From assembly GCA_963755025.1 (NCBI GenBank), contig CAVWIH010000027.1:1-64000 (forward strand): a stretch of DNA of 64,000 nucleotides, given 5' to 3'. A program made the translations under genes and the position numbers. Below the pieces are notes generated by a model. It did not search any database. It was not told the origin of the DNA and worked only from the letters and a program-made list of their open reading frames with translations. This DNA comes from an uncultured Actinomycetes bacterium (GTDB lineage: Bacteria; Actinomycetota; Thermoleophilia; UBA2241). This document shows, in pieces, positions 1 through 64,000 of the stretch (its first letter is position 1; each line of letters starts with the position of its first letter).

Positions 1-391
1 CGCCGGGTGCCCACCGTCGAGGAGTTCGCCGCCGTCACTGCCGCGGTCGGGTTCCGCCCGCACCGCGCAGGCCGTGGTCGGCTTGGCAAACTCTGGTGCG
101 CCGGCTTGCGCGCTCGTCGATGAGCGCGTCGTGGGCCTCGGCCGCATCGTCGGCGACGGCGCCCTGCACTTTTACCTCACGAGCGTCATGGTGGCGCCGA
201 CGCACCAGCGGCAAGGCATCGGCTCGCAGGTGGTCGAGGCCCTCTCGCCAAGGTGCGCGAGGTGCCCTACGCGAACACTCTGGTCGAGACCTTGCCGCTG
301 CCGGGGCTCGAGGCTCTACGCCCGCTTCGGCTTTTGCGCGCCGCGCCGGTGCGCCCCCGGCATGTGGCTCTGGCTGAACGGGGAAAGCTGA
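1..391 (+). CDS. GNAT family N-acetyltransferase (5'-truncated by window, frameshifted)
   Basis: VVGLGRIVGDGALHFYLTSVMVAPTHQRQGIG contains the acetyl-CoA-binding motif A; C-terminal LYARFGF; the middle segment (EVPYANTLVETLPLPGLE) lies in another frame, implying indels. Confidence 0.75.
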   Translation, partial: AGCPPSRSSPPSLPRSGSARTAQAVVGLANSGAPACALVDERVVGLGRIVGDGALHFYLTSVMVAPTHQRQGIGSQVVEALSPRCARCPTRTLWSRPCRCRGSRLYARFGFCAPRRCAPGMWLWLNGES

Positions 392-482
392 AGCGGCGGA
401 CGCGCGGGCGGTACGAGCCGACGAGAAAGGCTTGAGAGACAGTGACGAACGACCGGCACGACCTCGCCAGAAGGGCCGCGAC

Positions 483-1132
483 GTGACGACCGGCCAGCGC
501 TACAGAGACGTCGGCAGGTTCGGCCGCTGGGCGGACTCGTACAACGAGTCGCGCCTGCAGCGTCTGGTGTTCGCGCCGCTCCAGGAGTTCACGCTCCACG
601 AGGCGGCGGCGGCGCAGCCCGCGCCGCGCGCCATCCTCGACGTCGGCTGCGGCACCGGGCTGCTCCTGCACCGGCCACGCGCCTGTTCCCTCAAGCCGCG
701 CTCACCGGCGTCGACCCGGCCCCCGAGATGATCGACGTCGCCCAGTCGTCGGTGCCAGAAGGGATCCCGGTGCGCTTCGTCGTGGGCGCGGCCGAGGCGC
801 TGCCCTTTGCCGCGGCGTCGTTCGACCTGCTCTTCACGACGATGTCGTTCCACCACTGGGCGGATCAGCCCAGGGCGCTCGCCGAGGTGCGCCGCGTGCT
901 CGCTCCACACGGCCTGTTCGTGCTGACCGACGCCCTGCCGGTCGGCTGGCTGCGTTTCGTCTTCACGCGCGGCGGCCACGGGCGCTTCAACAAGCCGTCG
1001 ACGCTGGTCGCCATGCTGCGCGCCGCGCACCTGCCCATGGAACGGCATGTTGCGGCACCCGGATTCGGGGGCACCGTGCACGTAGTGCTGGCGCGCGCCG
1101 CGCCACTTCTGCATCTGGAGGGCAAGACATGA
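483..1132 (+). CDS. Class I SAM-dependent methyltransferase (UbiE/Methyltransf_11-like), frameshift near 670-690
   Basis: ILDVGCGTG motif I in ORF 432..731; AEALPFAAASFDLL and SFHHWADQPRALAEVRRVLAPHG in ORF 728..1132. Confidence 0.8.
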
Positions 1133-1542
1133 GCAACGCCGTCGGCTCCGGCACCCACGACGACCCTTGGACCCTGAAGACGCCCAGCGGTTCGTCCGAG
1201 TATCAGATGTACCGCGACGAGACGGCCGATCCTGCGGCGCTCGTCTGCGTCGTGGGCAAGACGACTCTCGCTTACCGGCTGTCGTGCATCGACGACCTGC
1301 ACGCCATGCTCAAGGAGCACGGCAACTGGATGGCGCTGGGCAGCGCCGACGAGCAAAAACCCGCAGCGCCCGGTACGGTCGAGGCTTGGGGCCGCGCCAC
1401 CGACAACCCGGCGGGCGGCTGGTACGGCCTGAAGAAAGGCCTGCGCGGCCGCTTCGGCATGTACGTGCCGCCGCTGCTCGAAGCCCTCGGCCTGGCCGAG
1501 GTCGAGCACAATCCCCGCAACAACCGCATGCGTGCGCTGTAG
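1129..1542 (+). CDS. Conserved hypothetical protein (DUF6855-like)
   Basis: GTHDDPWTLKTPSGSSEYQMYRD...GWYGLKKGLRGRFGMYVPPLLE; GGAGG RBS; ATGA overlap with the upstream stop. Family name is from recall. Confidence 0.7.
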   Translation: MSNAVGSGTHDDPWTLKTPSGSSEYQMYRDETADPAALVCVVGKTTLAYRLSCIDDLHAMLKEHGNWMALGSADEQKPAAPGTVEAWGRATDNPAGGWYGLKKGLRGRFGMYVPPLLEALGLAEVEHNPRNNRMRAL

Positions 1543-1595
1543 GCGCGCCGGCTCCCACCAGCGCCGCGGCCGGCCCGGCGATCGAGGTGATCCCT

Positions 1596-1869
1596 GTGTG
1601 CAGGAACATCAAGACCCTCTACAACTTCGAACCCCCCGCGACCCACGAAGAGGTCCACGCCGCCGCGCTGCAGTTCGTGCGCAAGATCAGCGGCTTCACG
1701 GCGCCTTCCGCGGCCAACGAGGCCGCGTTCGAGCGTGCCGTCGTCGACGTGGAGCGCGCCTCGACGGTCCTGCTGGGCGCCCGCTGCGTCGACGGCGGCG
1801 CCGCACCGCGATCGCGAGACTGAAGCGGCCAAGGCCCACGCCCGGGCCGTGCGCCGCTACGGGTCGTGA
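1596..1869 (+). CDS. DUF2277 family protein (frameshift near 3' end)
   Basis: MCRNIKTLYNFEPPATHEEVHAAALQFVRKISG is the typical DUF2277 N-terminus; GAGGTG RBS; the C-terminus EAAKAHARAVRRYGS is in another frame. Confidence 0.75.
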
Positions 1870-1950
1870 CTCGCGTGACCACGGGCGCGACCGGCTGATC
1901 GCGGCTGCGACCGGGTGTCGGCGCCAGAGCTCAGCCGCGGCGGAGCCGCT

Positions 1951-2394
1951 TCAGGGTTCGAGCAGCTCGAACCCGGTGGCGTCGTCGCGGTGGCGCACGG
2001 CGTCGTTGCCGGTGAGCTCGATGATGACGACCTCGCCCACCACCCAGGTGGTCACGCCCAGCCGGATGCAGCCGGCCGTGACCGTGTCGCCGCGGCCGAA
2101 GGCGGCGTGCAGGTGGAGCGATGGGCGCCCGTTGGCGTCGGGGAACAGCGTGCCCACGCCGGCCATCTCGTGGACGCCCGCCAGCACCCGTTCCATGGGC
2201 TCGATCACGGCCGCCCGGCCGTCGGCCGGCCCCACCACGATACGGCTGCCGTCGTCGGCGCCGCCCAGCACGAGCACGGCGGCGCGCACGACACCCTCGC
2301 GCTGCGCCAGCTCCTCGATCGAGTCGTGCACGACGTCGCCGTCGTCGAGGCGCACGACGAAGACGCGTCCCAGCCCGGCGCTCGAGTATCTCAC
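1951..2394 (-). CDS. PPC/DUF296 domain protein
   Basis: GRVFVVRLDDGD...LHLHAAFGRG...GEVVIIEL...DDATGFELL pattern. Confidence 0.8.
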   Translation of the reverse strand: MRYSSAGLGRVFVVRLDDGDVVHDSIEELAQREGVVRAAVLVLGGADDGSRIVVGPADGRAAVIEPMERVLAGVHEMAGVGTLFPDANGRPSLHLHAAFGRGDTVTAGCIRLGVTTWVVGEVVIIELTGNDAVRHRDDATGFELLEP

Positions 2395-2646
2395 CGCATC
2401 CGCCCCTTGCATTCGCTCGGCGTCGGCGACCCCGCTCCGGGGGGCGCCGCGAGCCCGCATCGTAGCACGGCCGCGCCGCATGACCGGCCGTGTCGGTGGC
2501 GTCGACGGCTCTATGCCGGTGGAGCGGCCGGCTGCCTGCGGCGGCGCACTGTCGGCGTAGCGTGGCGGCCGATCGGACCCAGGCGGCCGAGGCTGCGTGC
2601 GGGCCGGCGACGCCCCATACGGCGCGCTTGTGCTAGCGTGGGGCCC

Positions 2647-5379
2647 ATGACGCGTGACCCCCGAGACCGATACCTGCAGTTCTTCGCGACCGCCGCCAAG
2701 GGCGCCGAGGCGCTCCTCGTCGAGGAGTTGCAGACCATCGCCGCCGACGCGGCCACGCTCGCCGACGACGCCGAGGCGGCGCCAGGCACCGCAGGCTCCG
2801 CGGCCCCGGCGGCCGCCGACTCGGCGAGCGTGACCCAGGAGCGCGGCGGCGTCTCGTTCGACGGACCGCTCGCGCTGGGCTACCGCGCGTGCCTCTGGTC
2901 GCGGCTGGCGCAGCGAGTGCTGTTGCGCCTGGTGACGCTGCGCCTCGACGGCGACCCCGAGACGTTCTGGTCGGGCCTGGCCGCGATCGACTGGTCGGCG
3001 CACCTCCCGCCCGACGGCACGCTGGCGGTCGACTTCGCCGGCCTTGGCGCGGGCGTCGGGGTGACCAACACGCTGTTCGGCGCGCAGCGCACCAAGGACG
3101 TCGTGGTCGACCAGTTCCGCGAGCGTTTTGGCCGGCGGCCCTCGGTCGATCTGGCGCGGCCCGACCTGCGCATCAACGTCTACGTCGGCCCGCGCGAAGC
3201 CGTCGTCGCCATCGACCTCTCCGGAGAGAGCCTGCACCGCCGCGGCTACCGGGCGCCCGGCGAGCAGGCCGAGGCGCCACTCAAAGAGACGCTGGCTGCG
3301 GCCATTCTCTTGCGCGCCGGGTGGCCCGCGATCGCCGCTGCGGGCGGCAGCGTCGTCGACCCGCTGTGCGGGTCGGGCACGCTGCCCATCGAGGCCGCCC
3401 TCATCGCCGCCGACGTCGCCCCCGGGCTGCTGCGCGAGGCCGCCGGACAGGAGGGCCCCAAATGGGGCTTCGCCGGCTGGCTGGGTCACGACGCCGACCT
3501 GTGGCGGGAGCTTGTGGCGCAGGCGGGCGAGCGCCGCAAAGCGGCGCTCGCCCGCCTGCGCAGCGCTCGCGCGGCGACCGGCGGCGGCGTCGTGCCGCTG
3601 GCCTACGGCTACGACCGCGACACCCGCGCCGTCGACCTGGCCCGGGCCGACGTCGGTCGCGCTGGCCTGAGCGATCTGGTGCGTATCGAGCGCCGCGACC
3701 TGGCCGCCCTCTCGCTGCCCACCGCCCTCGCGGACCTCTCACCCGGCGCCCCTGTCGCTGCGTCGCCGGCGGCCGGCGGCGGAAAGCCGGCAGCCGGGGG
3801 CGGCGCGGCCGTCACGCCCGGCCTGGTGGTCGCCAACCCGCCGTACGGCCACCGCCTGGGCGCCGACGGCCGCTCGGCCCACGGCGCCCCCGCCCACACG
3901 ACGGAGCGGCCGCGCGACCCAAGCGAGCGGCAAGAGCGCCGCCACGGCGAGGGCCAAAGCGGCAACGCAGCGGCGACTCCACCACCCGTCGACCCCGCGC
4001 TGGGCGCCCTGTACGAACTGCTGGGCGCGCGCCTGCGCAGTGAGTTCTCGGGCTGGAAGGCGGCGATCCTGGTCAACGACCTCGAGCTCGGCAAGCACCT
4101 CGGCCTGCGCGCCCGACGCGCCAACCATTTCATGAACGGGGCGCTGTCCTGCACGCTGCTGCGCATCGACGTCAACACGCGCGCCGTCATCTCCAAGCCG
4201 GCGCCTTCGAGGCGCTCAGCGCCGCGACGCCCCCCGCGTCCGACTGGGCGGCGCGCGACGCGGCCGCTCGCAACGCAGCGGCGCGCGACGAGACGGCGTC
4301 CGGCGAGGCGGCTCTCGACCGACAGACCGCGACGCTGGGCCAGACCGGCCGGGCGGAGGCGGTCGGAGCGGCGTCGCCGGGCGCGACGCCGGCGCCGATC
4401 GCCGTGCGGGCCGGCCCGGCGCCGCTCTCGCCGGCCGCCGAGCAGTTCGCCAACCGGCTGCGCAAGAACGCCCGCCGCTGGAGCCGCTACATGCGGCGCG
4501 CCGGCATAGACTGCTACCGCGTCTACGACGCCGACCTGCCCGACTACTCCGTGGCGATCGACGTCTACGAGCGCTGGGTGCACGTGCAGGAGTACGCGCC
4601 GCCGCCCGAGATCGACGAAGCCAGGGCCGCCGCCCGCCTCGCCGAGGCCATGCGCATCATCCCCGAAGTGCTGGGCGCGTCGCCGGCCGATGTGTTCCTC
4701 AAGGTGCGGGCTCGCCAGCGCGGCGCGGCGCAGTACGCGCAGCGCGCCACCACCGGCATCGAGCACGAGGTCCACGAGCGCGAGCAGACCTTCCTCGTCA
4801 ACTTCACCGACTACCTCGACACCGGCCTGTTCCTGCCCGGGCGCGAGGTCCGGCGCCTGCTGGGCGAGCTGGCGAGCGGACAGCGGTTCCTCAACCTGTT
4901 CGGCTACACCGGCACGGCCAGCGTGGCGGCCGGCAGGGGCGGCGCCGCGAGCACGACGACCGTCGACCTGAACGGCCACTACCTCGAGTGGGCGCAGCGC
5001 AACTTCGCCGCCAACAAGCTCAAGCCGGAGCGCAACGCCGTGATCGAGGCCGACGCGCTGACCTGGGTGGCCCAGACCGACGAGCGCTACGGGCTCATCT
5101 ATTTAGACCCGCCGACCTTCTCGAACTCCAAAAAGATGGGGCGCGCGACCTTCGACGTGCGCCGCGACCACGTCGACCTCGATCCGCCTGGTCGCCCGCC
5201 GCCTGCTCGAGCCCGGCGGCGTACTGGTCTTCGCCTCGAACGCGCGGCGCTTCACGCTCGACGCCGAAAGCCTGGGCCGCGACCACCACCTCGAAGACCT
5301 GTCGAAGGCGACCCTGCCCCCCGACTTCGCCCGCAGCGGCCGCTCCCACCACGTCTGGACGATCGCGCCGCGCGGGTAG
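2647..5379 (+). CDS. rlmKL: Bifunctional 23S rRNA m2G2445/m7G2069 methyltransferase RlmKL (frameshifts near ~4200 and ~5180; low-complexity insertions)
   Basis: THUMP region, SLHRRGYR, APLKETLAAAIL, DPLCGSGT, ANPPYG (RlmL half); FANRLRKN, YRVYDADLP, DYLDTGLF, LNLFGYTG, LDPPTFSNSK (RlmK half). Confidence 0.9.
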
Positions 5380-5458
5380 CCCGGCGGCGCGGAGGCGACG
5401 GCACGGCCGACCAGCGGACGCCAAGCGCGACCGTCGGCCGGAAGCGCCAGCCCGCGGC

Positions 5459-6832
5459 TCAGTGCCGGCGGGCGGCGGCGAACAGCTCGGGCAGCGAGCA
5501 CTCCCGATAGCCCATGGCGCGCAGCCCACGCAGGATCTGCGGCAGCGCGGCCGCCGTGTTGGGCAGCGTATGCAGGCAGACGATCGCCCCGGGGTGCACG
5601 TGCGACAGCACGCGTTGCGCGACCTCGCCTGGCGCGATGCCCTTCCAGTCCTGCGGATCGACGTCCCAGAGCATGACGTGCGCGAACCCCTCGGCCCCGG
5701 CGGCGGTCAGCACAGCCGGGTCGGTGGCGCCGTACGGCGGCCTCATGTAGGGCACCGGCAAGACCCGGGCGACGCGCCACCAGGCGGCATCGCTCAGCGT
5801 CAACTCCTTGCGGATCTCAGGCGTCGTCTGGAGCGCCATGTCGGTGTGGGTCCAGCCATGGGAGCCGATGGCGTCGCCATCGGCGATGGTGCGCCGCGCG
5901 AGCGCGCCATAGGCGGCGACGCGCGGTCCCAGGGCGAAGAACGTGCCGTGCACGCGGTAGCTGCGCAGGACAGTCACGATCCGCGCCCAGGCCGCTTGGT
6001 CGTTGCCGTCGTCGAACGTGAGCGCCACACGCCGCCCGGCGCGCGGCAGGTCGAACGTGACCTTCGCCTCGACGGGGCGCAGGTCGCGGAACGGGACAAA
6101 GCCGCTCACGGCGCGATTGCCGGCCTGGTCCGACAGCGTCAGGCGCAGCCGGTAGACGCCGGGCGAGAAACGCTTGCCGGCGGCGATCAGGGGCACGGCG
6201 ACCGAAGCGGCGCCGGGGTCGATCGGGCGCGAGCCGGTGCGGCGCAGCACGAGCGTACCGTACTGGCTGTAGAGCTGCAGCCGCCAGGCGACCGGGCCGT
6301 GCGCCTCGCGCAGCGTGAAACGCACGGTCAGCGACGTCTGGGTCGTGACCGACGACGGCGAGAGCCCCTTCCAGCGCAGGGCCGGCGGTGTGGTGTCGAT
6401 GCGCACCGTGGCCTGCTGGGGCGCCTCCTGGTTGCCGGCGCGGTCGAGCGAGAAGAACGTGACGAGGTGCTCGCCGTCGCCGGCATGACTGGCCGGAGCG
6501 GGCACGAGCACGCTCGTGCCCTCCTTCAGCACCCCGCTGTCGACCCGATACCAGGTCGAGGCGACGCCCGATCCGTCGTCTGACGCGCTCAGCGTCAGGT
6601 GCACCGCGACGCGGTGCCAGCGGTCGTCGGCGCCACCGACGACCGTCACCGGCGGCGTCGTATCGCCGACGCTGGGTGATGGCGACGGAGACACAGAGGG
6701 GGAGACCGAAGGCGAAGGCGAGACATCGCCCAGTCCGCCCGTGCGGGCCGCCGAGCCATGCGCCGTCAGGGCGGCCACGCCGAGCACGGCCACTACAGCG
6801 ACCCCGATCAACGCCAGTCTGGCGCGCACCAC
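5459..6832 (-). CDS. Secreted polysaccharide deacetylase (NodB/CE4) with N-terminal Ig-like domains
   Basis: Signal peptide, SPSV linker, DTTPP...DRAGNQE Ig-like repeat, ALTFDDG, HGWTH, MRPPYG, DPQDW, CLH motifs. Confidence 0.85.
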   Translation of the reverse strand: MVRARLALIGVAVVAVLGVAALTAHGSAARTGGLGDVSPSPSVSPSVSPSPSPSVGDTTPPVTVVGGADDRWHRVAVHLTLSASDDGSGVASTWYRVDSGVLKEGTSVLVPAPASHAGDGEHLVTFFSLDRAGNQEAPQQATVRIDTTPPALRWKGLSPSSVTTQTSLTVRFTLREAHGPVAWRLQLYSQYGTLVLRRTGSRPIDPGAASVAVPLIAAGKRFSPGVYRLRLTLSDQAGNRAVSGFVPFRDLRPVEAKVTFDLPRAGRRVALTFDDGNDQAAWARIVTVLRSYRVHGTFFALGPRVAAYGALARRTIADGDAIGSHGWTHTDMALQTTPEIRKELTLSDAAWWRVARVLPVPYMRPPYGATDPAVLTAAGAEGFAHVMLWDVDPQDWKGIAPGEVAQRVLSHVHPGAIVCLHTLPNTAAALPQILRGLRAMGYRECSLPELFAAARRH

Positions 6833-6972
6833 TCCCGTCTCCCCGTCGGCGGACCGGCGACGCTCGCTCCTACCCGCGGCGCCGCCGTGCCCGCCATCTT
6901 ACAGGCGTCGTCGACGGGTGACGACCGGCAGGGCCGACGGGCTGCATCCGGACGATGTGCTACGCTCGCGAC

Positions 6973-8949
6973 ATGTCGCCTGCTCCCCAGCCGCCGTCCA
7001 GCTCGAGCGCGCCGTCCCCTGCCTCGGCAGCGACGGGCGGCCCACCGGCCGCCGCCTCTTCTGCCGCCACGACGGTGCTGCGCGACGTCTTCGGCTTTCG
7101 CGAGTTTCGTCCCCACCAGCAGGAGATCGTCGAGCACCTGGTCGAGGGCGGCGACGCCTTCGTGCTCATGCCCACCGGCGGCGGCAAGTCGCTGTGCTTT
7201 CAGATACCGGCCATCGTGCGGCCCGGCGTGGGCATCGTCGTCTCGCCGCTGATCAGCCTCATGAAGGACCAGGTCGACGCCCTGCTGGCCGCCGGCGTGC
7301 GGGCTGCCTTCTACAACTCGTCGCTCGACTCCGACGACGCGCGTCGTGTGCTCGGGCGCCTGCACGGCGGCGACCTCGACCTGCTCTACGTCGCCCCCGA
7401 GCGACTCATGACCGACGGCTTCCTCGAGCGCCTGCGTGGGCTCGACGGCGAGGGCGCCGCCGCCATCGCCCTGTTCGCCATCGACGAAGCGCACTGCGTA
7501 TCGCAGTGGGGCCACGACTTTCGCCCCGAGTACATCGACCTCGGGCGGCTGCGCGACCTCTTTCCCGACGTGCCGATCATCGCCTGCACGGCCACCGCCG
7601 ACGCCCAGACGCGCGACGACGTACGCGCCCGCCTCGGCTTGTCGCAGGCGCCCTGCTTCGTCACCGGCTTCGACCGGCCCAACATCAGCTATACCGTGGT
7701 CGACAAGCGCCACCCGGCCGACCAGCTGCTCGCCTTTCTGCGCGACCGCCCCGGCCAGGCGGGCATCGTCTACTGCCTGTCACGCAAGCGCACCGAAGAG
7801 GTAGCCGACCGCCTGCTGGCGGCCGGTCTGCCGGCCGCTGCCTACCACGCCGGCCTGCCGCCCGCCGAACGCGAGCGCGTGCAGACGGCCTTCGCCCGCG
7901 ACGAGGTCGGCGTGGTCGTGGCCACCGTCGCCTTCGGCCTGGGCATCGACAAGCCCGACGTCCGCTTCGTCTGTCACTACGACCTGCCCAAGAACCTCGA
8001 GAGCTACTACCAAGAGACCGGGCGCGCGGGCCGCGACGGCCTGCCCGCCGAAGCCCTGCTGCTCTTCAGCCTGGGCGACGCCGCCGTAGCGCGCTCGCTG
8101 ATCGAGCGCGGCGGCAACTCCGAGCAGGTGCGCATAGAGCAGCACAAGCTGAACGCCATGGTCGGCTTTGCCGAGGCCACCACGTGCCGGCGGCGGGTGC
8201 TGCTCGGCTACCTCGGCGAACCCCTCGACCACGACTGCGGCAACTGCGACGTCTGCCTCGACCCGCCCGCCACCTACGACGCCACCGAACACGCGCGTAT
8301 GGCGCTGTCGTGCGTCTACCGGCTGCACCAGAGCTACGGCATCGGCTACGTCGTCGACGTGCTGCGCGGCAGCGGCTCCGAAAAGATCTTCGAACGCGGC
8401 CACGACCAGCTCAGCACCTACGGCATCGGCGCCGAGCAGAGCAAGGACGCCTGGCAGCAGCTCATCCGCCAGCTCATCCACCGCGGCTACCTCGAACAGG
8501 ACATCGCGCGCTACTCGGTGCTGCGCTTGACGCCGGCCGCCGCGCCCCTGCTGCGCGGCGACGAGACGCTCGTGCTGTCGCAGCCTCGGGTCAAGCCGCC
8601 GCGCGAACCGCGCGTGCGGGTGCGCCGCAAGGCACGGGCCGCGAGCGGGCCCGACTGGTTCACCGGGGGCGCCCCGGCGGGCGTGGGCGGCGACCTCGAC
8701 CTCGACGCGCTCGAGCCCGACGCCGCCCTGCTCGAGCGCCTCAAGGAGCTGCGCCGCGGCCTCGCCGCGCAGCGCAACGTGCCGGCCTACGTCGTCTTCA
8801 ACGACGCCACGCTGCTCGAGATGGCGGCGCTCAAACCCGCGACCCCCGATCAGCTGTTGCAGATCAACGGCGTCGGCCAGGTCAAGCTCGAGCGCTACGG
8901 CGCCGTGTTCCTCAGCGCCATCCACTCGGCCGACGAGGCCGCGCCCTGA
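6973..8949 (+). CDS. recQ: ATP-dependent DNA helicase RecQ
   Basis: MPTGGGKS, DEAHCVSQWGHDFRP, YYQETGRAGRDG, Zn-binding CRR...CGNCDVC, RQC and HRDC (VPAYVVFNDATL) domains. Confidence 0.95.
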   Translation: MSPAPQPPSSSSAPSPASAATGGPPAAASSAATTVLRDVFGFREFRPHQQEIVEHLVEGGDAFVLMPTGGGKSLCFQIPAIVRPGVGIVVSPLISLMKDQVDALLAAGVRAAFYNSSLDSDDARRVLGRLHGGDLDLLYVAPERLMTDGFLERLRGLDGEGAAAIALFAIDEAHCVSQWGHDFRPEYIDLGRLRDLFPDVPIIACTATADAQTRDDVRARLGLSQAPCFVTGFDRPNISYTVVDKRHPADQLLAFLRDRPGQAGIVYCLSRKRTEEVADRLLAAGLPAAAYHAGLPPAERERVQTAFARDEVGVVVATVAFGLGIDKPDVRFVCHYDLPKNLESYYQETGRAGRDGLPAEALLLFSLGDAAVARSLIERGGNSEQVRIEQHKLNAMVGFAEATTCRRRVLLGYLGEPLDHDCGNCDVCLDPPATYDATEHARMALSCVYRLHQSYGIGYVVDVLRGSGSEKIFERGHDQLSTYGIGAEQSKDAWQQLIRQLIHRGYLEQDIARYSVLRLTPAAAPLLRGDETLVLSQPRVKPPREPRVRVRRKARAASGPDWFTGGAPAGVGGDLDLDALEPDAALLERLKELRRGLAAQRNVPAYVVFNDATLLEMAALKPATPDQLLQINGVGQVKLERYGAVFLSAIHSADEAAP

Positions 8950-9102
8950 CCCCCGGCGTGCGCGCCGGCGCGCCCTGACCCCCGGCGCCTGCGCGGCCCG
9001 CCGCGCCCGACCGCTCGCCGCGCGCGTCTGATACCGTACCCGGGTAGAACCCGCGGCGGCGGCGCTGCCGCCGCGCCCGGCGGCCACGGCGAAGGAGCTC
9101 GC

Positions 9103-9918
9103 GTGAGGGTCTTCATCAGCATCGATCTCGAGGGCGTGACCGGCGTCTGCCACCTGGCCCAGACCGAGCACGACACCGCCGAGTGGCACGAGGCGCGCGC
9201 GCTCATGCGCGGCGATCTCGACGCCGTGCTCGCCGGCTGCCTCGAAGGCGGCGCCGACGAGATCGTCGTGTGCGACGCGCACGACCACGGCGACAACCTG
9301 GGCGTGACCGGGCTGCCGGCCGGCGTCTCGCTGGTGAGCGGCGGCGGCATGAGGTTGAGCATGATGGCCGGCCTCGAGACGGGCTTCGACGCCGCGTTCA
9401 TGGTCGGCTATCACGCCAAGGCGGGCACCGCCTGCGGCACGCTGGCCCACACCTACCTTTTCGCCCTCAGCGACGTCGTGGTCTGCGGCGGCGGGCAAGG
9501 CGAGCTCTCGGTCGGCGAGCTTGGCCTGAACGCGGCGGTCGCCGGCGCCTACGGCACGCCGCTGGCCTTCGCCTGCGGCGACGACAAACTGGTCGCCGAA
9601 GCCAGGGCGCTCGTGCCCGGCGTCGAGGCCGTCGCCGTCAAAGAGGGGCTCGCCTGGTCGGCCGCCCGCCTCGACGGCCCCGACGCCACGGCCGCGGCCC
9701 TGCGCGCCGGGGCGCAGCGCGCCCTGAGCGCGCCCCTGCCGCCCGCGCTCGACTGGAACGGCCGCTCGCTGCGCGTGAGCTTCGGTCGCCCCAGCCAGTG
9801 CGACGGCCCGGCGCGGTGCTCCGGCGTGACGCGCCTCGACGGCACGACGGTCGAGATCGCGGCGGCCGACTGGCTCAGCGTCTTCACCACGTTCCTGGCC
9901 TGCACCCACCTCGTCTGA
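9103..9918 (+). CDS. dppA: M55 family D-aminopeptidase DppA
   Basis: VFISIDLEG, DAH, GYHAKAG, LAHT, GELGLNA, GDD motifs; AAGGAG RBS. Confidence 0.85.
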   Translation: MRVFISIDLEGVTGVCHLAQTEHDTAEWHEARALMRGDLDAVLAGCLEGGADEIVVCDAHDHGDNLGVTGLPAGVSLVSGGGMRLSMMAGLETGFDAAFMVGYHAKAGTACGTLAHTYLFALSDVVVCGGGQGELSVGELGLNAAVAGAYGTPLAFACGDDKLVAEARALVPGVEAVAVKEGLAWSAARLDGPDATAAALRAGAQRALSAPLPPALDWNGRSLRVSFGRPSQCDGPARCSGVTRLDGTTVEIAAADWLSVFTTFLACTHLV

Positions 9919-9925
9919 GGGGCAG

Positions 9926-10762
9926 CTACCCGGCGAGGCGGCCGTTCGACTCGTCGGCGCCCGGCTCGCGCTCGCGCGGCAGGCCCCAGGCGACGCGCTG
10001 GCCGACCAGGTTGCGCAGCGTCACCGCGTCGCGCACCGCCGCCCCGCCGAGGTCGTTGTTGAAGTAGACGCGCACACCGAACTCGTCGGCCGCCCACGAA
10101 CGACAGGTGTCGGCCCAGCGCTGCAGCTCTTCGCGGCCGTAGGGGCCGGCGTAGGCCGTGCCCGACCCATGCAGGCGCAGGTAGACGAACGGCGCCGTCA
10201 CCACCAGCGGTGTCTCGCGGTCGCCGAAGTGATACACGCAGAACGCGGCCTCGCGGTCGGCCAGCAGGTCGTACACGCGATCGCGAAACCACGAAGGGTC
10301 GCGGAACTCGAACGCGTAGGCCAGGTCGCGCGGCAGCATGTCGAGGAAGTTGCGCAGCAGTCCCGTGTCGCGCGGGAAGTTGTCGGGCAGCTGGAAGAGG
10401 ATCGGGCCGAGCGCGCTGCCCAGGCCGCGCATGCGCGTGACGAAGTCGCCGAGCAGGGCTTCGCTGCGGCGCAGCCGCTTCATGTGCGTGATCTCGCGCG
10501 GCGCTTTGACGGCGAAGGTGAAGCCGGGACGCGCCGTCTCGCGCCAGCGCTCTATGGTGGCCGCCTCAGGCAGCGAGTAGAAGGTGCGATTGACCTCGAC
10601 CGTGGCGAAGCGCGCCACGTAGTAGGCGAGCGAGGCGCCGCCCGCCAGTTTCTCGGGGTAGAAGACGCCGCGCCAGTGCCTGTACGACCAGCCCGAAGTC
10701 CCAACCAGGATCCTGCCGGTCGCCGTCTGCGCCCGTTGCTCCCGCGCGGTTTCCAATGCCAT
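9926..10762 (-). CDS. DUF72 domain protein
   Basis: GTSGWSYRHWRGVFYP, VEVNRTFY, KAPREITH, LFQLP, EFRDPSW, YLRLHG, YFNND. Confidence 0.9.
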   Translation of the reverse strand: MALETAREQRAQTATGRILVGTSGWSYRHWRGVFYPEKLAGGASLAYYVARFATVEVNRTFYSLPEAATIERWRETARPGFTFAVKAPREITHMKRLRRSEALLGDFVTRMRGLGSALGPILFQLPDNFPRDTGLLRNFLDMLPRDLAYAFEFRDPSWFRDRVYDLLADREAAFCVYHFGDRETPLVVTAPFVYLRLHGSGTAYAGPYGREELQRWADTCRSWAADEFGVRVYFNNDLGGAAVRDAVTLRNLVGQRVAWGLPREREPGADESNGRLAG

Positions 10763-10848
10763 GACAGTGTTGTTCCCACCTTGCCGCGGAACGTGCTCCG
10801 GCCTCGGCTTTTTGCATGGGGGGCCGCACGCGGGGGAACACGACCCCC

Positions 10849-11952
10849 ATGAGCCTGAACGTTGACGACCCCAGCGCGGCGCGCGACGACTCCGGCGCGG
10901 CGCGCGACGACTCCGGCGTGGCGGCGGACGGTCAAGCCGCCCGGCGACTCGACGCGGGCCCGCTGCCCGACGCCACCCTGCTCGACGCCTACTCGCGGGC
11001 GGTCATCGCGGCCGCCCGCCGGGTGAGCCCCTCGGTCGTGAACATCGAGGCGCGGCGACGGCTCACCGAGCGCGAACGCCGCCGCGCACCGGGCGGCGAC
11101 GACGCCTTTCGCCAGATCCCGGCGGGCAGCGGCTCGGGCTTCGTCTTCACCCCCGACGGCTTCATCATGACCAACAGCCACGTGGTGCACGGCGCCGCCG
11201 GCCTGGAGGTGACGCTCACCGACGGCCGCACCGCCGCGGCGCAGGTCGTGGGCGACGACGCCTGGACCGACGTGGCCGTCGTGCGCATCGACGCGCCCGA
11301 ACTCGTAGCCGCCCGGCTGGGTGACTCGCACGCCCTGCAGGTGGGTCAGCTCGTCGTGGCCATCGGCAGCCCCTTCGGCTTTCAGACGACCGTCACGGCC
11401 GGCGTGGTGAGCGCCCTGGGGCGCTCGTTACGCTCGCAGACCGGGCGCCTCATCGACAACCTCATCCAGACAGACGCCGCCCTCAACCCGGGCAACTCGG
11501 GCGGCCCCCTGGTCGACTCGGCCGGCGAGGTCGTGGGCATGAACACGGCGATCGTGTCGCCGGCGCAGGGCCTCTGCTTCGCCATCGCCATCAGCACCGC
11601 GCAGTACGTCGCGACGCGCCTGATCCGCGACGGGCGCCTGGCCCACGGGCGCATCGGCGTGGTCGCCCAGAACGTGCCCATCCAGCGGCGCCTCGTGCGC
11701 TACTTCGGGCTCACCGCGCAGAGCGGCGTGCTGGTCGCGGGGATCGAGCCCGGCAGCCCGGCTCAGGTCGCCGGGCTGCGCGAGGGAGACCTCGTGGTGG
11801 CCGCCGGCGGCCGCGACCTGCCCGACGTCGACGCCCTCCACCGGCTGCTCACCGAGCACCCCGTAGGGCGACCGCTCACCGTGTCGGCCATCCGGCGCAC
11901 GCAACGGCTAGAGCTCGCGGTGACGCCGGTCGAGGCCGAAGCCGCGGCCTGA
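10849..11952 (+). CDS. HtrA/DegP-like trypsin serine protease with PDZ domain (no signal peptide)
   Basis: GSGSG, TNSHVV, DVAVV, IQTDAALNPGNSGGPL catalytic triad motifs; C-terminal PDZ. Confidence 0.9.
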   Translation: MSLNVDDPSAARDDSGAARDDSGVAADGQAARRLDAGPLPDATLLDAYSRAVIAAARRVSPSVVNIEARRRLTERERRRAPGGDDAFRQIPAGSGSGFVFTPDGFIMTNSHVVHGAAGLEVTLTDGRTAAAQVVGDDAWTDVAVVRIDAPELVAARLGDSHALQVGQLVVAIGSPFGFQTTVTAGVVSALGRSLRSQTGRLIDNLIQTDAALNPGNSGGPLVDSAGEVVGMNTAIVSPAQGLCFAIAISTAQYVATRLIRDGRLAHGRIGVVAQNVPIQRRLVRYFGLTAQSGVLVAGIEPGSPAQVAGLREGDLVVAAGGRDLPDVDALHRLLTEHPVGRPLTVSAIRRTQRLELAVTPVEAEAAA

Positions 11953-11995
11953 ACGCCGCCCGGGCGTCGCCGGACGCAGCGCCGGGTTCGGCGGG

Positions 11996-13375
11996 CTACC
12001 TGCCGATCAGCTTGGCGGTGAGGCCGGCGCGCCGCGACGCCTTGCCGGTGCGCGCCTCGACCCGGTCGGCGCTGCCCATGATGGCCAGCGACAGATTGAC
12101 GCCCAGGTAGCGCAGCGGTTCGGGTTCCCAGCGCTTCGAGATGTGCCCGACCCAGGGCAGCCCGGCAAGGCCATGGTCGGCGCCGGCGATCAGCTCGGCG
12201 AGGGTGCGACCGGCAAGGTTGGTCGTGGACACGCCGTCACCGACGTAGCCGCCGGCCCAGGCCATGCCGCTCTGCTCGTCGTAGCCGACCGAGGTGAACC
12301 AGTCGCGCGGCACGCCCAGGCAGCCTCCCCAGGTGTGCGTGACGCGCGCCGCGCCGAGCGCCGGGAACAGCGTCTTGAGCACGTTGTGGAGCTCGCCGAA
12401 CACCTTGGGAGCGAGATCGTAGTCGTCTTTGATGCGCGAGCCGAAGTGGTAGGGAGCGCCGCGGCCGCCGATGGCGATACGGTCGTCGGTGGTGCGCATG
12501 GCGTAGATGAGCAGGTGGCGTTCGTCGCCGAAGACCTCGTGACCCGACCAGCCGACCTCGTCCCAGAACGAGGCGGGCAAGGGTTCGGTGGCGATCATCA
12601 CCGAGTAGAGCGGCACCGTGTCGCGGGCGTGGCCGGGCAGGGTGGCCGCGTAGCCCTCGAGGGCGTTCACCACGATGCCCGCCTTGAGCAGGCCGTCGGG
12701 CGTGGGTACCTCGTGCGGCGTGAGGGCGAGCGCCGGGCTGCGTTCGTAGATGGTCACGCCGAGCCCCTCGACCACGTCGGCCAGACCGCGCGCCAGGCGC
12801 GCCGGGTCGACCGAGGCGCAGTGCGGCGAGTAGATGGCGCCCAGGCAGCCGGCGACCCGCAGGCGCTGCGCCGCCTCGTCGGGCGAAAGGTAGACGTAGT
12901 CGGCCTCGTCGAAGCCCCACTCGCGCTCGTGGTCGATCTCGGCCTGCAAGCTGAGCAGCTGGGCGGCGCTGGTCGCCAGCGTGAGCGCGCCGCCTCTGTG
13001 GTAGCGCGCGTCGATACCCTCGGCCGCGACCACGCGGCCGACCTCGTCGACGGTGGCGAACATGGCGCGCTGCATGGCGATCGCGGCGTCGCGCCCGAAC
13101 TCGCGGGCGATCGTGCCCGGCGAGGCGGCGAAGTAGCTCGAGCACCAGCCGCCGTTGCGGCCCGAGGCGCCAAAGCCGGCGATCTCTTTTTCGACGATGG
13201 CGATACGCAGTGAGGGGTCGGCTTTCTTCAGGTAGTAGGCCGTCCACAGCCCGGTGTAGCCGGCGCCCACCACGGCGACGTCGACCTCGGCCGCACCCGA
13301 GAGCGCCGGCCGCGGGGCAAGCTCGCCCGGCACGCCGTCGAGCCATAGCGAATACTCATGGTAGTCCCTGGTCAC
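11996..13375 (-). CDS. FAD-dependent oxidoreductase (DadA/PuuB-like amine oxidase)
   Basis: VVGAGYTGLWTA, GFGASGRNGGW, GYVGDGVST, WEPEPLR. Confidence 0.85.
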   Translation of the reverse strand: MTRDYHEYSLWLDGVPGELAPRPALSGAAEVDVAVVGAGYTGLWTAYYLKKADPSLRIAIVEKEIAGFGASGRNGGWCSSYFAASPGTIAREFGRDAAIAMQRAMFATVDEVGRVVAAEGIDARYHRGGALTLATSAAQLLSLQAEIDHEREWGFDEADYVYLSPDEAAQRLRVAGCLGAIYSPHCASVDPARLARGLADVVEGLGVTIYERSPALALTPHEVPTPDGLLKAGIVVNALEGYAATLPGHARDTVPLYSVMIATEPLPASFWDEVGWSGHEVFGDERHLLIYAMRTTDDRIAIGGRGAPYHFGSRIKDDYDLAPKVFGELHNVLKTLFPALGAARVTHTWGGCLGVPRDWFTSVGYDEQSGMAWAGGYVGDGVSTTNLAGRTLAELIAGADHGLAGLPWVGHISKRWEPEPLRYLGVNLSLAIMGSADRVEARTGKASRRAGLTAKLIGR

Positions 13376-13872
13376 GTGGCCTCCAGCCCCCGCTTTTTGA
13401 GCGCCTTCATGGCCGACACCCGCACGGCCTCGTCGCGGTCGCGCAACGCCGAGGTGAGCAGCGCGTCGACCCGCGCGCCCGAGTAGTTCGACAGCGAGCG
13501 CACGGCCAGCAGCCTTGCGCCGGAGTCGCGGTCCTTGAGCTCCTCGGCGAGCACCGGGATGGCCGAGGCCAGGTGGACCTCGCCGAGCAGATGCACCGCG
13601 TCCTGGCGACGCCCGACGTCGCCGTGTTCGATGACGTCGGCCAAAAAGACGACCGCCGGCTCGCCGATCTGCCGGAACGAGTCGCGGGCCAGCACCATGT
13701 GGCGCGTGTTCTTGGACTGCAGGGTGTCGAGCAGGATCGGCATGCGGCGTTCGAGCGCCTGCCGCGCCTGTTCGGCGACCTCTGGGTCTTTCTTGTACTT
13801 GCTCGCGCGCAGCAGGCCTTCGACCAGGCCTCGGGCATCGAGACGCTCGACGTTGGGTCGTCCAATCGGCAT
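13372..13872 (-). CDS. HEAT-repeat protein
   Basis: Helical repeats (IGEPAV, RQDAVHLLGEV, ALRDRDEAVRVSAMKAL); stop overlaps the downstream start. Confidence 0.7.
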   Translation of the reverse strand: MPIGRPNVERLDARGLVEGLLRASKYKKDPEVAEQARQALERRMPILLDTLQSKNTRHMVLARDSFRQIGEPAVVFLADVIEHGDVGRRQDAVHLLGEVHLASAIPVLAEELKDRDSGARLLAVRSLSNYSGARVDALLTSALRDRDEAVRVSAMKALKKRGLEAT

Positions 13873-14029
13873 CGACAGCCGCCTTTCGATCGGGGCCGCG
13901 ACCAGAAGCGCGGTCCGCTCGCCCGATTCTACAGCGAAAGGCGGTTCGGGCAGCGCCCAGCGCCGCGCGCCGTGTGCGCGCGACGTCGCGCGACTCGCGA
14001 CGTCGCGCGCGGCGGCGTACAGTTGGGGC

Positions 14030-14995
14030 ATGAACGAGACCTCACGAGCCCCCCAGACGGCCGCCCTGCGCCTCGACGCCCTGCACCTGCTGGTGACCTA
14101 CCGCTGCACCTACGCCTGCGACCACTGTTTTGTGTGGGGCAGCCCTCGCCAGGACGCGACGATGACGCTCGGCGCGCTGCGGGCGGCCATCGACCAGGCC
14201 GCCGCGGCCGGGTGCGAGACGGTATACTTCGAGGGCGGCGAACCACTGCTCGCCTACCCGGTCGTGCTGGCCGCCGCCCGTCACGCCCGCGCGGCGGGAC
14301 TCGGCGTCGGTGTGGTGACCAACTGCTTCTGGGCCACCTCGCCCGACGACGCGCTGGTCTGGCTCGCGCCCTTCGCCGAGCTCGGTTTGGCCGATCTCGC
14401 GCTGTCCTCGTACGCCTACTTCACCGAGAGCCTCGAAGACGAGACCCGCCTGCGCAACGCCGTACGCGCCGCCCAACAGCTCGGCCTGCCGCTGGGCGTG
14501 CTCGAGGTCGGCGCTCCGGCCGCCCTCGACGACCTGGGCGTGCCCTGCGGCGCGCCCGGCGCGATCATGTTCAAAGGGCGGGCGGCGGAGGTGCTCGCCT
14601 GCGGCGAGCACCTCCGCCGCCCACCCGATTCCCTCGTCACCTGTCCCTACGAAGACTTCGCCGACCCCGGCCGCTGTCACGTGGGCCGCGACGGCAACCT
14701 CATGCCCTGCCAGGGCATCAGCGTAGGTAACCTCTGGCGGCGCCCGCTCGCCGAGCTCCTCGCGACGTACGATCCGGCCGCGCTGCCGGTCGTGCGCGAG
14801 CTTGCCGCCGGCGGCCCCTGGGCGCTCTCGCAAGCCTGCGGTCTGGCGCCCGCGCGCGCCCTGTACGCCGACGAGTGCCACCTCTGCTACGAGCTGCGCT
14901 CGCGGCTGCGCGCCGCCGGGCGCTACCTCGACGTCCTCACGCCCGACGAGTGCTACGGCACGGGTGAGTCGCCGGCCGCCGATGGCGCCTCCTGA
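14030..14995 (+). CDS. Radical SAM protein of unknown function
   Basis: CTYACDHC (CxxxCxxC), FEGGEP, VVTNCFWA, C-terminal Cys cluster PCQG...DECHLCY. Confidence 0.85.
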   Translation: MNETSRAPQTAALRLDALHLLVTYRCTYACDHCFVWGSPRQDATMTLGALRAAIDQAAAAGCETVYFEGGEPLLAYPVVLAAARHARAAGLGVGVVTNCFWATSPDDALVWLAPFAELGLADLALSSYAYFTESLEDETRLRNAVRAAQQLGLPLGVLEVGAPAALDDLGVPCGAPGAIMFKGRAAEVLACGEHLRRPPDSLVTCPYEDFADPGRCHVGRDGNLMPCQGISVGNLWRRPLAELLATYDPAALPVVRELAAGGPWALSQACGLAPARALYADECHLCYELRSRLRAAGRYLDVLTPDECYGTGESPAADGAS

Positions 14996-15542
14996 CGTGA
15001 CGCGAACGGCCGTGGTGCTCGAACCCTTCGGCGCCGCCGACTGGGAGCGCCTCGCCGGCTGGACCACCGACGAGGCCCAGCTCCTGCAGTGGGCGGGCTC
15101 GCTCTTTCACTGGCCGCTCGACGACGCCCAGCGCGACGCCTACCTGGCGGCCACGGCAGGGCCGCAGCCGGACCGCCTGATCTGGCGCGCGCTCGAGAGG
15201 CCCGGCGGCCAGGTCGTGGGCCACGTCGAGCTCGACGCGATCGAGCGCCGGCACCGCACCGCCACGCTCACGCGCGTCCTGGTGTCGCCCGCGCACCGCG
15301 GGCGCGGCCTGGGCGGCGCGCTCACCGCCGCCGCCCTGGAGCGCGGCTTCGAGGGCGAGGGCCTGCACCGTATCCAGCTCAGGGTCTTCGACTTCAACGC
15401 GCCGGCGATCAGCTGCTACGAGCGCCTCGGCTTTCGCCGTGAGGGCCTGCTGCGCGAGACCAGAAGGATCGGACAGACCTGGTGGAGCTCACTGGTCATG
15501 TCGCTGCTCGAAGACGAGTGGCGATCACGAAAGGAGCCTTGA
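14982..15542 (+). CDS. GNAT (RimJ/RimL-like) N-acetyltransferase
   Basis: HRGRGLG, LHRIQLRVFDFNAPAISCYERLGFRREGLLRE. Confidence 0.85.
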   Translation: MAPPDVTRTAVVLEPFGAADWERLAGWTTDEAQLLQWAGSLFHWPLDDAQRDAYLAATAGPQPDRLIWRALERPGGQVVGHVELDAIERRHRTATLTRVLVSPAHRGRGLGGALTAAALERGFEGEGLHRIQLRVFDFNAPAISCYERLGFRREGLLRETRRIGQTWWSSLVMSLLEDEWRSRKEP

Positions 15543-15979
15543 TGGCATCGCAACGACGATCGTTCTGGGAGCACGAGAGCTTTGTGGTCATCGGTCACAC
15601 GGGCGCGCGCAGCTTTCCCAAGATGACCTACCGCGGCCTGCGCGACTCCGGCAAGACGGTGTTCGCCGTCGACCCCTCGCTCGACGAGGTCGAGGGCGAT
15701 CCCACCTTCCCCGACCTGGCCGCCCTGCCAAGCCCGGTCGAGGCGGCCGTGCTCGAGCTGCCCAAAGACGAGACCGCGGCCTGGGTGGCGCGCGTCGCCG
15801 ACGCCGGCATCAAGGCGATCTGGATCCACCAGCGCACCGACTCACCGGAAGCACTCGCCCTGGCCGCCCAGCGCGGCCTCGAGGTCTGCTCCGGCACCTG
15901 CGCGGTGATGTACGTCACACCCGGCTTCAGCGGCCACGCGCCGCACCGCTGGGTCATGCGCGCGATCGGCAAGTACTGA
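15542..15979 (+). CDS. CoA-binding protein (YccU-like)
   Basis: VVIG...GKTVFAVDP...GIKAIWIH...GTCAVM; AAGGAG RBS. Confidence 0.8.
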   Translation: MASQRRSFWEHESFVVIGHTGARSFPKMTYRGLRDSGKTVFAVDPSLDEVEGDPTFPDLAALPSPVEAAVLELPKDETAAWVARVADAGIKAIWIHQRTDSPEALALAAQRGLEVCSGTCAVMYVTPGFSGHAPHRWVMRAIGKY

Positions 15980-16035
15980 ACTCCCTGCCGTCGCCAGCGG
16001 CTCGTTGAGCGCCTGCCAGAGCAGGGGGAGGTCCG

Positions 16036-16620
16036 ATGAACGACGATGAGCGGGTGGCGGGAGCGCCGCAGCCGCCGGCGCCCGGCGCAGCCGACCCCGC
16101 GCCGCCGGCCGGCTGGGTCGCGCCGGCCCCGCCGCCACCGCGCGGCGACTGGGCGCCGCCGGCGCCGGACGACCCGCAGCCGTACGCCGCCGCTTACGTG
16201 CCGCGGCCGGGCTACGCCTACGGCCCACCGCCACCGGGCGCCGTGCAGCCTACCTACGAGCCCGGGCTGGGCGCGTTCAGCGTCTTGCCGCCCGAGGCCG
16301 GCGGCTGGAACTGGGGCGCCTTTCTCTTCACCTGGATCTGGGGTCTGTTCAACGGCGCCTACGTCACCCTGTGGGGCCTGCTGCTCATGTTCGTGCCGGG
16401 CGGCCATATCGCCTGGGCCATCGTCTGCGGCGTCAACGGCAACCGCTGGGCCTGGCGAGGCAGACCGTGGACCAGCGTCGAGCAGTTCCGGGCCACGCAG
16501 CACAAGTGGGCGGTCGCGGCGCTGATCGTGTTCCTCGTTGCCGTGCTCGTGCCGATCGTGGTCCTGATCCTGGTCCTCGTCGCCACTCACGCTTCGTCGT
16601 CGGGCACGAGCGGCGGCTGA
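16036..16620 (+). CDS. Membrane protein with Pro-rich N-terminus (WNWGAF family)
   Basis: GGWNWGAFLFTWIWGLFN...GNRWAW...QHKWA; hydrophobic segments; GGAGG RBS. Confidence 0.7.
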   Translation: MNDDERVAGAPQPPAPGAADPAPPAGWVAPAPPPPRGDWAPPAPDDPQPYAAAYVPRPGYAYGPPPPGAVQPTYEPGLGAFSVLPPEAGGWNWGAFLFTWIWGLFNGAYVTLWGLLLMFVPGGHIAWAIVCGVNGNRWAWRGRPWTSVEQFRATQHKWAVAALIVFLVAVLVPIVVLILVLVATHASSSGTSGG

Positions 16621-16702
16621 CGCGGCGCGGCGGCCGACGCGGCGCGGCGGCGGCGCGGTCGCGCACAGTGCACGCCGCGGCGGCGTTGCCTCTGCGTGCG
16701 CA

Positions 16703-16739
16703 CGGGGGGCGGGAAGCTCGAACGAGCTGCCCGCCCCCG
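16703..16739. terminator. GC-rich hairpin between convergent genes
   Basis: GGGGGCGGGaAGCTCG-AA-CGAGCTgCCCGCCCCC inverted repeat; no clear U-tract. Confidence 0.55.
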
Positions 16740-16771
16740 CCGCGTCCTTTCTGCGGTTCAGCCGGCCTTGA

Positions 16772-17653
16772 TCAACCCTCGGGTTTCGGCGGCGCGGGAG
16801 GCGACGGCGGCGCGGGCGGCGCCACGTCGGAGGGCGGCGCCGGCGGGGCCGGCGCGGGCGGCGGCTCGGTGGCCGGAGGCGCCACTTCAGGAGCCCGCTC
16901 GGGCGTGGCGCTGGGCGCCGCGGCGGGGGCTTCGGCGGTGGGCGCCGCGACGGGTGGCGCGGCCGCAGGTGCGGCGGCCGGCGGTGCGGGCGGTGCTTGC
17001 GCCGCGCTCGTCGCCTGCTCGGCCGGCGGCGGGGGCGGCGGGGGCACGGAAGCGGCCGGAGCCGCGGCCGGGGCTGCTGGCGCAGCCGCCGGAGGCGCCT
17101 GCTGGCCGGACCACGGCGGCGGCGTACCGGCCCCTGCCCACGGCGGTGCGGCGGGAGCGGCCGGCGGAGCGCCCGGTCGACCGTACTGCTGCGGCGGGTC
17201 GGGCGGTGCGCCCGGCCGACCGTACTGCTGCGGCGGGAGCGGGTACGGCGTGCCGTACACCGGTCGCGCCTGCGGGGGCGCATAGGTGGCGGAGCCGAAT
17301 CCGAGGATCGGGTAGAAGATGAACCCCAGCAACCACAGGCCGACGCCGAAGCCGCCCCCCTTGCCGAAGTCTTTGGCGAGGTCGAGCGAGATGAGCAGGC
17401 TGAAGACGATCCACACCAGGTTGACGATCGGGACGATCGCCAGGATCACCCACCAGCCGGGACGTCCCGTGATCTTGCAGAGGATGTAGAGGTTCCAGAA
17501 GGGGATGATCGCTTTCCAGCCCCGCTCGCCGGCCTTCACGAAGACCATCCACAGGCCGACGATCTCGACGATGCCGAGGATCGACCAGGCGTAGAAGCCC
17601 CCGCCGAACGGACTGCTGCCCACAGCGACCATGGCTGCGGCGATGCTGCTCAT
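16772..17653 (-). CDS. DUF5684 family membrane protein with long Pro/Ala-rich C-terminal tail
   Basis: WMVFVKAGERGWKAIIPFWNLY...GRPGWW...FGKGGGFGVGL...YPILGFG; AGGAGG RBS. Confidence 0.85.
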   Translation of the reverse strand: MSSIAAAMVAVGSSPFGGGFYAWSILGIVEIVGLWMVFVKAGERGWKAIIPFWNLYILCKITGRPGWWVILAIVPIVNLVWIVFSLLISLDLAKDFGKGGGFGVGLWLLGFIFYPILGFGSATYAPPQARPVYGTPYPLPPQQYGRPGAPPDPPQQYGRPGAPPAAPAAPPWAGAGTPPPWSGQQAPPAAAPAAPAAAPAASVPPPPPPPAEQATSAAQAPPAPPAAAPAAAPPVAAPTAEAPAAAPSATPERAPEVAPPATEPPPAPAPPAPPSDVAPPAPPSPPAPPKPEG

Positions 17654-17838
17654 AGGCCCTCCTTTTCGGCCGTGCGCTCCGATGGGCTCGCTTGCGGCCT
17701 GGTGGACTCGTCATAACCGAAGCACACTGTGCCTGAAACGTGCCCTACCACTTTTCAGCTCACGCCGGTGCGCCCTGGCGGCCGCGCCGTACCGTGGCGT
17801 TCGCCGCGGCGCGGCCGGCGCCGCCGTCGGCGCAAGAC

Positions 17839-17880
17839 AAAACGGGGCGGGAAGCTCGAGTCATCGAGCTTCCCGCCCCG
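17839..17880 (-). terminator. Intrinsic terminator of DUF5684 paralog
   Basis: CGGGGCGGGAAGCTCGA-loop-TCGAGCTTCCCGCCCCG stem followed on the minus strand by TTTT. Confidence 0.75.
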
Positions 17881-17906
17881 TCGGCTGGCGACCGGCCTTG
17901 AGTGGG

Positions 17907-18479
17907 TCAGGCGCCGGGTGGGGGCGGAGGTGCGACAGGCCGCGTGCTCCACGGCGGCGGCGTCGAGGGGGCGACCCAGGCGGCGCCTACCGCGGGGGCG
18001 GCGGCCGGCTGTTCGTAGTGTTCCTGGGCGTACTGTCCCTGCGCGTACTGCGCCTGAGCGGCATACGCCGCGACGAGGGGGCCATCGGAGCGGCGGCCGT
18101 AGTGGGCGTCGCCGAACCCGAGGATGGGGTAGAAGATGAAGCCCAGCAGCCACAGGCCGACGCCGAAGCCGCTGCCCTTGCCGAACAGGCGCGCGATGTC
18201 GAGCGAGATGATGACGTTCAGGACGAACCAGATGAGCCCGCCGACGCCGGGGATGAAGGCCAGCAAGAACCACCAGCCGGGGCGGCCGGCGACACGGCAG
18301 AGCAGGTAGAGGTTGTAGAACGGGATGAGGGACCCCCAGCCCGGCTCACCTGCCTTGTCGAAGACCATCCACATGCCCGCGATCTCGACGACGACGAGGG
18401 CAAGGACGACGACGACGAAGTCGAGACTTCCGAGCAGTCCGGCAAACGAGGGGGTAAGGGCTGCCAGGACACTGGTCAT
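17907..18479 (-). CDS. DUF5684 family membrane protein (paralog)
   Basis: WMVFDKAGEPGWGSLIPFYNLY...FGKGSGFGVGLWLLGFIFYPILGFG; AAGGAGG RBS. Confidence 0.85.
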   Translation of the reverse strand: MTSVLAALTPSFAGLLGSLDFVVVVLALVVVEIAGMWMVFDKAGEPGWGSLIPFYNLYLLCRVAGRPGWWFLLAFIPGVGGLIWFVLNVIISLDIARLFGKGSGFGVGLWLLGFIFYPILGFGDAHYGRRSDGPLVAAYAAQAQYAQGQYAQEHYEQPAAAPAVGAAWVAPSTPPPWSTRPVAPPPPPGA

Positions 18480-18585
18480 ACATCCTCCTTGGGCCGAACG
18501 GGCCGGCCGCGATAGACAAAGCAGTCACGACGGTGGGCGATGGCCCACCGTTACGTCTATCGTCGGCTAAAAGGGGGTTCGTACT

Positions 18586-20259
18586 TTAGTGTTCGCACGA
18601 AGCGCCTGCGGAGCGGGCGTCGCCGACCGCAGCGGCGGGTACCGGGTCGCCGATGGCGGCGGCGGCGCGGCGCGCAGCCGCGGCGCCTTCACGGATGCAG
18701 TCGCCGATGCCGATGCCGTGCAGGTAGCCGCCGGCGAGCTCGATGCCGGGCAGCTCGCCGACCTCGCGCTCGATCCGCGCGATGAGCTCGCCGTGCCCCA
18801 CGCGGTACTGCGGCATGCCCCGCGGCCAGCGGAAGATGCGGGTGAACAGCGGCTCGGCGCGCAGCCCGATCATGGCCGCGAGCTCGCGGCGCACCAGGGC
18901 GACCAGCTCGTCGTCGGGCAGTTGCACGGCGGTCTCGCGACCGGCGCGGCCGACGAAGGCGCGCACCAGCACACCGTCGTCGGGTGCGCGGCCGGCGAAC
19001 TTGAGCGAGCTGAAGGTGCCGGCCATGATGCCGCGCTCCTCGGCGCGCGGCACGACGAAGCCGAAACCGTGCAGCGGACGCGCCACATCGGCGCGGCGGT
19101 AGGCGAGCGAGACGGTGGCCGTGCTCACGTAGGCGATCGACGCAAGGTCGGCGGCGGCACCGCTGGCCGCGCCGGCAGCCGCGACTGCGGCTGGCGCGTC
19201 GGCGTCGAGGCCGCCCAGCAGCTCGGCCGACGCGAAGGCCGGACCGGCCAGCACGACCGCCGCGACGGCGCGCTCGCTGCCGTCGGCGAGACGCAGCCGG
19301 TAGGCCGCGGAGCCGCCGGCTACCGCCGGCGGCTCCGCGGCCAGCGACGTCACGCTCAGGCCGGCGTGCAGATGGTCGGCCGGCAGGTCGGCGACGACCG
19401 CGTCGGGCAAGTCGGCCAGGCCGGTGCGAAACGAGAGAAAGTACGAGCGCGGCCTGCGCGACGGAGCGGCCGCGCCGGCCGCGCCGGGCCCCGCGACGCC
19501 GGGGGCTGCGGCGGGCGCCGGGGTGGCGCCGGGTGCCCGGGCGCCGGTCGTGCCGGCGCCTGCGGAGCCCGCAGCCGCCGCGGCCGCCGCCCTCGCCGCC
19601 CGCGCCCGGCGACGGCCGATCATGCCCACGATGAGGCTGCGGTGCTCCTGCTCCATGTCGAGGAACAGGGGGAACGTCGCGCGCACGCTCATCTGTTCGG
19701 GGTCGCCCGCGTGCACGCCGGCCACGATCGGCTCGGCGATCTTGGCGAGCGCCTCGGCGCCGAGCCGCCGCCGCACGAAGTCGCCGAGGCTCTCGTCGCG
19801 CCCGGCGGGGCCGCGCGGCAGCAGCAGGTCGAGCCCCATGCGCAGCTTGCCGCGCAGGCTGATCAAGCTCGACAGGGCAAAGGGCGCCAGCTTGGTCGGC
19901 ACCATGAGGATCAGGCCCTCGGGCAGTTCGTGCAGCCGCCCCCGCGAATAGACGAAGCTCTTGCGCACGTCTTCGTTGGAGTCGAGAAAGCGGTCGTACA
20001 CGCCCACCTTGCGGGCGAGCTCCAGGGGCCAGGGTTTCTCGACGATGAACGAGTCGGGCCCGCCCTCGACGACGAACCCGTCGACGCGCTCCGTGCGCAC
20101 CTTGCCGCCAAAGTACCCCTCGCGCTCGTAGAGGACCCAGTCGAAGGCAGGAGCGTCGCCGGCGGCGACCGCCTCGCGGCGCATGGTCTCGAGGGCGTGA
20201 GCCGCGCCCAGCCCGGCCATGCCGCCGCCGACCACGGCGATGACCGGCAGCTCGCTCAC
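18586..20259 (-). CDS. hemY: Proto-/coproporphyrinogen oxidase HemY (HemG/CgoX)
   Basis: VVGGGMAGL, GGKVRT, EGGPDSF, AGVHAGDPEQMS, GFGFVVP, MPQYRVGH, GIGIGDCI. Confidence 0.92.
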   Translation of the reverse strand: MSELPVIAVVGGGMAGLGAAHALETMRREAVAAGDAPAFDWVLYEREGYFGGKVRTERVDGFVVEGGPDSFIVEKPWPLELARKVGVYDRFLDSNEDVRKSFVYSRGRLHELPEGLILMVPTKLAPFALSSLISLRGKLRMGLDLLLPRGPAGRDESLGDFVRRRLGAEALAKIAEPIVAGVHAGDPEQMSVRATFPLFLDMEQEHRSLIVGMIGRRRARAARAAAAAAAGSAGAGTTGARAPGATPAPAAAPGVAGPGAAGAAAPSRRPRSYFLSFRTGLADLPDAVVADLPADHLHAGLSVTSLAAEPPAVAGGSAAYRLRLADGSERAVAAVVLAGPAFASAELLGGLDADAPAAVAAAGAASGAAADLASIAYVSTATVSLAYRRADVARPLHGFGFVVPRAEERGIMAGTFSSLKFAGRAPDDGVLVRAFVGRAGRETAVQLPDDELVALVRRELAAMIGLRAEPLFTRIFRWPRGMPQYRVGHGELIARIEREVGELPGIELAGGYLHGIGIGDCIREGAAAARRAAAAIGDPVPAAAVGDARSAGASCEH

Positions 20260-21162
20260 GGCCGCACGACCGAGCGCAGCACGAGGGCGTCGGCCACGAT
20301 GCCGGCGAGCGCCTCTATGAACGGCGGCCAGTCGTTCAGTCCGGGGCTGCGCAAGAACCGCAGGCCGCAGCCCTCGGCGACCTGCCGCAACTCGACGTCG
20401 AGGTCGTAGAGCGTCTCGACGTGGTCGGCCACAAACCCGAGCGGCACGACCAGCAGGTCCTTCCAGCCGGCGGCGGCGAGCTCGCGCACGGCATCGGCCG
20501 CCTCGGGTTCGAGCCACTCGCCGCCCCGGCGACCCTTGCTCTGGAAGGCCAGCCGCCAGTCGCCGGGCATGAGGACCGGGAGGAGTTGGGCGATCGTCTC
20601 GTGGAGCTGGTCGACGTAGGGGTCGCCGCGCGGCGATGGTGCCGCGCGGCACGTTGTGGGCCGTGAAGAGCACCGCCGACTCCTGGGCGTCGGCTCCAGC
20701 CAGCGACTCGCCGATCCGCCGGCCGAGGGCGGCCACGTAGCGCGGATCGACGTGCCAGCCGTCGAGCAACGGCAGCTCGGCGCGGCCTGCCGAGGCGAGC
20801 GCGGCGCGGTAGGCGCCGGTCGTAAGGCGCGACGAGAAGGGCGACAGCGGCAGCACGACCGTGGCGGGACCGTCGAGCTCGGCCAGGCAGTCGGCGACCG
20901 TCGGCGAGCAATACAGAAAGCCGGGACGCACGCGCACGGCGCCGTCGAGCCGCGCGCTCAGCGCATCCTGCAGGGCGACCGCCTGCCGGCGCGTGATGGC
21001 CGGCAGCGGCGAGCCGCCGCCGATCGTCTCGTAGCGGGCGACCGCGGCGGCCAGCAGGCCGGGCGCCGGAGCGACGCCGGTCAGCGCCGCGACGAATGGC
21101 GCGACGTCGGCAACCGTCTCGGGTCCGCCGAAAGCGAGCAGGGCGACGTCGGCGCCGGGCAC
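20256..21162 (-). CDS. hemH: Ferrochelatase HemH/CpfC (frameshift near 20625)
   Basis: LLAFGGPE, RYETIGGGSPL, LFTAHNVP; C-terminal AFQSKG...WLEP...GFVADHVETLYDLD in the second frame. Confidence 0.9.
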
Positions 21163-21165
21163 GCG

Positions 21166-22317
<1,152 letters not shown>

Positions 22318-22490
22318 GTCGGTCGTCGCTTTCGTCGAAACGGGGCGCTGCAGCTCCCCAGAACGACTCTATTCTAAGTCGGAAGCAACGACAGGAGGCA
22401 GACGGCGAACGCGTGAGCGCTGGCGCGGAGGCGGCGTTCGGTCGCGGAGGCGGCGGTTGGTCGCGGAGGCGGCCGGTCGCTGCGAGTCGC

Positions 22491-22832
22491 TCAGCCGCGC
22501 GGCCGGTAGCCTTCGCCGAGAGCCGCGCGGCGGCAGGTGCGGCACACGGTGACGTAGCGCGCGGTCAGCGGCGAGACCATGGGAAAGCGCCCCGCGTGGC
22601 GGCCGAGCGGCTCGCCGCACAGGTCGCAGCGCGCGTACTCCCGTGCCGCCGCCGCGCCCGTGCTTCGCTTGGCGACCGGCGGCACGGAAAGCGCGGCCTC
22701 GAAGGGCAGCGCGGCTACGTCGGACCCAGCCGGAACGGGCGTGGTGGCGGGATCGGGCGGTGCGCCAAGCCCAGCGGCTGAGGGGACCAAACCGGCGTGG
22801 TATGGCGATTGAGAGGCAGACTTGCGGGCCAT
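22491..22832 (-). CDS. Small hypothetical protein with putative Zn ribbon (CxxC...CxxC)
   Basis: RCDLCGEPL...VTVCRTCRR; AGGAG RBS upstream of the ATG. Confidence 0.55.
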   Translation of the reverse strand: MARKSASQSPYHAGLVPSAAGLGAPPDPATTPVPAGSDVAALPFEAALSVPPVAKRSTGAAAAREYARCDLCGEPLGRHAGRFPMVSPLTARYVTVCRTCRRAALGEGYRPRG

Positions 22833-23040
22833 GTCACACTCCTGTCCGGCGGGGGGCCGTCGCCGCCCGCCTGGGGTGGCGGGGAAGCGGCGGGGGTGTT
22901 CCGAACGGTGAGTCAGAACTACCCGGCGGCCGGGCCCTGCAAACCCTCACGGGGGCAGGGCAAAAGCCGCCCGCTCGTCCGGCGGCGGGGGTGCGCTCGA
23001 CCGTCGTGCGAGCACCCGGGACGGCGCCGGACCCACCCGC

Positions 23041-23106
23041 CTTATCCTTATCCCTGGTTGGATAAATATTCCTTATTGGACAAATAACTGGTCGCTATTC
23101 AAGATG
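23041..23106 (+). promoter_or_regulatory. AT-rich promoter/operator of the hdr-like operon
   Basis: Palindrome TTATCC-N6-GGATAA (23048-23065) and direct repeat TTGGA(T/C)AAATA at 23058 and 23076, in an otherwise very GC-rich window. Confidence 0.6.
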
Positions 23107-23135
23107 ACGTGACCGGCTTGGACGACTGGGGAGCC

Positions 23136-24137
23136 ATGGCGACGACCACACCTGATATCCCGGCGGTGACGGGCGGCGTGCTGCTCTTTCGCAGCTGCCT
23201 GATCTCGACCGAATACCCGGGCTGCGAGGCGGCCACCAAGTGGCTCTTCGAGCGCTTCGGCATCGAGTACGCCGTGCTGCCCGAACAGACCTGCTGCACC
23301 GGCTTGGGCTACTACTCGGAGATCGTGCCGGTGGCCACGTCGGTGGCTCTGGCCGCGCGCAACGCCTGCGTCGCGGTCGAGAGCGGCCACCCCGTGATGA
23401 GCTACCTCTGCTCGACCTGCTACGCCATCAACAAGAAGGCGCGCAACATACTGGCGGTGCCCGAGTACCGCGCCGACACCAACCGCGTGCTCGCCGAGCT
23501 CGATCGCCAGTACACCGACGACGTCGCGGCCACCGTGCGCCACAGCCACACCATGGAGATCCTGTGGAGCGCCCACGAGTCGATCCCCGGTCTCATCAGG
23601 CGGCGGCTCGACGGCATCAAGGTCGCCACCCACCCGGCCTGCCACTACTGCAAGGTCTTCCCCGACGAGGTCGTGGGCGACAGCGAGAACTTCATGATCC
23701 CCGAGGACCTGCTCGAGGCCACCGGGGTCGTCAAGACCGGTCTCTACAACGAAAAGACGGGGCACTGCGGGGCCGGCTTTCGCCAGCGCTTCGTGAACCC
23801 TTCGATCGCCATGGCGGTCACCCGCGAGAAGCTGCGCCGCCTCGCCCAGGAGAAGGTCGACGTGTGCGTCCACATGTGCCCGAACTGCGCCATCCAGTTC
23901 GATCGCCACCACGACATCATCGAGGAGTCGTCGCACGAGACCTACCCCTTCGTGCACCTCCACGTGCAGCAACTCCTGGCTCTCGCCTTGGGAGCCGACC
24001 CCGACAAGGACTGCGGCGTGGCCTCGCACTCCCAGGACATCGAGCCGCTGCTGGCGCGCATCGGCGCGCGCCGCAGGGTCGGCGTGACCCCCGCCGGCGA
24101 CGCGGCCGGCCCGACTCCGGCCGGAGACCACCAGTGA
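23136..24137 (+). CDS. hdrB: Heterodisulfide reductase subunit B-like (two CCG domains)
   Basis: FRSC...YPGCEAAT, TCCTG, ARN, CSTC, HPACH, HCGAG, CPNC, HVQQLLALALG. Confidence 0.88.
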   Translation: MATTTPDIPAVTGGVLLFRSCLISTEYPGCEAATKWLFERFGIEYAVLPEQTCCTGLGYYSEIVPVATSVALAARNACVAVESGHPVMSYLCSTCYAINKKARNILAVPEYRADTNRVLAELDRQYTDDVAATVRHSHTMEILWSAHESIPGLIRRRLDGIKVATHPACHYCKVFPDEVVGDSENFMIPEDLLEATGVVKTGLYNEKTGHCGAGFRQRFVNPSIAMAVTREKLRRLAQEKVDVCVHMCPNCAIQFDRHHDIIEESSHETYPFVHLHVQQLLALALGADPDKDCGVASHSQDIEPLLARIGARRRVGVTPAGDAAGPTPAGDHQ

Positions 24138-27100
24138 GGGCCGGCGTCTTTCTGTGCCGGTGCGGCGGCAACATCTCGGGCGTGCTCGACCTCGAGGACC
24201 TCGCCGCCGGCGTGCGCAGCCTCGACGGCGTGGTCGCCGTCGACGTCAACCAGTTCATGTGCGGCACCGAGGGTCGCGAGATCATCGCGAAGGCGGTCGA
24301 GGACCGCGGCCTCGACCACCTCGTGATCGCCTCATGCTCGCCGCGCTTTCAGGGGCCGACCTTCGAGCGCATCGCCCGCGAGCTGCGCCTCGGCGAGAAC
24401 GCCGTCGCCTTCGCCAACATCCGCGAGGGCTGCTCGTTCATCCACGCCGCCGTTCCGGCGCTGGCCCAGGAGAAGGCCCGCAAGATCGTGCGCGCCGCCG
24501 TAGCCCGCGCCCACTGTCAGTCCGACCTGCCGCGCTCACGCACGTTCCTGCACCGCTCGGCGCTCGTGGTCGGCGGCGGCATCGCCGGCATGACGGCCGC
24601 CGAAGAGCTTGCCGGCGCCGGCATCGAGGTCCACCTGGTCGAGCAGTCGCCGAGCCTGGGCGGCTACATGGCGCGACTCTCCAAGACCTTTCCCACCGAG
24701 GACTGCGCCATGTGCTCACTGGCGCCGCGCCTGACCACCACCGCCCTCGAGTCGCGCGTGCACCTGCACACGCTGACCGAGGTCGGCGAGATCTCGGGCC
24801 CGCCCGGCGAGTTTCGCGTGACGCTGCGCCACAAGCCGCGCTACGTCACCGAGGCCTGCGTGGGCTGCGGCGAGTGCGAGCCCGTGTGCCCGGTGAGCTA
24901 CGGCAACGACTTCGATTTCGGCGTCGCCCAGCGGCGCGCCATCAACCGGCCCTTCGCCAACGCCGTGCCGGCCACGTTCCACGTAGAGCGCAAGGGCTGG
25001 TCGCCCTGTAAGAGCGCCTGCGCCGTGCACACCTCGGCTCAGGGCTACGTCGCCCTGGTCGCCGCCGGGCGCTTCGCCGAGGCCTATCGCGTGGCCGCCG
25101 AGCCCAACCCGTTTCCCAGCGTCTGCGGACGCATCTGCACGCGTCTGTGCGAGACCGCCTGCGCGCGCGGCGCCGTCGACCAGCCGGTCGCCATCGCCGC
25201 CCTCAAGCGCTTCGTGGCCGACGAGATCGGCCCCACGCTGCCGGTAGCGCCGGCCCCGGTCATCCACGACGAGAAGGTCGCCGTGGTGGGCGGCGGGCCG
25301 GCCGGCCTGACCGCCGCCCGCGACCTCGCCGACCTGGGCTACGCCACCACCGTCTTCGAGGCCCAGCCGGTGGCCGGCGGCATGCTGCGCACCGGCATCC
25401 CCGACTACCGCCTGCCGGGCGCCACCATCCAGCGCGAGATCGACCAGATCCTCGCCCGGGGCGTCGAGCTGCGCTTGAACCAGCGCGCCGGCGCCGACTT
25501 CACGGTCGACGGGCTGCTCGCCGACGGCTTCAGCGCCGTCTACCTGGCCACCGGGCTGCAGCGGAGCGCCGCTGTCGAGATCCCCGGCGCCGAGCTCGAC
25601 GGCGTGCAGGGGGCGGTCGAGCTGCTGCGCGCCGTCAACCTCGGCCGACCGGCGGCGGTGGGCGCCAGGGTCGTCGTGATCGGCGGCGGCGACGTCGCCC
25701 TCGACGCCGCCCGCAGCGCCATCCGACTGCAGGTGACCGCCGGGCGCGAGCCCGACGTCACGCTGGTTTACCGGCGCTCCAGGGTCGAGATGCCGGCCAA
25801 CGCAAGCGAGGTCGACGAGGCCAAAGACGAGGGCCTCAAGGTCGAGTTCCTCGTGCAGCCGGTCGCGATCTGCGGCAAGGACGGCGCGGTCGCCGGTCTC
25901 ACGGCCGAGCGCTGCGCGCTCGCCGAGCCCGACGCTTCGGGCCGCCGCCGGCCGCTGCCCATCGCCGGCTCGCGGTTCGAGCTGGCGTGCGACACGGTGA
26001 TCTTCGCCGTCGGCCAGGCCGTCGTGACCGACTTCCTCGACGGCTGCGCCGGCGTGCGCCTCGAGGACGGCCAGGTGAAGACCGACCGCGACACCGGCAT
26101 GACCGACCGCCCCGGCGTCTTCGCCGGCGGCGACGTGGCGGCCACCGGCCTGTTCACCGCCATCGAAGCGGTCGCCGCCGGCCGCCGCGCCGCCGCCGCC
26201 ATCCACAACCACCTGCGCGGCGAGACGCTGCTGCCGGTCTGGCAGCAGGAGCAGGGCGCCGCTCGCCCGACGACCGAGGAGCTCGCCGCCGTCGCCGTGG
26301 GCCAGCGCGTGCCGATGGCGCTGGTCGACGGACTGCGCCGCCGCGCCGACTGGCACGAGATCTCGCCCGGCTACGACGCCGCAGGGGCCGTCGCAGAGGC
26401 CGCGCGCTGTCTGTCGTGCGCCGTCTGCGCCGACTGCGGCTCGTGCGTGCGCGCCTGTCCGTCGGGCGCCGTCGACCTGGACGACCGCGAGTGGCGTGAA
26501 GAGATCTCGGTGGGCGCCGTGATCGTGGCCACCGGCCATCAGGAGTTCGACGCCCGGCGCAAGCCGGCGCTCGGCTTCGGCCGCTTTCGCAACGTCCTGA
26601 CCCAGAGCCAGCTGGCCCGCCTGCTGGCCGCGGCCGGACCGACCGAGGGCGAGGTTCGCCGGCCTTCCGACGGCGCCGCGCCGCGCAGGATCTTCATGCT
26701 GCAGTGCGTGGGTTCGCGCGACTGCCAGAGCAGCGGCAACGAGCATTGCTCGGCCGTCTGCTGCCTGTTCGCCACCCTGCACGCCTCGCTGCTCAAACAG
26801 CACTACCCCGACGCCGAGATCACCATCGCCTACACGGACATGCGCACCCCGGGCAAGGGGCACGAGGAGTACTACCGTCTCGTGCAGAGCCGCGGCGTGC
26901 GCTACGTGCGCGGCCGCATCGCCGAGCTCGTCGAAGAACCCGACGAGCGCCTGCGCGTGCGCCTCGAGGACACAGCGACCGGCGCCAAGCACGAGGAGCT
27001 GTTCGACCTGGTCGTGCTCTCGGCGGGCCTCGAGGCCTCGGACGGCACCCGGCAGATCGCCCGGGTGGCCGGCCTGCAGACGGGCGCGGCCGGCTTCATC

Positions 27101-27487
27101 AAGGAGTACCACCCCAAGCTCGCCCCCGTCGACACGCAGCGCGCCGGCATGTTCGTGTGCGGCACCGCGCAGGGGCCCAAGAACATCCCCGACTCGATCG
27201 CCCAGGCCAAGGCGGCGGCGGCGCGCGCGGTCGCCATGCTGTCCAGCGGCTTCGTGCTCACCCCGGCCCAGGTGGCTTCGTCGGACACGACCGTCTGCAT
27301 AGGCTGCGGCGTCTGCGAAAGCTCGTGTCCGCAGGGCGCGGTGGCGCTCTCGGGCGCGGTCGCGCACGCCGTGGTCGACGCCAACGTCTGCCGCGGCTGC
27401 GGCATCTGCGCCGCCGACTGCCCCTCGGGCGCCATGCAGCTGGGCGGCTTCAGCGACGCCGAGATCCTCGCCGAGGTGACGGTGTGA
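24134..27487 (+). CDS. hdrA: HdrA-like flavoprotein with inserted GltD/NfnB-like NAD(P)H oxidoreductase module (HdrL-type)
   Basis: VFLCRCG, SCSPR, NIREGC, GGGIAG, TFPTEDCAMC; insert SPCKSAC...CGRICTRLCETAC, GGGPAG, GGGDVA, YRRS, EAARCLSC; HdrA C-half QCVGSRD, CSAVCC, GPK; terminal 2x[4Fe-4S]. Confidence 0.9.
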   Translation: MRAGVFLCRCGGNISGVLDLEDLAAGVRSLDGVVAVDVNQFMCGTEGREIIAKAVEDRGLDHLVIASCSPRFQGPTFERIARELRLGENAVAFANIREGCSFIHAAVPALAQEKARKIVRAAVARAHCQSDLPRSRTFLHRSALVVGGGIAGMTAAEELAGAGIEVHLVEQSPSLGGYMARLSKTFPTEDCAMCSLAPRLTTTALESRVHLHTLTEVGEISGPPGEFRVTLRHKPRYVTEACVGCGECEPVCPVSYGNDFDFGVAQRRAINRPFANAVPATFHVERKGWSPCKSACAVHTSAQGYVALVAAGRFAEAYRVAAEPNPFPSVCGRICTRLCETACARGAVDQPVAIAALKRFVADEIGPTLPVAPAPVIHDEKVAVVGGGPAGLTAARDLADLGYATTVFEAQPVAGGMLRTGIPDYRLPGATIQREIDQILARGVELRLNQRAGADFTVDGLLADGFSAVYLATGLQRSAAVEIPGAELDGVQGAVELLRAVNLGRPAAVGARVVVIGGGDVALDAARSAIRLQVTAGREPDVTLVYRRSRVEMPANASEVDEAKDEGLKVEFLVQPVAICGKDGAVAGLTAERCALAEPDASGRRRPLPIAGSRFELACDTVIFAVGQAVVTDFLDGCAGVRLEDGQVKTDRDTGMTDRPGVFAGGDVAATGLFTAIEAVAAGRRAAAAIHNHLRGETLLPVWQQEQGAARPTTEELAAVAVGQRVPMALVDGLRRRADWHEISPGYDAAGAVAEAARCLSCAVCADCGSCVRACPSGAVDLDDREWREEISVGAVIVATGHQEFDARRKPALGFGRFRNVLTQSQLARLLAAAGPTEGEVRRPSDGAAPRRIFMLQCVGSRDCQSSGNEHCSAVCCLFATLHASLLKQHYPDAEITIAYTDMRTPGKGHEEYYRLVQSRGVRYVRGRIAELVEEPDERLRVRLEDTATGAKHEELFDLVVLSAGLEASDGTRQIARVAGLQTGAAGFIKEYHPKLAPVDTQRAGMFVCGTAQGPKNIPDSIAQAKAAAARAVAMLSSGFVLTPAQVASSDTTVCIGCGVCESSCPQGAVALSGAVAHAVVDANVCRGCGICAADCPSGAMQLGGFSDAEILAEVTV

Positions 27488-28071
27488 GTGTGGTGGCCGG
27501 GGTCGCCCGGGCGCTGCCGGGAGTGCACGCCGCGCCGGAGGCAAGCGAAGTGCCGAGCGCGGCCGCCGCGGAGGATGCGGCCCCGCGGGGTGCAGCCGTG
27601 CCGGGTGCCGCCGCGCCGGGTGCCGCCGCGCCGGGTGCCGCCGCCCTGGGTGCCGCCGCGCCGGGTGCGGAGCCGCGCCGCACCGTCGTCGCCTTCTGCT
27701 GTCGCGAGTGCGCTTACGCCGCGGCCGACGCCAGCGCCAACGCGCGCACGTCGCTGCCGCCGACCGTGCGCCTGGTGCTGCTGCCTTGCACGGGCCGGGT
27801 CTCGCCGCTGCACCTGCTCGAGGCGCTGGCCGGCGACGCCGACGGCGTCATGGTGGCGGGCTGCCTCGAGGGCCAGTGCCACTATCGCGAGGGCAACTTC
27901 AACGCCCTCGACCGCGTGCTGTTCGTGCAGCGCGTGCTGGCCTCGGTGGGCGTCGAACCCGAGCGCGCGCGCATGTTCACCATGAGCGCCGGCGAGCCGC
28001 CCAGGTTCGCGGCCGCCGTGCGCGAGATGGACCGCGCGATCGCCGCCCTGCCGCCCCTGCCGAGGTCGTGA
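27484..28071 (+). CDS. mvhD: MvhD/FlpD-like [2Fe-2S] subunit with PGAAA-repeat N-terminus
   Basis: AFCCRECAYAAAD, PCTGRV, ADGVMVAGCLEGQCHYREGN, SAGE. Confidence 0.9.
   Translation: MSVVAGVARALPGVHAAPEASEVPSAAAAEDAAPRGAAVPGAAAPGAAAPGAAALGAAAPGAEPRRTVVAFCCRECAYAAADASANARTSLPPTVRLVLLPCTGRVSPLHLLEALAGDADGVMVAGCLEGQCHYREGNFNALDRVLFVQRVLASVGVEPERARMFTMSAGEPPRFAAAVREMDRAIAALPPLPRS
27601..27670 (+). repeat. 15-bp tandem repeat (CCGGGTGCCGCCGCG) x~4.5 encoding PGAAA
   Basis: Directly visible tandem units. Confidence 0.9.
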
Positions 28072-28073
28072 CG

Positions 28074-28490
28074 ATGCCGCTGAGCCACCGCGGCCGCGAG
28101 GTACTGGAGCGTCTGCCGCAGGCCGCCTTTGCCGGCGACAGCGCTCTGGGCTGCGAGATCGTGCGCCACGACGAGCTCTGCGTGGGCTGCGGCAGGTGCG
28201 CCGCCGCCTGCCCGAGCGGGGCCAACACCCAGAGCGACCGTTTCGACGTGAACCAGCTTCTCGACGCCCCCCAGGGCAGCCGGCGCGGCGCCCTGGGCGC
28301 CGCCTTGCGGCGCCTGCAGCGCCGCGCCCCCGACGGCCCCGTGGCCGTGCCCGCGCGCGTCACGACCTATCGCACGATCGACTACGACGCCGCCGTCTGC
28401 CTGGGCTGCGGCGCCTGCGCCCGCGCCTGCCCGGCGCAGGCCATCGAGGCGCTGGCCCCGCGGGTCGCGCCGGTCGAGGTCGCGACGTGA
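28074..28490 (+). CDS. 2x[4Fe-4S] ferredoxin-like protein
   Basis: CVGCGRCAAACP and CLGCGACARACP separated by a ~50-aa insert. Confidence 0.85.
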   Translation: MPLSHRGREVLERLPQAAFAGDSALGCEIVRHDELCVGCGRCAAACPSGANTQSDRFDVNQLLDAPQGSRRGALGAALRRLQRRAPDGPVAVPARVTTYRTIDYDAAVCLGCGACARACPAQAIEALAPRVAPVEVAT

Positions 28491-31069
28491 GCGGCGTCGA
28501 GGCCGCCACCGGCGCCACTGTGAGCGGCGCCGCCGCCGCGAGCGACGCGAACCTCGCCACGACGATCGCGCACGCCGCGAGCGGCGCCCGGCCGCTCGTG
28601 CTGCTCTGCGAGTGCGCCGGCACCATGGCCAACATCGACTTCGCGGCGCTCGAGACGCGCCTCGCCGCCCACGCCGACGTGCGGCGCGGCGCCCACTGGT
28701 GTGCGCGCGACGGCCAGGCGCGCCTGCTCGAGCTCCTCGAGGGCGACCCGCGGCGGCCGGTCTTCGCCGGCTGCTCGCGCGACTTCTCCGACCGCCGCTT
28801 CCAGCGCCTCGCGGCGCGCGGCCTGCGCCTCGAGACGGCCGACATCCGCGAGGGCTGCTCGTGGGTGCACGACGGCGACACGGCGGTCGTCACCGACAAG
28901 GCGGCCCGCATAGTCCTGGCGGCGATGGCCTACCCGAGCGCTTCGGCCGATACGCTGGCCCGTACGCACAGGATCGACTCGGTCCTGGTGATCGGCGGCG
29001 GCGTGGCGGGCACACAGGCCGCCGTCGAGCTCGCCCAGATGGGTCACCGCGTCGACATGGTCGAGAGGCGCCCGTTCCTGGGCGGCCGCGCGGCCCGCAT
29101 AGGCACAGTGTTCCCGACCAACGACTGCGGCCAGTGCCTGCCGACCACCGACGCCCAGGCGGGCACGCGCAAGTGCTTTCACCGCAACGTCGCCATCGAC
29201 GACCCCAGCCTGCACATCTGGCGGCGCACCACCGTCGAGGCGGTCACCGGGCGCCCCGGCGAGTTCGAGGTCGCCCTCAAGCGCCTGCCGAACATCGTCA
29301 CCGCCGAGTGCCTCAACTGCAGCACCTGCGAGACCGTCTGCCCGGAGCCGTCGAGCGACGGCGCGCACAAGGCGATCTTCGCCGAGTTCTACGACGGCCG
29401 CGTGGTGCGCACCGTCGACCTCGACACGTGCACCTTCTGCGGCGCCTGCGCCAAGGACTGCCCCGTGCAGGCCATCGACTTCAGCCAGTCTCCGGAGCGC
29501 ACCACCGTCAAGGCCGGGGCGGTGCTCACCGCCGTGGGCTGCGACCCTTCGCCGGCGGCGCTCATCGACCACCTCGGCTACGGCCGCGACAACGTGGTCA
29601 CGCAGACCGAGTTCGCCGAGATGATGGACGACTGGACCGCCATGGCGTCGGTGGGCCGCACGCCGGCTCGCGACGTCGTGATGGTGCAGTGCGCCGGCTC
29701 GCGCGACCGCCGCCGCCTGCCCTACTGCTCGCGCCTCTGCTGCATGATCGCCCTCAAGCACGCGACGCGGCTCAAGCGCCTCTTTCCCGAGATGAAGGTG
29801 ACGATCTGCTACCTCGAGCTGCGCACGGCCGGCATCGGCTACGAGAACTGGTACCTCGAGGCGCGGCGCGCCGGCGTCGAGTTCCTGCGCGGCACGCCGC
29901 CCAGCGTGCAGTTCGACGAGCACGGCCGACCGGTGATCGAGGTCGAAGACATGACGGTGACCGAGAAGAAGACGTTGCGCCCCGACCTGGTCGTGCTCTC
30001 GCACGGCATGGTACCGGCGAAGGAGGTCGCGAGCCTGGCCGAGGTGCTGGGCATCGAGAGGAGCGAGGACGGCTTCGTCGAGATCCTCGACCGCAAGAAC
30101 CGCGCCACCGAGACGACCCGCGAGGGCATCTTCGTGTGCGGCTCGGCGGCCGGTCCCAAGGCGCTCGTCGAGTGCAACACCGAGGCCTCGGCGGTGGCGG
30201 CCGAGATCCACAACTTCCTGGGCTCGGCCGGCCGCCGCATGTCGCCCGCCTCGACCGTGCGCGCGGCGGCCTGCGTGGGCTGCGACGTGTGCGAGTCGAT
30301 GTGCCCCTTCGGCGCCATCAGCCGCGTCGAGCGCCCGGCCGGGGCGCCGCGCCCGGCCGAGGTCGACGGCGACGGCAGACTGGCCGTCATCGACTCGGAG
30401 ACCTGCCGTGCCTGCGGCATCTGCGCCGCCAACTGCCCGGAGATGGCGATCGAGCATCACCTCTCCGACGACGACCTCACCGGCCGCCTGCGCCTGCTGG
30501 CGGGCGACGTCGAACGACCGGTGATCGGCTTCTACTGCAAGGAGTGCGCCGGCGCGGCGATCGCCCTGAGCGGGCTGCGCCACGACGCCTACCCCGCCAA
30601 CGTCTGCCTGATCGAGCTGCCCTGCCTGGGCCGGGTGAGCGCCCTGCATATCGTCGAGGCGGCCCGCCTGGGCGCGGCCGGCGTCTTTTTGGCCGGCTGC
30701 GCCGAGGGCCGCTGCCAGTTTCGCGCAGGCGACACGAGCGCCGCCGCCCAGGCGGCGCTCGCCGACGAGTTGCTCACCGCCGCGGGGCTGGCCATGCCGC
30801 TCGAGCTCTGGCACCTGTGCGCCGTCGATCGCGGCACCGTCGGGCGCCGTATCCGCCTGTTCTGCGCACGCGCCCAGGGCGACGAGGCCGCCGCCGCGAT
30901 GCTCGTCTCCGAGACCCACCTCGTGGACCGGGCCACCGGCGCCGGCGACACCGCGGGCGACGCGCCGCGCGCACACGGCGCCGGTGACGAGGACTCTCCG
31001 CTGGGCGGGCGCCGCTCGCGCGGCGTCAGGGCGTCGCTTGCCGAAGGGGGTTGCCGTGACTGTCGCTGA
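28487..31069 (+). CDS. hdrA: HdrA-MvhD fusion protein
   Basis: LCECAG, DIREGCSWVH, GGGVAG, FPTNDCGQC, internal ferredoxin, QCAGSRD...YCSRLCCMIALK, GPK, second ferredoxin, C-terminal MvhD (FYCKEC, PCLGRV, GCAEGRCQF). Confidence 0.9.
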   Translation: MSGVEAATGATVSGAAAASDANLATTIAHAASGARPLVLLCECAGTMANIDFAALETRLAAHADVRRGAHWCARDGQARLLELLEGDPRRPVFAGCSRDFSDRRFQRLAARGLRLETADIREGCSWVHDGDTAVVTDKAARIVLAAMAYPSASADTLARTHRIDSVLVIGGGVAGTQAAVELAQMGHRVDMVERRPFLGGRAARIGTVFPTNDCGQCLPTTDAQAGTRKCFHRNVAIDDPSLHIWRRTTVEAVTGRPGEFEVALKRLPNIVTAECLNCSTCETVCPEPSSDGAHKAIFAEFYDGRVVRTVDLDTCTFCGACAKDCPVQAIDFSQSPERTTVKAGAVLTAVGCDPSPAALIDHLGYGRDNVVTQTEFAEMMDDWTAMASVGRTPARDVVMVQCAGSRDRRRLPYCSRLCCMIALKHATRLKRLFPEMKVTICYLELRTAGIGYENWYLEARRAGVEFLRGTPPSVQFDEHGRPVIEVEDMTVTEKKTLRPDLVVLSHGMVPAKEVASLAEVLGIERSEDGFVEILDRKNRATETTREGIFVCGSAAGPKALVECNTEASAVAAEIHNFLGSAGRRMSPASTVRAAACVGCDVCESMCPFGAISRVERPAGAPRPAEVDGDGRLAVIDSETCRACGICAANCPEMAIEHHLSDDDLTGRLRLLAGDVERPVIGFYCKECAGAAIALSGLRHDAYPANVCLIELPCLGRVSALHIVEAARLGAAGVFLAGCAEGRCQFRAGDTSAAAQAALADELLTAAGLAMPLELWHLCAVDRGTVGRRIRLFCARAQGDEAAAAMLVSETHLVDRATGAGDTAGDAPRAHGAGDEDSPLGGRRSRGVRASLAEGGCRDCR

Positions 31070-32330
31070 ACCGGTGCGGGGCGCGGTCGCCGCCATCGCC
31101 GCCGACTACCGCATCTGCTACCAGTGCGGCCAGTGCACCGCCGCCTGCCCGAGCGGCGCCGACCTGCGGTCGGGGCCACGGCGCGTCATGCGCCTGCTGC
31201 TCGCCGAGCAGGCCGAGCAGCTCCTCGCCTGCGAGGACATCTGGCGCTGCACCGGCTGCGGCGCCTGCAGCGCCGCCTGCCCCATGGACCTTGACGTGGC
31301 CGAGGCGCTGGCCCGGGTGCGCGCGCTGGAGCGCGCGCACGGCGGCCAGCGCTGCCCCGAGCGCGGCGCCGCCTTGGTGGCCGCGCGGCGGCTCGCCGAG
31401 CACGACACGATCGACTCGCTGGCGTTCGGCACGGCCATGGCCGGCCGCGGCTACGTGCCGAGCGACCTCGTCGGCGCCGCGGGCGCCGCGGCGCGCCTGC
31501 TCCAGGGCCGGCTGCGGCGGACCGCGCATCCTCAGGCAGCCGGGCCCGCGACGGCCACGGCGGCGGCCGCGTCGCACGCGGCGGCCGCTTCCGAGTCGCT
31601 CGCCACAGGTTCGGCGGCGGGGTTCGCGGCGGCGGCTGCGGGGTTCGCGGCGGCGGCTGCGCCGCCGCTCCCCTTCTACCCGGGTTGCGCCCTCACCCAG
31701 GACGCGGCGGCCCACGCCCTCACGCGCGCCGCGGCCGCCGGCCTTGGTCTGGAGCTCAGCGAGACAAGCGGCGCGCCCTGCTGCGGGCACCCCAGCCGCG
31801 GCGCGGCCGCGCCGGGCGCGATGGGCGACGAGACGCTCGTCACCGCCTGTCCGGCCTGCGACCGGAGCCTGCGCGAGGCCGGCATCCCGACGACGCCCCT
31901 CTGGGAGGCGCTCGTCGACCGCACGTTGCGCGGCGGTCGCGACCTGCGAGCGGCCGGCGCGGCCTTCGTGCCCTACGTCGGTTGCCTCGCCGAGCGCGAC
32001 CGCGCCCTCGACACGCTGGCCGGCGCGGCCGCCCTTGCCCAAGTCGACTGCCTGACCTCGTACCCGGCGCTGCACAGCGGCTGCTGCGGCGCCCTGGGCG
32101 GCATGTACCGCGGCGAGACGCAGGCGGTGCGGCGGTTGCTCGACTACGCCGCCGAACGCGACGCCGCCGTGGTCACCACCTGCCTGCTATGCCGCGACAA
32201 CCTGCGTTCGTCCGCCCGCCGGCGCCGGCTGCCGGTCCAGGTCCAGTTCTGGCCCGAGTTCTTCAGCGCCGCCGGCCCCGCCGCCGACGCCGGACCCACC
32301 AACTTCACCGATGGAGGCGCCCATGACTGA
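31056..32330 (+). CDS. HdrC-HdrB (HdrD-like) fusion, compact/divergent
   Basis: CYQCGQCTAACP, IWRCTGCGACSAACP; FYPGC, CCGH, CPAC, YVGC, CCGA, CLLC. Confidence 0.8.
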   Translation: MTVAEPVRGAVAAIAADYRICYQCGQCTAACPSGADLRSGPRRVMRLLLAEQAEQLLACEDIWRCTGCGACSAACPMDLDVAEALARVRALERAHGGQRCPERGAALVAARRLAEHDTIDSLAFGTAMAGRGYVPSDLVGAAGAAARLLQGRLRRTAHPQAAGPATATAAAASHAAAASESLATGSAAGFAAAAAGFAAAAAPPLPFYPGCALTQDAAAHALTRAAAAGLGLELSETSGAPCCGHPSRGAAAPGAMGDETLVTACPACDRSLREAGIPTTPLWEALVDRTLRGGRDLRAAGAAFVPYVGCLAERDRALDTLAGAAALAQVDCLTSYPALHSGCCGALGGMYRGETQAVRRLLDYAAERDAAVVTTCLLCRDNLRSSARRRRLPVQVQFWPEFFSAAGPAADAGPTNFTDGGAHD

Positions 32331-33045
32331 GCGCGACGAGCGCCCGACCGCCGTGCCCGACGCCGGGGCCGGCGTGCCCAGCGCCGAGGCCGCCGTGCCC
32401 GTACGGGTGAACCCTTACGCCGTGATCGCCCCCGGCGAGTTCCACCGGCGGCCCGAGGCCCGCCTCGACCTGGTCGAGCGCATCGTGAACGACCCCCGCA
32501 TGCACGACCACAAAGAGGGCTTTCTCTCCTGCCTGCAGTGCGGCGTGTGCACCTCGGGCTGCCCGGCGGCGCGCTTTGCCGACTATTCGCCGCGCCAGGT
32601 GGCGCGGCGCGCCTACGAGGGCGACCCCTCGCTGCTCGAAGACGACTCGGTGTGGTTCTGCTTCTACTGCTACACCTGCCAGAGCCGCTGTCCGCGCAAG
32701 AACAGCGTGGCGGTGATCAACCAGGTGATCCGCTCCATGCAGGTCGAGAGCGGCTACGGCATCAAGCACGTCGAGATGTTCGCGGCCTGGGGCGAGCAGT
32801 TCTACGACAAGGGCATGGGCGGCACGCCGCACGTCTTCTTCAGCGACATCGCCGAGGCTTGGGGGCCGAAGTGGCAGGCCTTCATCGCCGGCCGCGACGC
32901 GCTGCGCGAGGAGCTCGGCGTGGGCGACATGTACCCGTCGGCGGCGACCGTGGCCGAGGTACGCGCCGTCATGAGGGCGACCGGCTTCAAGGCGCGCCTC
33001 GAGAGCCTGGGCGCCTGGGGCGGCCGGCGGCCCGACGAGGATTGA
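32323..33045 (+). CDS. hdrC: Heterodisulfide reductase subunit C-like
   Basis: CLQCGVCTSGCP and WFCFYCYTCQSRCP; GGAGG RBS. Confidence 0.88.
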   Translation: MTERDERPTAVPDAGAGVPSAEAAVPVRVNPYAVIAPGEFHRRPEARLDLVERIVNDPRMHDHKEGFLSCLQCGVCTSGCPAARFADYSPRQVARRAYEGDPSLLEDDSVWFCFYCYTCQSRCPRKNSVAVINQVIRSMQVESGYGIKHVEMFAAWGEQFYDKGMGGTPHVFFSDIAEAWGPKWQAFIAGRDALREELGVGDMYPSAATVAEVRAVMRATGFKARLESLGAWGGRRPDED

Positions 33046-33273
33046 CCCCACCGTCGGTTGCGTGCCGCGGATGGCCGTGTGGAGCGCATGACCTTTCCTG
33101 AAGAGGCCTCACGTCGCACGCTTTGGCCTTTTCCAAGTGGCTGACTCACCCCGAGACGCTCGGATGCCAATCCACGCCACAGGGCGATCCTTGGGGGTAA
33201 GGCGATGCGCAGCCTGTTCCACGTCGTCGGCACGAGTGCGATGCTCCGCCTGTCGTTCGGTGTCGTGATGGGG
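33046..33273 (-). ncRNA. Putative structured ncRNA (long irregular hairpin; 6S/Ms1-like shape), unassigned
   Basis: Nested inverted repeats spanning the whole intergenic region, several closed by G-U pairs on the minus strand; no credible ORF. Confidence 0.45.
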
Positions 33274-33402
33274 TGTGGTCGGTACCCAGCCGCCCGCGAC
33301 CAGTCGGCCGCGCCATAGGCGCGCGCCTGCTAGAATCTGTACAGCCCTGCCGGTGCGGTGGCGCCGGCGCCTGTCTCGCCGACGCTCAAGGACGGCTGCC
33401 CG

Positions 33403-34314
33403 ATGACCGACTTCTCCGACTCCCAGCAGGAGCTTCGCGACCTGGCCGCCGCGCGCGACGCCATCATCCTGGCGCACAACTACCAGCGCCCCGAAGTGCA
33501 GGACGCGGCCGACCTGGTGGGCGACTCGCTGGAGCTCGCCCGCAAGGCGGCGGCCACCGACGCCGCGGTGATCCTCTTCTGCGGCGTGCACTTCATGGCT
33601 GAGACGGCCAAGATCCTCTCGCCCGCCAAGACCGTGCTCATGCCCGATCCCCACGCCGGCTGCCCGATGGCCGACATGGTGACGGTCGAAGGCCTGCGCG
33701 CCTTGAAGGCGCAGCACCCCGACGCCGCCGTGGTCGCCTACGTCAACACGAGCGCCGAGATCAAGGCCGAGGTCGACGTCTGCTGCACCAGCGCCAACGC
33801 CCCCGAGATCGTGGCCCGCATCCCCGCCGAGCAGCCCATCATCTTCGTGCCCGACCGCAACCTGGGCGACTGGGTCGCCGGACGCACCGGGCGCACGAAC
33901 ATGATCATGTGGCAAGGCTACTGCCCCGTGCACGAGCAGATGACCGCCGACGAGGTGAGCGCCGCCCTCGCCGCACACCCAGGGGCCGAGCTCATGGCGC
34001 ACCCCGAGTGCGGTCGCGAGGTGCGCGCCCTGGCCACGGTGATCACGAGCACCTCGGGCATGCTGCGCTACCCGGCCACGAGCGCCGCCCGCGTGTTCGT
34101 GGTGGCCACCGAGACGGGCCTGCTGCACCGCCTGCGCGGACTCTACCCCGACCGTGAGTTCCTGCCGGCCGCGCGCGGCGCGATCTGCCCCAACATGAAG
34201 CGCACCACCCTCGACAAGGCGATCGCCGCCTTGGACGAGGGCCTGAACGAGATCGTGGTGCCGCCGCGCATCGCCGAACGCGCCCTCGCGTCGGTCGAGC
34301 GCATGATGGCCTGA
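33403..34314 (+). CDS. nadA: Quinolinate synthase
   Basis: ILAHNYQ, GDSLEL, FCGVHFMAETAKIL, GCPMAD, YVNTSA, CTSANA, CPVH, AHPEC, ICPNMK. Confidence 0.96.
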   Translation: MTDFSDSQQELRDLAAARDAIILAHNYQRPEVQDAADLVGDSLELARKAAATDAAVILFCGVHFMAETAKILSPAKTVLMPDPHAGCPMADMVTVEGLRALKAQHPDAAVVAYVNTSAEIKAEVDVCCTSANAPEIVARIPAEQPIIFVPDRNLGDWVAGRTGRTNMIMWQGYCPVHEQMTADEVSAALAAHPGAELMAHPECGREVRALATVITSTSGMLRYPATSAARVFVVATETGLLHRLRGLYPDREFLPAARGAICPNMKRTTLDKAIAALDEGLNEIVVPPRIAERALASVERMMA

Positions 34315-34386
34315 GCGCCCGTCCGGGCGCGTGAGTTCCCCGGTCTAGCAGCGCCGCGCGCCGGGAAAGCCTACCGGCAGAGCATC

Positions 34387-34845
34387 ATGCCACCTGGCAA
34401 GCACAACTCCAGCGACAAGCCCGACCGCGGCAACAGCAGCGACCGCGCGCGCGACTCCGCCCGAGACCCCACGCGCGACTCCGCCCGAGACCCCGGCCGC
34501 GAACGCCCGCACGATCCCGCCCGCGAACGCCCGCACGATCCCGCCCGCGACCCGGACGCCGGCGAGCACTACGAAGTCGTGACGGTCGAGCACCTGCTGG
34601 CGCCGGGCGCCCCCAGCCTCCCCACGCCGCCTGCCGGCCACGCCCGGTACGCCTACGTGCTGGAGGGTCAGGTGACCGCGCGGATCGGCGCCGAGACGCT
34701 GATCGCCGGACCCGGCAGCATCGTCTCGCTGCCCGCGAGCTTCCGTCACTCGCTCGCCTGCGCCGGCGACACGACGGCCCGCGTGCTCGTCGTGCACGTG
34801 CGCGAGACGGAGCGGGAAGATCCGGCGGAGCGCCGCGCCGCGTAG
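34387..34845 (+). CDS. Cupin-domain protein with repetitive N-terminus
   Basis: YAYVLEGQVTARIG...GPGSIVSLPASFRHSL; RDSARDP and RERPHDPA repeats. Confidence 0.6.
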   Translation: MPPGKHNSSDKPDRGNSSDRARDSARDPTRDSARDPGRERPHDPARERPHDPARDPDAGEHYEVVTVEHLLAPGAPSLPTPPAGHARYAYVLEGQVTARIGAETLIAGPGSIVSLPASFRHSLACAGDTTARVLVVHVRETEREDPAERRAA

Positions 34846-34934
34846 CGCACGCGGCGTCGCGCGGTGCGATGGGCGAACCGCGCCCCCGACCGCGCCGCCC
34901 CACCGTCGCGCCGCGTAGCGCACGCGGCTGACGC

Positions 34935-36041
34935 CTACGTCGCGTCGTCGGCCACCTGCAGCACCGCCGCGCCGCGGATGCCGTCGTGCTTGAGAGCGAT
35001 CAACGCCTCGTTGGCCTGGTCGAGCGGGAACACCTGGATCTCGGTGACGATGGGGATGGCCGCCGCCAGGCGCAGCAACTCGGCGGCGTCGCGCCGCGTC
35101 GAGTTGGTCACGCTGCGAATGACGCGCTCCCCATAGAGCAATGGGTATTCGAACGCCGGCACCGGCGACGAGTAGATGCCGCCCATGGCGACCGTGCCGC
35201 CCTTGTCGAGCACCTTGAGGGCCTCGATGGCGAGCTCGCCGACCGGCGCGAAGACGATGGCCGCATCGAGCTTGACGGCGGCGTCGCCGCCGGGCTGCTC
35301 GTCGGCCGCGCCCGCCCACACGGCGCCGAGCTCGAGGGCCAGGCGCCGGTGCTTCTCGTCGCGGGTGAAAGCGTAGACCTCGGCGCCCCAGTAGCGCGCG
35401 ATCTGCAGACAGATGTGGGCGGCGGCCCCGAAGCCGTACAGCCCCAGGCGCCGGCCGGCGGCCGCTCCTGGGCCGGCCGGGGTCGCGACGCCCGCGCCCG
35501 AGCCGGCGGCACCCGCCGTCGCGCCGGCGCCGGCTCCCGCCGGCACGAGGCCCGACAGGTGCAGCGAGCGATAGCCGATGATGCCGGCGCACAGCAGCGG
35601 CGCCGCCGCCAGATCGCTCAGCCTCTCGTGCAGCGGGTAGCTGAAGGCAGCCGGCGCCACGGTGAGCTCGGCGAAGCCGCCGTCGACGTCCCAGCCCGTG
35701 AACTGGGCGGCGTCGCACAGGTTCTCGTCGCCGCGCCGGCAGTAGCGGCAAGTGCCGTCGGTGGAGTGCAGCCAGGGCACGCCGACGCGGTCGCCGACGC
35801 GGTGCTCGGTCACACCCTCGCCGAGCTCGACGACGCGGCCCACGATCTGGTGACCGGGCACGACCGGAGACTTGTGCGGCGGCAGCTCGCCCTCGGCGAC
35901 GTGCAGGTCGGTGTGACAGACGCCGCAGGCGCTCACAGCGATCAGGATCTCGCCGGCGCCGGGGTGCGGCCGGGGGAGCTCGACGAGCTCCAGGGGCCGC
36001 TCGTCGATCGGCTTGGGCTGACGCAGCAGCATGGCTCTCAT
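34935..36041 (-). CDS. Zinc-dependent alcohol dehydrogenase (AdhP-like)
   Basis: CGVCHTDLH, PGHQIVG, CRYCRRGDENLC, APLLCAG, GLYGFGAAAH. Confidence 0.9.
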   Translation of the reverse strand: MRAMLLRQPKPIDERPLELVELPRPHPGAGEILIAVSACGVCHTDLHVAEGELPPHKSPVVPGHQIVGRVVELGEGVTEHRVGDRVGVPWLHSTDGTCRYCRRGDENLCDAAQFTGWDVDGGFAELTVAPAAFSYPLHERLSDLAAAPLLCAGIIGYRSLHLSGLVPAGAGAGATAGAAGSGAGVATPAGPGAAAGRRLGLYGFGAAAHICLQIARYWGAEVYAFTRDEKHRRLALELGAVWAGAADEQPGGDAAVKLDAAIVFAPVGELAIEALKVLDKGGTVAMGGIYSSPVPAFEYPLLYGERVIRSVTNSTRRDAAELLRLAAAIPIVTEIQVFPLDQANEALIALKHDGIRGAAVLQVADDAT

Positions 36042-36085
36042 GGCGGCCTCCGCGAGTGGTTGCCCGAAATCATACCCGCGCGGCG

Positions 36086-36523
36086 CTAGGTCACCGTGCG
36101 TGAGCCGGGCTCAGGCACGACCGCGACGCAACTGATCTCGACCAGCGCCTCGGGCACGATGAGCTCGGTCACCCCGACGGCCGTCCAGGCCGGCAGCGGC
36201 TCGTCGAAGATCTCCGCGGCGACCTGCAGGAGCGCGGCAAGCTGGCGCTGCAGCCCCACGTGATACGAGGTCAGGCTGACCACGTGCGGCCAACCGACCC
36301 CAGCCGCGGCCAGGGTCTCGCCGAGGTTGGCGAAGGTGCCGCGGATCTGCTCCTCGACGCCCGCCGGAAAGACGCCGTCCGCCCCTTCCCCGGTGTGGCC
36401 CGTGACCTGCACCGTGTCGCCGGCCCGGATCGCCGCCGGCACGCGCGTCTCTTCGTAGAAGTCAGACCAATGCGAGGGCACCACGGCGACGCGACCGGCC
36501 GGCGTGTTCCTGCCTTCTGCCAT
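36086..36523 (-). CDS. RidA/YjgF family protein
   Basis: VTGHTG...EEQIRGTFANL...PAWTAVGVTEL...LVEI. Confidence 0.85.
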   Translation of the reverse strand: MAEGRNTPAGRVAVVPSHWSDFYEETRVPAAIRAGDTVQVTGHTGEGADGVFPAGVEEQIRGTFANLGETLAAAGVGWPHVVSLTSYHVGLQRQLAALLQVAAEIFDEPLPAWTAVGVTELIVPEALVEISCVAVVPEPGSRTVT

Positions 36524-36547
36524 GTGCGCTCCTTTCCTAGGGTTCGC

Positions 36548-37358
36548 CTAGCTCAGCACGTCCTTGCGCCCGAACACGGCGACCGCGGCGAGCAGCGCCA
36601 CGCCTACCGTCGCCCCGTAGCTCTCGAGCGCCTGCCTGACAGGTTGCCAGTAGATCGGATAACGGAACAGGTTGACGAAGGCGAGGCGGTAGCTCGAATA
36701 CGTGTAAGGCTTCAGGAAGTCGAACACGCTGAAGGCGTTCAGGATGGTCAGCACGGTGAAGACGGCGATGGCGATGATCGCCGCCGTGAGGCTCGAGTCG
36801 GTGAGCGTCGAGATGAACAGGGCGATGGTCAGCGAGCAGACCGCGCCCGCGACCACCAGCAGGTAGGCCACGCCGATCAAGGCCGAGCGCGTGCGATGTG
36901 CCGATCGTCGTGCCCGACAGGGTGACCAGCGGGCGCAGGCCGAAGGCCGCGGCGCCCGCCGCCAGCGCCACCACGGCCACCAGGGCGGCCCCGGCCAGCG
37001 CGTAGAGCACGGCCACGGCCCACTTGGTGAGGAGCACGCCCGTGCGGCTCACTGGACGCGACAGCCAGGTCTTGAGCGTGCCCGTCTCGGCCTCGCTGGC
37101 CACCGACGAGGCGCCGCCCATAGCGGCGACGATGGGCAGCAGGAACGAAGCCAGCGCGATCAGCGCCGAGAGCATCACGAGCAAGCCGTTCTGGGCGACG
37201 TGCGCCACGAACGGCGGCTCGCCGGGGTCCTGCGGGCGCGGCGTCTGCAGCGCCCCCGCGGCGACCACGATGAGCGGCACGGCCACGAGCCCCGTCCAGC
37301 CCAGGTAGGTGCGCTTCTGGTGGGCGACCTTGATGGCCTCGAGGCGAAGCGATGTCAT
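36548..37358 (-). CDS. ABC-2 type permease (frameshift near 36880)
   Basis: VASEAETGTLKTWLSRPVSR...TKW; C-terminal FGRKDVLS; paralog of the next gene. Confidence 0.8.
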
Positions 37359-37401
37359 CGGCTCTCCTGCACCACGTTCGGCCCGCCGCTGCCCGCCTGC
37401 C

Positions 37402-38211
37402 CTACGTGAGGATGTCCTTGCGCCGAAAGATGAGCCACGAGACCAGCAGCAGCCCGGCTACGGTGGCCCCGTAGGCGAGCAGGGCGTGGCGGATGGGCTG
37501 CCAGTAGATCGGGTCGCGAAACAGGTTGATGAAGGCCATGTCGTAGCTCGTGAACGTGTAGGGCTTCATGAAGTCGAAGTAGCTGAAGCTGTTCAGGATG
37601 GTCAGCACGACGAACACCACCATGGCACTGATGGCCGCGGTCAGGCTCGAGTTGCTGAGCGTCGAGAAGAACAGCGCCAGCGAGACCATGCAGAGCAGCG
37701 CGGCCAGGATGAGCAGGTTGGCGAGCACGATGCGGCCGAGTCCGGCCGAGATGCTGATCGTCGTGCCCGACAGCGTGGTGAGCGGGTGGGCGCCGAACAC
37801 GAGCCAGCCCGCGACGAGACCGCCGACGCCCACGAGCAGCATGCCGACCACGATGTAGAGGATGGCGACGCCCCATTTTGAGAAGAGGATCGCGGTGCGG
37901 CTCACCGGGCGGCTCATCCAGGTCTTCATGGTGCCCTGCTCGGCCTCGCCGGCCAGGGGGAAGGCGCCGGCCATGGCGGCGATCAGCGGAAAGAGAAAGA
38001 ACGAGAGCACGCCGATCGCCGCCAGCGGGGTGAAGATGCCGTTGTTGGTGATCTGCGCGAAGAACGGCGGCCCCTGGCCGGGGGCGGGCTTCGAGTTCGA
38101 CAGGTCGAGCGCCACCACGATGAGCACGGGTACCGCCAGCAGGCCGGCCCAGCCCAGGTAGGTGCGCCGCTGAAAGAGGATCTTGGTGAACTCGCGGCCC
38201 AGGCTGCCCAC
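37402..38211 (-). CDS. ABC-2 type permease
   Basis: LAGEAEQGTMKTWMSRPVSR...SKW; FRRKDILT; about 6 TM segments. Confidence 0.88.
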   Translation of the reverse strand: MGSLGREFTKILFQRRTYLGWAGLLAVPVLIVVALDLSNSKPAPGQGPPFFAQITNNGIFTPLAAIGVLSFFLFPLIAAMAGAFPLAGEAEQGTMKTWMSRPVSRTAILFSKWGVAILYIVVGMLLVGVGGLVAGWLVFGAHPLTTLSGTTISISAGLGRIVLANLLILAALLCMVSLALFFSTLSNSSLTAAISAMVVFVVLTILNSFSYFDFMKPYTFTSYDMAFINLFRDPIYWQPIRHALLAYGATVAGLLLVSWLIFRRKDILT

Positions 38212-38217
38212 GCCGGC

Positions 38218-39300
38218 CTACCCCTGGTCCCCGCCGGCCGGCGAGCGGGCGGCCTCGGCCGCCCGCTCGCCGCGCCCGGCGTCGACGTCGGAGCTCTGCG
38301 TGAGCTCCAGAAAGAAGTCTTCGAGGCCCTGCTCGACGGCGGGCACCACGGCGCGCACGGCGATGCCGTCCGCCACGAGGCGCCGCACGAGCTCGGGTAC
38401 GCCCTCGTCGCCGGCGCGCACGATCAGGTTGCCCTCGTCCCAGCTCACGCCCTGCGCGCCGAACAGGGCGCGCGCCGTCTCGAAGGCCTTCTGCTGGTCG
38501 CCGGTCACCACCTTGACCGCCTCGTCGTGCGGGCGCAGCGCGCTGACCGGACCCTCGATGACGGTGCGGCCGCGGTTGATGATGACGGCCCGATTGCAGA
38601 CCTGCTCGACCTCGTGCAGCAGGTGCGAGCTCAAAAAGACGGTGGTGCCGGCCGCGCCCAGCTCGCGCACGAGCTCGCGCACGTCTTTCATGCCCTGCGG
38701 GTCGAGGCCGCTCGTGGGCTCGTCCAGGATGATGACCTCGGGCCGGGCGAGCAGCGCGTTGGCGATGCCCAGGCGCTGCTTCATGCCGTGCGAGTAGCCG
38801 CCCACCTTGCTGTCGCCGCGCGCCAGCAGGCCGACCGTGTCGAGCACCTCGCTGATGCGCTCCTCGGTCGCGCGGCCGCCGGCCGCGCCGATCAGCCGCA
38901 GGTTGCGGCGCGCGCTCATGTTGGGGTAGAAGGCCGGCACCTCGACGAAGCCGCCCAGGTGACGCAGCGCGGCCACGCGGTCGCCGGGCACGCGGTGGTC
39001 GAGCACGTCGACGTGGCCGCTGGTCGGGAAGATGAGGCCGAAGATCATGCGGATGGTCGTCGTCTTGCCGGCCCCGTTGGGCCCGAGAAAGCCGAAGACG
39101 TCGCCGCGGCAGACGGCGAGGTCGAGATGGTCGACGGCCAGCAGCTTGCCGAAGCGCTTGGTGAGGCCGTGGGTGGCGAGCACCACGGGGCGGCCGGCGC
39201 AGACCGGGGCGGGCGGCCCCGCGTCGCCGCTCGTGGTGCCGCCCGCCGGCGCCCCCGCGGGCGCCTGGTCTGTGCCGGTCATCTGGCTAGTGCCGTCCAT
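38218..39300 (-). CDS. ABC transporter ATP-binding protein
   Basis: GPNGAGKTT, YSHGMKQRL, ILDEPTSGLDP, SSHLL. Confidence 0.93.
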   Translation of the reverse strand: MDGTSQMTGTDQAPAGAPAGGTTSGDAGPPAPVCAGRPVVLATHGLTKRFGKLLAVDHLDLAVCRGDVFGFLGPNGAGKTTTIRMIFGLIFPTSGHVDVLDHRVPGDRVAALRHLGGFVEVPAFYPNMSARRNLRLIGAAGGRATEERISEVLDTVGLLARGDSKVGGYSHGMKQRLGIANALLARPEVIILDEPTSGLDPQGMKDVRELVRELGAAGTTVFLSSHLLHEVEQVCNRAVIINRGRTVIEGPVSALRPHDEAVKVVTGDQQKAFETARALFGAQGVSWDEGNLIVRAGDEGVPELVRRLVADGIAVRAVVPAVEQGLEDFFLELTQSSDVDAGRGERAAEAARSPAGGDQG

Positions 39301-39345
39301 TGACTTCGTCGCCGCCGCTCAAGCAGGCGTGACTTCGTCGCGCGC

Positions 39346-40638
39346 TTAGTGCAGGCTGCCGGCGACCTGGTCGACGACGCTCCAGGGCACCAGGCCGGCG
39401 ACCACGACCCGCACGTCGCCCTGGCGGAACGTCACGACCGAGCCGAGGGACGTCTGCAGCCTGACTGCGGGCGCCCCGTTGACGGTGGCCTTGCCGATCA
39501 TCGAGACCTGGCCGAGGCCCTGGGCGATCTGCGCGTCCTGGGCGGCCGTGGTGCGCGACTCGACGACCACGACCGTACCGAAGCCGGTGCCGTAGGCGAG
39601 CACCGCCGTTGGGTGCCCGGCGAAGCCGGCCACCGCGTTGCGCTGCGCCGGCGTCAGCCCGGTCGCGGGGCTCGCGGTGCTCGTGCCTTTGGTCGGCGTG
39701 ACGAACGCGCCGCGGAACTCGACGCCCGCCGGAGTCGAGGACGGCGTGAGCAGGAACGGGGCCTGCGCCTTGGCTTGCGCCAGCGTCAGCGGCCTGTGCT
39801 GCGCGGTCTTACCGGCCGTGTCGTTGCCGGTCATGCCTTTGAGAGCCGCGGGCGCCTTCACGGTCTTGTGGACGATGGTGGCGCCGCTCGGCGGCGTGAA
39901 GGTGAACAGGCTGTCGGCACTGGGTGAGAACGAGACCGTCTTGAAGCCCGCCGAGAGCACCGCCGTGGTGTCGCCCTTGGCGAAGACCTGCACCTGCAGG
40001 GGCACCCAGCGCTGCCCGTCGATGGCCACCGTCACCGAACCGACGCTGGTGAGCGACGAGGTGGGCGTGAGGGTCAGCGTGTAGGTCTGGCGACCGGCGA
40101 CGGTCGCCTGCCCGTCGACGCTCAGGGTCGCGGTGGGCGCGAGCCTGGCGATGAGCCGGGAGATGGCGGTCGCAGGGTCGAGGCTCGAGGCCGGCGACGG
40201 CGTAGGCGTCGACGAGCCGGCGTGTGCGGGCAGCGTGTACTGCGTGGCCGTCGTGGTCATCGAGTCCCAGGTCCACACGGTGGCGCCGTTGCCGACCACC
40301 ACGAAGTCGCCGTTCTGTCCCTGCGATTCGAGGCGCACTTTGCCGTCTTGCGCCCATACGCGGCCCGAGCCGCCGGTGAGCAGGCTCGACAGGCCGCCCG
40401 GGGTCTGCGTGCCGCCGAGCGACAGCAGCGACGAGCCGCCGAGCAGGCCGTTGCTCCAGGCCACGTCGCCGCTCACCGCGGTCGTGCCCTGCGCCTTGGT
40501 GGCGACGTTGTTCAGGAGGTCGGAGACGGTGATCGGCGGCAGGGTCGAGGGACTCTGGGCGGCGGCGGTGACGACGACGACCAGCGCGACGACTACGGCT
40601 GCCGCCGCGGCAAGAAGGGCGATGGTTCTGCGGCGCAT
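39346..40638 (-). CDS. Secreted LolA-fold / DUF2092-like protein
   Basis: Signal peptide; GRVWAQDGKVRL, WTWDS, VAGRQTYTLTLTP, IDGQRWVPLQVQV, FTFTPPSGA. Confidence 0.7.
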   Translation of the reverse strand: MRRRTIALLAAAAAVVVALVVVVTAAAQSPSTLPPITVSDLLNNVATKAQGTTAVSGDVAWSNGLLGGSSLLSLGGTQTPGGLSSLLTGGSGRVWAQDGKVRLESQGQNGDFVVVGNGATVWTWDSMTTTATQYTLPAHAGSSTPTPSPASSLDPATAISRLIARLAPTATLSVDGQATVAGRQTYTLTLTPTSSLTSVGSVTVAIDGQRWVPLQVQVFAKGDTTAVLSAGFKTVSFSPSADSLFTFTPPSGATIVHKTVKAPAALKGMTGNDTAGKTAQHRPLTLAQAKAQAPFLLTPSSTPAGVEFRGAFVTPTKGTSTASPATGLTPAQRNAVAGFAGHPTAVLAYGTGFGTVVVVESRTTAAQDAQIAQGLGQVSMIGKATVNGAPAVRLQTSLGSVVTFRQGDVRVVVAGLVPWSVVDQVAGSLH

Positions 40639-40739
40639 AGTGACTCCTTTGGCTCCTTGCGGTCCTCTCGGCGGCCGCGGCTCTCTCTCGGCTGCTCCCT
40701 CTTTGTTCCATCATGACGCCCCATTGGAACTTCGGCCCC

Positions 40740-42014
40740 TCAGGGCAGCGTCATCACGTACGCCTTCCAGCCCGTGTAGAAGCGGCCCCACGACTCGTGC
40801 AGGTCGCGGCGCACGACCTGTTTGACCGCCGGTCCGGTGAGCGAGCTCTGGGCGACGTCCACGCTGAAACGCCGCAGTGCGGCCTGGCCCCAGCCGGCCA
40901 GCACGTACTTCACGAGCGCGCCGCCCTCGAGGTAGGCGAGGGTCACGCGAGACATGCTGCCGCCGGCCCACAGGTCGCTCCTCGCGAAGGTGGCGAGCAG
41001 CGGCATGCTGCGATTACCGGCGGCCAGCTCGGCCCGCAGCGGCGCGTAGCTGCGGTCGCCCTCGACCGCGGTGGCCATGCCCTCGAGCAGCAGCGGCGGC
41101 GCGTGCGCGGTGTGGTAGAACCAGCGCCAGGTGAGCGTGTGGGTCACCTCGTGGGCCAGCATGTGGACGGTCCAGGGGTCGGCCGGCGGCAGGGCCGACG
41201 CCAGCACGCCGATGTCGGTGGGCGACCACAGGGTCGCCCGTGTCGTGGTGGGCAGCCGGGCGAAGAAACGCTCGCGTTCCAGGATGTGGGTCTGCCCCAG
41301 ATAGCCCGTGACCTCGGCCGCCGTCGCGTAGACAAAGACGACGATCGGACGGTCGCCGCTCACCCCCAGCAGGGCGGCGACGTCGGCCCGGGCCTGCGGC
41401 ATGTCGCCGGCAAGCTCGAGGGCGAGCGGCCGCCAGGTCGCGTCGGATACCACGACCGCACCGTCGCGCACCACGGCGCGCGGCGTGCGGAACGCCATGA
41501 AGTACTCGCTGCGCATGGCGGCCGGCGATCTGTCGCCGGCGACCCGCAGGCGGGTGCCGCTCCCGGTCACGACCAGCAGCCGTTCGGCGACGACGCGGTC
41601 GGACGGCCCGGCGCCGCCGGGACGCCCGGCGAACTTCACGTCGAAGACGCCGGCCTGCTCGTCGACTGTGCTCACCACCACATGGAGCCCGCGCCAGGGG
41701 ATCGGCGCCAGGTGGAGGTAGAGGGCGTCGAGGGCGCGTCGCGCGGCCGCGCCGTCGGCCGGCAGGGCGCGGTCCCAGGCGTGCCTGCGCCGCGCCGTGA
41801 GGGCCGGCAGGCTCGCGTCGATCCAGCGTTCCACGGCCGCCGCGCGCACCGTCGCAAGCGACGCCGCAGGCGGCGGCACGACGACGGCGTGGCGCGCGAC
41901 CGGGGCGCGGAACGCCTCGACGAAGCCGCCCACCGCGAGGGCCACAGCGACGACGACGGCCACCATCAGGAGCGGCACGCCGACGGCACGACCAGACTCC
42001 CGACGGACATCCAT
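40740..42014 (-). CDS. Membrane-anchored zincin (peptidase MA-like)
   Basis: N-terminal TM; LAHEVTH...LLEGMAT gluzincin motif; leaderless promoter TGCTACGCT-N7-ATG. Confidence 0.7.
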   Translation of the reverse strand: MDVRRESGRAVGVPLLMVAVVVAVALAVGGFVEAFRAPVARHAVVVPPPAASLATVRAAAVERWIDASLPALTARRRHAWDRALPADGAAARRALDALYLHLAPIPWRGLHVVVSTVDEQAGVFDVKFAGRPGGAGPSDRVVAERLLVVTGSGTRLRVAGDRSPAAMRSEYFMAFRTPRAVVRDGAVVVSDATWRPLALELAGDMPQARADVAALLGVSGDRPIVVFVYATAAEVTGYLGQTHILERERFFARLPTTTRATLWSPTDIGVLASALPPADPWTVHMLAHEVTHTLTWRWFYHTAHAPPLLLEGMATAVEGDRSYAPLRAELAAGNRSMPLLATFARSDLWAGGSMSRVTLAYLEGGALVKYVLAGWGQAALRRFSVDVAQSSLTGPAVKQVVRRDLHESWGRFYTGWKAYVMTLP

Positions 42015-42151
42015 ACGCTGCAGCGTAGCACCCCGGCGGCGGCGCGGCACCGCCCCGGCCATGCCCGGCCCGGCCCGCCGGCGAACCTGACGACAAGGTG
42101 AGCGCGCCGCACTGCAGAACAGAAGAGACAGGCCAGACGAAAGTTGGACCC

Positions 42152-43521
42152 ATGAAACGCCGACGCGACAAGGCCCGGGACAGGCGCGACCGTCAGGCAC
42201 ACGACGCGGCGCCTCGCACCGGCGCAGCGCCTCGTACCGGCGCGGCGACTCGTACCGGCGCGCGACTGGTACCGGCGCGCGACTCGTAACGACGCGGCTT
42301 CCGGTAGCGCGCCCGGGGGCGCGCCGGTGCGCTACCGCTCGCGGCCGGTGAAGGCTTCGGGCCGCGTGGTGGCCATGGTGGCGGCGCTCGTCGCGCTCAC
42401 CGTCGTGGCGGCCATCGCGCTGGCGACGGCGTTCTCGCCGAGGGGCGGGGGCGGCTCCGCCGCCCGCCCCCGTCGCTTCGAGCACCGCCGGGCTCGCGTC
42501 GAGCGCTTCGTCGACGCGCGTCCCTTCGAGCCCCGGAGCGTCGCCCAGGGCGGCGTCGCACGCCGGCGTGACGGTCGTCTCGGGCGGCGACACGATGGGC
42601 GACCGGGGCGTCAAGTCGTACATCGCGGCGCACGGCCCCGACGCGGTCTTCGCCGGTATCGCACCCGTCCTGCGGGCGGCCGACGCGTCCTGGGTCAACC
42701 TCGAGTCGCCGCTCACCACGATCAGCGACCCCTACCCCGGCAAAGACGTGCACTTTCAGGGCGACCCGCGCCTGGCCGCCGGCCTCGCCTTCGCCGGCGT
42801 CGACGTCGTGAACATGGCCAACAACCACGCCGTCGACCAGGGGCCGGCCGGCCTAGTCGACTCCATCCGCACGGTCGAGGCCGCCGGCATCAAGGTGGTC
42901 GGCGCGGGCAGGAACGCGAGCGCCGCCCGGCGGCCGGCCATCGTGCGGGCGAGCAACGGCGCGACCATCGGCTTTCTCGGCTGGACCGACATCATCTGGC
43001 CCGGCTTTGCCGCCGGCAGCGGCCCCGGGGTGGCCACGGGGGTCACCGACATGAGTCAGGTGACGCAGGCCATCCGCGCGCTCAAGCGACGCGTCGACTA
43101 CGTCGTCGTCTGCTTTCACTGGGGTATCGAATACACCGACACGCCGCTCGCCTCTCAGGTCTCCGAGGCGCACGCGGCGATCGATGCCGGCGCCGACCTG
43201 GTCATCGGCCACCACCCACACGTGCTGCAGGGCGTGCAGCTCTACAAGGGCCACGTCATCATCTACAGCCTGGGCGACCTGGTCTTCGATCACTACAGCC
43301 TGGCCACCGGCCAGACGGTGCTCGTCTCCGCCGCACTCTCGCCGCACGGGGTCAGCGCGACCCTCATTCCCGTCTACGCGTCGTCGGACGGCATCCCGGC
43401 AATCGTTACGGGCGCCGCCGGACGTGCCATACTGCACCACATGCAGCAGATCTCAGCACCCTTGGGCGCCCACCTGAAGATCGTCGGCGATCGCGCCTAC
43501 GTGCGCTCGTCGGGCGCGTGA
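42152..43521 (+). CDS. CapA (PGA_cap) metallophosphatase-family protein with N-terminal anchor (5' part frameshifted)
   Basis: GGDTM, NLESPL, MANNHAVDQG, FHWGIEY, IGHHPHVLQ, YSLGD; TM helix in ORF 42327; start inferred by repairing indels. Confidence 0.8.
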
Positions 43522-43534
43522 CCACAGCCCGCGC

Positions 43535-44458
43535 GTGATCCCCGTCTTCTTTCATATCGGCCCCATCACCATCTACAGCTTCGGCGTGATGGCCGCGTGC
43601 GCCCTGGTCGCCGCCTCGCTCGTCGCCTACCTCGTGCTGCGCACGCGCGGCGTGTCGTTCGAGTTCGCCTACGAGCTGCTGTTCGTGGCCGGCATCGGCG
43701 GGTTTGCCGGCGCCCGCATCTACTACCTGGCGCAGCACTGGGCGGCCGTCAAGGGCGACCTGTTCCACAACGTCTTCAGCGGCTCGGGCTTCACCTGGTA
43801 CGGCGGCCTGATCGGCGGCTTCATCTGCGTCGCGCTCTGGGCCCGTTTTCGTCACGTGCCGGTCGGCCTCATGGCCAACGCCGCCGGGCCGGCGGTGGCC
43901 GTGGGCTACGCGATCGGGCGCATCGGCTGCCTGCTTTCGGGCGACGGCGACTACGGCAGCCCCACCAAGTCGTTCATCGGCATCGCCTTCCCGCACGGCA
44001 CGGTGCCCACGCCGCCGGGCGTCAAGGTCTGGCCGACGCCGCCCATCGAGACGTTCGTCATGCTGCTCGTCGGCTGGTTCCTCTATCGCAAGGCGAAGCG
44101 CGCGCAGCCCGGCTGGTATGTGTGGGGCTGGTTCATGGTGCTGGCCGGCATCGAACGCCTGCTGATCGAGTTCATCCGCCGCAACCCGGTGGTGTTCCTG
44201 GGGCTGCGCACGACGCAGTGGGAGTCGATCGGCAGCATCGCCGCAGGCGTCGCCATCATCCTCTACACGCGAAACCGGCCGACCGTCGAGGTCTCACTCG
44301 AGGCGGCGCGCCCCGCCCGCGGCGCCAAGGGTAGCGTGGCCAAGGGCGCGGCCGGCAAGAACGCGCCGGGCAAGGGTGCGTCGGCGGCCAAGTCGGGCTC
44401 GAGCGGCGCAGCCCGGGGTGGCCGCAAGCCGGCCAAGAGCGGGCGCTCCGGCTCCTGA
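43535..44458 (+). CDS. lgt: Prolipoprotein diacylglyceryl transferase
   Basis: GARIYY, TWYGGLIGG, AIGRIGCLLSG, ERLLIEFIR. Confidence 0.88.
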   Translation: MIPVFFHIGPITIYSFGVMAACALVAASLVAYLVLRTRGVSFEFAYELLFVAGIGGFAGARIYYLAQHWAAVKGDLFHNVFSGSGFTWYGGLIGGFICVALWARFRHVPVGLMANAAGPAVAVGYAIGRIGCLLSGDGDYGSPTKSFIGIAFPHGTVPTPPGVKVWPTPPIETFVMLLVGWFLYRKAKRAQPGWYVWGWFMVLAGIERLLIEFIRRNPVVFLGLRTTQWESIGSIAAGVAIILYTRNRPTVEVSLEAARPARGAKGSVAKGAAGKNAPGKGASAAKSGSSGAARGGRKPAKSGRSGS

Positions 44459-44540
44459 TACGCCGGCCGGAGGCGCTGGGCGAGAACGACGTCGTTCGCC
44501 GCGTCAGACGTGCGGGCGCGAGTGGTAGCCCGTCCCCCAG

Positions 44541-45324
44541 TCAGGAGTGCGCCGGCACCGGCACGAGCAGCAGCGGGCAGGGGGCGTCTTCGAGCAGGCG
44601 CCGCACGAACATCGAATGCCCCGCGGCGAACACCCCGGCCCAGGCCAGCACGATCAGGTCGGCGGGCGGCGTGGTGGCCTCTTTGACGATCACCTCGGGG
44701 GGGTCGCCGACGCCCACCACGGTGCGATGACGGCCGCCTTCGGGGCAGGTCGCGAAGCGCATGGTGAACTCGTCGTGCCACGACGACCACTCGTAGTGCT
44801 CCTGGTCGACCATGCGGGGCGCCGGCAGGCTGCCGGGCTCGTCGGGCATGTCGGCCGTGCCCACGTGCACCACGACGATCTCGCGGCCGCGCCCGCAGAA
44901 GGCTTCGTCGGTCACGCGCATGGCTTCGGAGCTCGAGGGGCTGCCGTCGAGCGGCACCACGATGCGGCGCAGCGTCGAGATGGGACGCATACCGGGGCGC
45001 ACGACGAACAGCGTCTGCGGCGCGCGGGCGAGCAGGGCGTCGGCCAGCGGGCCGACGCCCTGCTCGCCCGCGCGCCGCAGGGCAAAGACCCACCACGTCC
45101 TCGTCGCCGGCGGCGGCGAGCACCGCGGCCACCGGGTCGCCGTGCGCCTCCTCGACCATGGTGTTGGTCGTCAGGCGGGCGGGCAGCTCGAGGTCGGGGG
45201 CGGCGTCGTCGGCCCTGACGTGCAGCCCGCGCACCGGCCAGCCGCTCACGTGCGACAGGGCGCGCGCCGAGACCAGCAGCTCCTCGCTCTCGGGGCCGGG
45301 GTCGAGCATGATGAGCAGGTTCAT
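44541..45324 (-). CDS. Tandem universal stress protein (frameshift near 45085)
   Basis: GDPVAAVL; RIVVPLDGSPSS; GDPPEVIV...ADLIVLAW...LLEDAPCPLLLVP; start overlaps the GH65 stop. Confidence 0.75.
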
Positions 45325-48300
45325 GGGCGCTCCTCCCAGGTCCCTCGCAGACTCTTGCGAAAGTGGTGGTCGCCGAGCGCGAGATGGCGCTTGCGCCGCC
45401 CGACCACGACGGTCGCCGCGATGTCGCCGACCGTGATGCGCAGCTCGCCGCCCTGGGCCGCGACCTGAAAGCGCGAGCCGCGAAAGCGCACCGTGTACGA
45501 GAACGAGGTCCAGTCGTCGGGCAGGTGAGGGTCGATGACGAGCGTCTCGTCGTCGCGCCGCACGCCGCCGAAACCCATGACCGCCGCTTGCCACAAGCCG
45601 CCCATGGTCGCCATGTGCAGGCCGCGAGCGGCGTTGCCCATGTTGTCGGAGAGGTCGATGTCGGAGGCCATGTGGAAGGCCTCGGCGGCGAGCTTGATGT
45701 CGCCCAGGCGCGCCGCCAGGGCGGCGTGGATGCCCGGCGACAGTGAGCTGCCGTGGCTGGTGATGGGCTCGTAGTAGCGCAGGTTGGCGAGGGCGGCGTC
45801 GGCGGGGATCTCGTTGGACAGCACGTAGCAGAGCATCACGACGTCGGCCTGCTTGACCACCTTGGCGTTGAGGGTCACCTCGCGGCCGAGCAGCAGGTCG
45901 GCCGCCATGGGGCGCGCGGCCAGAGCCGCCGGGTCGACGTCGTCCATCTCGTAGAACCCCGCGAACTGCTCGTAGAGCTTGGTGTGCGGGTCGTAGCCGT
46001 CGACCAGCGCGTCGGCCACGTTGCGCCAGTGGACGAGCTCGCCGGCCGTCAGGCCTATGCGCTCGGCGAGCGCCGCCGCCCTGTCGGGGGCGCGCTCGGT
46101 GAGCCACGGAAAGGCGTCGAGGGCGCGCTCGATGTTGTAGCGCGCGAGCACGTTGGTGTAGGCGTTGTCGTCGACGCCCTCGTGGTATTCGTCGGGCCCC
46201 ACGACGACCGAGATGTGAAAGCGGCCGAGCTCGTCGCGGCTCGCTCGCGACGCCCAGAAGCGAGCAGTCTCCAGGAGCAACTCCACGCCCATGCGCTCCA
46301 TGAACTCGTCGTCGCCGGTGCACTTCCAGTACTCCCACACGGCCCAGCCCACGTCGGCCGAGATGTGGTGCTCGAGCAGGCCGGAGAGGATGGGGATCAT
46401 CTCGCCGTGCGGCCCTATGCCGTAGGGCGGCGTGGTCTCGATGCCCTTGTCGGCCGACTCCCAGGGGAACAGCGCGCCCTTGAAGCCCATGTCGCGAGCC
46501 TTGCGCCGGGCGCCGTCGAGGTTGCGAAAGCGATAGGTGAGCAGGGTGCGCGCGGTCTCGGGGTGGGTGTAGATGAAGAACGGCACGACGAAGATCTCGG
46601 TGTCCCAGAAGACGTGGTTGAAGTACGACATGCCCGACAGGCCGCGAGCGCCCACCGAGACGGTCTCCTTGGTGGGGTGGGCCGTCGACATCATGTGATA
46701 CATGGAGAAGCGCAGGGCGAGCTCGGCGTGCGCGTCGCCGCCGATCGACACCGCGGCGTCGTTCCAGCGCTCGCGCCAGGCCGCGACGTGGCGCCGCAGA
46801 AGCTCGTCGAAACCGGCGGTCTCGGCCTTTTCGAGCACGTTCAAGGCGGCCGTCGTGGCCGGCGGCCGGCTCGGCGAGGAGACCACGGCCGCTATGCGGT
46901 CGATGGTCGCGGGTTCGTTGCAGTCGAGGCGACCGCCGATCACGTCGCGCGACTGCTCGAGGTAGCGCGCCACGGGCGAACCCGACGCCGGCCTGGTCGA
47001 GACCGCCAGCACGTGGCCGCCGCCCTTGCGCCCCTTGGTGCGCGCCACGAAGCCGCTGCCGTTGAGCGTGGTGAGCGAGGCGTCGTAGACCGGACCGCCG
47101 GCGTGCGAGACGCCCACACAGGCCTCCCAGACGAGACGTCCGCAGAAGTCTTCGGGGCTCGCCTCGGCGCGCAGCACCATGATCGAACGGTCGGCCAGCG
47201 AGGCGAAGCGCGCCGTGCGCACGCGCACCGTGCGGCCCACGCGGTCGCGCTGCCGCCAGTAGCGAAAGACGATGCCCTGACTCATGTCGAGCACGCGGCG
47301 GTGCTCGATGATCTCGCCGTTGGTCAGGTTCAACGGCATGCCTTCGACCAGCAGCCGCACGCAGAGCCAGTCGGGCGCCATGACCGGCTGGCGTATGTGC
47401 AGCTCGCCGGTGTCGTCGCCGAAGACGCCGGCTACGAAGGTCGCCGGCGTGGATGCCGGCGAGCCCTCTTCGAGCGAGCCGCGCGTGCCGGTCTCGCCGT
47501 TGGCCACGGTCAGCCAGGTCTCGACCTCGCGCTCGCGGAAGGGGTCGAAGCCCTCGACCTGGAACAGCCAGTCGCGGTCGGTGCTGGGCGACGGAAAGCT
47601 TTCGAGCACGCGCGCCTCGCGCAGGGCGATCTGCTCGTCGAGCAGCTCGAGCACGGCGGCATGGCCGCCGCCCACGCGCTGCACGTTGCGTGCCGCGCCG
47701 TCGCGTTCGGCGCCCACCGAGGCGAACGCGGCGCCGTGCAGCTCGGGGATCATGAGGCGGCGAGCGGCGCCGCCGGCGCCGCCGTCGAGGCCGAAGTCGG
47801 CGCCCACGACGAGCACCTCGCGGGCGTCGTAGTCGCGGTACCGCACGATCCACTGCAACAGCCAGCGCATGCTGTCGGCGAAGTCGGTGAGGGCGAAGTC
47901 GAGGCGGCCGTCGCGCCAGCTCACGCAGGGGCGCGGCACGCCGGCGGAGTGCGCGAGGCCGCCGGCCAGCTCGACCAGATCGCTCCAGCCGCCGATACCG
48001 GCGTCGATGAGACGCTCCAGCAGGTCGTCGGCCGGCGGCCGCCCCAGTACGAGGCTGTGGCGGTGGCGGCCGCTCCCGACCCTGCTCGGCACACCTTTCG
48101 CGTCCAGAGCGTCGCGCACCGCGGCGACCGCGGCGCCGAGCTGCGCGTCTTCGTCGGCGGTCATGAGGCGGCGGTCGATCAGGCGCGGTCCGGCGGGCCC
48201 CAGCACATAGGCCTCGGCGCCGTCGGAGAGCAGCAGGAACAAGCGACCCTCGACGTCGGGGCGCGCGTAGAGGCGGGGATCGACGGCGTCGATCCCCGCC

Positions 48301-48476
48301 CGCGCGACCAGCGCGACGTCGACGCCGAGCGAGGTCAGCCGCTCGACGCGGGCGCGCAGCTCGACGGGGGCGGCGGCGGCGCCCTCGGGCGCCGCCGCCG
48401 CCCACTCCAGGCAGAGCACGCGAAAGGCGCGTCCCAGATGGGTCTTCGTGGGAAGAGTGGCAGCCGGCAGTTGCAT
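45321..48476 (-). CDS. GH65 disaccharide phosphorylase (trehalose/kojibiose/maltose family) with N-terminal degenerate HAD-like domain
   Basis: TVANGETGTRG, ARGLSG...HVFWDTE, GALFPWESA, HISAD, GPDEYHE, KQADV, HGSSLS. Confidence 0.9.
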   Translation of the reverse strand: MQLPAATLPTKTHLGRAFRVLCLEWAAAAPEGAAAAPVELRARVERLTSLGVDVALVARAGIDAVDPRLYARPDVEGRLFLLLSDGAEAYVLGPAGPRLIDRRLMTADEDAQLGAAVAAVRDALDAKGVPSRVGSGRHRHSLVLGRPPADDLLERLIDAGIGGWSDLVELAGGLAHSAGVPRPCVSWRDGRLDFALTDFADSMRWLLQWIVRYRDYDAREVLVVGADFGLDGGAGGAARRLMIPELHGAAFASVGAERDGAARNVQRVGGGHAAVLELLDEQIALREARVLESFPSPSTDRDWLFQVEGFDPFREREVETWLTVANGETGTRGSLEEGSPASTPATFVAGVFGDDTGELHIRQPVMAPDWLCVRLLVEGMPLNLTNGEIIEHRRVLDMSQGIVFRYWRQRDRVGRTVRVRTARFASLADRSIMVLRAEASPEDFCGRLVWEACVGVSHAGGPVYDASLTTLNGSGFVARTKGRKGGGHVLAVSTRPASGSPVARYLEQSRDVIGGRLDCNEPATIDRIAAVVSSPSRPPATTAALNVLEKAETAGFDELLRRHVAAWRERWNDAAVSIGGDAHAELALRFSMYHMMSTAHPTKETVSVGARGLSGMSYFNHVFWDTEIFVVPFFIYTHPETARTLLTYRFRNLDGARRKARDMGFKGALFPWESADKGIETTPPYGIGPHGEMIPILSGLLEHHISADVGWAVWEYWKCTGDDEFMERMGVELLLETARFWASRASRDELGRFHISVVVGPDEYHEGVDDNAYTNVLARYNIERALDAFPWLTERAPDRAAALAERIGLTAGELVHWRNVADALVDGYDPHTKLYEQFAGFYEMDDVDPAALAARPMAADLLLGREVTLNAKVVKQADVVMLCYVLSNEIPADAALANLRYYEPITSHGSSLSPGIHAALAARLGDIKLAAEAFHMASDIDLSDNMGNAARGLHMATMGGLWQAAVMGFGGVRRDDETLVIDPHLPDDWTSFSYTVRFRGSRFQVAAQGGELRITVGDIAATVVVGRRKRHLALGDHHFRKSLRGTWEERP

Positions 48477-48710
48477 CGTCTCGGTGGTCGCAGGTTCGGG
48501 CGAGTCATTCCCGCCCCTCGCCTATCGTACGCTACCGTCTTGCCGGCGATGCTTACGAGGGCGGTGCGGTGCGGCCGCCGTCGGCCGGGTAAGGGCGACT
48601 CGAGCCGCCCTGCGCCGCGCACGAAGCGAGCCGAACGCGGAGATCTGATGAAGCATGCCGCGACGCGAGGGCGCGGGCTCCGCGAATGTTTGAGACGGCG
48701 CATAGGCGGG

Positions 48711-48754
48711 CCACAGAGAGTTCTCAGCATCTCCACAGCAAACGGCCGTACACT
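48711..48754 (+). promoter_or_regulatory. OmpR/PhoP-type direct repeats plus -10 element
   Basis: CCACAG (48711), TCTCAG (48722), CCACAG (48733) at 11-bp period; TACACT at 48749. Confidence 0.6.
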
Positions 48755-48818
48755 GCCTGCAGGCACACCTGTCGCGCGGTCGCGGTCGCGCGCGTGGCGG
48801 CAACGAGGAGGCGCACCT

Positions 48819-49511
48819 TTGAGCGAACATCCCAAGGTCCTGGTCGTCGACGACGAAGAGAGCCTCACCGACCTGATCGGCCTCGCCCTGCGCTACGAAC
48901 AGTTCGAGGTCGACGTCGCCCACACGGCCAAGGCGGCGCTCGCCGCCCTGCCCGCCTTTCGCCCCGACCTCGTCGTGCTCGACGTCATGCTGCCCGACAC
49001 CGACGGCTTCGAGGTGGCGCGGCGCATCGCCGCCGAATCGCCCTCGACGCCGGTGCTGTTCCTCACCGCCCGCGACGGCACCGAAGACAAGGTGCGCGGC
49101 CTCACGCTCGGCGGCGACGACTACATGACCAAGCCCTTCAGCCTCGAGGAACTGGTCGCCCGCATCCGCGCCATCCTGCGACGCACGCAGCGCGACGGCG
49201 GCGCCCACGAGCGGCTCGTCTACTCCGACCTCGAGATGGACGAAGACACCTACGAGGTGCGCCGCGCCGGCACGCGCGTCGAGCTCACGGCCACCGAGTA
49301 CAAGCTGCTGCGCTACCTCATGCTCAACCGCCGCCGTGTGCTGTCCAAGTCGCAGATCCTCGACCACGTCTGGAACTACGACTTCGCCGGCGACGCCAAC
49401 GTCGTCGAGATCTACATCAGTTACCTGCGCAAGAAGCTCGACCCCACGGGCCCGCCGCTCATCCACACGGTGCGCGGCTTCGGCTACTGCCTGCGCGACG
49501 CGCGGGACTGA
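48819..49511 (+). CDS. OmpR/PhoP-family response regulator
   Basis: VLVVDDE, LDVMLP, FLTARD, DYMTKPF, winged helix (VEIYISYLRKK, TVRGFGY); GAGGAGG RBS with TTG start. Confidence 0.93.
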   Translation: MSEHPKVLVVDDEESLTDLIGLALRYEQFEVDVAHTAKAALAALPAFRPDLVVLDVMLPDTDGFEVARRIAAESPSTPVLFLTARDGTEDKVRGLTLGGDDYMTKPFSLEELVARIRAILRRTQRDGGAHERLVYSDLEMDEDTYEVRRAGTRVELTATEYKLLRYLMLNRRRVLSKSQILDHVWNYDFAGDANVVEIYISYLRKKLDPTGPPLIHTVRGFGYCLRDARD

Positions 49512-49520
49512 CGAGCGCCC

Positions 49521-51173
49521 ATGTCGCTGCGGCTGCGCCTGTTGCTCGCCCTGGTCGGCCTCGTGGCCGTCGGCCTGCTGGTGGCCGACGGCGTGACGTA
49601 CGTCTCGCTGCAGTCGTTCCTGCTGCAGCGCGTCGACCAGCAGCTCGAAGCCGCGCGATATCCCGTCCTGTATCAGATCGAGCGGGTCGGCTCGGGCTTG
49701 CCCGGCGACGTGCCGAACGTGACCCCGGGCGAGCAGGCCACCCTTCCACCTGGGACCTACGGCTGCCTGCTCGACGCTACGGGGCAGATCGTCGTCGGAA
49801 GTCAGGTCATCTTCTCCTACAGCTCGGCCACTGCACCCACGCCGGCGCTGCCTGCCGGCCTGGTGGCCACCACGGCCCACGACAACGGCAAGTCGACCCT
49901 TACCGTAGCGGCCGCGAGCCATTCTTCGTCGCACTTCCGGGTGCTCGCCACGCAATACGAGAACTCGTCGTACACGCTGGTCGTCGCCATCCCGCTGACC
50001 GACGTCACGCAGACTCTGCAGCGCCTGCAGCTCATCGAGGCCATCGTGACCCTGACGGTCCTGGTCGGCCTCGGCTTCCTGGCCTGGTGGATCGTGCGCC
50101 GCGAGCTGCGTCCGCTCGACGACATGGCGGCGACCGCCGGCGCGATCGCGGCCGGCGACCTCTCGCAGCGCATCGAGCGCGCCGACTCGCGTACCGAGGT
50201 CGGCCGCCTGGGGCTGGCCCTGAACGCCATGCTGGCGCAGATCGAAGCGGCCTTCACCCGCAGCCACAACTCCGAGAACGCCCTGCGCCATTTCCTTGCC
50301 CAGGCGTCGCACGAACTGCGCACGCCGCTCTCGTCGATCCGCGGCTACGCCGAGCTCTTCCGCCGCGGCGCGAAGGAGCGCCCCGAAGACCTCGACCTGG
50401 CCATGCGACGCATCGAGCAGGAAGCGGCGCGCATGGGCATCCTGGTCGAAGACCTGCTGCTGCTCGCTCGCCTCGACGAGGGCCGCGCCCTCGACCGCGG
50501 GCCCGTCGACCTTACGCAGCTCGCCGCCGACGCCGTGGCCGACGCCCGCATCCTCGAGCCCGGCCGCGACATCACGCTCGAGCATGGCGAGTCGATCGTC
50601 GTGCTGGGCGACGAGAGCCGGCTGCGCCAGGTCTTCACCAACCTCGTGGTCAACGCCCTGCGACACGGCGGCGAGCAGGCGCGAGTGCGGGTCGCCACCA
50701 GAGCGGTCGACGGCCGCGCCCTGATCGAGGTGAGCGACGACGGCGTGGGCATGACCAGCGACGTCGCCGCCCGTGTGTTCGAGCCGTTCTACCGCCCCCA
50801 GGAGTCGCGCGCCAAGGGCGAAGGCACAGCGGGGCTCGGCCTGTCGATCGTGGCGGCCATCGCCGAGGCGCACGGGGGCGGAGTCGACCTCAAGACGGCG
50901 CCCGGCCAGGGCGCGCGCTTCCGGGTGAGCCTGCCGCTCGCCGCCCCCGAGGCGCCCGACGACGGGCCGGCCCCCGGCGACGGCGCGGTGCGCGATGTCG
51001 GCGCAGCCCCGAGCTCGGCGCCGTCGTCACTAGATGCCGCGATACCGGGCGCTCCCGCAGCGCCCGGCGCTCCCGCAGCGCCCGGCGCTCCCGCGGCGCC
51101 CGCGCCGCGGCGCCCGGCGACGCAGCGCCCGCCGCAGCGCCCCACGGCCGCGCCCCGGACGGCGAGACGGTAG
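49521..51173 (+). CDS. HAMP-domain sensor histidine kinase
   Basis: Two TM, HAMP, ASHELRTPL, NLVVNA, DDGVG, FEPFYR, GLGLSIV; PGAPAA tail. Confidence 0.93.
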   Translation: MSLRLRLLLALVGLVAVGLLVADGVTYVSLQSFLLQRVDQQLEAARYPVLYQIERVGSGLPGDVPNVTPGEQATLPPGTYGCLLDATGQIVVGSQVIFSYSSATAPTPALPAGLVATTAHDNGKSTLTVAAASHSSSHFRVLATQYENSSYTLVVAIPLTDVTQTLQRLQLIEAIVTLTVLVGLGFLAWWIVRRELRPLDDMAATAGAIAAGDLSQRIERADSRTEVGRLGLALNAMLAQIEAAFTRSHNSENALRHFLAQASHELRTPLSSIRGYAELFRRGAKERPEDLDLAMRRIEQEAARMGILVEDLLLLARLDEGRALDRGPVDLTQLAADAVADARILEPGRDITLEHGESIVVLGDESRLRQVFTNLVVNALRHGGEQARVRVATRAVDGRALIEVSDDGVGMTSDVAARVFEPFYRPQESRAKGEGTAGLGLSIVAAIAEAHGGGVDLKTAPGQGARFRVSLPLAAPEAPDDGPAPGDGAVRDVGAAPSSAPSSLDAAIPGAPAAPGAPAAPGAPAAPAPRRPATQRPPQRPTAAPRTARR

Positions 51174-51286
51174 ACTAAGCCGCGGCGGCGACAGGGCCCG
51201 CACGCCGCCACCGTTGTCCGCTCGGTCCAGGCTGGACCGCGCGCACAAGGACGGCCGGCGAAACGCGACCAAGGAGCCGTAGCGCG

Positions 51287-52564
51287 ATGAGATTCGATGT
51301 CCCCTACGTGCGGCGGCAGTTCCCGGCGCTCGCCCGCACGATCGACGGGCAGCCGGCCGCCTACTTCGACAGCCCCGGAGGCACGCAGGTGCCGCAACGC
51401 GTGGTCGACGCGGTCACCGACTACCTCATCAACCACAACTCGAACGTCCACGGCTTCTTCGCCACGACGATCGAGAGCGACCACCTGCTGGCCGACGCCC
51501 GCGACGCGCTCGCCGACTTCCTGGGCTGCGACTGGGACGAGGTCGCCTTCGGCGCCAACACGACGACGCTCAACTTCCTGCTGGCGCACAGCCTCGCCCG
51601 CGACTTGCACGAGGGCGACGAGGTCGTCATCACCGAGATCGACCACGAGGCCAACCGCGGCCCTTGGCTCTCACTGCAGGACCGCGGCGTCGTGGTGCGC
51701 GAGGTGCCGGTCGACCCCGCCACCTGCACGCTCGACTGGGAGGCCTTCGCCGCCACCGTGAACGAGCGCACCAAGATCGTCGCCACCGTCTGGGCGAGCA
51801 ACGCCGTCGGCACCATCAACGACGTCGCGCGTGTCGTCGCCCTCGCCCACGAGGTCGGCGCCATCACGGTGATCGACGCGGTGCACTACGCGCTGCACGG
51901 CGTGATCGACGTCGCCGCCCTGGGCTGCGACTTTCTGCTCTGCTCGGCCTACAAGTTCTTCGCGCCGCACGTCGGTGTGCTGTACGCGCGCCGCGAGACC
52001 GCCGAGCTCGTGCGTGCCCTGCGCCTGCGCACCCAGCTGCGCGAGACGCCCTTCAAGTTCGAGACCGGCACCTTGAACCACGAGGGCATCGTCGGCGCCG
52101 GGGCGGCCGTCGAGTTCATCGCCGACATGGGCCGTCATCACCTGCGCCGCGTCGCGGCCGAGCCGGCCCTCGCCGAGCGCTTGGAGGGGCTCGACGGGCG
52201 CCGCCGTCAGATCGTGGCCGGCATGCTGGCCGCCGAGGCCCACGAGCAGCCCCTGGCGCGACGCCTGATCGACGGCCTGCGCGAGATCCCCGGCGTCACC
52301 GTCTACGGACCGCCCGACGACCACCCCCGCACCTCGACCGTGGCCTTCACCGTGAGCGGCGCGTCGCCCGAGGATGTCTGTCGCACCCTCGGCGACGAGG
52401 GCCTGTTCCTCTGGGACGGCCACTTCTACGCCATCCGGCTGGTCGAGCGGCTCGGGCTGATCGAGCGCGGCGGCCTGGTGCGCGCGGGCCTCGCGCCCTA
52501 CACGACCGCCGCCGAAGTCGAGCGCCTGCTCGCCGCGGTGGGCCGCGTGGCCACCGGGCGCTAG
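51287..52564 (+). CDS. Cysteine desulfurase-like protein (class V PLP aminotransferase)
   Basis: YFDSPGGTQVP, DHEAN, ASNAVGT, DAVH, CSAYKFF, FETGT. Confidence 0.88.
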   Translation: MRFDVPYVRRQFPALARTIDGQPAAYFDSPGGTQVPQRVVDAVTDYLINHNSNVHGFFATTIESDHLLADARDALADFLGCDWDEVAFGANTTTLNFLLAHSLARDLHEGDEVVITEIDHEANRGPWLSLQDRGVVVREVPVDPATCTLDWEAFAATVNERTKIVATVWASNAVGTINDVARVVALAHEVGAITVIDAVHYALHGVIDVAALGCDFLLCSAYKFFAPHVGVLYARRETAELVRALRLRTQLRETPFKFETGTLNHEGIVGAGAAVEFIADMGRHHLRRVAAEPALAERLEGLDGRRRQIVAGMLAAEAHEQPLARRLIDGLREIPGVTVYGPPDDHPRTSTVAFTVSGASPEDVCRTLGDEGLFLWDGHFYAIRLVERLGLIERGGLVRAGLAPYTTAAEVERLLAAVGRVATGR

Positions 52565-52576
52565 CGCCGCACGCCC

Positions 52577-53674
52577 GTGGCCGCGCCCGTGACGCGCAAG
52601 CTCTGCCTGCTCGGCTTCGGCAACGTCGGCCGGCGCTTCTGCGAGCTCGTGGCGCGCACGGGCGACGAGCTCGCCCGCGACCACGGTCTGCGCGTCGCCT
52701 TCACCGCCGTGGGCACCCGCTCGCACGGCAGCCTGCTGGCGCGCGACGGCCTGTCGGCCGCCGAGGTGCTCGCCGCGGCCGGCTGCGACCGGTCGGCCGG
52801 CGCGGGCGCCGGGCAGACCGGCGCGGGCGCCCCACCGGCCGGGCCGGCGGCGTTTCCCGACCCCGCGCGACCCGGCGCCGAGCTGGCGGCCGCCAGCGGC
52901 GCCGACGTGCTGGTCGAAGCGACCCCGCTCGACCCCCGCGGCGGCGCGGCGGCCATCGCCCACCTCGAAGCCGGGCTCACTCGGGGCATGGACGCGATCA
53001 CCGTCAACAAGGGACCCATCGCCTGGGACTACCGGCGCCTCACCGAGCTCGCCGCGGCGCACGGCCGGCGCCTGCTGTTCGAGGGCGCGGTCATGGACGG
53101 CTGCCCGGTCTTCAGCCTCTTCCGCTCGTGTCTGCCCGACTGCCGGCTGCTCGGCTTCGACGCGGTGTTCAACTCGACCACGAACTACATCCTCGACGCG
53201 ATGGGCGAGGGCGGCGGCTTCGCCGCCGCCCTCGCCCAGGTGCAGGCCGCGGGCTACGCCGAAGCCGATCCCGCCCACGACATCGACGGCCACGACGCCG
53301 CCGCCAAGACGGTCGTCCTGGCGAACGTGCTGATGGGCGCCTCGCTCACGCCCGACGACGTGCCCAAGGACGGCATCGCCGGCGTGAGCGCCGCGCGGGT
53401 GACGGCGGCGCGGGCCGCCGGACGACGGCTGCGCGTCGTCTGCTCGGCGCGCCGCGGCGCAGCCGACGGCGCCTTCGAGCACGTACGAGCAGCCGTGCGC
53501 CTCACCGAGCTTGCGCCGGAGCACCCCCTGTACGCGGCCGGCGGCTCGACCCTGTCGGTGCTGCTGCACACCGACCTCATGGGCACGCTGCAGATCGCCG
53601 AGCACGATGCCCTGCCCGAACAGACGGCCTACGCCATCTACGCCGACCTGCTGGCCATCCACGAGCGACGGTAG
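52577..53674 (+). CDS. hom: Homoserine dehydrogenase (short form, no ACT domain)
   Basis: GFGNVG, TVNKGP, FEGAVMDGCP, NSTTNYIL, GYAEADPAHDIDGHDAAAK. Confidence 0.88.
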   Translation: MAAPVTRKLCLLGFGNVGRRFCELVARTGDELARDHGLRVAFTAVGTRSHGSLLARDGLSAAEVLAAAGCDRSAGAGAGQTGAGAPPAGPAAFPDPARPGAELAAASGADVLVEATPLDPRGGAAAIAHLEAGLTRGMDAITVNKGPIAWDYRRLTELAAAHGRRLLFEGAVMDGCPVFSLFRSCLPDCRLLGFDAVFNSTTNYILDAMGEGGGFAAALAQVQAAGYAEADPAHDIDGHDAAAKTVVLANVLMGASLTPDDVPKDGIAGVSAARVTAARAAGRRLRVVCSARRGAADGAFEHVRAAVRLTELAPEHPLYAAGGSTLSVLLHTDLMGTLQIAEHDALPEQTAYAIYADLLAIHERR

Positions 53675-53682
53675 CGGCGCGG

Positions 53683-53774
53683 CGAGCGCGAAAGGGGCGA
53701 GCGGCCCGCGGGCGGCCCGTCGAGCGCGAAAGGAGCGGGCGGCCCGTCGAGCGCGAAAGGAGCGAGCGGCCCGG
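53683..53774. repeat. Three copies of a ~27-bp direct repeat between convergent genes
   Basis: CGAGCGCGAAAGGRGCGRGCGGCCCG at 53683, 53721 and 53748. Confidence 0.8.
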
Positions 53775-53803
53775 CCGCCACGAGCGGCACGGGCCCGGGC
53801 GCG

Positions 53804-54658
53804 CTACTCGGCGTTGGCCAGGGCCGTGCGGAACCGCAGGACCGCCGCCGTGTTCCAGTCGACGTGGTCGTTGCGCGCCCCCGTCAGGTCTTTGAACTGC
53901 GCCGCGTCGTTGGCCATGGCGTGGCCGATGACGTTCTCCGAGCTGATGTCGTAGGTCGCCTGCAGCCAGGCGACGAGGCGCAGGCCGGCGGCGACCTGCC
54001 GGGGGCGCGCGAAGATCTGCGCGATCGCCTGCGCGGGGCCGGAGGCCGCCGGCTGCACGAACTCTATGCCGATGGCGCACCAGTCGAGGCCCACGGTGTG
54101 CCGGGCGCGCACGTCGAGCGGCACCTGCTGGTAGATGGTGCCGTTTTCGTCGATCACGAAGTGGGCGGCGACGCCCGGCAGCTCGCCGAGCGCCGGCGCG
54201 TTCGAGGCGAACGTATTGTGGGCGGCGGCGTAGGTGGAGGTCGCCGTGTAGTGCAGCACGATGACCTGGGGGTGCAGCACCCAGGTGTCCTGCCCGTAGT
54301 GGCGCTTGCTGAAGGCCGCCATCTCGGCCCTGCGCTGCGGGCCGTAGGGCACGAGGTCCTGGACGATCGGGGGCGCGGTCACGCGCGCGTCGCCCGACGG
54401 ACTCGCGCCCGCGACCGCGCCGTTCGCCGCGCCGGTACCCGAGGGCGAAACGCTCGCCGTCGGTGAGGCGGCAGGCGAGGCGCTCGGGCTCACCGGGGCG
54501 AGCGATGCGCCGGCCACAGGGGGCGAGCTCGCCGTCGCCGCACCGTGCCAGGGCCGCCAGACCAGCGCGGCGACAGCCAGGCCGACGATCACGACGACGA
54601 TCAGCGCGACGCGGCGCCGGTGACGCCGGCGCCTGCGCGAGTCTTCGCGCCGCTCCAT
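53804..54658 (-). CDS. Membrane-anchored N-acetylmuramoyl-L-alanine amidase (Amidase_2)
   Basis: TM; IVLHYT, AHFVIDENGTIYQ, ARHTVG, IGIE, VIGH. Confidence 0.82.
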   Translation of the reverse strand: MERREDSRRRRRHRRRVALIVVVIVGLAVAALVWRPWHGAATASSPPVAGASLAPVSPSASPAASPTASVSPSGTGAANGAVAGASPSGDARVTAPPIVQDLVPYGPQRRAEMAAFSKRHYGQDTWVLHPQVIVLHYTATSTYAAAHNTFASNAPALGELPGVAAHFVIDENGTIYQQVPLDVRARHTVGLDWCAIGIEFVQPAASGPAQAIAQIFARPRQVAAGLRLVAWLQATYDISSENVIGHAMANDAAQFKDLTGARNDHVDWNTAAVLRFRTALANAE

Positions 54659-54847
54659 GCGTTCACCACGTTCCCCGGGCCGCCGTTCATGTGAAAAGAA
54701 GTCACTCACGCGCTGTCGGTCCTCACGGTCGTCGTCTTTGCGCTGCCTGCGGTGCGCCGTTTTCCTCTCAAAGGTACACGGCCCAGGCCGCTCGCGCACG
54801 TCTGAGCGGCGACTGTTGCGCTTCCGGCCCTGCGCTGCAGCCCGCCG

Positions 54848-55681
54848 TCAGACGATCAGGGCGAGCAGGCTGATGCCGGCCAGCGTGCAGGCGATGCCGA
54901 CCCACTGCTGCGGCCGCGGCCGTTCGTGCAGGAAGGCGACGCCCAGGATCACCGCAAACGTGCCGAACTGGGTGGCGGTGACCGCCGCCACGGTGAGCGG
55001 GCCCATGGCCAGGGCGAGAGTGGCGCAGACGAGCCCGCCGAGCTCGAGCAGGCCGGCGCCCGCCGCCGTGGGGCGCAGCGCGCGGGGCAGGGCAAAGCCG
55101 CCGGAGAGCAGCGCGACCGGCAGCGCGATGGCCAGCGAGACCGAGCGCGAGATGGCCGCCTGCGAGAGCCAGCTGATGTCGTGGGCGTAGCCGTACGACA
55201 CCAGGACGCAGGCAAACAGCGCGCCCGAGGCCAGCGCCCAGGGCACGCCTTTGGCCGTCTTGGCGCGGCCCTCGATCGAGGCCAGCACGGCGCCGCCGGC
55301 ACAGAGCGCGAGCGCCAGACCGATGAGCGGGGTGACGCGCTGGCCGAGCGCCACGAAGACGACCGCGGCATAGGCGCCCTGCAGGGCGTTCAGCGCGCTG
55401 ATCAGGCCCAGGTCGCCGCCGCGCAAGCCGCGCAACAGGCAGAAGAAGGCGCCGAAGTAGGTCACGCCGGCGACGGCCGCCATGCCGGCGGCGCGCCACT
55501 GCGCGCCGCCGCTCGGCAGCCCGTCGACCAGCAACGCGATGGGCACGATGATGACGGCGCCGGCGAGCAGTACCCAGACCACCTGCGTGAGGGCGCGCGC
55601 CGCGCGCGCGACCCGCTGCGAGAACAGGTCGCTGGTGGCGTAGGAAAACGCCGAGCCGAGGCCGACGAGGATGGTGAGCAC
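54848..55681 (-). CDS. EamA/DMT family transporter
   Basis: About 10 TM; LHERPRPQQWVGI. Confidence 0.82.
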   Translation of the reverse strand: MLTILVGLGSAFSYATSDLFSQRVARAARALTQVVWVLLAGAVIIVPIALLVDGLPSGGAQWRAAGMAAVAGVTYFGAFFCLLRGLRGGDLGLISALNALQGAYAAVVFVALGQRVTPLIGLALALCAGGAVLASIEGRAKTAKGVPWALASGALFACVLVSYGYAHDISWLSQAAISRSVSLAIALPVALLSGGFALPRALRPTAAGAGLLELGGLVCATLALAMGPLTVAAVTATQFGTFAVILGVAFLHERPRPQQWVGIACTLAGISLLALIV

Positions 55682-55842
55682 GGGCGCTAGTCTACAGGAG
55701 CAGCGTGAGGCGGCCGACAGGCCGCCCCGCGCCGTCGCGCGCGGTCGGGCCGCGCCCGCCGCCGCGCCTCGTCAGGCTGCGCTCGTCGCCCCGCGCTTCC
55801 GGGCTCCGCCCGGCGCGCGGCGCGCCCTCGCCCGCGCGCCGT

Positions 55843-57058
55843 CTAGCAGACCACTGGCCGGCAGACGAGGCTGTCGGCGTAGCGGCGCTGCGAGAGGTCG
55901 GCGTGCTTGGCGACGATGGTATCGGCGAGGCGGTCGAGCGCCTCGTAGTCGGCGGCGCGCGGCAGGCCCTTGACCATGACCGGCTCGAGGAACTCGACCT
56001 TGAGGCGGCCGAGGAGCTCCTGGATGGTCTCGACCGTTTTGCCGGCCCAGCCGTAGGAGCCGATCACCGTGGCGTATTTAGCCCGCGGGCGCAGCGCGTT
56101 GGCCAAAAAGGCGGCGCTGGCGGCCAGCGGGTGCGGCCCAGTGAGCACGGTCGGCGTGCCCAGCACGATGGTGCCGGCGTGCACCAGCGAGGTCGCGAGG
56201 TCGCCGGCGTCGAGCGTGGTCAGGTCGAAGCGCTCGACCGTGACGCCGCGCTCGGTGAGCGCCATGATGAGGTGGTCGACCATGAGGCGCGTGCTGTCGT
56301 GCATCGACACAAAGGGCAGGCAGACGATGTTCTGGGGCTCGCCGCCGGCCCAGTCGCGGTAGGCGTCGATGATGAACGACGGGTCGTTGTACAGCGGGCC
56401 CGTGGCTGGGCCCGATGAACTCGATGGGGTACTTCGTGACCTTGTCGATGTTCTTCAGCACCTGGGGGCCGAAGGGCATCATGATCTCGGCGTAGTAGCG
56501 CTTGGCGCCGTCGAAGACTTCGTGGCGGTCGGCGAACAGGTCGCTCGTCGCCAGGTGCGAGCCGAAGAAGTCGCAGCTGAAGAGGATCTTGTCTTCGGCC
56601 AGCCAGGTGCACATGGTCTCGGGCCAGTGCACCCACGGCGTGAACACGAAGGTCAGCGTCTTGTCGCCCAGCGAGAGGGTCTCGCCGTCGGTCACGATCA
56701 GAAAGCGGGCGTCGTCGATGTGCAGGTGGTCGATCAGCAGCGCCTTGGCCTTGGCGTTGCAGACGATGGTGAGCTCGGGGAAGCGCTCGAGCAGCAGGGG
56801 CGTGCAGCCCGCGTGATCCTGCTCGACGTGGTGGATGACCAGGTAGTCGGGCGCGGGAAGCTGGTCGAGCTGGCCGGCCAGCGTAGCCCACTTGGCCGGA
56901 TCGACCGTGTCGATCAGGGCGTTCTTCTCGCTGCCCTTCACGAAGTAGGCGTTGTAGCTTGTGCCGTCGGGCAGCGGGATGAGGGCGTCGAACAGGCGCC
57001 GGTCCCAGTCGACGTGGCCAATCAGATAGACGTTGTCGCGGATCGTTCGTGCCTTCAC
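55843..57058 (-). CDS. fprA: Flavodiiron protein FprA (frameshift near 56395)
   Basis: GTSYNAY, HVEQDHAG, HWPET, SCDFFG, PSHG; flavodoxin part SMHDST, GTPT, GSYGW. Confidence 0.9.
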
Positions 57059-57257
57059 GGGTTTCAAACCCCCATCGCAGGTGCTCGGTATCGTGCGTCG
57101 ATTATAACCGCGCCGCACACCGCCGCCGGCTGCTGAGGGCCGCGCCGCACGTCGCCGCACGCTGCTGATGACCGCGCCCCCCACATCGCCGCCCGATGCT
57201 GGCCGTGAAACGCGGAATCCCGTATCGTCTCCTGCCAGATCCGCCGAGGGAGAGAAG

Positions 57258-58892
57258 ATGAGCGACTTGATCGGGCGTACCGACTCCGCGTACGACCTTC
57301 CGCTGACCATCAACGCCATGTTCGCCGCGCCGCTCGCCAACAACCCGGAGCAGGAGATCACCTATCGCGGCCAGGTGCGCATGACCTACACCACCTTCCG
57401 CGAACGGGTCAGACGGCTCGCCGCCGCCCTGCTCGGCCTTGGCGTGAAGGCCGGCGACACCGTCGGCGTGCTCGACTGGGACAGCCATCGCTACCTCGAG
57501 TGCTTCTACGCCGTGCCCATGATCGGCGCCGTGCTGCACACCGTGAACGTGCGCCTCTCGCCCGAGCAGCTCGTCTACACGATCGATCACGCCGAAGACG
57601 ACGTGCTGCTGGTCAACGGCGAGTTCCTGCCCCTGATCGAGAACGTCAAGGGCCGCATCGACACGGTCAAGAAGATCGTGCTGCTGACCGACGACGGCGC
57701 CCCCGAGACCACGCTGTCGTTCGACGGCGAGTACGAAGCGCTGCTCGCCGCGGCCGCGCCGCTCGCGTCGTTTCCCGACTTAGACGAGAACACGCGGGCC
57801 ACCACGTTCTACTCGACCGGCACGACCGGCCTGCCGAAGGGCGTGAGCTTCAGCCACCGGCAGATCGTGCTGCACGCCCTCAGCTCGACCGCGACCATCT
57901 GCTCGGCGCGCGCCTGCCGCCTGTCGCGCGAAGACGTCTACATGCCGCTCACCCCCATGTTCCACGTGCACGCCTGGGGGATCCCGTACATCGCCACGAT
58001 GCTGGGCATCAAGCAGGTCTACCCGGGCAAGTACGTGCCCGACGTCCTGCTCAAGTTGCTCGTGAGCGAACAGGTCACCTACTCGCACTGCGTGCCGTCG
58101 ATCCTCCACATGCTGGTCACCAACCCGTCCACCGCCGCGGTCGACCTCTCGAAGTGGAAGGTGATCATCGGCGGCGCGGCGCTGCCCCGCTCGACCGCGC
58201 TGGCCGCCCTGAAGCGCGGCGTCGACGTGGTCGTAGGCTACGGGCTGTCGGAGACCTGTCCGGTGCTCACCGTCTCCGACCTTTCGGCCGCGCAGTGCCA
58301 GCTGCCGCCCGAGGAGCAGGTGCCGCTGCGCACCCGGACCGGCACGCCGATCGCCCTCGTCGAGCTCAAGATCGTCGACGAGCAGGGCGGCGAGGTGCCG
58401 CACGACGACAAGGCCACCGGCGAGATCGTGGTGCGCGCTCCCTGGCTCACGCAGAGCTACCACAAGGACCGCGCCAACTCCGAGAAGCTCTGGAAGGACG
58501 GCTGGCTGCACACGCAGGACATCGCCGCCTGGGACATCCACGACTCGGTGCGCATCACCGACCGCGCCAAAGACATCGTCAAGGTCGGCGGCGAATGGCT
58601 CTCGTCGCTCGAGCTCGAGGACATCCTCTCGTCGCACCCCGCCGTCGCCGAGGCCGCGGTGATCGCCCGCCCCGACGACAAGTGGGGCGAGGCGCCCCTG
58701 GGGCTGATCGTCACGCGGCCGGGACACGAGGTCACGGCCAAAGAGCTGCACGTACACGTGAAGAGCTTCATCGCCGCCGGCGTGCTGCCGCGCGAAGCGG
58801 TGCTCACCACCGTGCGCTTCGTCGAGTCGATCGACCGCACGGGGATCGGCAAGATCAACAAGGTGACGCTGCGCGAGAAGTACCTGGACTAG
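57258..58892 (+). CDS. Fatty acid-CoA ligase (AlkK/DmdB-like)
   Basis: YSTGTTGLPKG, PMFHVHAWG, GYGLSET, GWLHTQD, DRAKDIVKVGGEW, GKINK. Confidence 0.9.
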   Translation: MSDLIGRTDSAYDLPLTINAMFAAPLANNPEQEITYRGQVRMTYTTFRERVRRLAAALLGLGVKAGDTVGVLDWDSHRYLECFYAVPMIGAVLHTVNVRLSPEQLVYTIDHAEDDVLLVNGEFLPLIENVKGRIDTVKKIVLLTDDGAPETTLSFDGEYEALLAAAAPLASFPDLDENTRATTFYSTGTTGLPKGVSFSHRQIVLHALSSTATICSARACRLSREDVYMPLTPMFHVHAWGIPYIATMLGIKQVYPGKYVPDVLLKLLVSEQVTYSHCVPSILHMLVTNPSTAAVDLSKWKVIIGGAALPRSTALAALKRGVDVVVGYGLSETCPVLTVSDLSAAQCQLPPEEQVPLRTRTGTPIALVELKIVDEQGGEVPHDDKATGEIVVRAPWLTQSYHKDRANSEKLWKDGWLHTQDIAAWDIHDSVRITDRAKDIVKVGGEWLSSLELEDILSSHPAVAEAAVIARPDDKWGEAPLGLIVTRPGHEVTAKELHVHVKSFIAAGVLPREAVLTTVRFVESIDRTGIGKINKVTLREKYLD

Positions 58893-58896
58893 CGAG

Positions 58897-58942
58897 CGGC
58901 AGGGGGCGGCGGCGGGCACAAGCCCGCCGCCGCCCCCTGCCG
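58897..58942. terminator. 21-bp perfect hairpin, probable terminator
   Basis: CGGCAGGGGGCGGCGGCGGGC-ACAA-GCCCGCCGCCGCCCCCTGCCG immediately after the ligase stop. Confidence 0.7.
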
Positions 58943-59001
58943 TCACGCTCAAGGCCGGCGTACCCGCTCGGGAGGCGGCGAACTCGCCGCCGGCGAGCTC
59001 A

Positions 59002-59073
59002 TCAGGTCGAGGCCAGCAGCGCCAGCGCGACGATGAGCAGCGCGCTACCGAGCACCCACCAGCGTGTCCTCAT
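59002..59073 (-). CDS. Putative 23-aa hydrophobic small protein
   Basis: MRTRWWVLGSALLIVALALLAST*, preceded by GAAGAGGGG-ACC. Confidence 0.4.
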   Translation of the reverse strand: MRTRWWVLGSALLIVALALLAST

Positions 59074-59150
59074 GGTCCCCTCTTCGTCGTCTCGCCTGTG
59101 ATACCGCGCCAAGGCGACGGCGAGTCGTGTTGGGGAGCGGCTTCGGTCGT

Positions 59151-60398
59151 CTACGTCTGCGGCGTGCGCTCGAGCTCGTCGGCGAGCTGCTCCACGAACA
59201 GGCCGACGTCGGTGACCACGCCGATCGTCTGAAAGCTGCCCCGGTCGGCGAGCTTGGTGACCACCGCCGGGTTGATGTCGACGCACACGGTGTGCACGGC
59301 GGCCGGCAGCAGGTTGCCGGTGGCGATCGAGTGCAGCATGGTCGAGAGCATGAGGCAGGCGCCGGCGCGCTGCGCGTAGGCGCGCATCGCGCGCTGCGCT
59401 TCGAGCACGTCGGTGATCACCTCGGGCAGCGGCCCGTCGTCGCGGATCGAACCGGCCAGCACGAAGGGCGTGCCGGTCGTCACCAGCGTGTGCATGAGGC
59501 CCGAGCGCAGCACGCCCTGGTCGACGGCGGCGGCGATGCCGCCGCAGCGGCGGATGGTGTTGATGGCCCGCAAGTGGTGCTCGTGGCCGCCGGGCGTGGG
59601 CATGCCGGTCTTCATGTCGATGCCCAGCGAGGTGCCGAAGAGGTTCGACTCGATGTCGTGCGTGGCGACCGCGTTGCCGCCGAACAGGGCGCCCACGTAA
59701 CCCGCGCGAATGAGGCGCGCGAGCTGGGCGGCCGACCCGGTGTGGACCACGGCGGGGCCGACCACCGCGATCGTCAGCTTGCCTTCGTCGCGCACGCGGC
59801 GCAGCAGGCGCGCCACCTCGCGCACGATCTGCGCCTTGGGCTTTTCGCTCGACACCGCCGAGGCCATGAACTCGAAGGGCTGGCTTTCGCGGGGCCGCGC
59901 CAGGGGCACCACGCGAATGCCGTGGTGGCCCACGACGAAGAGCTCTCCGGCGGCCACATCGGAGAGCGGCAGGGTCTCGGCGCGGGGACCGTCGGCGCCG
60001 ACCGCGGGCCGTACGCGCACGCCGCAGTCCATCTCTGGTCCCTCGACGCGCAGCCACTCGCCGTCGAGCCGCACGTAGGTCTCGAGGTTGGTCGTCGAGT
60101 AGAACTCGTCGGGGAACACGCCGTCGGCCGGCGCCGGCGCAAGCACGGCGTCTTCGGGCGCCACGGCCACGGCGCCGTGCTCCTGCACAGCCGTGAGGAT
60201 CTCTTCGAGGTGCGCCCGGTCGCGGCCGTGTATGCGGATGACGGCCCGCGAGATGTCGGTCTGGGTGCGTCCCACGTCGAACGAGAGGATCTCGAACTCG
60301 CCCTCGAGGTCCATGACGTCGTCCATGATCTGGGGCACCATCAGCGAGTCGATCAGGTGGCCCTCGATGCGTACGTCTTCGTAAGGTTTCTCAGTCAT
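59151..60398 (-). CDS. TIGR00300 family protein (LOR/SDH-related; archaeal/ArgZ-type ornithine cyclodeaminase)
   Basis: EGHLIDS, FYSTTN, EMDC, FEFMASAVSSEKP, GPAVVHTG, GNAVATHDIE, LAGSIRDDGPLP, TMLHSIATGN, KLADRGS. Confidence 0.88.
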   Translation of the reverse strand: MTEKPYEDVRIEGHLIDSLMVPQIMDDVMDLEGEFEILSFDVGRTQTDISRAVIRIHGRDRAHLEEILTAVQEHGAVAVAPEDAVLAPAPADGVFPDEFYSTTNLETYVRLDGEWLRVEGPEMDCGVRVRPAVGADGPRAETLPLSDVAAGELFVVGHHGIRVVPLARPRESQPFEFMASAVSSEKPKAQIVREVARLLRRVRDEGKLTIAVVGPAVVHTGSAAQLARLIRAGYVGALFGGNAVATHDIESNLFGTSLGIDMKTGMPTPGGHEHHLRAINTIRRCGGIAAAVDQGVLRSGLMHTLVTTGTPFVLAGSIRDDGPLPEVITDVLEAQRAMRAYAQRAGACLMLSTMLHSIATGNLLPAAVHTVCVDINPAVVTKLADRGSFQTIGVVTDVGLFVEQLADELERTPQT

Positions 60399-60456
60399 CG
60401 CCTGCGATTATCTCCTAACTGGCGTCGATGTCCTTGGCGGCTCGCGCGCCGGCGCT

Positions 60457-61431
60457 TCAGCCGGCGTCGCGGTCGGTCGTCCGCTCGATCGGCACGAGCG
60501 CCTCGGCGGGCGCCTCGTTCTCGGCGCCGCCCGCTCCCGGCAGCAGCTCGATCAGCAGCATGCCGCCGAAGATCAGCGACGCCCCGGTGAGCATGCGCCA
60601 GGTCACCGTGTCGAGGCCCGCGATCACGCCGGCGACGGCGGCGAAGACGCTCTCGAAGCAGAGCAGCACGGCGGCGTGCGTCGAGCTTGTGTAGCGCTGC
60701 GCCCACGACTGGATGAAGAAGGCGTAGATGGTGCCCGAGAGCGCCGTCCAGAGGATGGCCGCCCAGGCCTGCCAGCCGAGCGCCAGCGTGAGGTGCGCCA
60801 CGAACGGTGTGATGACCAGCAGGATGGCGGTCGACACGGCCATCTGCGTGACCGCCAGGGTCGAGGGCGGCACCTTGGGCGCGAAGAAGCCGGTGGTCAT
60901 GATGTGCAGGCCGTAGAGCAGGGCGCCGAGCAGCGTGAGGGCGTCGCCCCAGCTCACCGTGAGGTTGCCGCGCAGCGACAGAAAGCCCAGTCCGGCGGTC
61001 GCCACGAAGGCGCCCAGCACCTGGAACCAGCCCGGCGAGCGCCGCGACACCGCCCAGTACAGGAACGGCACCATGGCCACGCTGAGCCCGGTGATGAAGC
61101 CCGACTTGCCGGGCGTCGTGTACTGCAGGCCGATGGTCTGCACGACCAGGGCGGTGAGGTAGAAGCCGCCCAGCAGGCCGCCCATACGCCACTGCGCCCG
61201 CGTCGCGCGCAGCAGCGCCCGCGGCTGGATCGCCGAGAAGATGACCGTCGCCACGACGTAGCGAAAGAGCAGGTAGACCATGGTGCCGGCCACCACGCTC
61301 TTGGCGATCGGGCTGACGGCGTCGGTGGTGCGTTCGGTGACGTGCTTGATGACCACGAAGTTGACGCCCCAGAAGACCGCCACCGAAAACAGCGCGAGGT
61401 CGGCGACGAGGGCTTTGCGGCGCGACACCAT
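60457..61431 (-). CDS. EamA/DMT family transporter
   Basis: FWGVNF, GLQYTTPGKSGFITGL, AQRYTSSTHAAVLLCFESVFA. Confidence 0.88.
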   Translation of the reverse strand: MVSRRKALVADLALFSVAVFWGVNFVVIKHVTERTTDAVSPIAKSVVAGTMVYLLFRYVVATVIFSAIQPRALLRATRAQWRMGGLLGGFYLTALVVQTIGLQYTTPGKSGFITGLSVAMVPFLYWAVSRRSPGWFQVLGAFVATAGLGFLSLRGNLTVSWGDALTLLGALLYGLHIMTTGFFAPKVPPSTLAVTQMAVSTAILLVITPFVAHLTLALGWQAWAAILWTALSGTIYAFFIQSWAQRYTSSTHAAVLLCFESVFAAVAGVIAGLDTVTWRMLTGASLIFGGMLLIELLPGAGGAENEAPAEALVPIERTTDRDAG

Positions 61432-61556
61432 GGGGCCCATCCTCTCACCCGCCGCGCGGGCGGTCGACCTTGGTCCGGCCGCGGCGACCCTGCCGACGCT
61501 GCGCGGGCGGCGCGCTGCGCAGCGCAGCGGCCGCGGCGCTGAGCGGCGCGGCGGGC

Positions 61557-62342
61557 TTACGCCGTGAAGCCGCCGTCGACCACCCAGGTACGGCCGGTCA
61601 CGAAGCTCGCCTCGTCGCTTGCCAGGAACGCCACGACCGCGGCGAGCTCGGCGGGCTGCCCGATGCGTCCCAGCGGGTAGCCGTCGGCCTGCCACGACTC
61701 GTAAGCCGCGGGGTCGTCGGCGTCGGCGATCGCCTTGGCCAGCATGGGGGTGTCGAAGATCGCCGGAGAGACGCTGCAGACGCGCAGGTTGTCGGGCCCG
61801 TGGTCGATCGCCAGCGTCCGCGTGAGCATGATGACGCCCGCCTTGGCGGCGGCGTAGGCGGCTGCCCCCGGCTCGCCGTGGGTGCCCGAATCGCTCGCGA
61901 TGTTGACGATCACGCCGGAGCGGCGCGGCGCCATGTGCCGGACGGCCTCGCGGCACAGGAAGAAGGTGCCCTTGAGGTTGGTGTCCATAAGCAGGTCGTA
62001 GTCGGCTTCGCTCCACTCGGCGATCGGCTTCTCGGTCCAGATGCCGGCCGAGTTGACGAGGATGTCGAGGTGGCCGTGCTGCGCGACGGCGTCGGCGAAG
62101 AGACGCTCGCACTCGGCGGTGCGGGCGACGTCGCCCAGCACGGTCGAGAAGAGCGCCCCGTCAAAGCCGGCGTCGCCGGCGATGGCGGCCGCGCGCGCCG
62201 CGACCGCGTCGCAGCGTCCCTCGTCGCGGCCGCCCACGGCGACCGACACGCCCTCGGCCGCGAGGCGGCACACGACCGCTTCGCCGAGGCCCGACGACCC
62301 GCCGGTGACGAGCGCCGTCCTGCCCGCAAGACCCTTCAACAT
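61557..62342 (-). CDS. Short-chain dehydrogenase/reductase
   Basis: TGGSSGLG, NSAG, YAAAK, DGG. Confidence 0.92.
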   Translation of the reverse strand: MLKGLAGRTALVTGGSSGLGEAVVCRLAAEGVSVAVGGRDEGRCDAVAARAAAIAGDAGFDGALFSTVLGDVARTAECERLFADAVAQHGHLDILVNSAGIWTEKPIAEWSEADYDLLMDTNLKGTFFLCREAVRHMAPRRSGVIVNIASDSGTHGEPGAAAYAAAKAGVIMLTRTLAIDHGPDNLRVCSVSPAIFDTPMLAKAIADADDPAAYESWQADGYPLGRIGQPAELAAVVAFLASDEASFVTGRTWVVDGGFTA

Positions 62343-62367
62343 CGCACTCCCTCTCTCTCTTCAGCCT

Positions 62368-63822
62368 TCACTCTGCCACGCCGCACCAGCGCATGGTGGC
62401 CAGGGCGACCGCCGCCGCGGTGTCGACGAGCTCCTCGACGGCCACGCACTCGTCGACCGCGTGGGCCGTGTCCATGCCGCCCGGGCCGAACGAGAAGGTC
62501 GGTATGGCGCCGTGCAGGGTGAACGTCGCGGCGTCGTGCCAGGAGTCGAGCCCGCCGACCCGCGACGGCCGCCCCACCGCCGCCGCGGCGTCGAGCACGG
62601 TGCTCACCAGGGGGTGGTCGGCGGCGATCTCGGCGGGCGGCACCTCCCACTCCCACTCCCAGGCGATCGGGTGGGCGGCCAGCCAGGGATCGCTCGCCGC
62701 GGCCCCGTCGATGCGCTCGCGGATCTCGGCCTTGACCGGCTCGGCCCCCAGCGTCGGGTGCCACTGAGCCGGCAGGTAGTGGCAGTCGAGGGTCAGGTGG
62801 CAGAAGGCGGGGTAGGTGACGTCCCAGGTGCCGCCGTCGACCAGGACCGGCACGATGTCGCCGGGGGCGAGCAGGGGGTGGCGCTGGTCGGCGCGCACCC
62901 GCCAGTCGGCGTTGATGCGCCGCACCTCGCTGAGCACCGGCACGAGCTTGTCGATGGCGTTGACGGCGCCGCCCTCGCGCCAGTCGGGCTGGGGCTCCTG
63001 GGAGTGCCCGGCGCGCCCCGGAATGGTGAGTCGCGGCTTGAGGATGCCGCGGCAGGCCACCCAGGCCTCGAAGCCGGTGGGCTCGGCGCACAGGCCCGCT
63101 GCCGGGTGCAAGCCGCGCTCCGCGAAACGGCGCACCACCGACCAGCTGCCGGCGCCCGACGACTCCTCGTCGGTGACCGAGGCGAACACGACCTCGCCGC
63201 CGAGCGCCACACCGGCCCGATGCAGCGCCTCGAGGGCGACGACCAGCGCGGCGAGGCCGCCCTTCATGTCGTTCGTGCCGCGCCCGTAGAGCAGGCCGTC
63301 GCGCTCGGTGACCACGAAGGGATCGCTGGTCCACTGCTCGCGCGGCTCGACGCCGACTGCGTCGATGTGACCGGTGAGCAGCAGGCTGCGCTCCGCGGCG
63401 GCGCGCGCGACGTGCGGCGACGCGGCCGACCCGGCGGCGGCGCGCGCGGCGCGCGGCGACGCGGCCGACCCGGCGGCGGCGGCCGCATCGGCGGCGGCCG
63501 CATCGGCGGCGGCCGTACTGCGCCCCGCCCCCGGCAGACGGGCGATCAGCTGGGGGCGGCCCACGAAGTCGAGCCCGGGCGGCACGAAGCGGCCACCGGC
63601 GCCGGTCGGTGCGGGCTCCCACAGGTCGATCTCGGCGCCCAGCGCGGCGAGGCGCGCCGCCAGCAGGCGCTGAAGCTGCGCTTCAGCGCGGGGCGGCGCG
63701 CCGGCGTCGCGCGCCGTGGTATCGAGGGCGACGAGCTGAGCGACCAGGTCGCAGAGCTCGTCGCGGCCGGCCCGCACGCGGGCCAAGACGCGCTCCTCCA
63801 GGGCTGTGCGTGCCGCGCTCAA
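62368..63822 (-). CDS. ArgE/DapE-family M20 deacylase
   Basis: GHIDAV, YGRGTNDMKGG, DEESSG, EPT, GRAGH, FGPG...AHAVDE. Confidence 0.88.
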   Translation of the reverse strand: MSAARTALEERVLARVRAGRDELCDLVAQLVALDTTARDAGAPPRAEAQLQRLLAARLAALGAEIDLWEPAPTGAGGRFVPPGLDFVGRPQLIARLPGAGRSTAAADAAAADAAAAAGSAASPRAARAAAGSAASPHVARAAAERSLLLTGHIDAVGVEPREQWTSDPFVVTERDGLLYGRGTNDMKGGLAALVVALEALHRAGVALGGEVVFASVTDEESSGAGSWSVVRRFAERGLHPAAGLCAEPTGFEAWVACRGILKPRLTIPGRAGHSQEPQPDWREGGAVNAIDKLVPVLSEVRRINADWRVRADQRHPLLAPGDIVPVLVDGGTWDVTYPAFCHLTLDCHYLPAQWHPTLGAEPVKAEIRERIDGAAASDPWLAAHPIAWEWEWEVPPAEIAADHPLVSTVLDAAAAVGRPSRVGGLDSWHDAATFTLHGAIPTFSFGPGGMDTAHAVDECVAVEELVDTAAAVALATMRWCGVAE

Positions 63823-64000
63823 TAGCTGCCTCGTTGTTCGTCGGCGCCCGGCCGCTGCGGCGCGCGCGACCGGGTGCTCTGCACGAGATCTCTCCGAGCG
63901 ATTCTACGCCCGCACCCGAAGCCCGCCACACGAGAAGGTCCTTCGCCTCACGGCGGCGATACTCGGGAGAGTAGCCGCACCTGCTGTAAGCTTGCCGTGC

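Follow-up and report, generated by a model that had tools for sequence, protein, structure and literature searches.

The name HdrL was introduced in 2009 for Desulfobacterium autotrophicum HRM2 (Strittmatter et al., PMC2702500). According to the legend of Fig. 4 of that paper, locus VIII of this bacterium holds a tandem hdrL/hdrA pair, mvhD and a gene for a formate-dehydrogenase-B-like FeS protein, together with hdrD (an HdrCB fusion) right after hdrA4 and orthologues of hdrB and hdrC. NADH was proposed there as the electron donor, without a biochemical test, and D. autotrophicum reduces sulfate and possesses DsrC. In Syntrophobacter fumaroxidans, Sfum_0819-0824 are described as hdrABC adjoining genes for MvhD, HdrL and a 4Fe-4S protein, and DsrC is the proposed acceptor; the proteins were detected by proteomics, so that expression of such a set is documented (Sedano-Nunez et al. 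2018, PMC5947623). ANME gene clusters also contain several HdrA and HdrD-like genes, and the complementarity of paired HdrA, with the N-terminal domain in one partner and Cys197 in the other, is taken there to indicate HdrA heterodimers (Chadwick et al. 2022, PMC9012536).

The window that we analysed, i.e. the whole stretch of 64,000 nucleotides, comes from an uncultured actinobacterium of peat and soil, and an actinobacterial host, deduced initially from the DNA alone, agrees with the relatives of the locus, which belong to Thermoleophilia/Actinomycetota. The ORF list, start-codon mapping and a gene caller trained on the codon usage of the genome agreed on seven genes on the + strand between positions 23136 and 33045. 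These are hdrB (23136, or 23109, to 24137), hdrL (24134-27487), mvhD (27484-28071), a gene for a 140-aa ferredoxin-like protein (28068-28490), an hdrA:mvhD fusion (28487-31069), an hdrC:hdrB fusion (31056, or 31074, to 32330) and hdrC (32311-33045). Start and stop codons overlap as GTGA at four junctions; the overlap is 4 nt between hdrL and mvhD and 20 nt between the hdrC:hdrB fusion and hdrC, and no terminator-like or promoter-like site was found on the + strand within the operon. The ORFs, the Pfam/NCBIfam matches and the overlapping codons thus bear out the gene content, order and tight coupling given in the initial annotation. From their sequences, the seven genes can be regarded with near certainty as specifying an HdrL-type heterodisulfide-reductase-like complex, encoded by one operon and predicted to be soluble and cytoplasmic.

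The initial annotation knew of no characterised system with this architecture. This stands insofar as none of the HdrL sets has been characterised biochemically; however, such sets are already in print, and the product list given in the text and legend of the two papers (HdrL, HdrA, MvhD, an FeS protein and HdrBC or HdrD) is also the product list of the present operon (PMC2702500, PMC5947623). The architecture is therefore not unprecedented, as gene sets of this kind have been described in sulfate reducers. Compared by legend, not by sequence or gene order, locus VIII of D. autotrophicum has the same parts list as our seven genes, but its HdrA4 is without MvhD, whereas the second HdrA of our operon carries a fused MvhD. 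The S. fumaroxidans cluster, compared by its description, also lacks a hydrogenase catalytic subunit, but it comprises six genes with neither an HdrCB fusion nor a second MvhD.

HdrL is a complete HdrA with N-terminal, FAD, inserted ferredoxin and C-terminal ferredoxin domains (NF040770 of NCBIfam, E 2.5e-212; HdrA structure 9sfi_A, E 1.9e-165 in two stretches), and its cluster cysteines are all conserved among orthologues. The inserted ferredoxin domain is interrupted by an NADPH:FAD module of the GltD/NfnB/StnC type (residues 283-781, positions 24980-26476, + strand; PRK12771, E 4.7e-144), similarly to the NfnB-type insert of ~500 aa at the same place in ANME-1 HdrA9-11 (PMC9012536). The HdrA core, the GltD/NfnB-type module and the mvhD gene directly downstream together assign the protein to HdrL, the HdrA/GltD fusion. 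The module contains the FAD fold GGGPAG (25289-25306) and eight cysteines for two [4Fe-4S] clusters. Its matches in the PDB include 9bov_A (E 1.5e-111), NfnA of NfnABC (9n5u_A, 2e-106), StnC (8oh5_C, 2.1e-90) and NfnB (4ylf_B, 3.8e-88), so that NfnA and StnC outscore NfnB. The GltD-like NADPH:FAD domain and two [4Fe-4S] clusters of StnABC/NfnABC (8OH5_C, 9N5U_A) and NfnB (4YLF_B, 5JCA_L) align with HdrL over ~410-480 residues, and HdrL and StnC both have the C-x2-C segment after the GltD-like domain, not before it. However, the module sits here in HdrA, whereas its StnABC/NfnABC counterpart belongs to a NuoG/FdhF-like scaffold, and the operon encodes neither NfnA nor a HydBC-type partner. The motifs GGGDVA (residues 517-522, 25682-25699) and YRRS (residues 546-549, 25769-25780), which had been read as pointing to NADP(H), indeed align with the same stretches of the NADPH-binding structures of NfnB, StnC and NfnA, and NADPH is likely to be a substrate of the complex.

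The product of the first gene contains two CCG domains (Pfam CCG, E 4.9e-16), matched HdrB (NF041780, 325.8 bits, cut-off 450) and aligned over its full length with 5odc_B. However, it lacks the two complete CCG motifs, with ten Cys in all, of a methanogen-type HdrB, as its second motif reads H210-C211-G, with His210 at the position of Cys193 of 5odc_B. This histidine was retained in 61 of 62 orthologues and an additional Cys172 in all 61. The HdrCB fusion is a soluble, HdrD-like protein in which two [4Fe-4S] motifs (an HdrC-type dicluster) precede an Ala-rich linker and a pair of compact CCG motifs. Its Pfam CCG match was borderline (20.5 bits, cut-off 20.6), but the predicted HdrB-like half is confirmed in two ways: the ten cysteines of the two CCG motifs were retained in 44-45 of 44-45 orthologues, and its structural model (mean pLDDT 77.4) had HdrB (5odc_B, E 3.3e-5), LutA, EtfD and HdrC as its best Foldseek matches in the PDB. 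HdrC matched NF041890 (E 1.9e-59, 200.5 bits, cut-off 270), and the eight cysteines for its two [4Fe-4S] clusters were present in 44 of 44 orthologues.

The separate MvhD, a [2Fe-2S] adaptor, matched Pfam FlpD (E 2.4e-40, residues 68-189) downstream of an Ala/Pro-rich, poorly conserved N-terminal stretch of ~65 residues, and its Cys73, 76, 102, 127 and 132 were retained in 58/58 orthologues. The ferredoxin-like protein carries two [4Fe-4S] motifs of the form CxxCxxCxxxCP, separated by ~60 residues, the cysteines of which were found in 56-57 of 57 orthologues. When MvhD (residues 68-195) was modelled together with this protein, the median score was 0.37 (runs 0.34, 0.51 and 0.37), the best of three controls reached 0.02, and the runs shared at least 96% of contacts with a partner pLDDT of at least 61. 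Among solved complexes, 116 of 157 attained the mark applied to such models, as did 2 of 215 mismatched pairs; with a score of 0.60 or below, only 18 of the 157 did so, together with both of the passing mismatches. Because we used alignments of our own, these counts are only a rough guide here. The model hints weakly at docking of the ferredoxin on MvhD, and the pass may only reflect the likeness of MvhD and an FeS partner to solved Fdh/Mvh-Hdr complexes.

Similarly to the MvhADG-HdrABC complex of methanogens (5ODC, 8RVU, 9SFI), the operon specifies the HdrA domain plan, HdrC diclusters, the HdrB double CCG fold and an MvhD adaptor. It differs from the methanogen complex in the NADPH module within the ferredoxin arm, the two unlike HdrA and the HCG form of the second HdrB motif. 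None of the NCBIfam matches reached its curated equivalog cut-off, with HdrA at 707 vs 1100 bits, HdrB at 326 vs 450 and HdrC at 200 vs 270. No partner of the MvhAG or FdhAB type was found in the window. Of the 56 genes called in it, 48 besides the seven of the operon were scanned with Pfam (an 88-aa call at 37042-37308 was left out), and no hydrogenase, formate dehydrogenase, Flx, Apr/Qmo or Dsr family was found among the operon and scanned genes, in agreement with the earlier statement that the usual partner modules are missing beside the operon. The same scan revealed no substrate candidate encoded in the operon or beside it. Several known complexes were also considered and set aside: FlxABCD-HdrABC (no FlxA, FlxB or FlxC gene in the operon), NfnAB (no NfnA-like gene in the operon), the methylene-THF reductase MetFV-HdrABC-MvhD (no metF or metV in the cluster; the only MTHFR matches of the genome lie in a paralogous Hdr locus on contig C20) and sHdr (both HdrA full length; no sulfur-carrier or lipoate-binding genes among the scanned window genes).

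The initial annotation had also pointed to hydrogenases and dsrC elsewhere in the genome as informative. In the 84% complete genome no [NiFe] hydrogenase (PF00374) was matched. The sole DsrC-family match is a TusE-like protein with a single C-terminal Cys, whereas DsrC was the acceptor proposed in S. fumaroxidans (PMC5947623). MshC and MshD had no match above cut-off in the genome. Four POR_N matches indicate ferredoxin-linked metabolism. On contig C16, HydB/AsrA-like and HydG/AsrB-like genes adjoin a different hdrA-mvhD locus. Elsewhere in the genome, a separate HdrL/HdrA locus adjoins a DsrE2-like sulfur carrier. The genome also encodes a haem-copper oxidase, an unusual combination with oxygen-sensitive bifurcating enzymes.

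The operon is conserved: the seven genes were colinear in 42/42 related loci of sufficient reach, which all belong to a single family of uncultured Thermoleophilia, and 24/24 shorter loci were colinear for the genes they hold. The FeS-ligating cysteines were all retained across 44-65 orthologues at 45-90% identity. Wetland metatranscriptome contigs with 90-99% likeness covered 30/30 bins of positions 22300-33400; these matches are short assembled contigs, mostly of relatives, and establish neither a transcript nor a single message.

We favour, with somewhat better than even confidence, the view that the operon encodes a ferredoxin:disulfide oxidoreductase that takes electrons from NADPH and bifurcates or confurcates them at an HdrA flavin. 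NADPH would give up its electrons at the FAD in the GltD/NfnB-like module of HdrL, a plain site of electron input (or output), in the way that NADPH feeds StnC at its GltD-like FAD without bifurcation (PMC10482914). Single electrons would pass through the two [4Fe-4S] clusters of the module to the ferredoxin-domain clusters of the HdrA core and to the HdrA-type FAD, the presumed site of bifurcation. The downhill electron would travel through HdrC-type clusters (HdrC or the N-terminal half of the HdrCB fusion) to the non-cubane CCG clusters (HdrB or the C-terminal half of the fusion), where a disulfide would be reduced, and the uphill electron through the C-terminal ferredoxin domain, MvhD (separate or fused to the second HdrA) and the ferredoxin-like protein to soluble ferredoxin. 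The net reaction, reversible, would be 2 NADPH + ferredoxin(ox) + RS-SR' = 2 NADP+ + ferredoxin(red) + RSH + R'SH. It is plausible that electrons are bifurcated between ferredoxin and a disulfide, and probably the two HdrA sit in one particle, each with its own MvhD and CCG module. In this scheme, HdrB, HdrL, MvhD and HdrC would make up a methanogen-like set and the ferredoxin, HdrA:MvhD and HdrCB fusion a divergent one.

A separate question is how the two HdrA are paired. The second HdrA matched HdrA2 (NF040770, E 2.4e-138, residues 38-769 on model positions 4-740 of 777), carries FlpD at residues 679-769 (MvhD domain at about 30521-30856, + strand) and is also complete, although it is further from methanogen HdrA (5odc_A, E 1e-89) than HdrL is. 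Both can be aligned from end to end with bifurcating HdrA of solved structure (5odc_A, 9sfi_A and 8rvu_a) and, unlike the complementary ANME pairs, each retains the N-terminal domain as well as the PTxDCxxC cysteine equivalent to Cys197. A heterodimer is thus not forced, and each HdrA could equally homodimerise. Moreover, another actinobacterial family has a complete HdrL (41% identical, covering residues 1-1115) in a locus hdrC-hdrB-hdrL-mvhD with Flx-like genes and without a second HdrA. The HdrA heterodimer assumed in the initial annotation was therefore not substantiated, and we consider the chances of a heterodimeric HdrL/HdrA core to be about evenly balanced. The same observations would suit two separate homodimers that are merely co-expressed, an NADPH-fed (HdrL-MvhD-HdrB-HdrC)2 and an (HdrA:MvhD-HdrCB fusion-ferredoxin)2, working in series or on two different disulfides, as the PTxDCxxC cysteine ligates the N-terminal cluster of the partner. 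HdrB, HdrL and HdrC are also much nearer to the methanogen proteins than the second HdrA and the HdrCB fusion are, and the unequal HdrA matches (1.9e-165 vs 1e-89) and the weak CCG match of the fusion suggest two sets of different origin. However, the ferredoxin, HdrA:MvhD and HdrCB fusion genes are nested between the mvhD and hdrC of the other set in all 42 loci. Among 300 sampled genomes of the phylum, no relative of the second HdrA above 36% identity was found outside the uncultured Thermoleophilia family, and thus no free-standing cassette of these three genes was seen. In paralogous loci of the same genome the HdrL/HdrA pairs are complementary in N-terminal domain vs Cys197, as in ANME, and relatives have open reading frames long enough for a fused form. 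Two homodimers are therefore a credible but distinctly less probable arrangement.

Two further explanations concern the direction and purpose of electron flow. In sHdr, there are two unlike CCG modules, HdrC1B1 and HdrC2B2. As two unlike modules occur here too, a thiol, persulfide or protein-bound sulfur might be oxidised at the CCG sites, with electrons passing to NADP+ with or without ferredoxin; the haem-copper oxidase and the HdrL/HdrA locus next to the DsrE2-like sulfur carrier would fit such a role. We regard this as improbable: both HdrA are full-length, ferredoxin-domain-bearing and MvhD-associated, unlike the short sHdrA (~350 aa), 6tjr_A covers only residues 791-1035 of HdrL and 350-573 of the second HdrA, and the 48 scanned window genes include no sulfur-carrier, lipoate-binding or DsrE/TusA family. 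Still harder to accept is a non-bifurcating NADPH:disulfide (or NADPH:ferredoxin) oxidoreductase in which the second HdrA, the MvhDs and the ferredoxin are wiring or remnants. A GltD-type module can be a simple NADPH dehydrogenase, as in StnC (PMC10482914), and no low-potential partner enzyme is encoded nearby, but the retention of the ligands of both HdrA, both MvhD and the ferredoxin in 44-65 orthologues speaks against remnants, and the full-length alignment of both HdrA with solved bifurcating HdrA against a non-bifurcating enzyme.

New details are the conserved histidine that HdrB has in place of a cysteine in its second CCG motif, the complementary paralogous HdrL/HdrA pairs of the same genome and the weak hint of MvhD-ferredoxin docking. 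At matches to HdrL residues about 130-1038, relatives show open reading frames of ~1500 aa, which we read as putative HdrL-HdrA fusions. Together with the complementary paralogous pairs, these frames suggest that the pairing of HdrL with HdrA is recurrent in this lineage.

Gene calling by codon usage, with the long open reading frames of the genome itself as the training set, and start-codon mapping together placed exactly seven plus-strand genes at 23136-33045, namely hdrB (G1), hdrL (G2), mvhD (G3), a ferredoxin gene (G4), an hdrA:mvhD fusion (G5), an hdrC:hdrB fusion (G6) and hdrC (G7). The raw ORF lists were crowded due to the G+C content of the window, which is 73%. Junctions 1 to 4 are GTGA stop/start overlaps, G5 and G6 overlap by 14 nt (or are separated by a 4-nt gap if G6 starts at 31074), and the overlap of G6 and G7 is 20 nt. 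Inside the operon neither a promoter-like site nor a plus-strand terminator-like site was detected, the one terminator-like site of the scan being on the minus strand, and Rfam gave no match at E ≤ 0.1 in the region 21500-34500.

The Pfam and NCBIfam searches identified G1 as HdrB with two stretches of the cysteine-motif domain CCG (NF041780, E 2.6e-97), G2 as an HdrA core (NF040770, E 2.5e-212) interrupted at residues 283-781 by a module of the GltD/NfnB type (PRK12771, E 4.7e-144), G3 as MvhD (FlpD, E 2.4e-40), G4 as a two-cluster ferredoxin of 140 aa (Pfam Fer4 families), G5 as an HdrA (HdrA2 model positions 4-740 of 777) carrying an MvhD domain C-terminally (FlpD at residues 679-769), G6 as an HdrC-type dicluster protein with a borderline CCG match (20.5 bits against a cut-off of 20.6) and G7 as HdrC (NF041890, E 1.9e-59). 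All NCBIfam scores were under the curated equivalog cut-offs; judged by these sequence scores, the operon proteins are relatives of the methanogen enzymes and not members of those equivalogs. In view of its borderline Pfam match, the HdrB half of G6 was checked in two ways. This half has ten cysteines in two C...CCG...CxxC motifs, which are kept in 44-45 of 44-45 orthologues. In addition, a predicted model of G6 based on 25 orthologues (mean pLDDT 77.4, pTM 0.71) had as its best PDB matches HdrB of a methanogen Hdr complex (5odc_B, E 3.3e-5), LutA, M. smegmatis EtfD and HdrC, the EtfD match spanning both halves and the HdrC match covering the N-terminal part. Every item of the seven-gene list in the initial annotation was borne out by the gene calls, the family searches and the cysteines and model of G6. 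The N-terminal ~65 residues of G3 (27484-27690) form an Ala/Pro-rich repeat (AAPGAAAPG...) that is weakly kept in orthologues, and in one DNA-run contig 15 nt are inserted behind 27632, in this repeat region.

Upstream of the operon, on the opposite strand, lie hemE and a ferrochelatase/HemY-type ORF, and nadA is located downstream. The latter ORF (18586-21162, minus strand) is 858 aa long, with a ferrochelatase domain at residues 6-177 and, at residues 315-832, an amine-oxidase domain of the HemY type; the gene caller gives 557 aa plus 104 aa instead, and the ORF represents either a fusion or a frame problem. Besides the seven operon genes, 49 genes were called in the window (56 in all), and the Pfam scan covered 48 of these, the exception being an 88-aa call at 37042-37308. 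No hydrogenase, formate dehydrogenase, Flx, Apr/Qmo or Dsr genes were found among these 48, which upholds the claim that the usual partner genes are absent in and beside the operon. Moreover, the loci of relatives revealed no recurrent eighth gene, the neighbours being hemE/hemY upstream and nadA downstream at variable distance. A 113-aa ORF with four cysteines at 22491-22832 (minus strand), which matched no Pfam family at E 1e-5 or better, was considered as a partner of the operon. Its C-terminal ~50 residues (CxxC, ~25 residues, CRTCRRAALxEGYRP) are kept in 42 of the 56 related loci with at least 900 nt upstream of hdrB, and in each of the 39 loci with both genes the distance from the ORF to hemE, which lies downstream of it, is 30-220 nt, even where 1.3-4.6 kb part it from hdrB. 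Since it travels with hemE and not with hdrB, it was rejected as a partner and not counted in the system.

The genome comprises 3.37 Mb in 39 contigs and is 84% complete, the window being contig C27. A pattern scan with one genome per species uncovered 66 loci with an HdrL 64-88% identical to G2, in records titled Thermoleophilia, Actinomycetota, Actinomycetes or Gaiellaceae MAGs and, in one case (L057), Deltaproteobacteria; the habitats according to the record titles are palsa (peat), fen, soil and anaerobic reactors. The seven genes are colinear on one strand in all 42 loci of sufficient reach, and the 24 shorter loci are colinear for the genes present. A spread of the operon to another phylum via L057 was rejected, as its genome belongs to the same family as the Thermoleophilia MAGs: the family-level genome search returned genomes holding the Thermoleophilia loci L061, L029 and L014, so the record title is at odds with the genome grouping. 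Among 24 genomes of the window's family, 13 contained an unbroken full-length match (67-88% identity), 6 more matched in pieces and 5 at the paralogue level only. When 300 genomes of the phylum were sampled, with no other member of the window's family among them, a full-length HdrL was detected in only one other family (5 of 20 genomes), with 40-41% identity in four genomes and the fifth matching residues 141-1038 only, and outside the window's family no relative of G5 exceeded 36% identity. The low-GC actinobacterial genome G186, from a family with 42% G+C and genomes of 1.6-2.0 Mb, carries a complete HdrL (40% identical, residues 1-1115) in an hdrC-hdrB-hdrL-mvhD order at L088:4035-12408. 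This locus is without a second HdrA and continues with three Flx-like genes, encoding an FeS protein, a Fer4_22 protein and an FAD/NAD protein with a DHODB-type FeS domain. In searches covering Actinomycetota genomes, the operon was seen in one family only, and no paper on the seven-gene operon in Thermoleophilia was found in the partial texts returned by the literature search.

The genome has four HdrA-based systems, three of them with a recognisable partner module (MetF, a sulfur carrier or Flx), and the window operon has no partner module apart from its own NADPH insert. The locus at C20:98229-106443 (L080:5230-13795) encodes an HdrL without the N-terminal domain, HdrA, MvhD, a 227-aa protein, MetF (MTHFR) and HdrC-like and HdrB-like proteins; the HdrL match changes reading frame near C20:104278-104333. 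Given that all MTHFR matches of the genome fall within this locus, it resembles a methylene-THF reductase cluster of the MetFV-Hdr type, with an HdrL/HdrA pair as its basis. Downstream of a third HdrL/HdrA pair, at C14:256062-262646 (L081:6063-12647), lie small genes, a stretch resembling HdrC and a sulfur carrier of the DsrE2-like type, and a regulator of the ArsR type precedes the pair; a putative selenocysteine in its HdrL was dismissed, the flagged TGA being the stop codon. The fourth locus, at C16:692-7656 (L082), has the order hdrC-hdrB-hdrA-mvhD, a 292-aa gene, and HydB/AsrA-like and HydG/AsrB-like genes, which is a Flx-Hdr-like arrangement.

Genes for candidate partners and substrates were also searched for across the genome. 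At 84% completeness, neither a [NiFe] hydrogenase large subunit nor CdhC/acetyl-CoA synthase gave a match, and MshC and MshD gave none above the cut-off. The DsrC family was represented by one match (C26:30170-30467), which is split over two frames, apparently frameshifted, and ends ...GLPNPKTCTV, with one C-terminal Cys only. DsrC was rejected as the substrate of the operon because this only family match is single-Cys and TusE-like. The match falls at the end of a gene call of 439 aa, and upstream of it lies a 488-aa gene whose product has a cysteine motif at the N-terminus. The genome also gave six molybdopterin oxidoreductase matches on three contigs, one match to haem-copper oxidase subunit I and four to the 2-oxoacid:ferredoxin oxidoreductase N-domain.

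Both HdrA-type proteins align over the whole HdrA core with solved, bifurcating HdrA of methanogens (G5 with 5odc_A, E 1e-89; G2 with 9sfi_A, E 1.9e-165) and keep the N-terminal cysteines, the FAD-domain cluster, both ferredoxin domains and the PTxDCxxC motif; the second Cys of this motif is the equivalent of Cys197 in 5odc_A, as counted by hand on the alignment. According to excerpts from Chadwick et al., Cys197 of HdrA is a ligand given to the N-terminal cluster of the partner, and an HdrA heterodimer in ANME is signalled when two HdrA have lost the N-terminal domain and Cys197 in a complementary way (PMC9012536). This complementarity was set aside as a heterodimer test for G2 and G5, as only the paralogues display it: the C20 and C14 HdrL proteins start at about residue 140 of G2 and retain PTxDCxxC (in C14, a 907-aa protein with PTLDCASC), whereas the HdrA following each of them has the N-terminal domain and lacks the motif (579 aa in C14). 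In addition, relatives have ~1500-aa open frames at matches to HdrL residues ~130-1038, which would be long enough for a fused HdrL-HdrA. The complementary paralogous pairs and these frames suggest that HdrL:HdrA pairing is common in the lineage; for G2 and G5 such pairing would be an analogy and not a demonstration. A complex model of the G3 MvhD core with G4 (median score 0.37, best control 0.02) lends weak support to a predicted pairing of these two proteins. G1 aligns end to end with HdrB 5odc_B, but its His210 (kept in 61 of 62 orthologues) replaces the first Cys of the second CCG motif, and an extra Cys172 (61 of 61) lies three residues past the first ligand. It seems rather unlikely that the operon encodes an obligately asymmetric particle, in which the NADPH module of one protomer of an HdrL/HdrA heterodimer would be wired across the interface to the bifurcating flavin of the other, and two unlike CCG modules, one formed by HdrC and the His-bearing HdrB and the other by the compact HdrCB fusion, would act on two different sulfur substrates.

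The PDB matches of the G2 module (residues 283-781) were, in order of score, 9bov_A (E 1.5e-111), NfnA of the transhydrogenase NfnABC (9n5u_A, E 2e-106), StnC (8oh5_C, E 2.1e-90), T. maritima NfnB (4ylf_B, E 3.8e-88) and then P. furiosus NfnL (5jca_L). GGGDVA and YRRS of G2 align with GGGNTA/GAGNTA and YRRT in these chains, stretches that we take to contact the nucleotide and its 2'-phosphate. At the level of sequence, the comparison shows that the closest solved relatives of the module are NADPH-binding. The module is like StnC in having a C-x2-C segment after the domain, whereas in NfnB this segment is N-terminal. Excerpts from the StnC study state that its GltD-like FAD is non-bifurcating and only feeds NADPH electrons into FeS clusters, and that an arginine kept in NfnB and StnC tells the bifurcating from the non-bifurcating state by geometry (PMC10482914). 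Arg201 of NfnB was thus rejected as a marker of a bifurcating flavin: both G2 and the non-bifurcating StnC keep it, so the sequence cannot decide between the two states. The simpler reading is that the G2 insert would serve as an NADPH input/output unit and the HdrA flavin would be the bifurcating site.

Biochemical work has demonstrated electron bifurcation by HdrA for the donors H2, formate and F420H2. Clusters of the HdrL type have been recognised in genomes from 2009 onwards and, to our knowledge, none has been purified; the partial texts returned by the literature search contained no study, biochemical or structural, of an HdrL complex. A 2026 paper, in the part available, states that neither NAD(H) nor NADP(H) is used by the HdrA enzyme family (PMC13689815). 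The name HdrL originates from Db. autotrophicum, where excerpts describe locus VIII (Fig. 4 legend) with tandem hdrL/hdrA, an fdhB-like gene and hdrB/hdrC orthologues, and mvhD with every hdrA/hdrL except hdrA4, which is followed by hdrD2 (PMC2702500). Similarly, S. fumaroxidans Sfum_0819-0824 is reported in a partial text to encode HdrABC, a 4Fe-4S protein, MvhD and HdrL and to appear in proteomes with sulfate present (PMC5947623), and ANME-1 has an HdrA with an NfnB insert, as stated in the excerpts (PMC9012536). Therefore, the parts list of the operon is already in print, and its architecture has precedents in these accounts. The operon is not a new kind of system; it is set apart by its host phylum, the fusion of MvhD to the second HdrA, an HdrB that bears His and the absence of a two-Cys DsrC. 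The initial observation of the operon is confirmed, and its interpretation is partly supported.

No more than a hint of expression came from a wetland metatranscriptome, in which 287 assembled contigs matched (31 at ≥99%, 61 at 95-99% and 195 at 90-95%), these being short contigs from an RNA library, mostly of relatives. They cover all 30 bins of 22300-33400, with a low depth (1.3) in the bin that precedes G1, and 46-63 within G1 itself.

The operon represents a compact, self-contained HdrL-type cluster kept across a family of uncultured Thermoleophilia, and is thus a sensible candidate for heterologous expression. If NADPH, ferredoxin and a disulfide are coupled by it, this would explain how the ferredoxin/NADPH balance is kept without a hydrogenase, and it would raise the question of the host's thiol. 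Should the asymmetric particle prove true, it would be the first pyridine-nucleotide-driven member of HdrA bifurcation with two disulfide sites, and it could let a peat actinobacterium that has an oxidase and no hydrogenase produce low-potential ferredoxin straight from NADPH.
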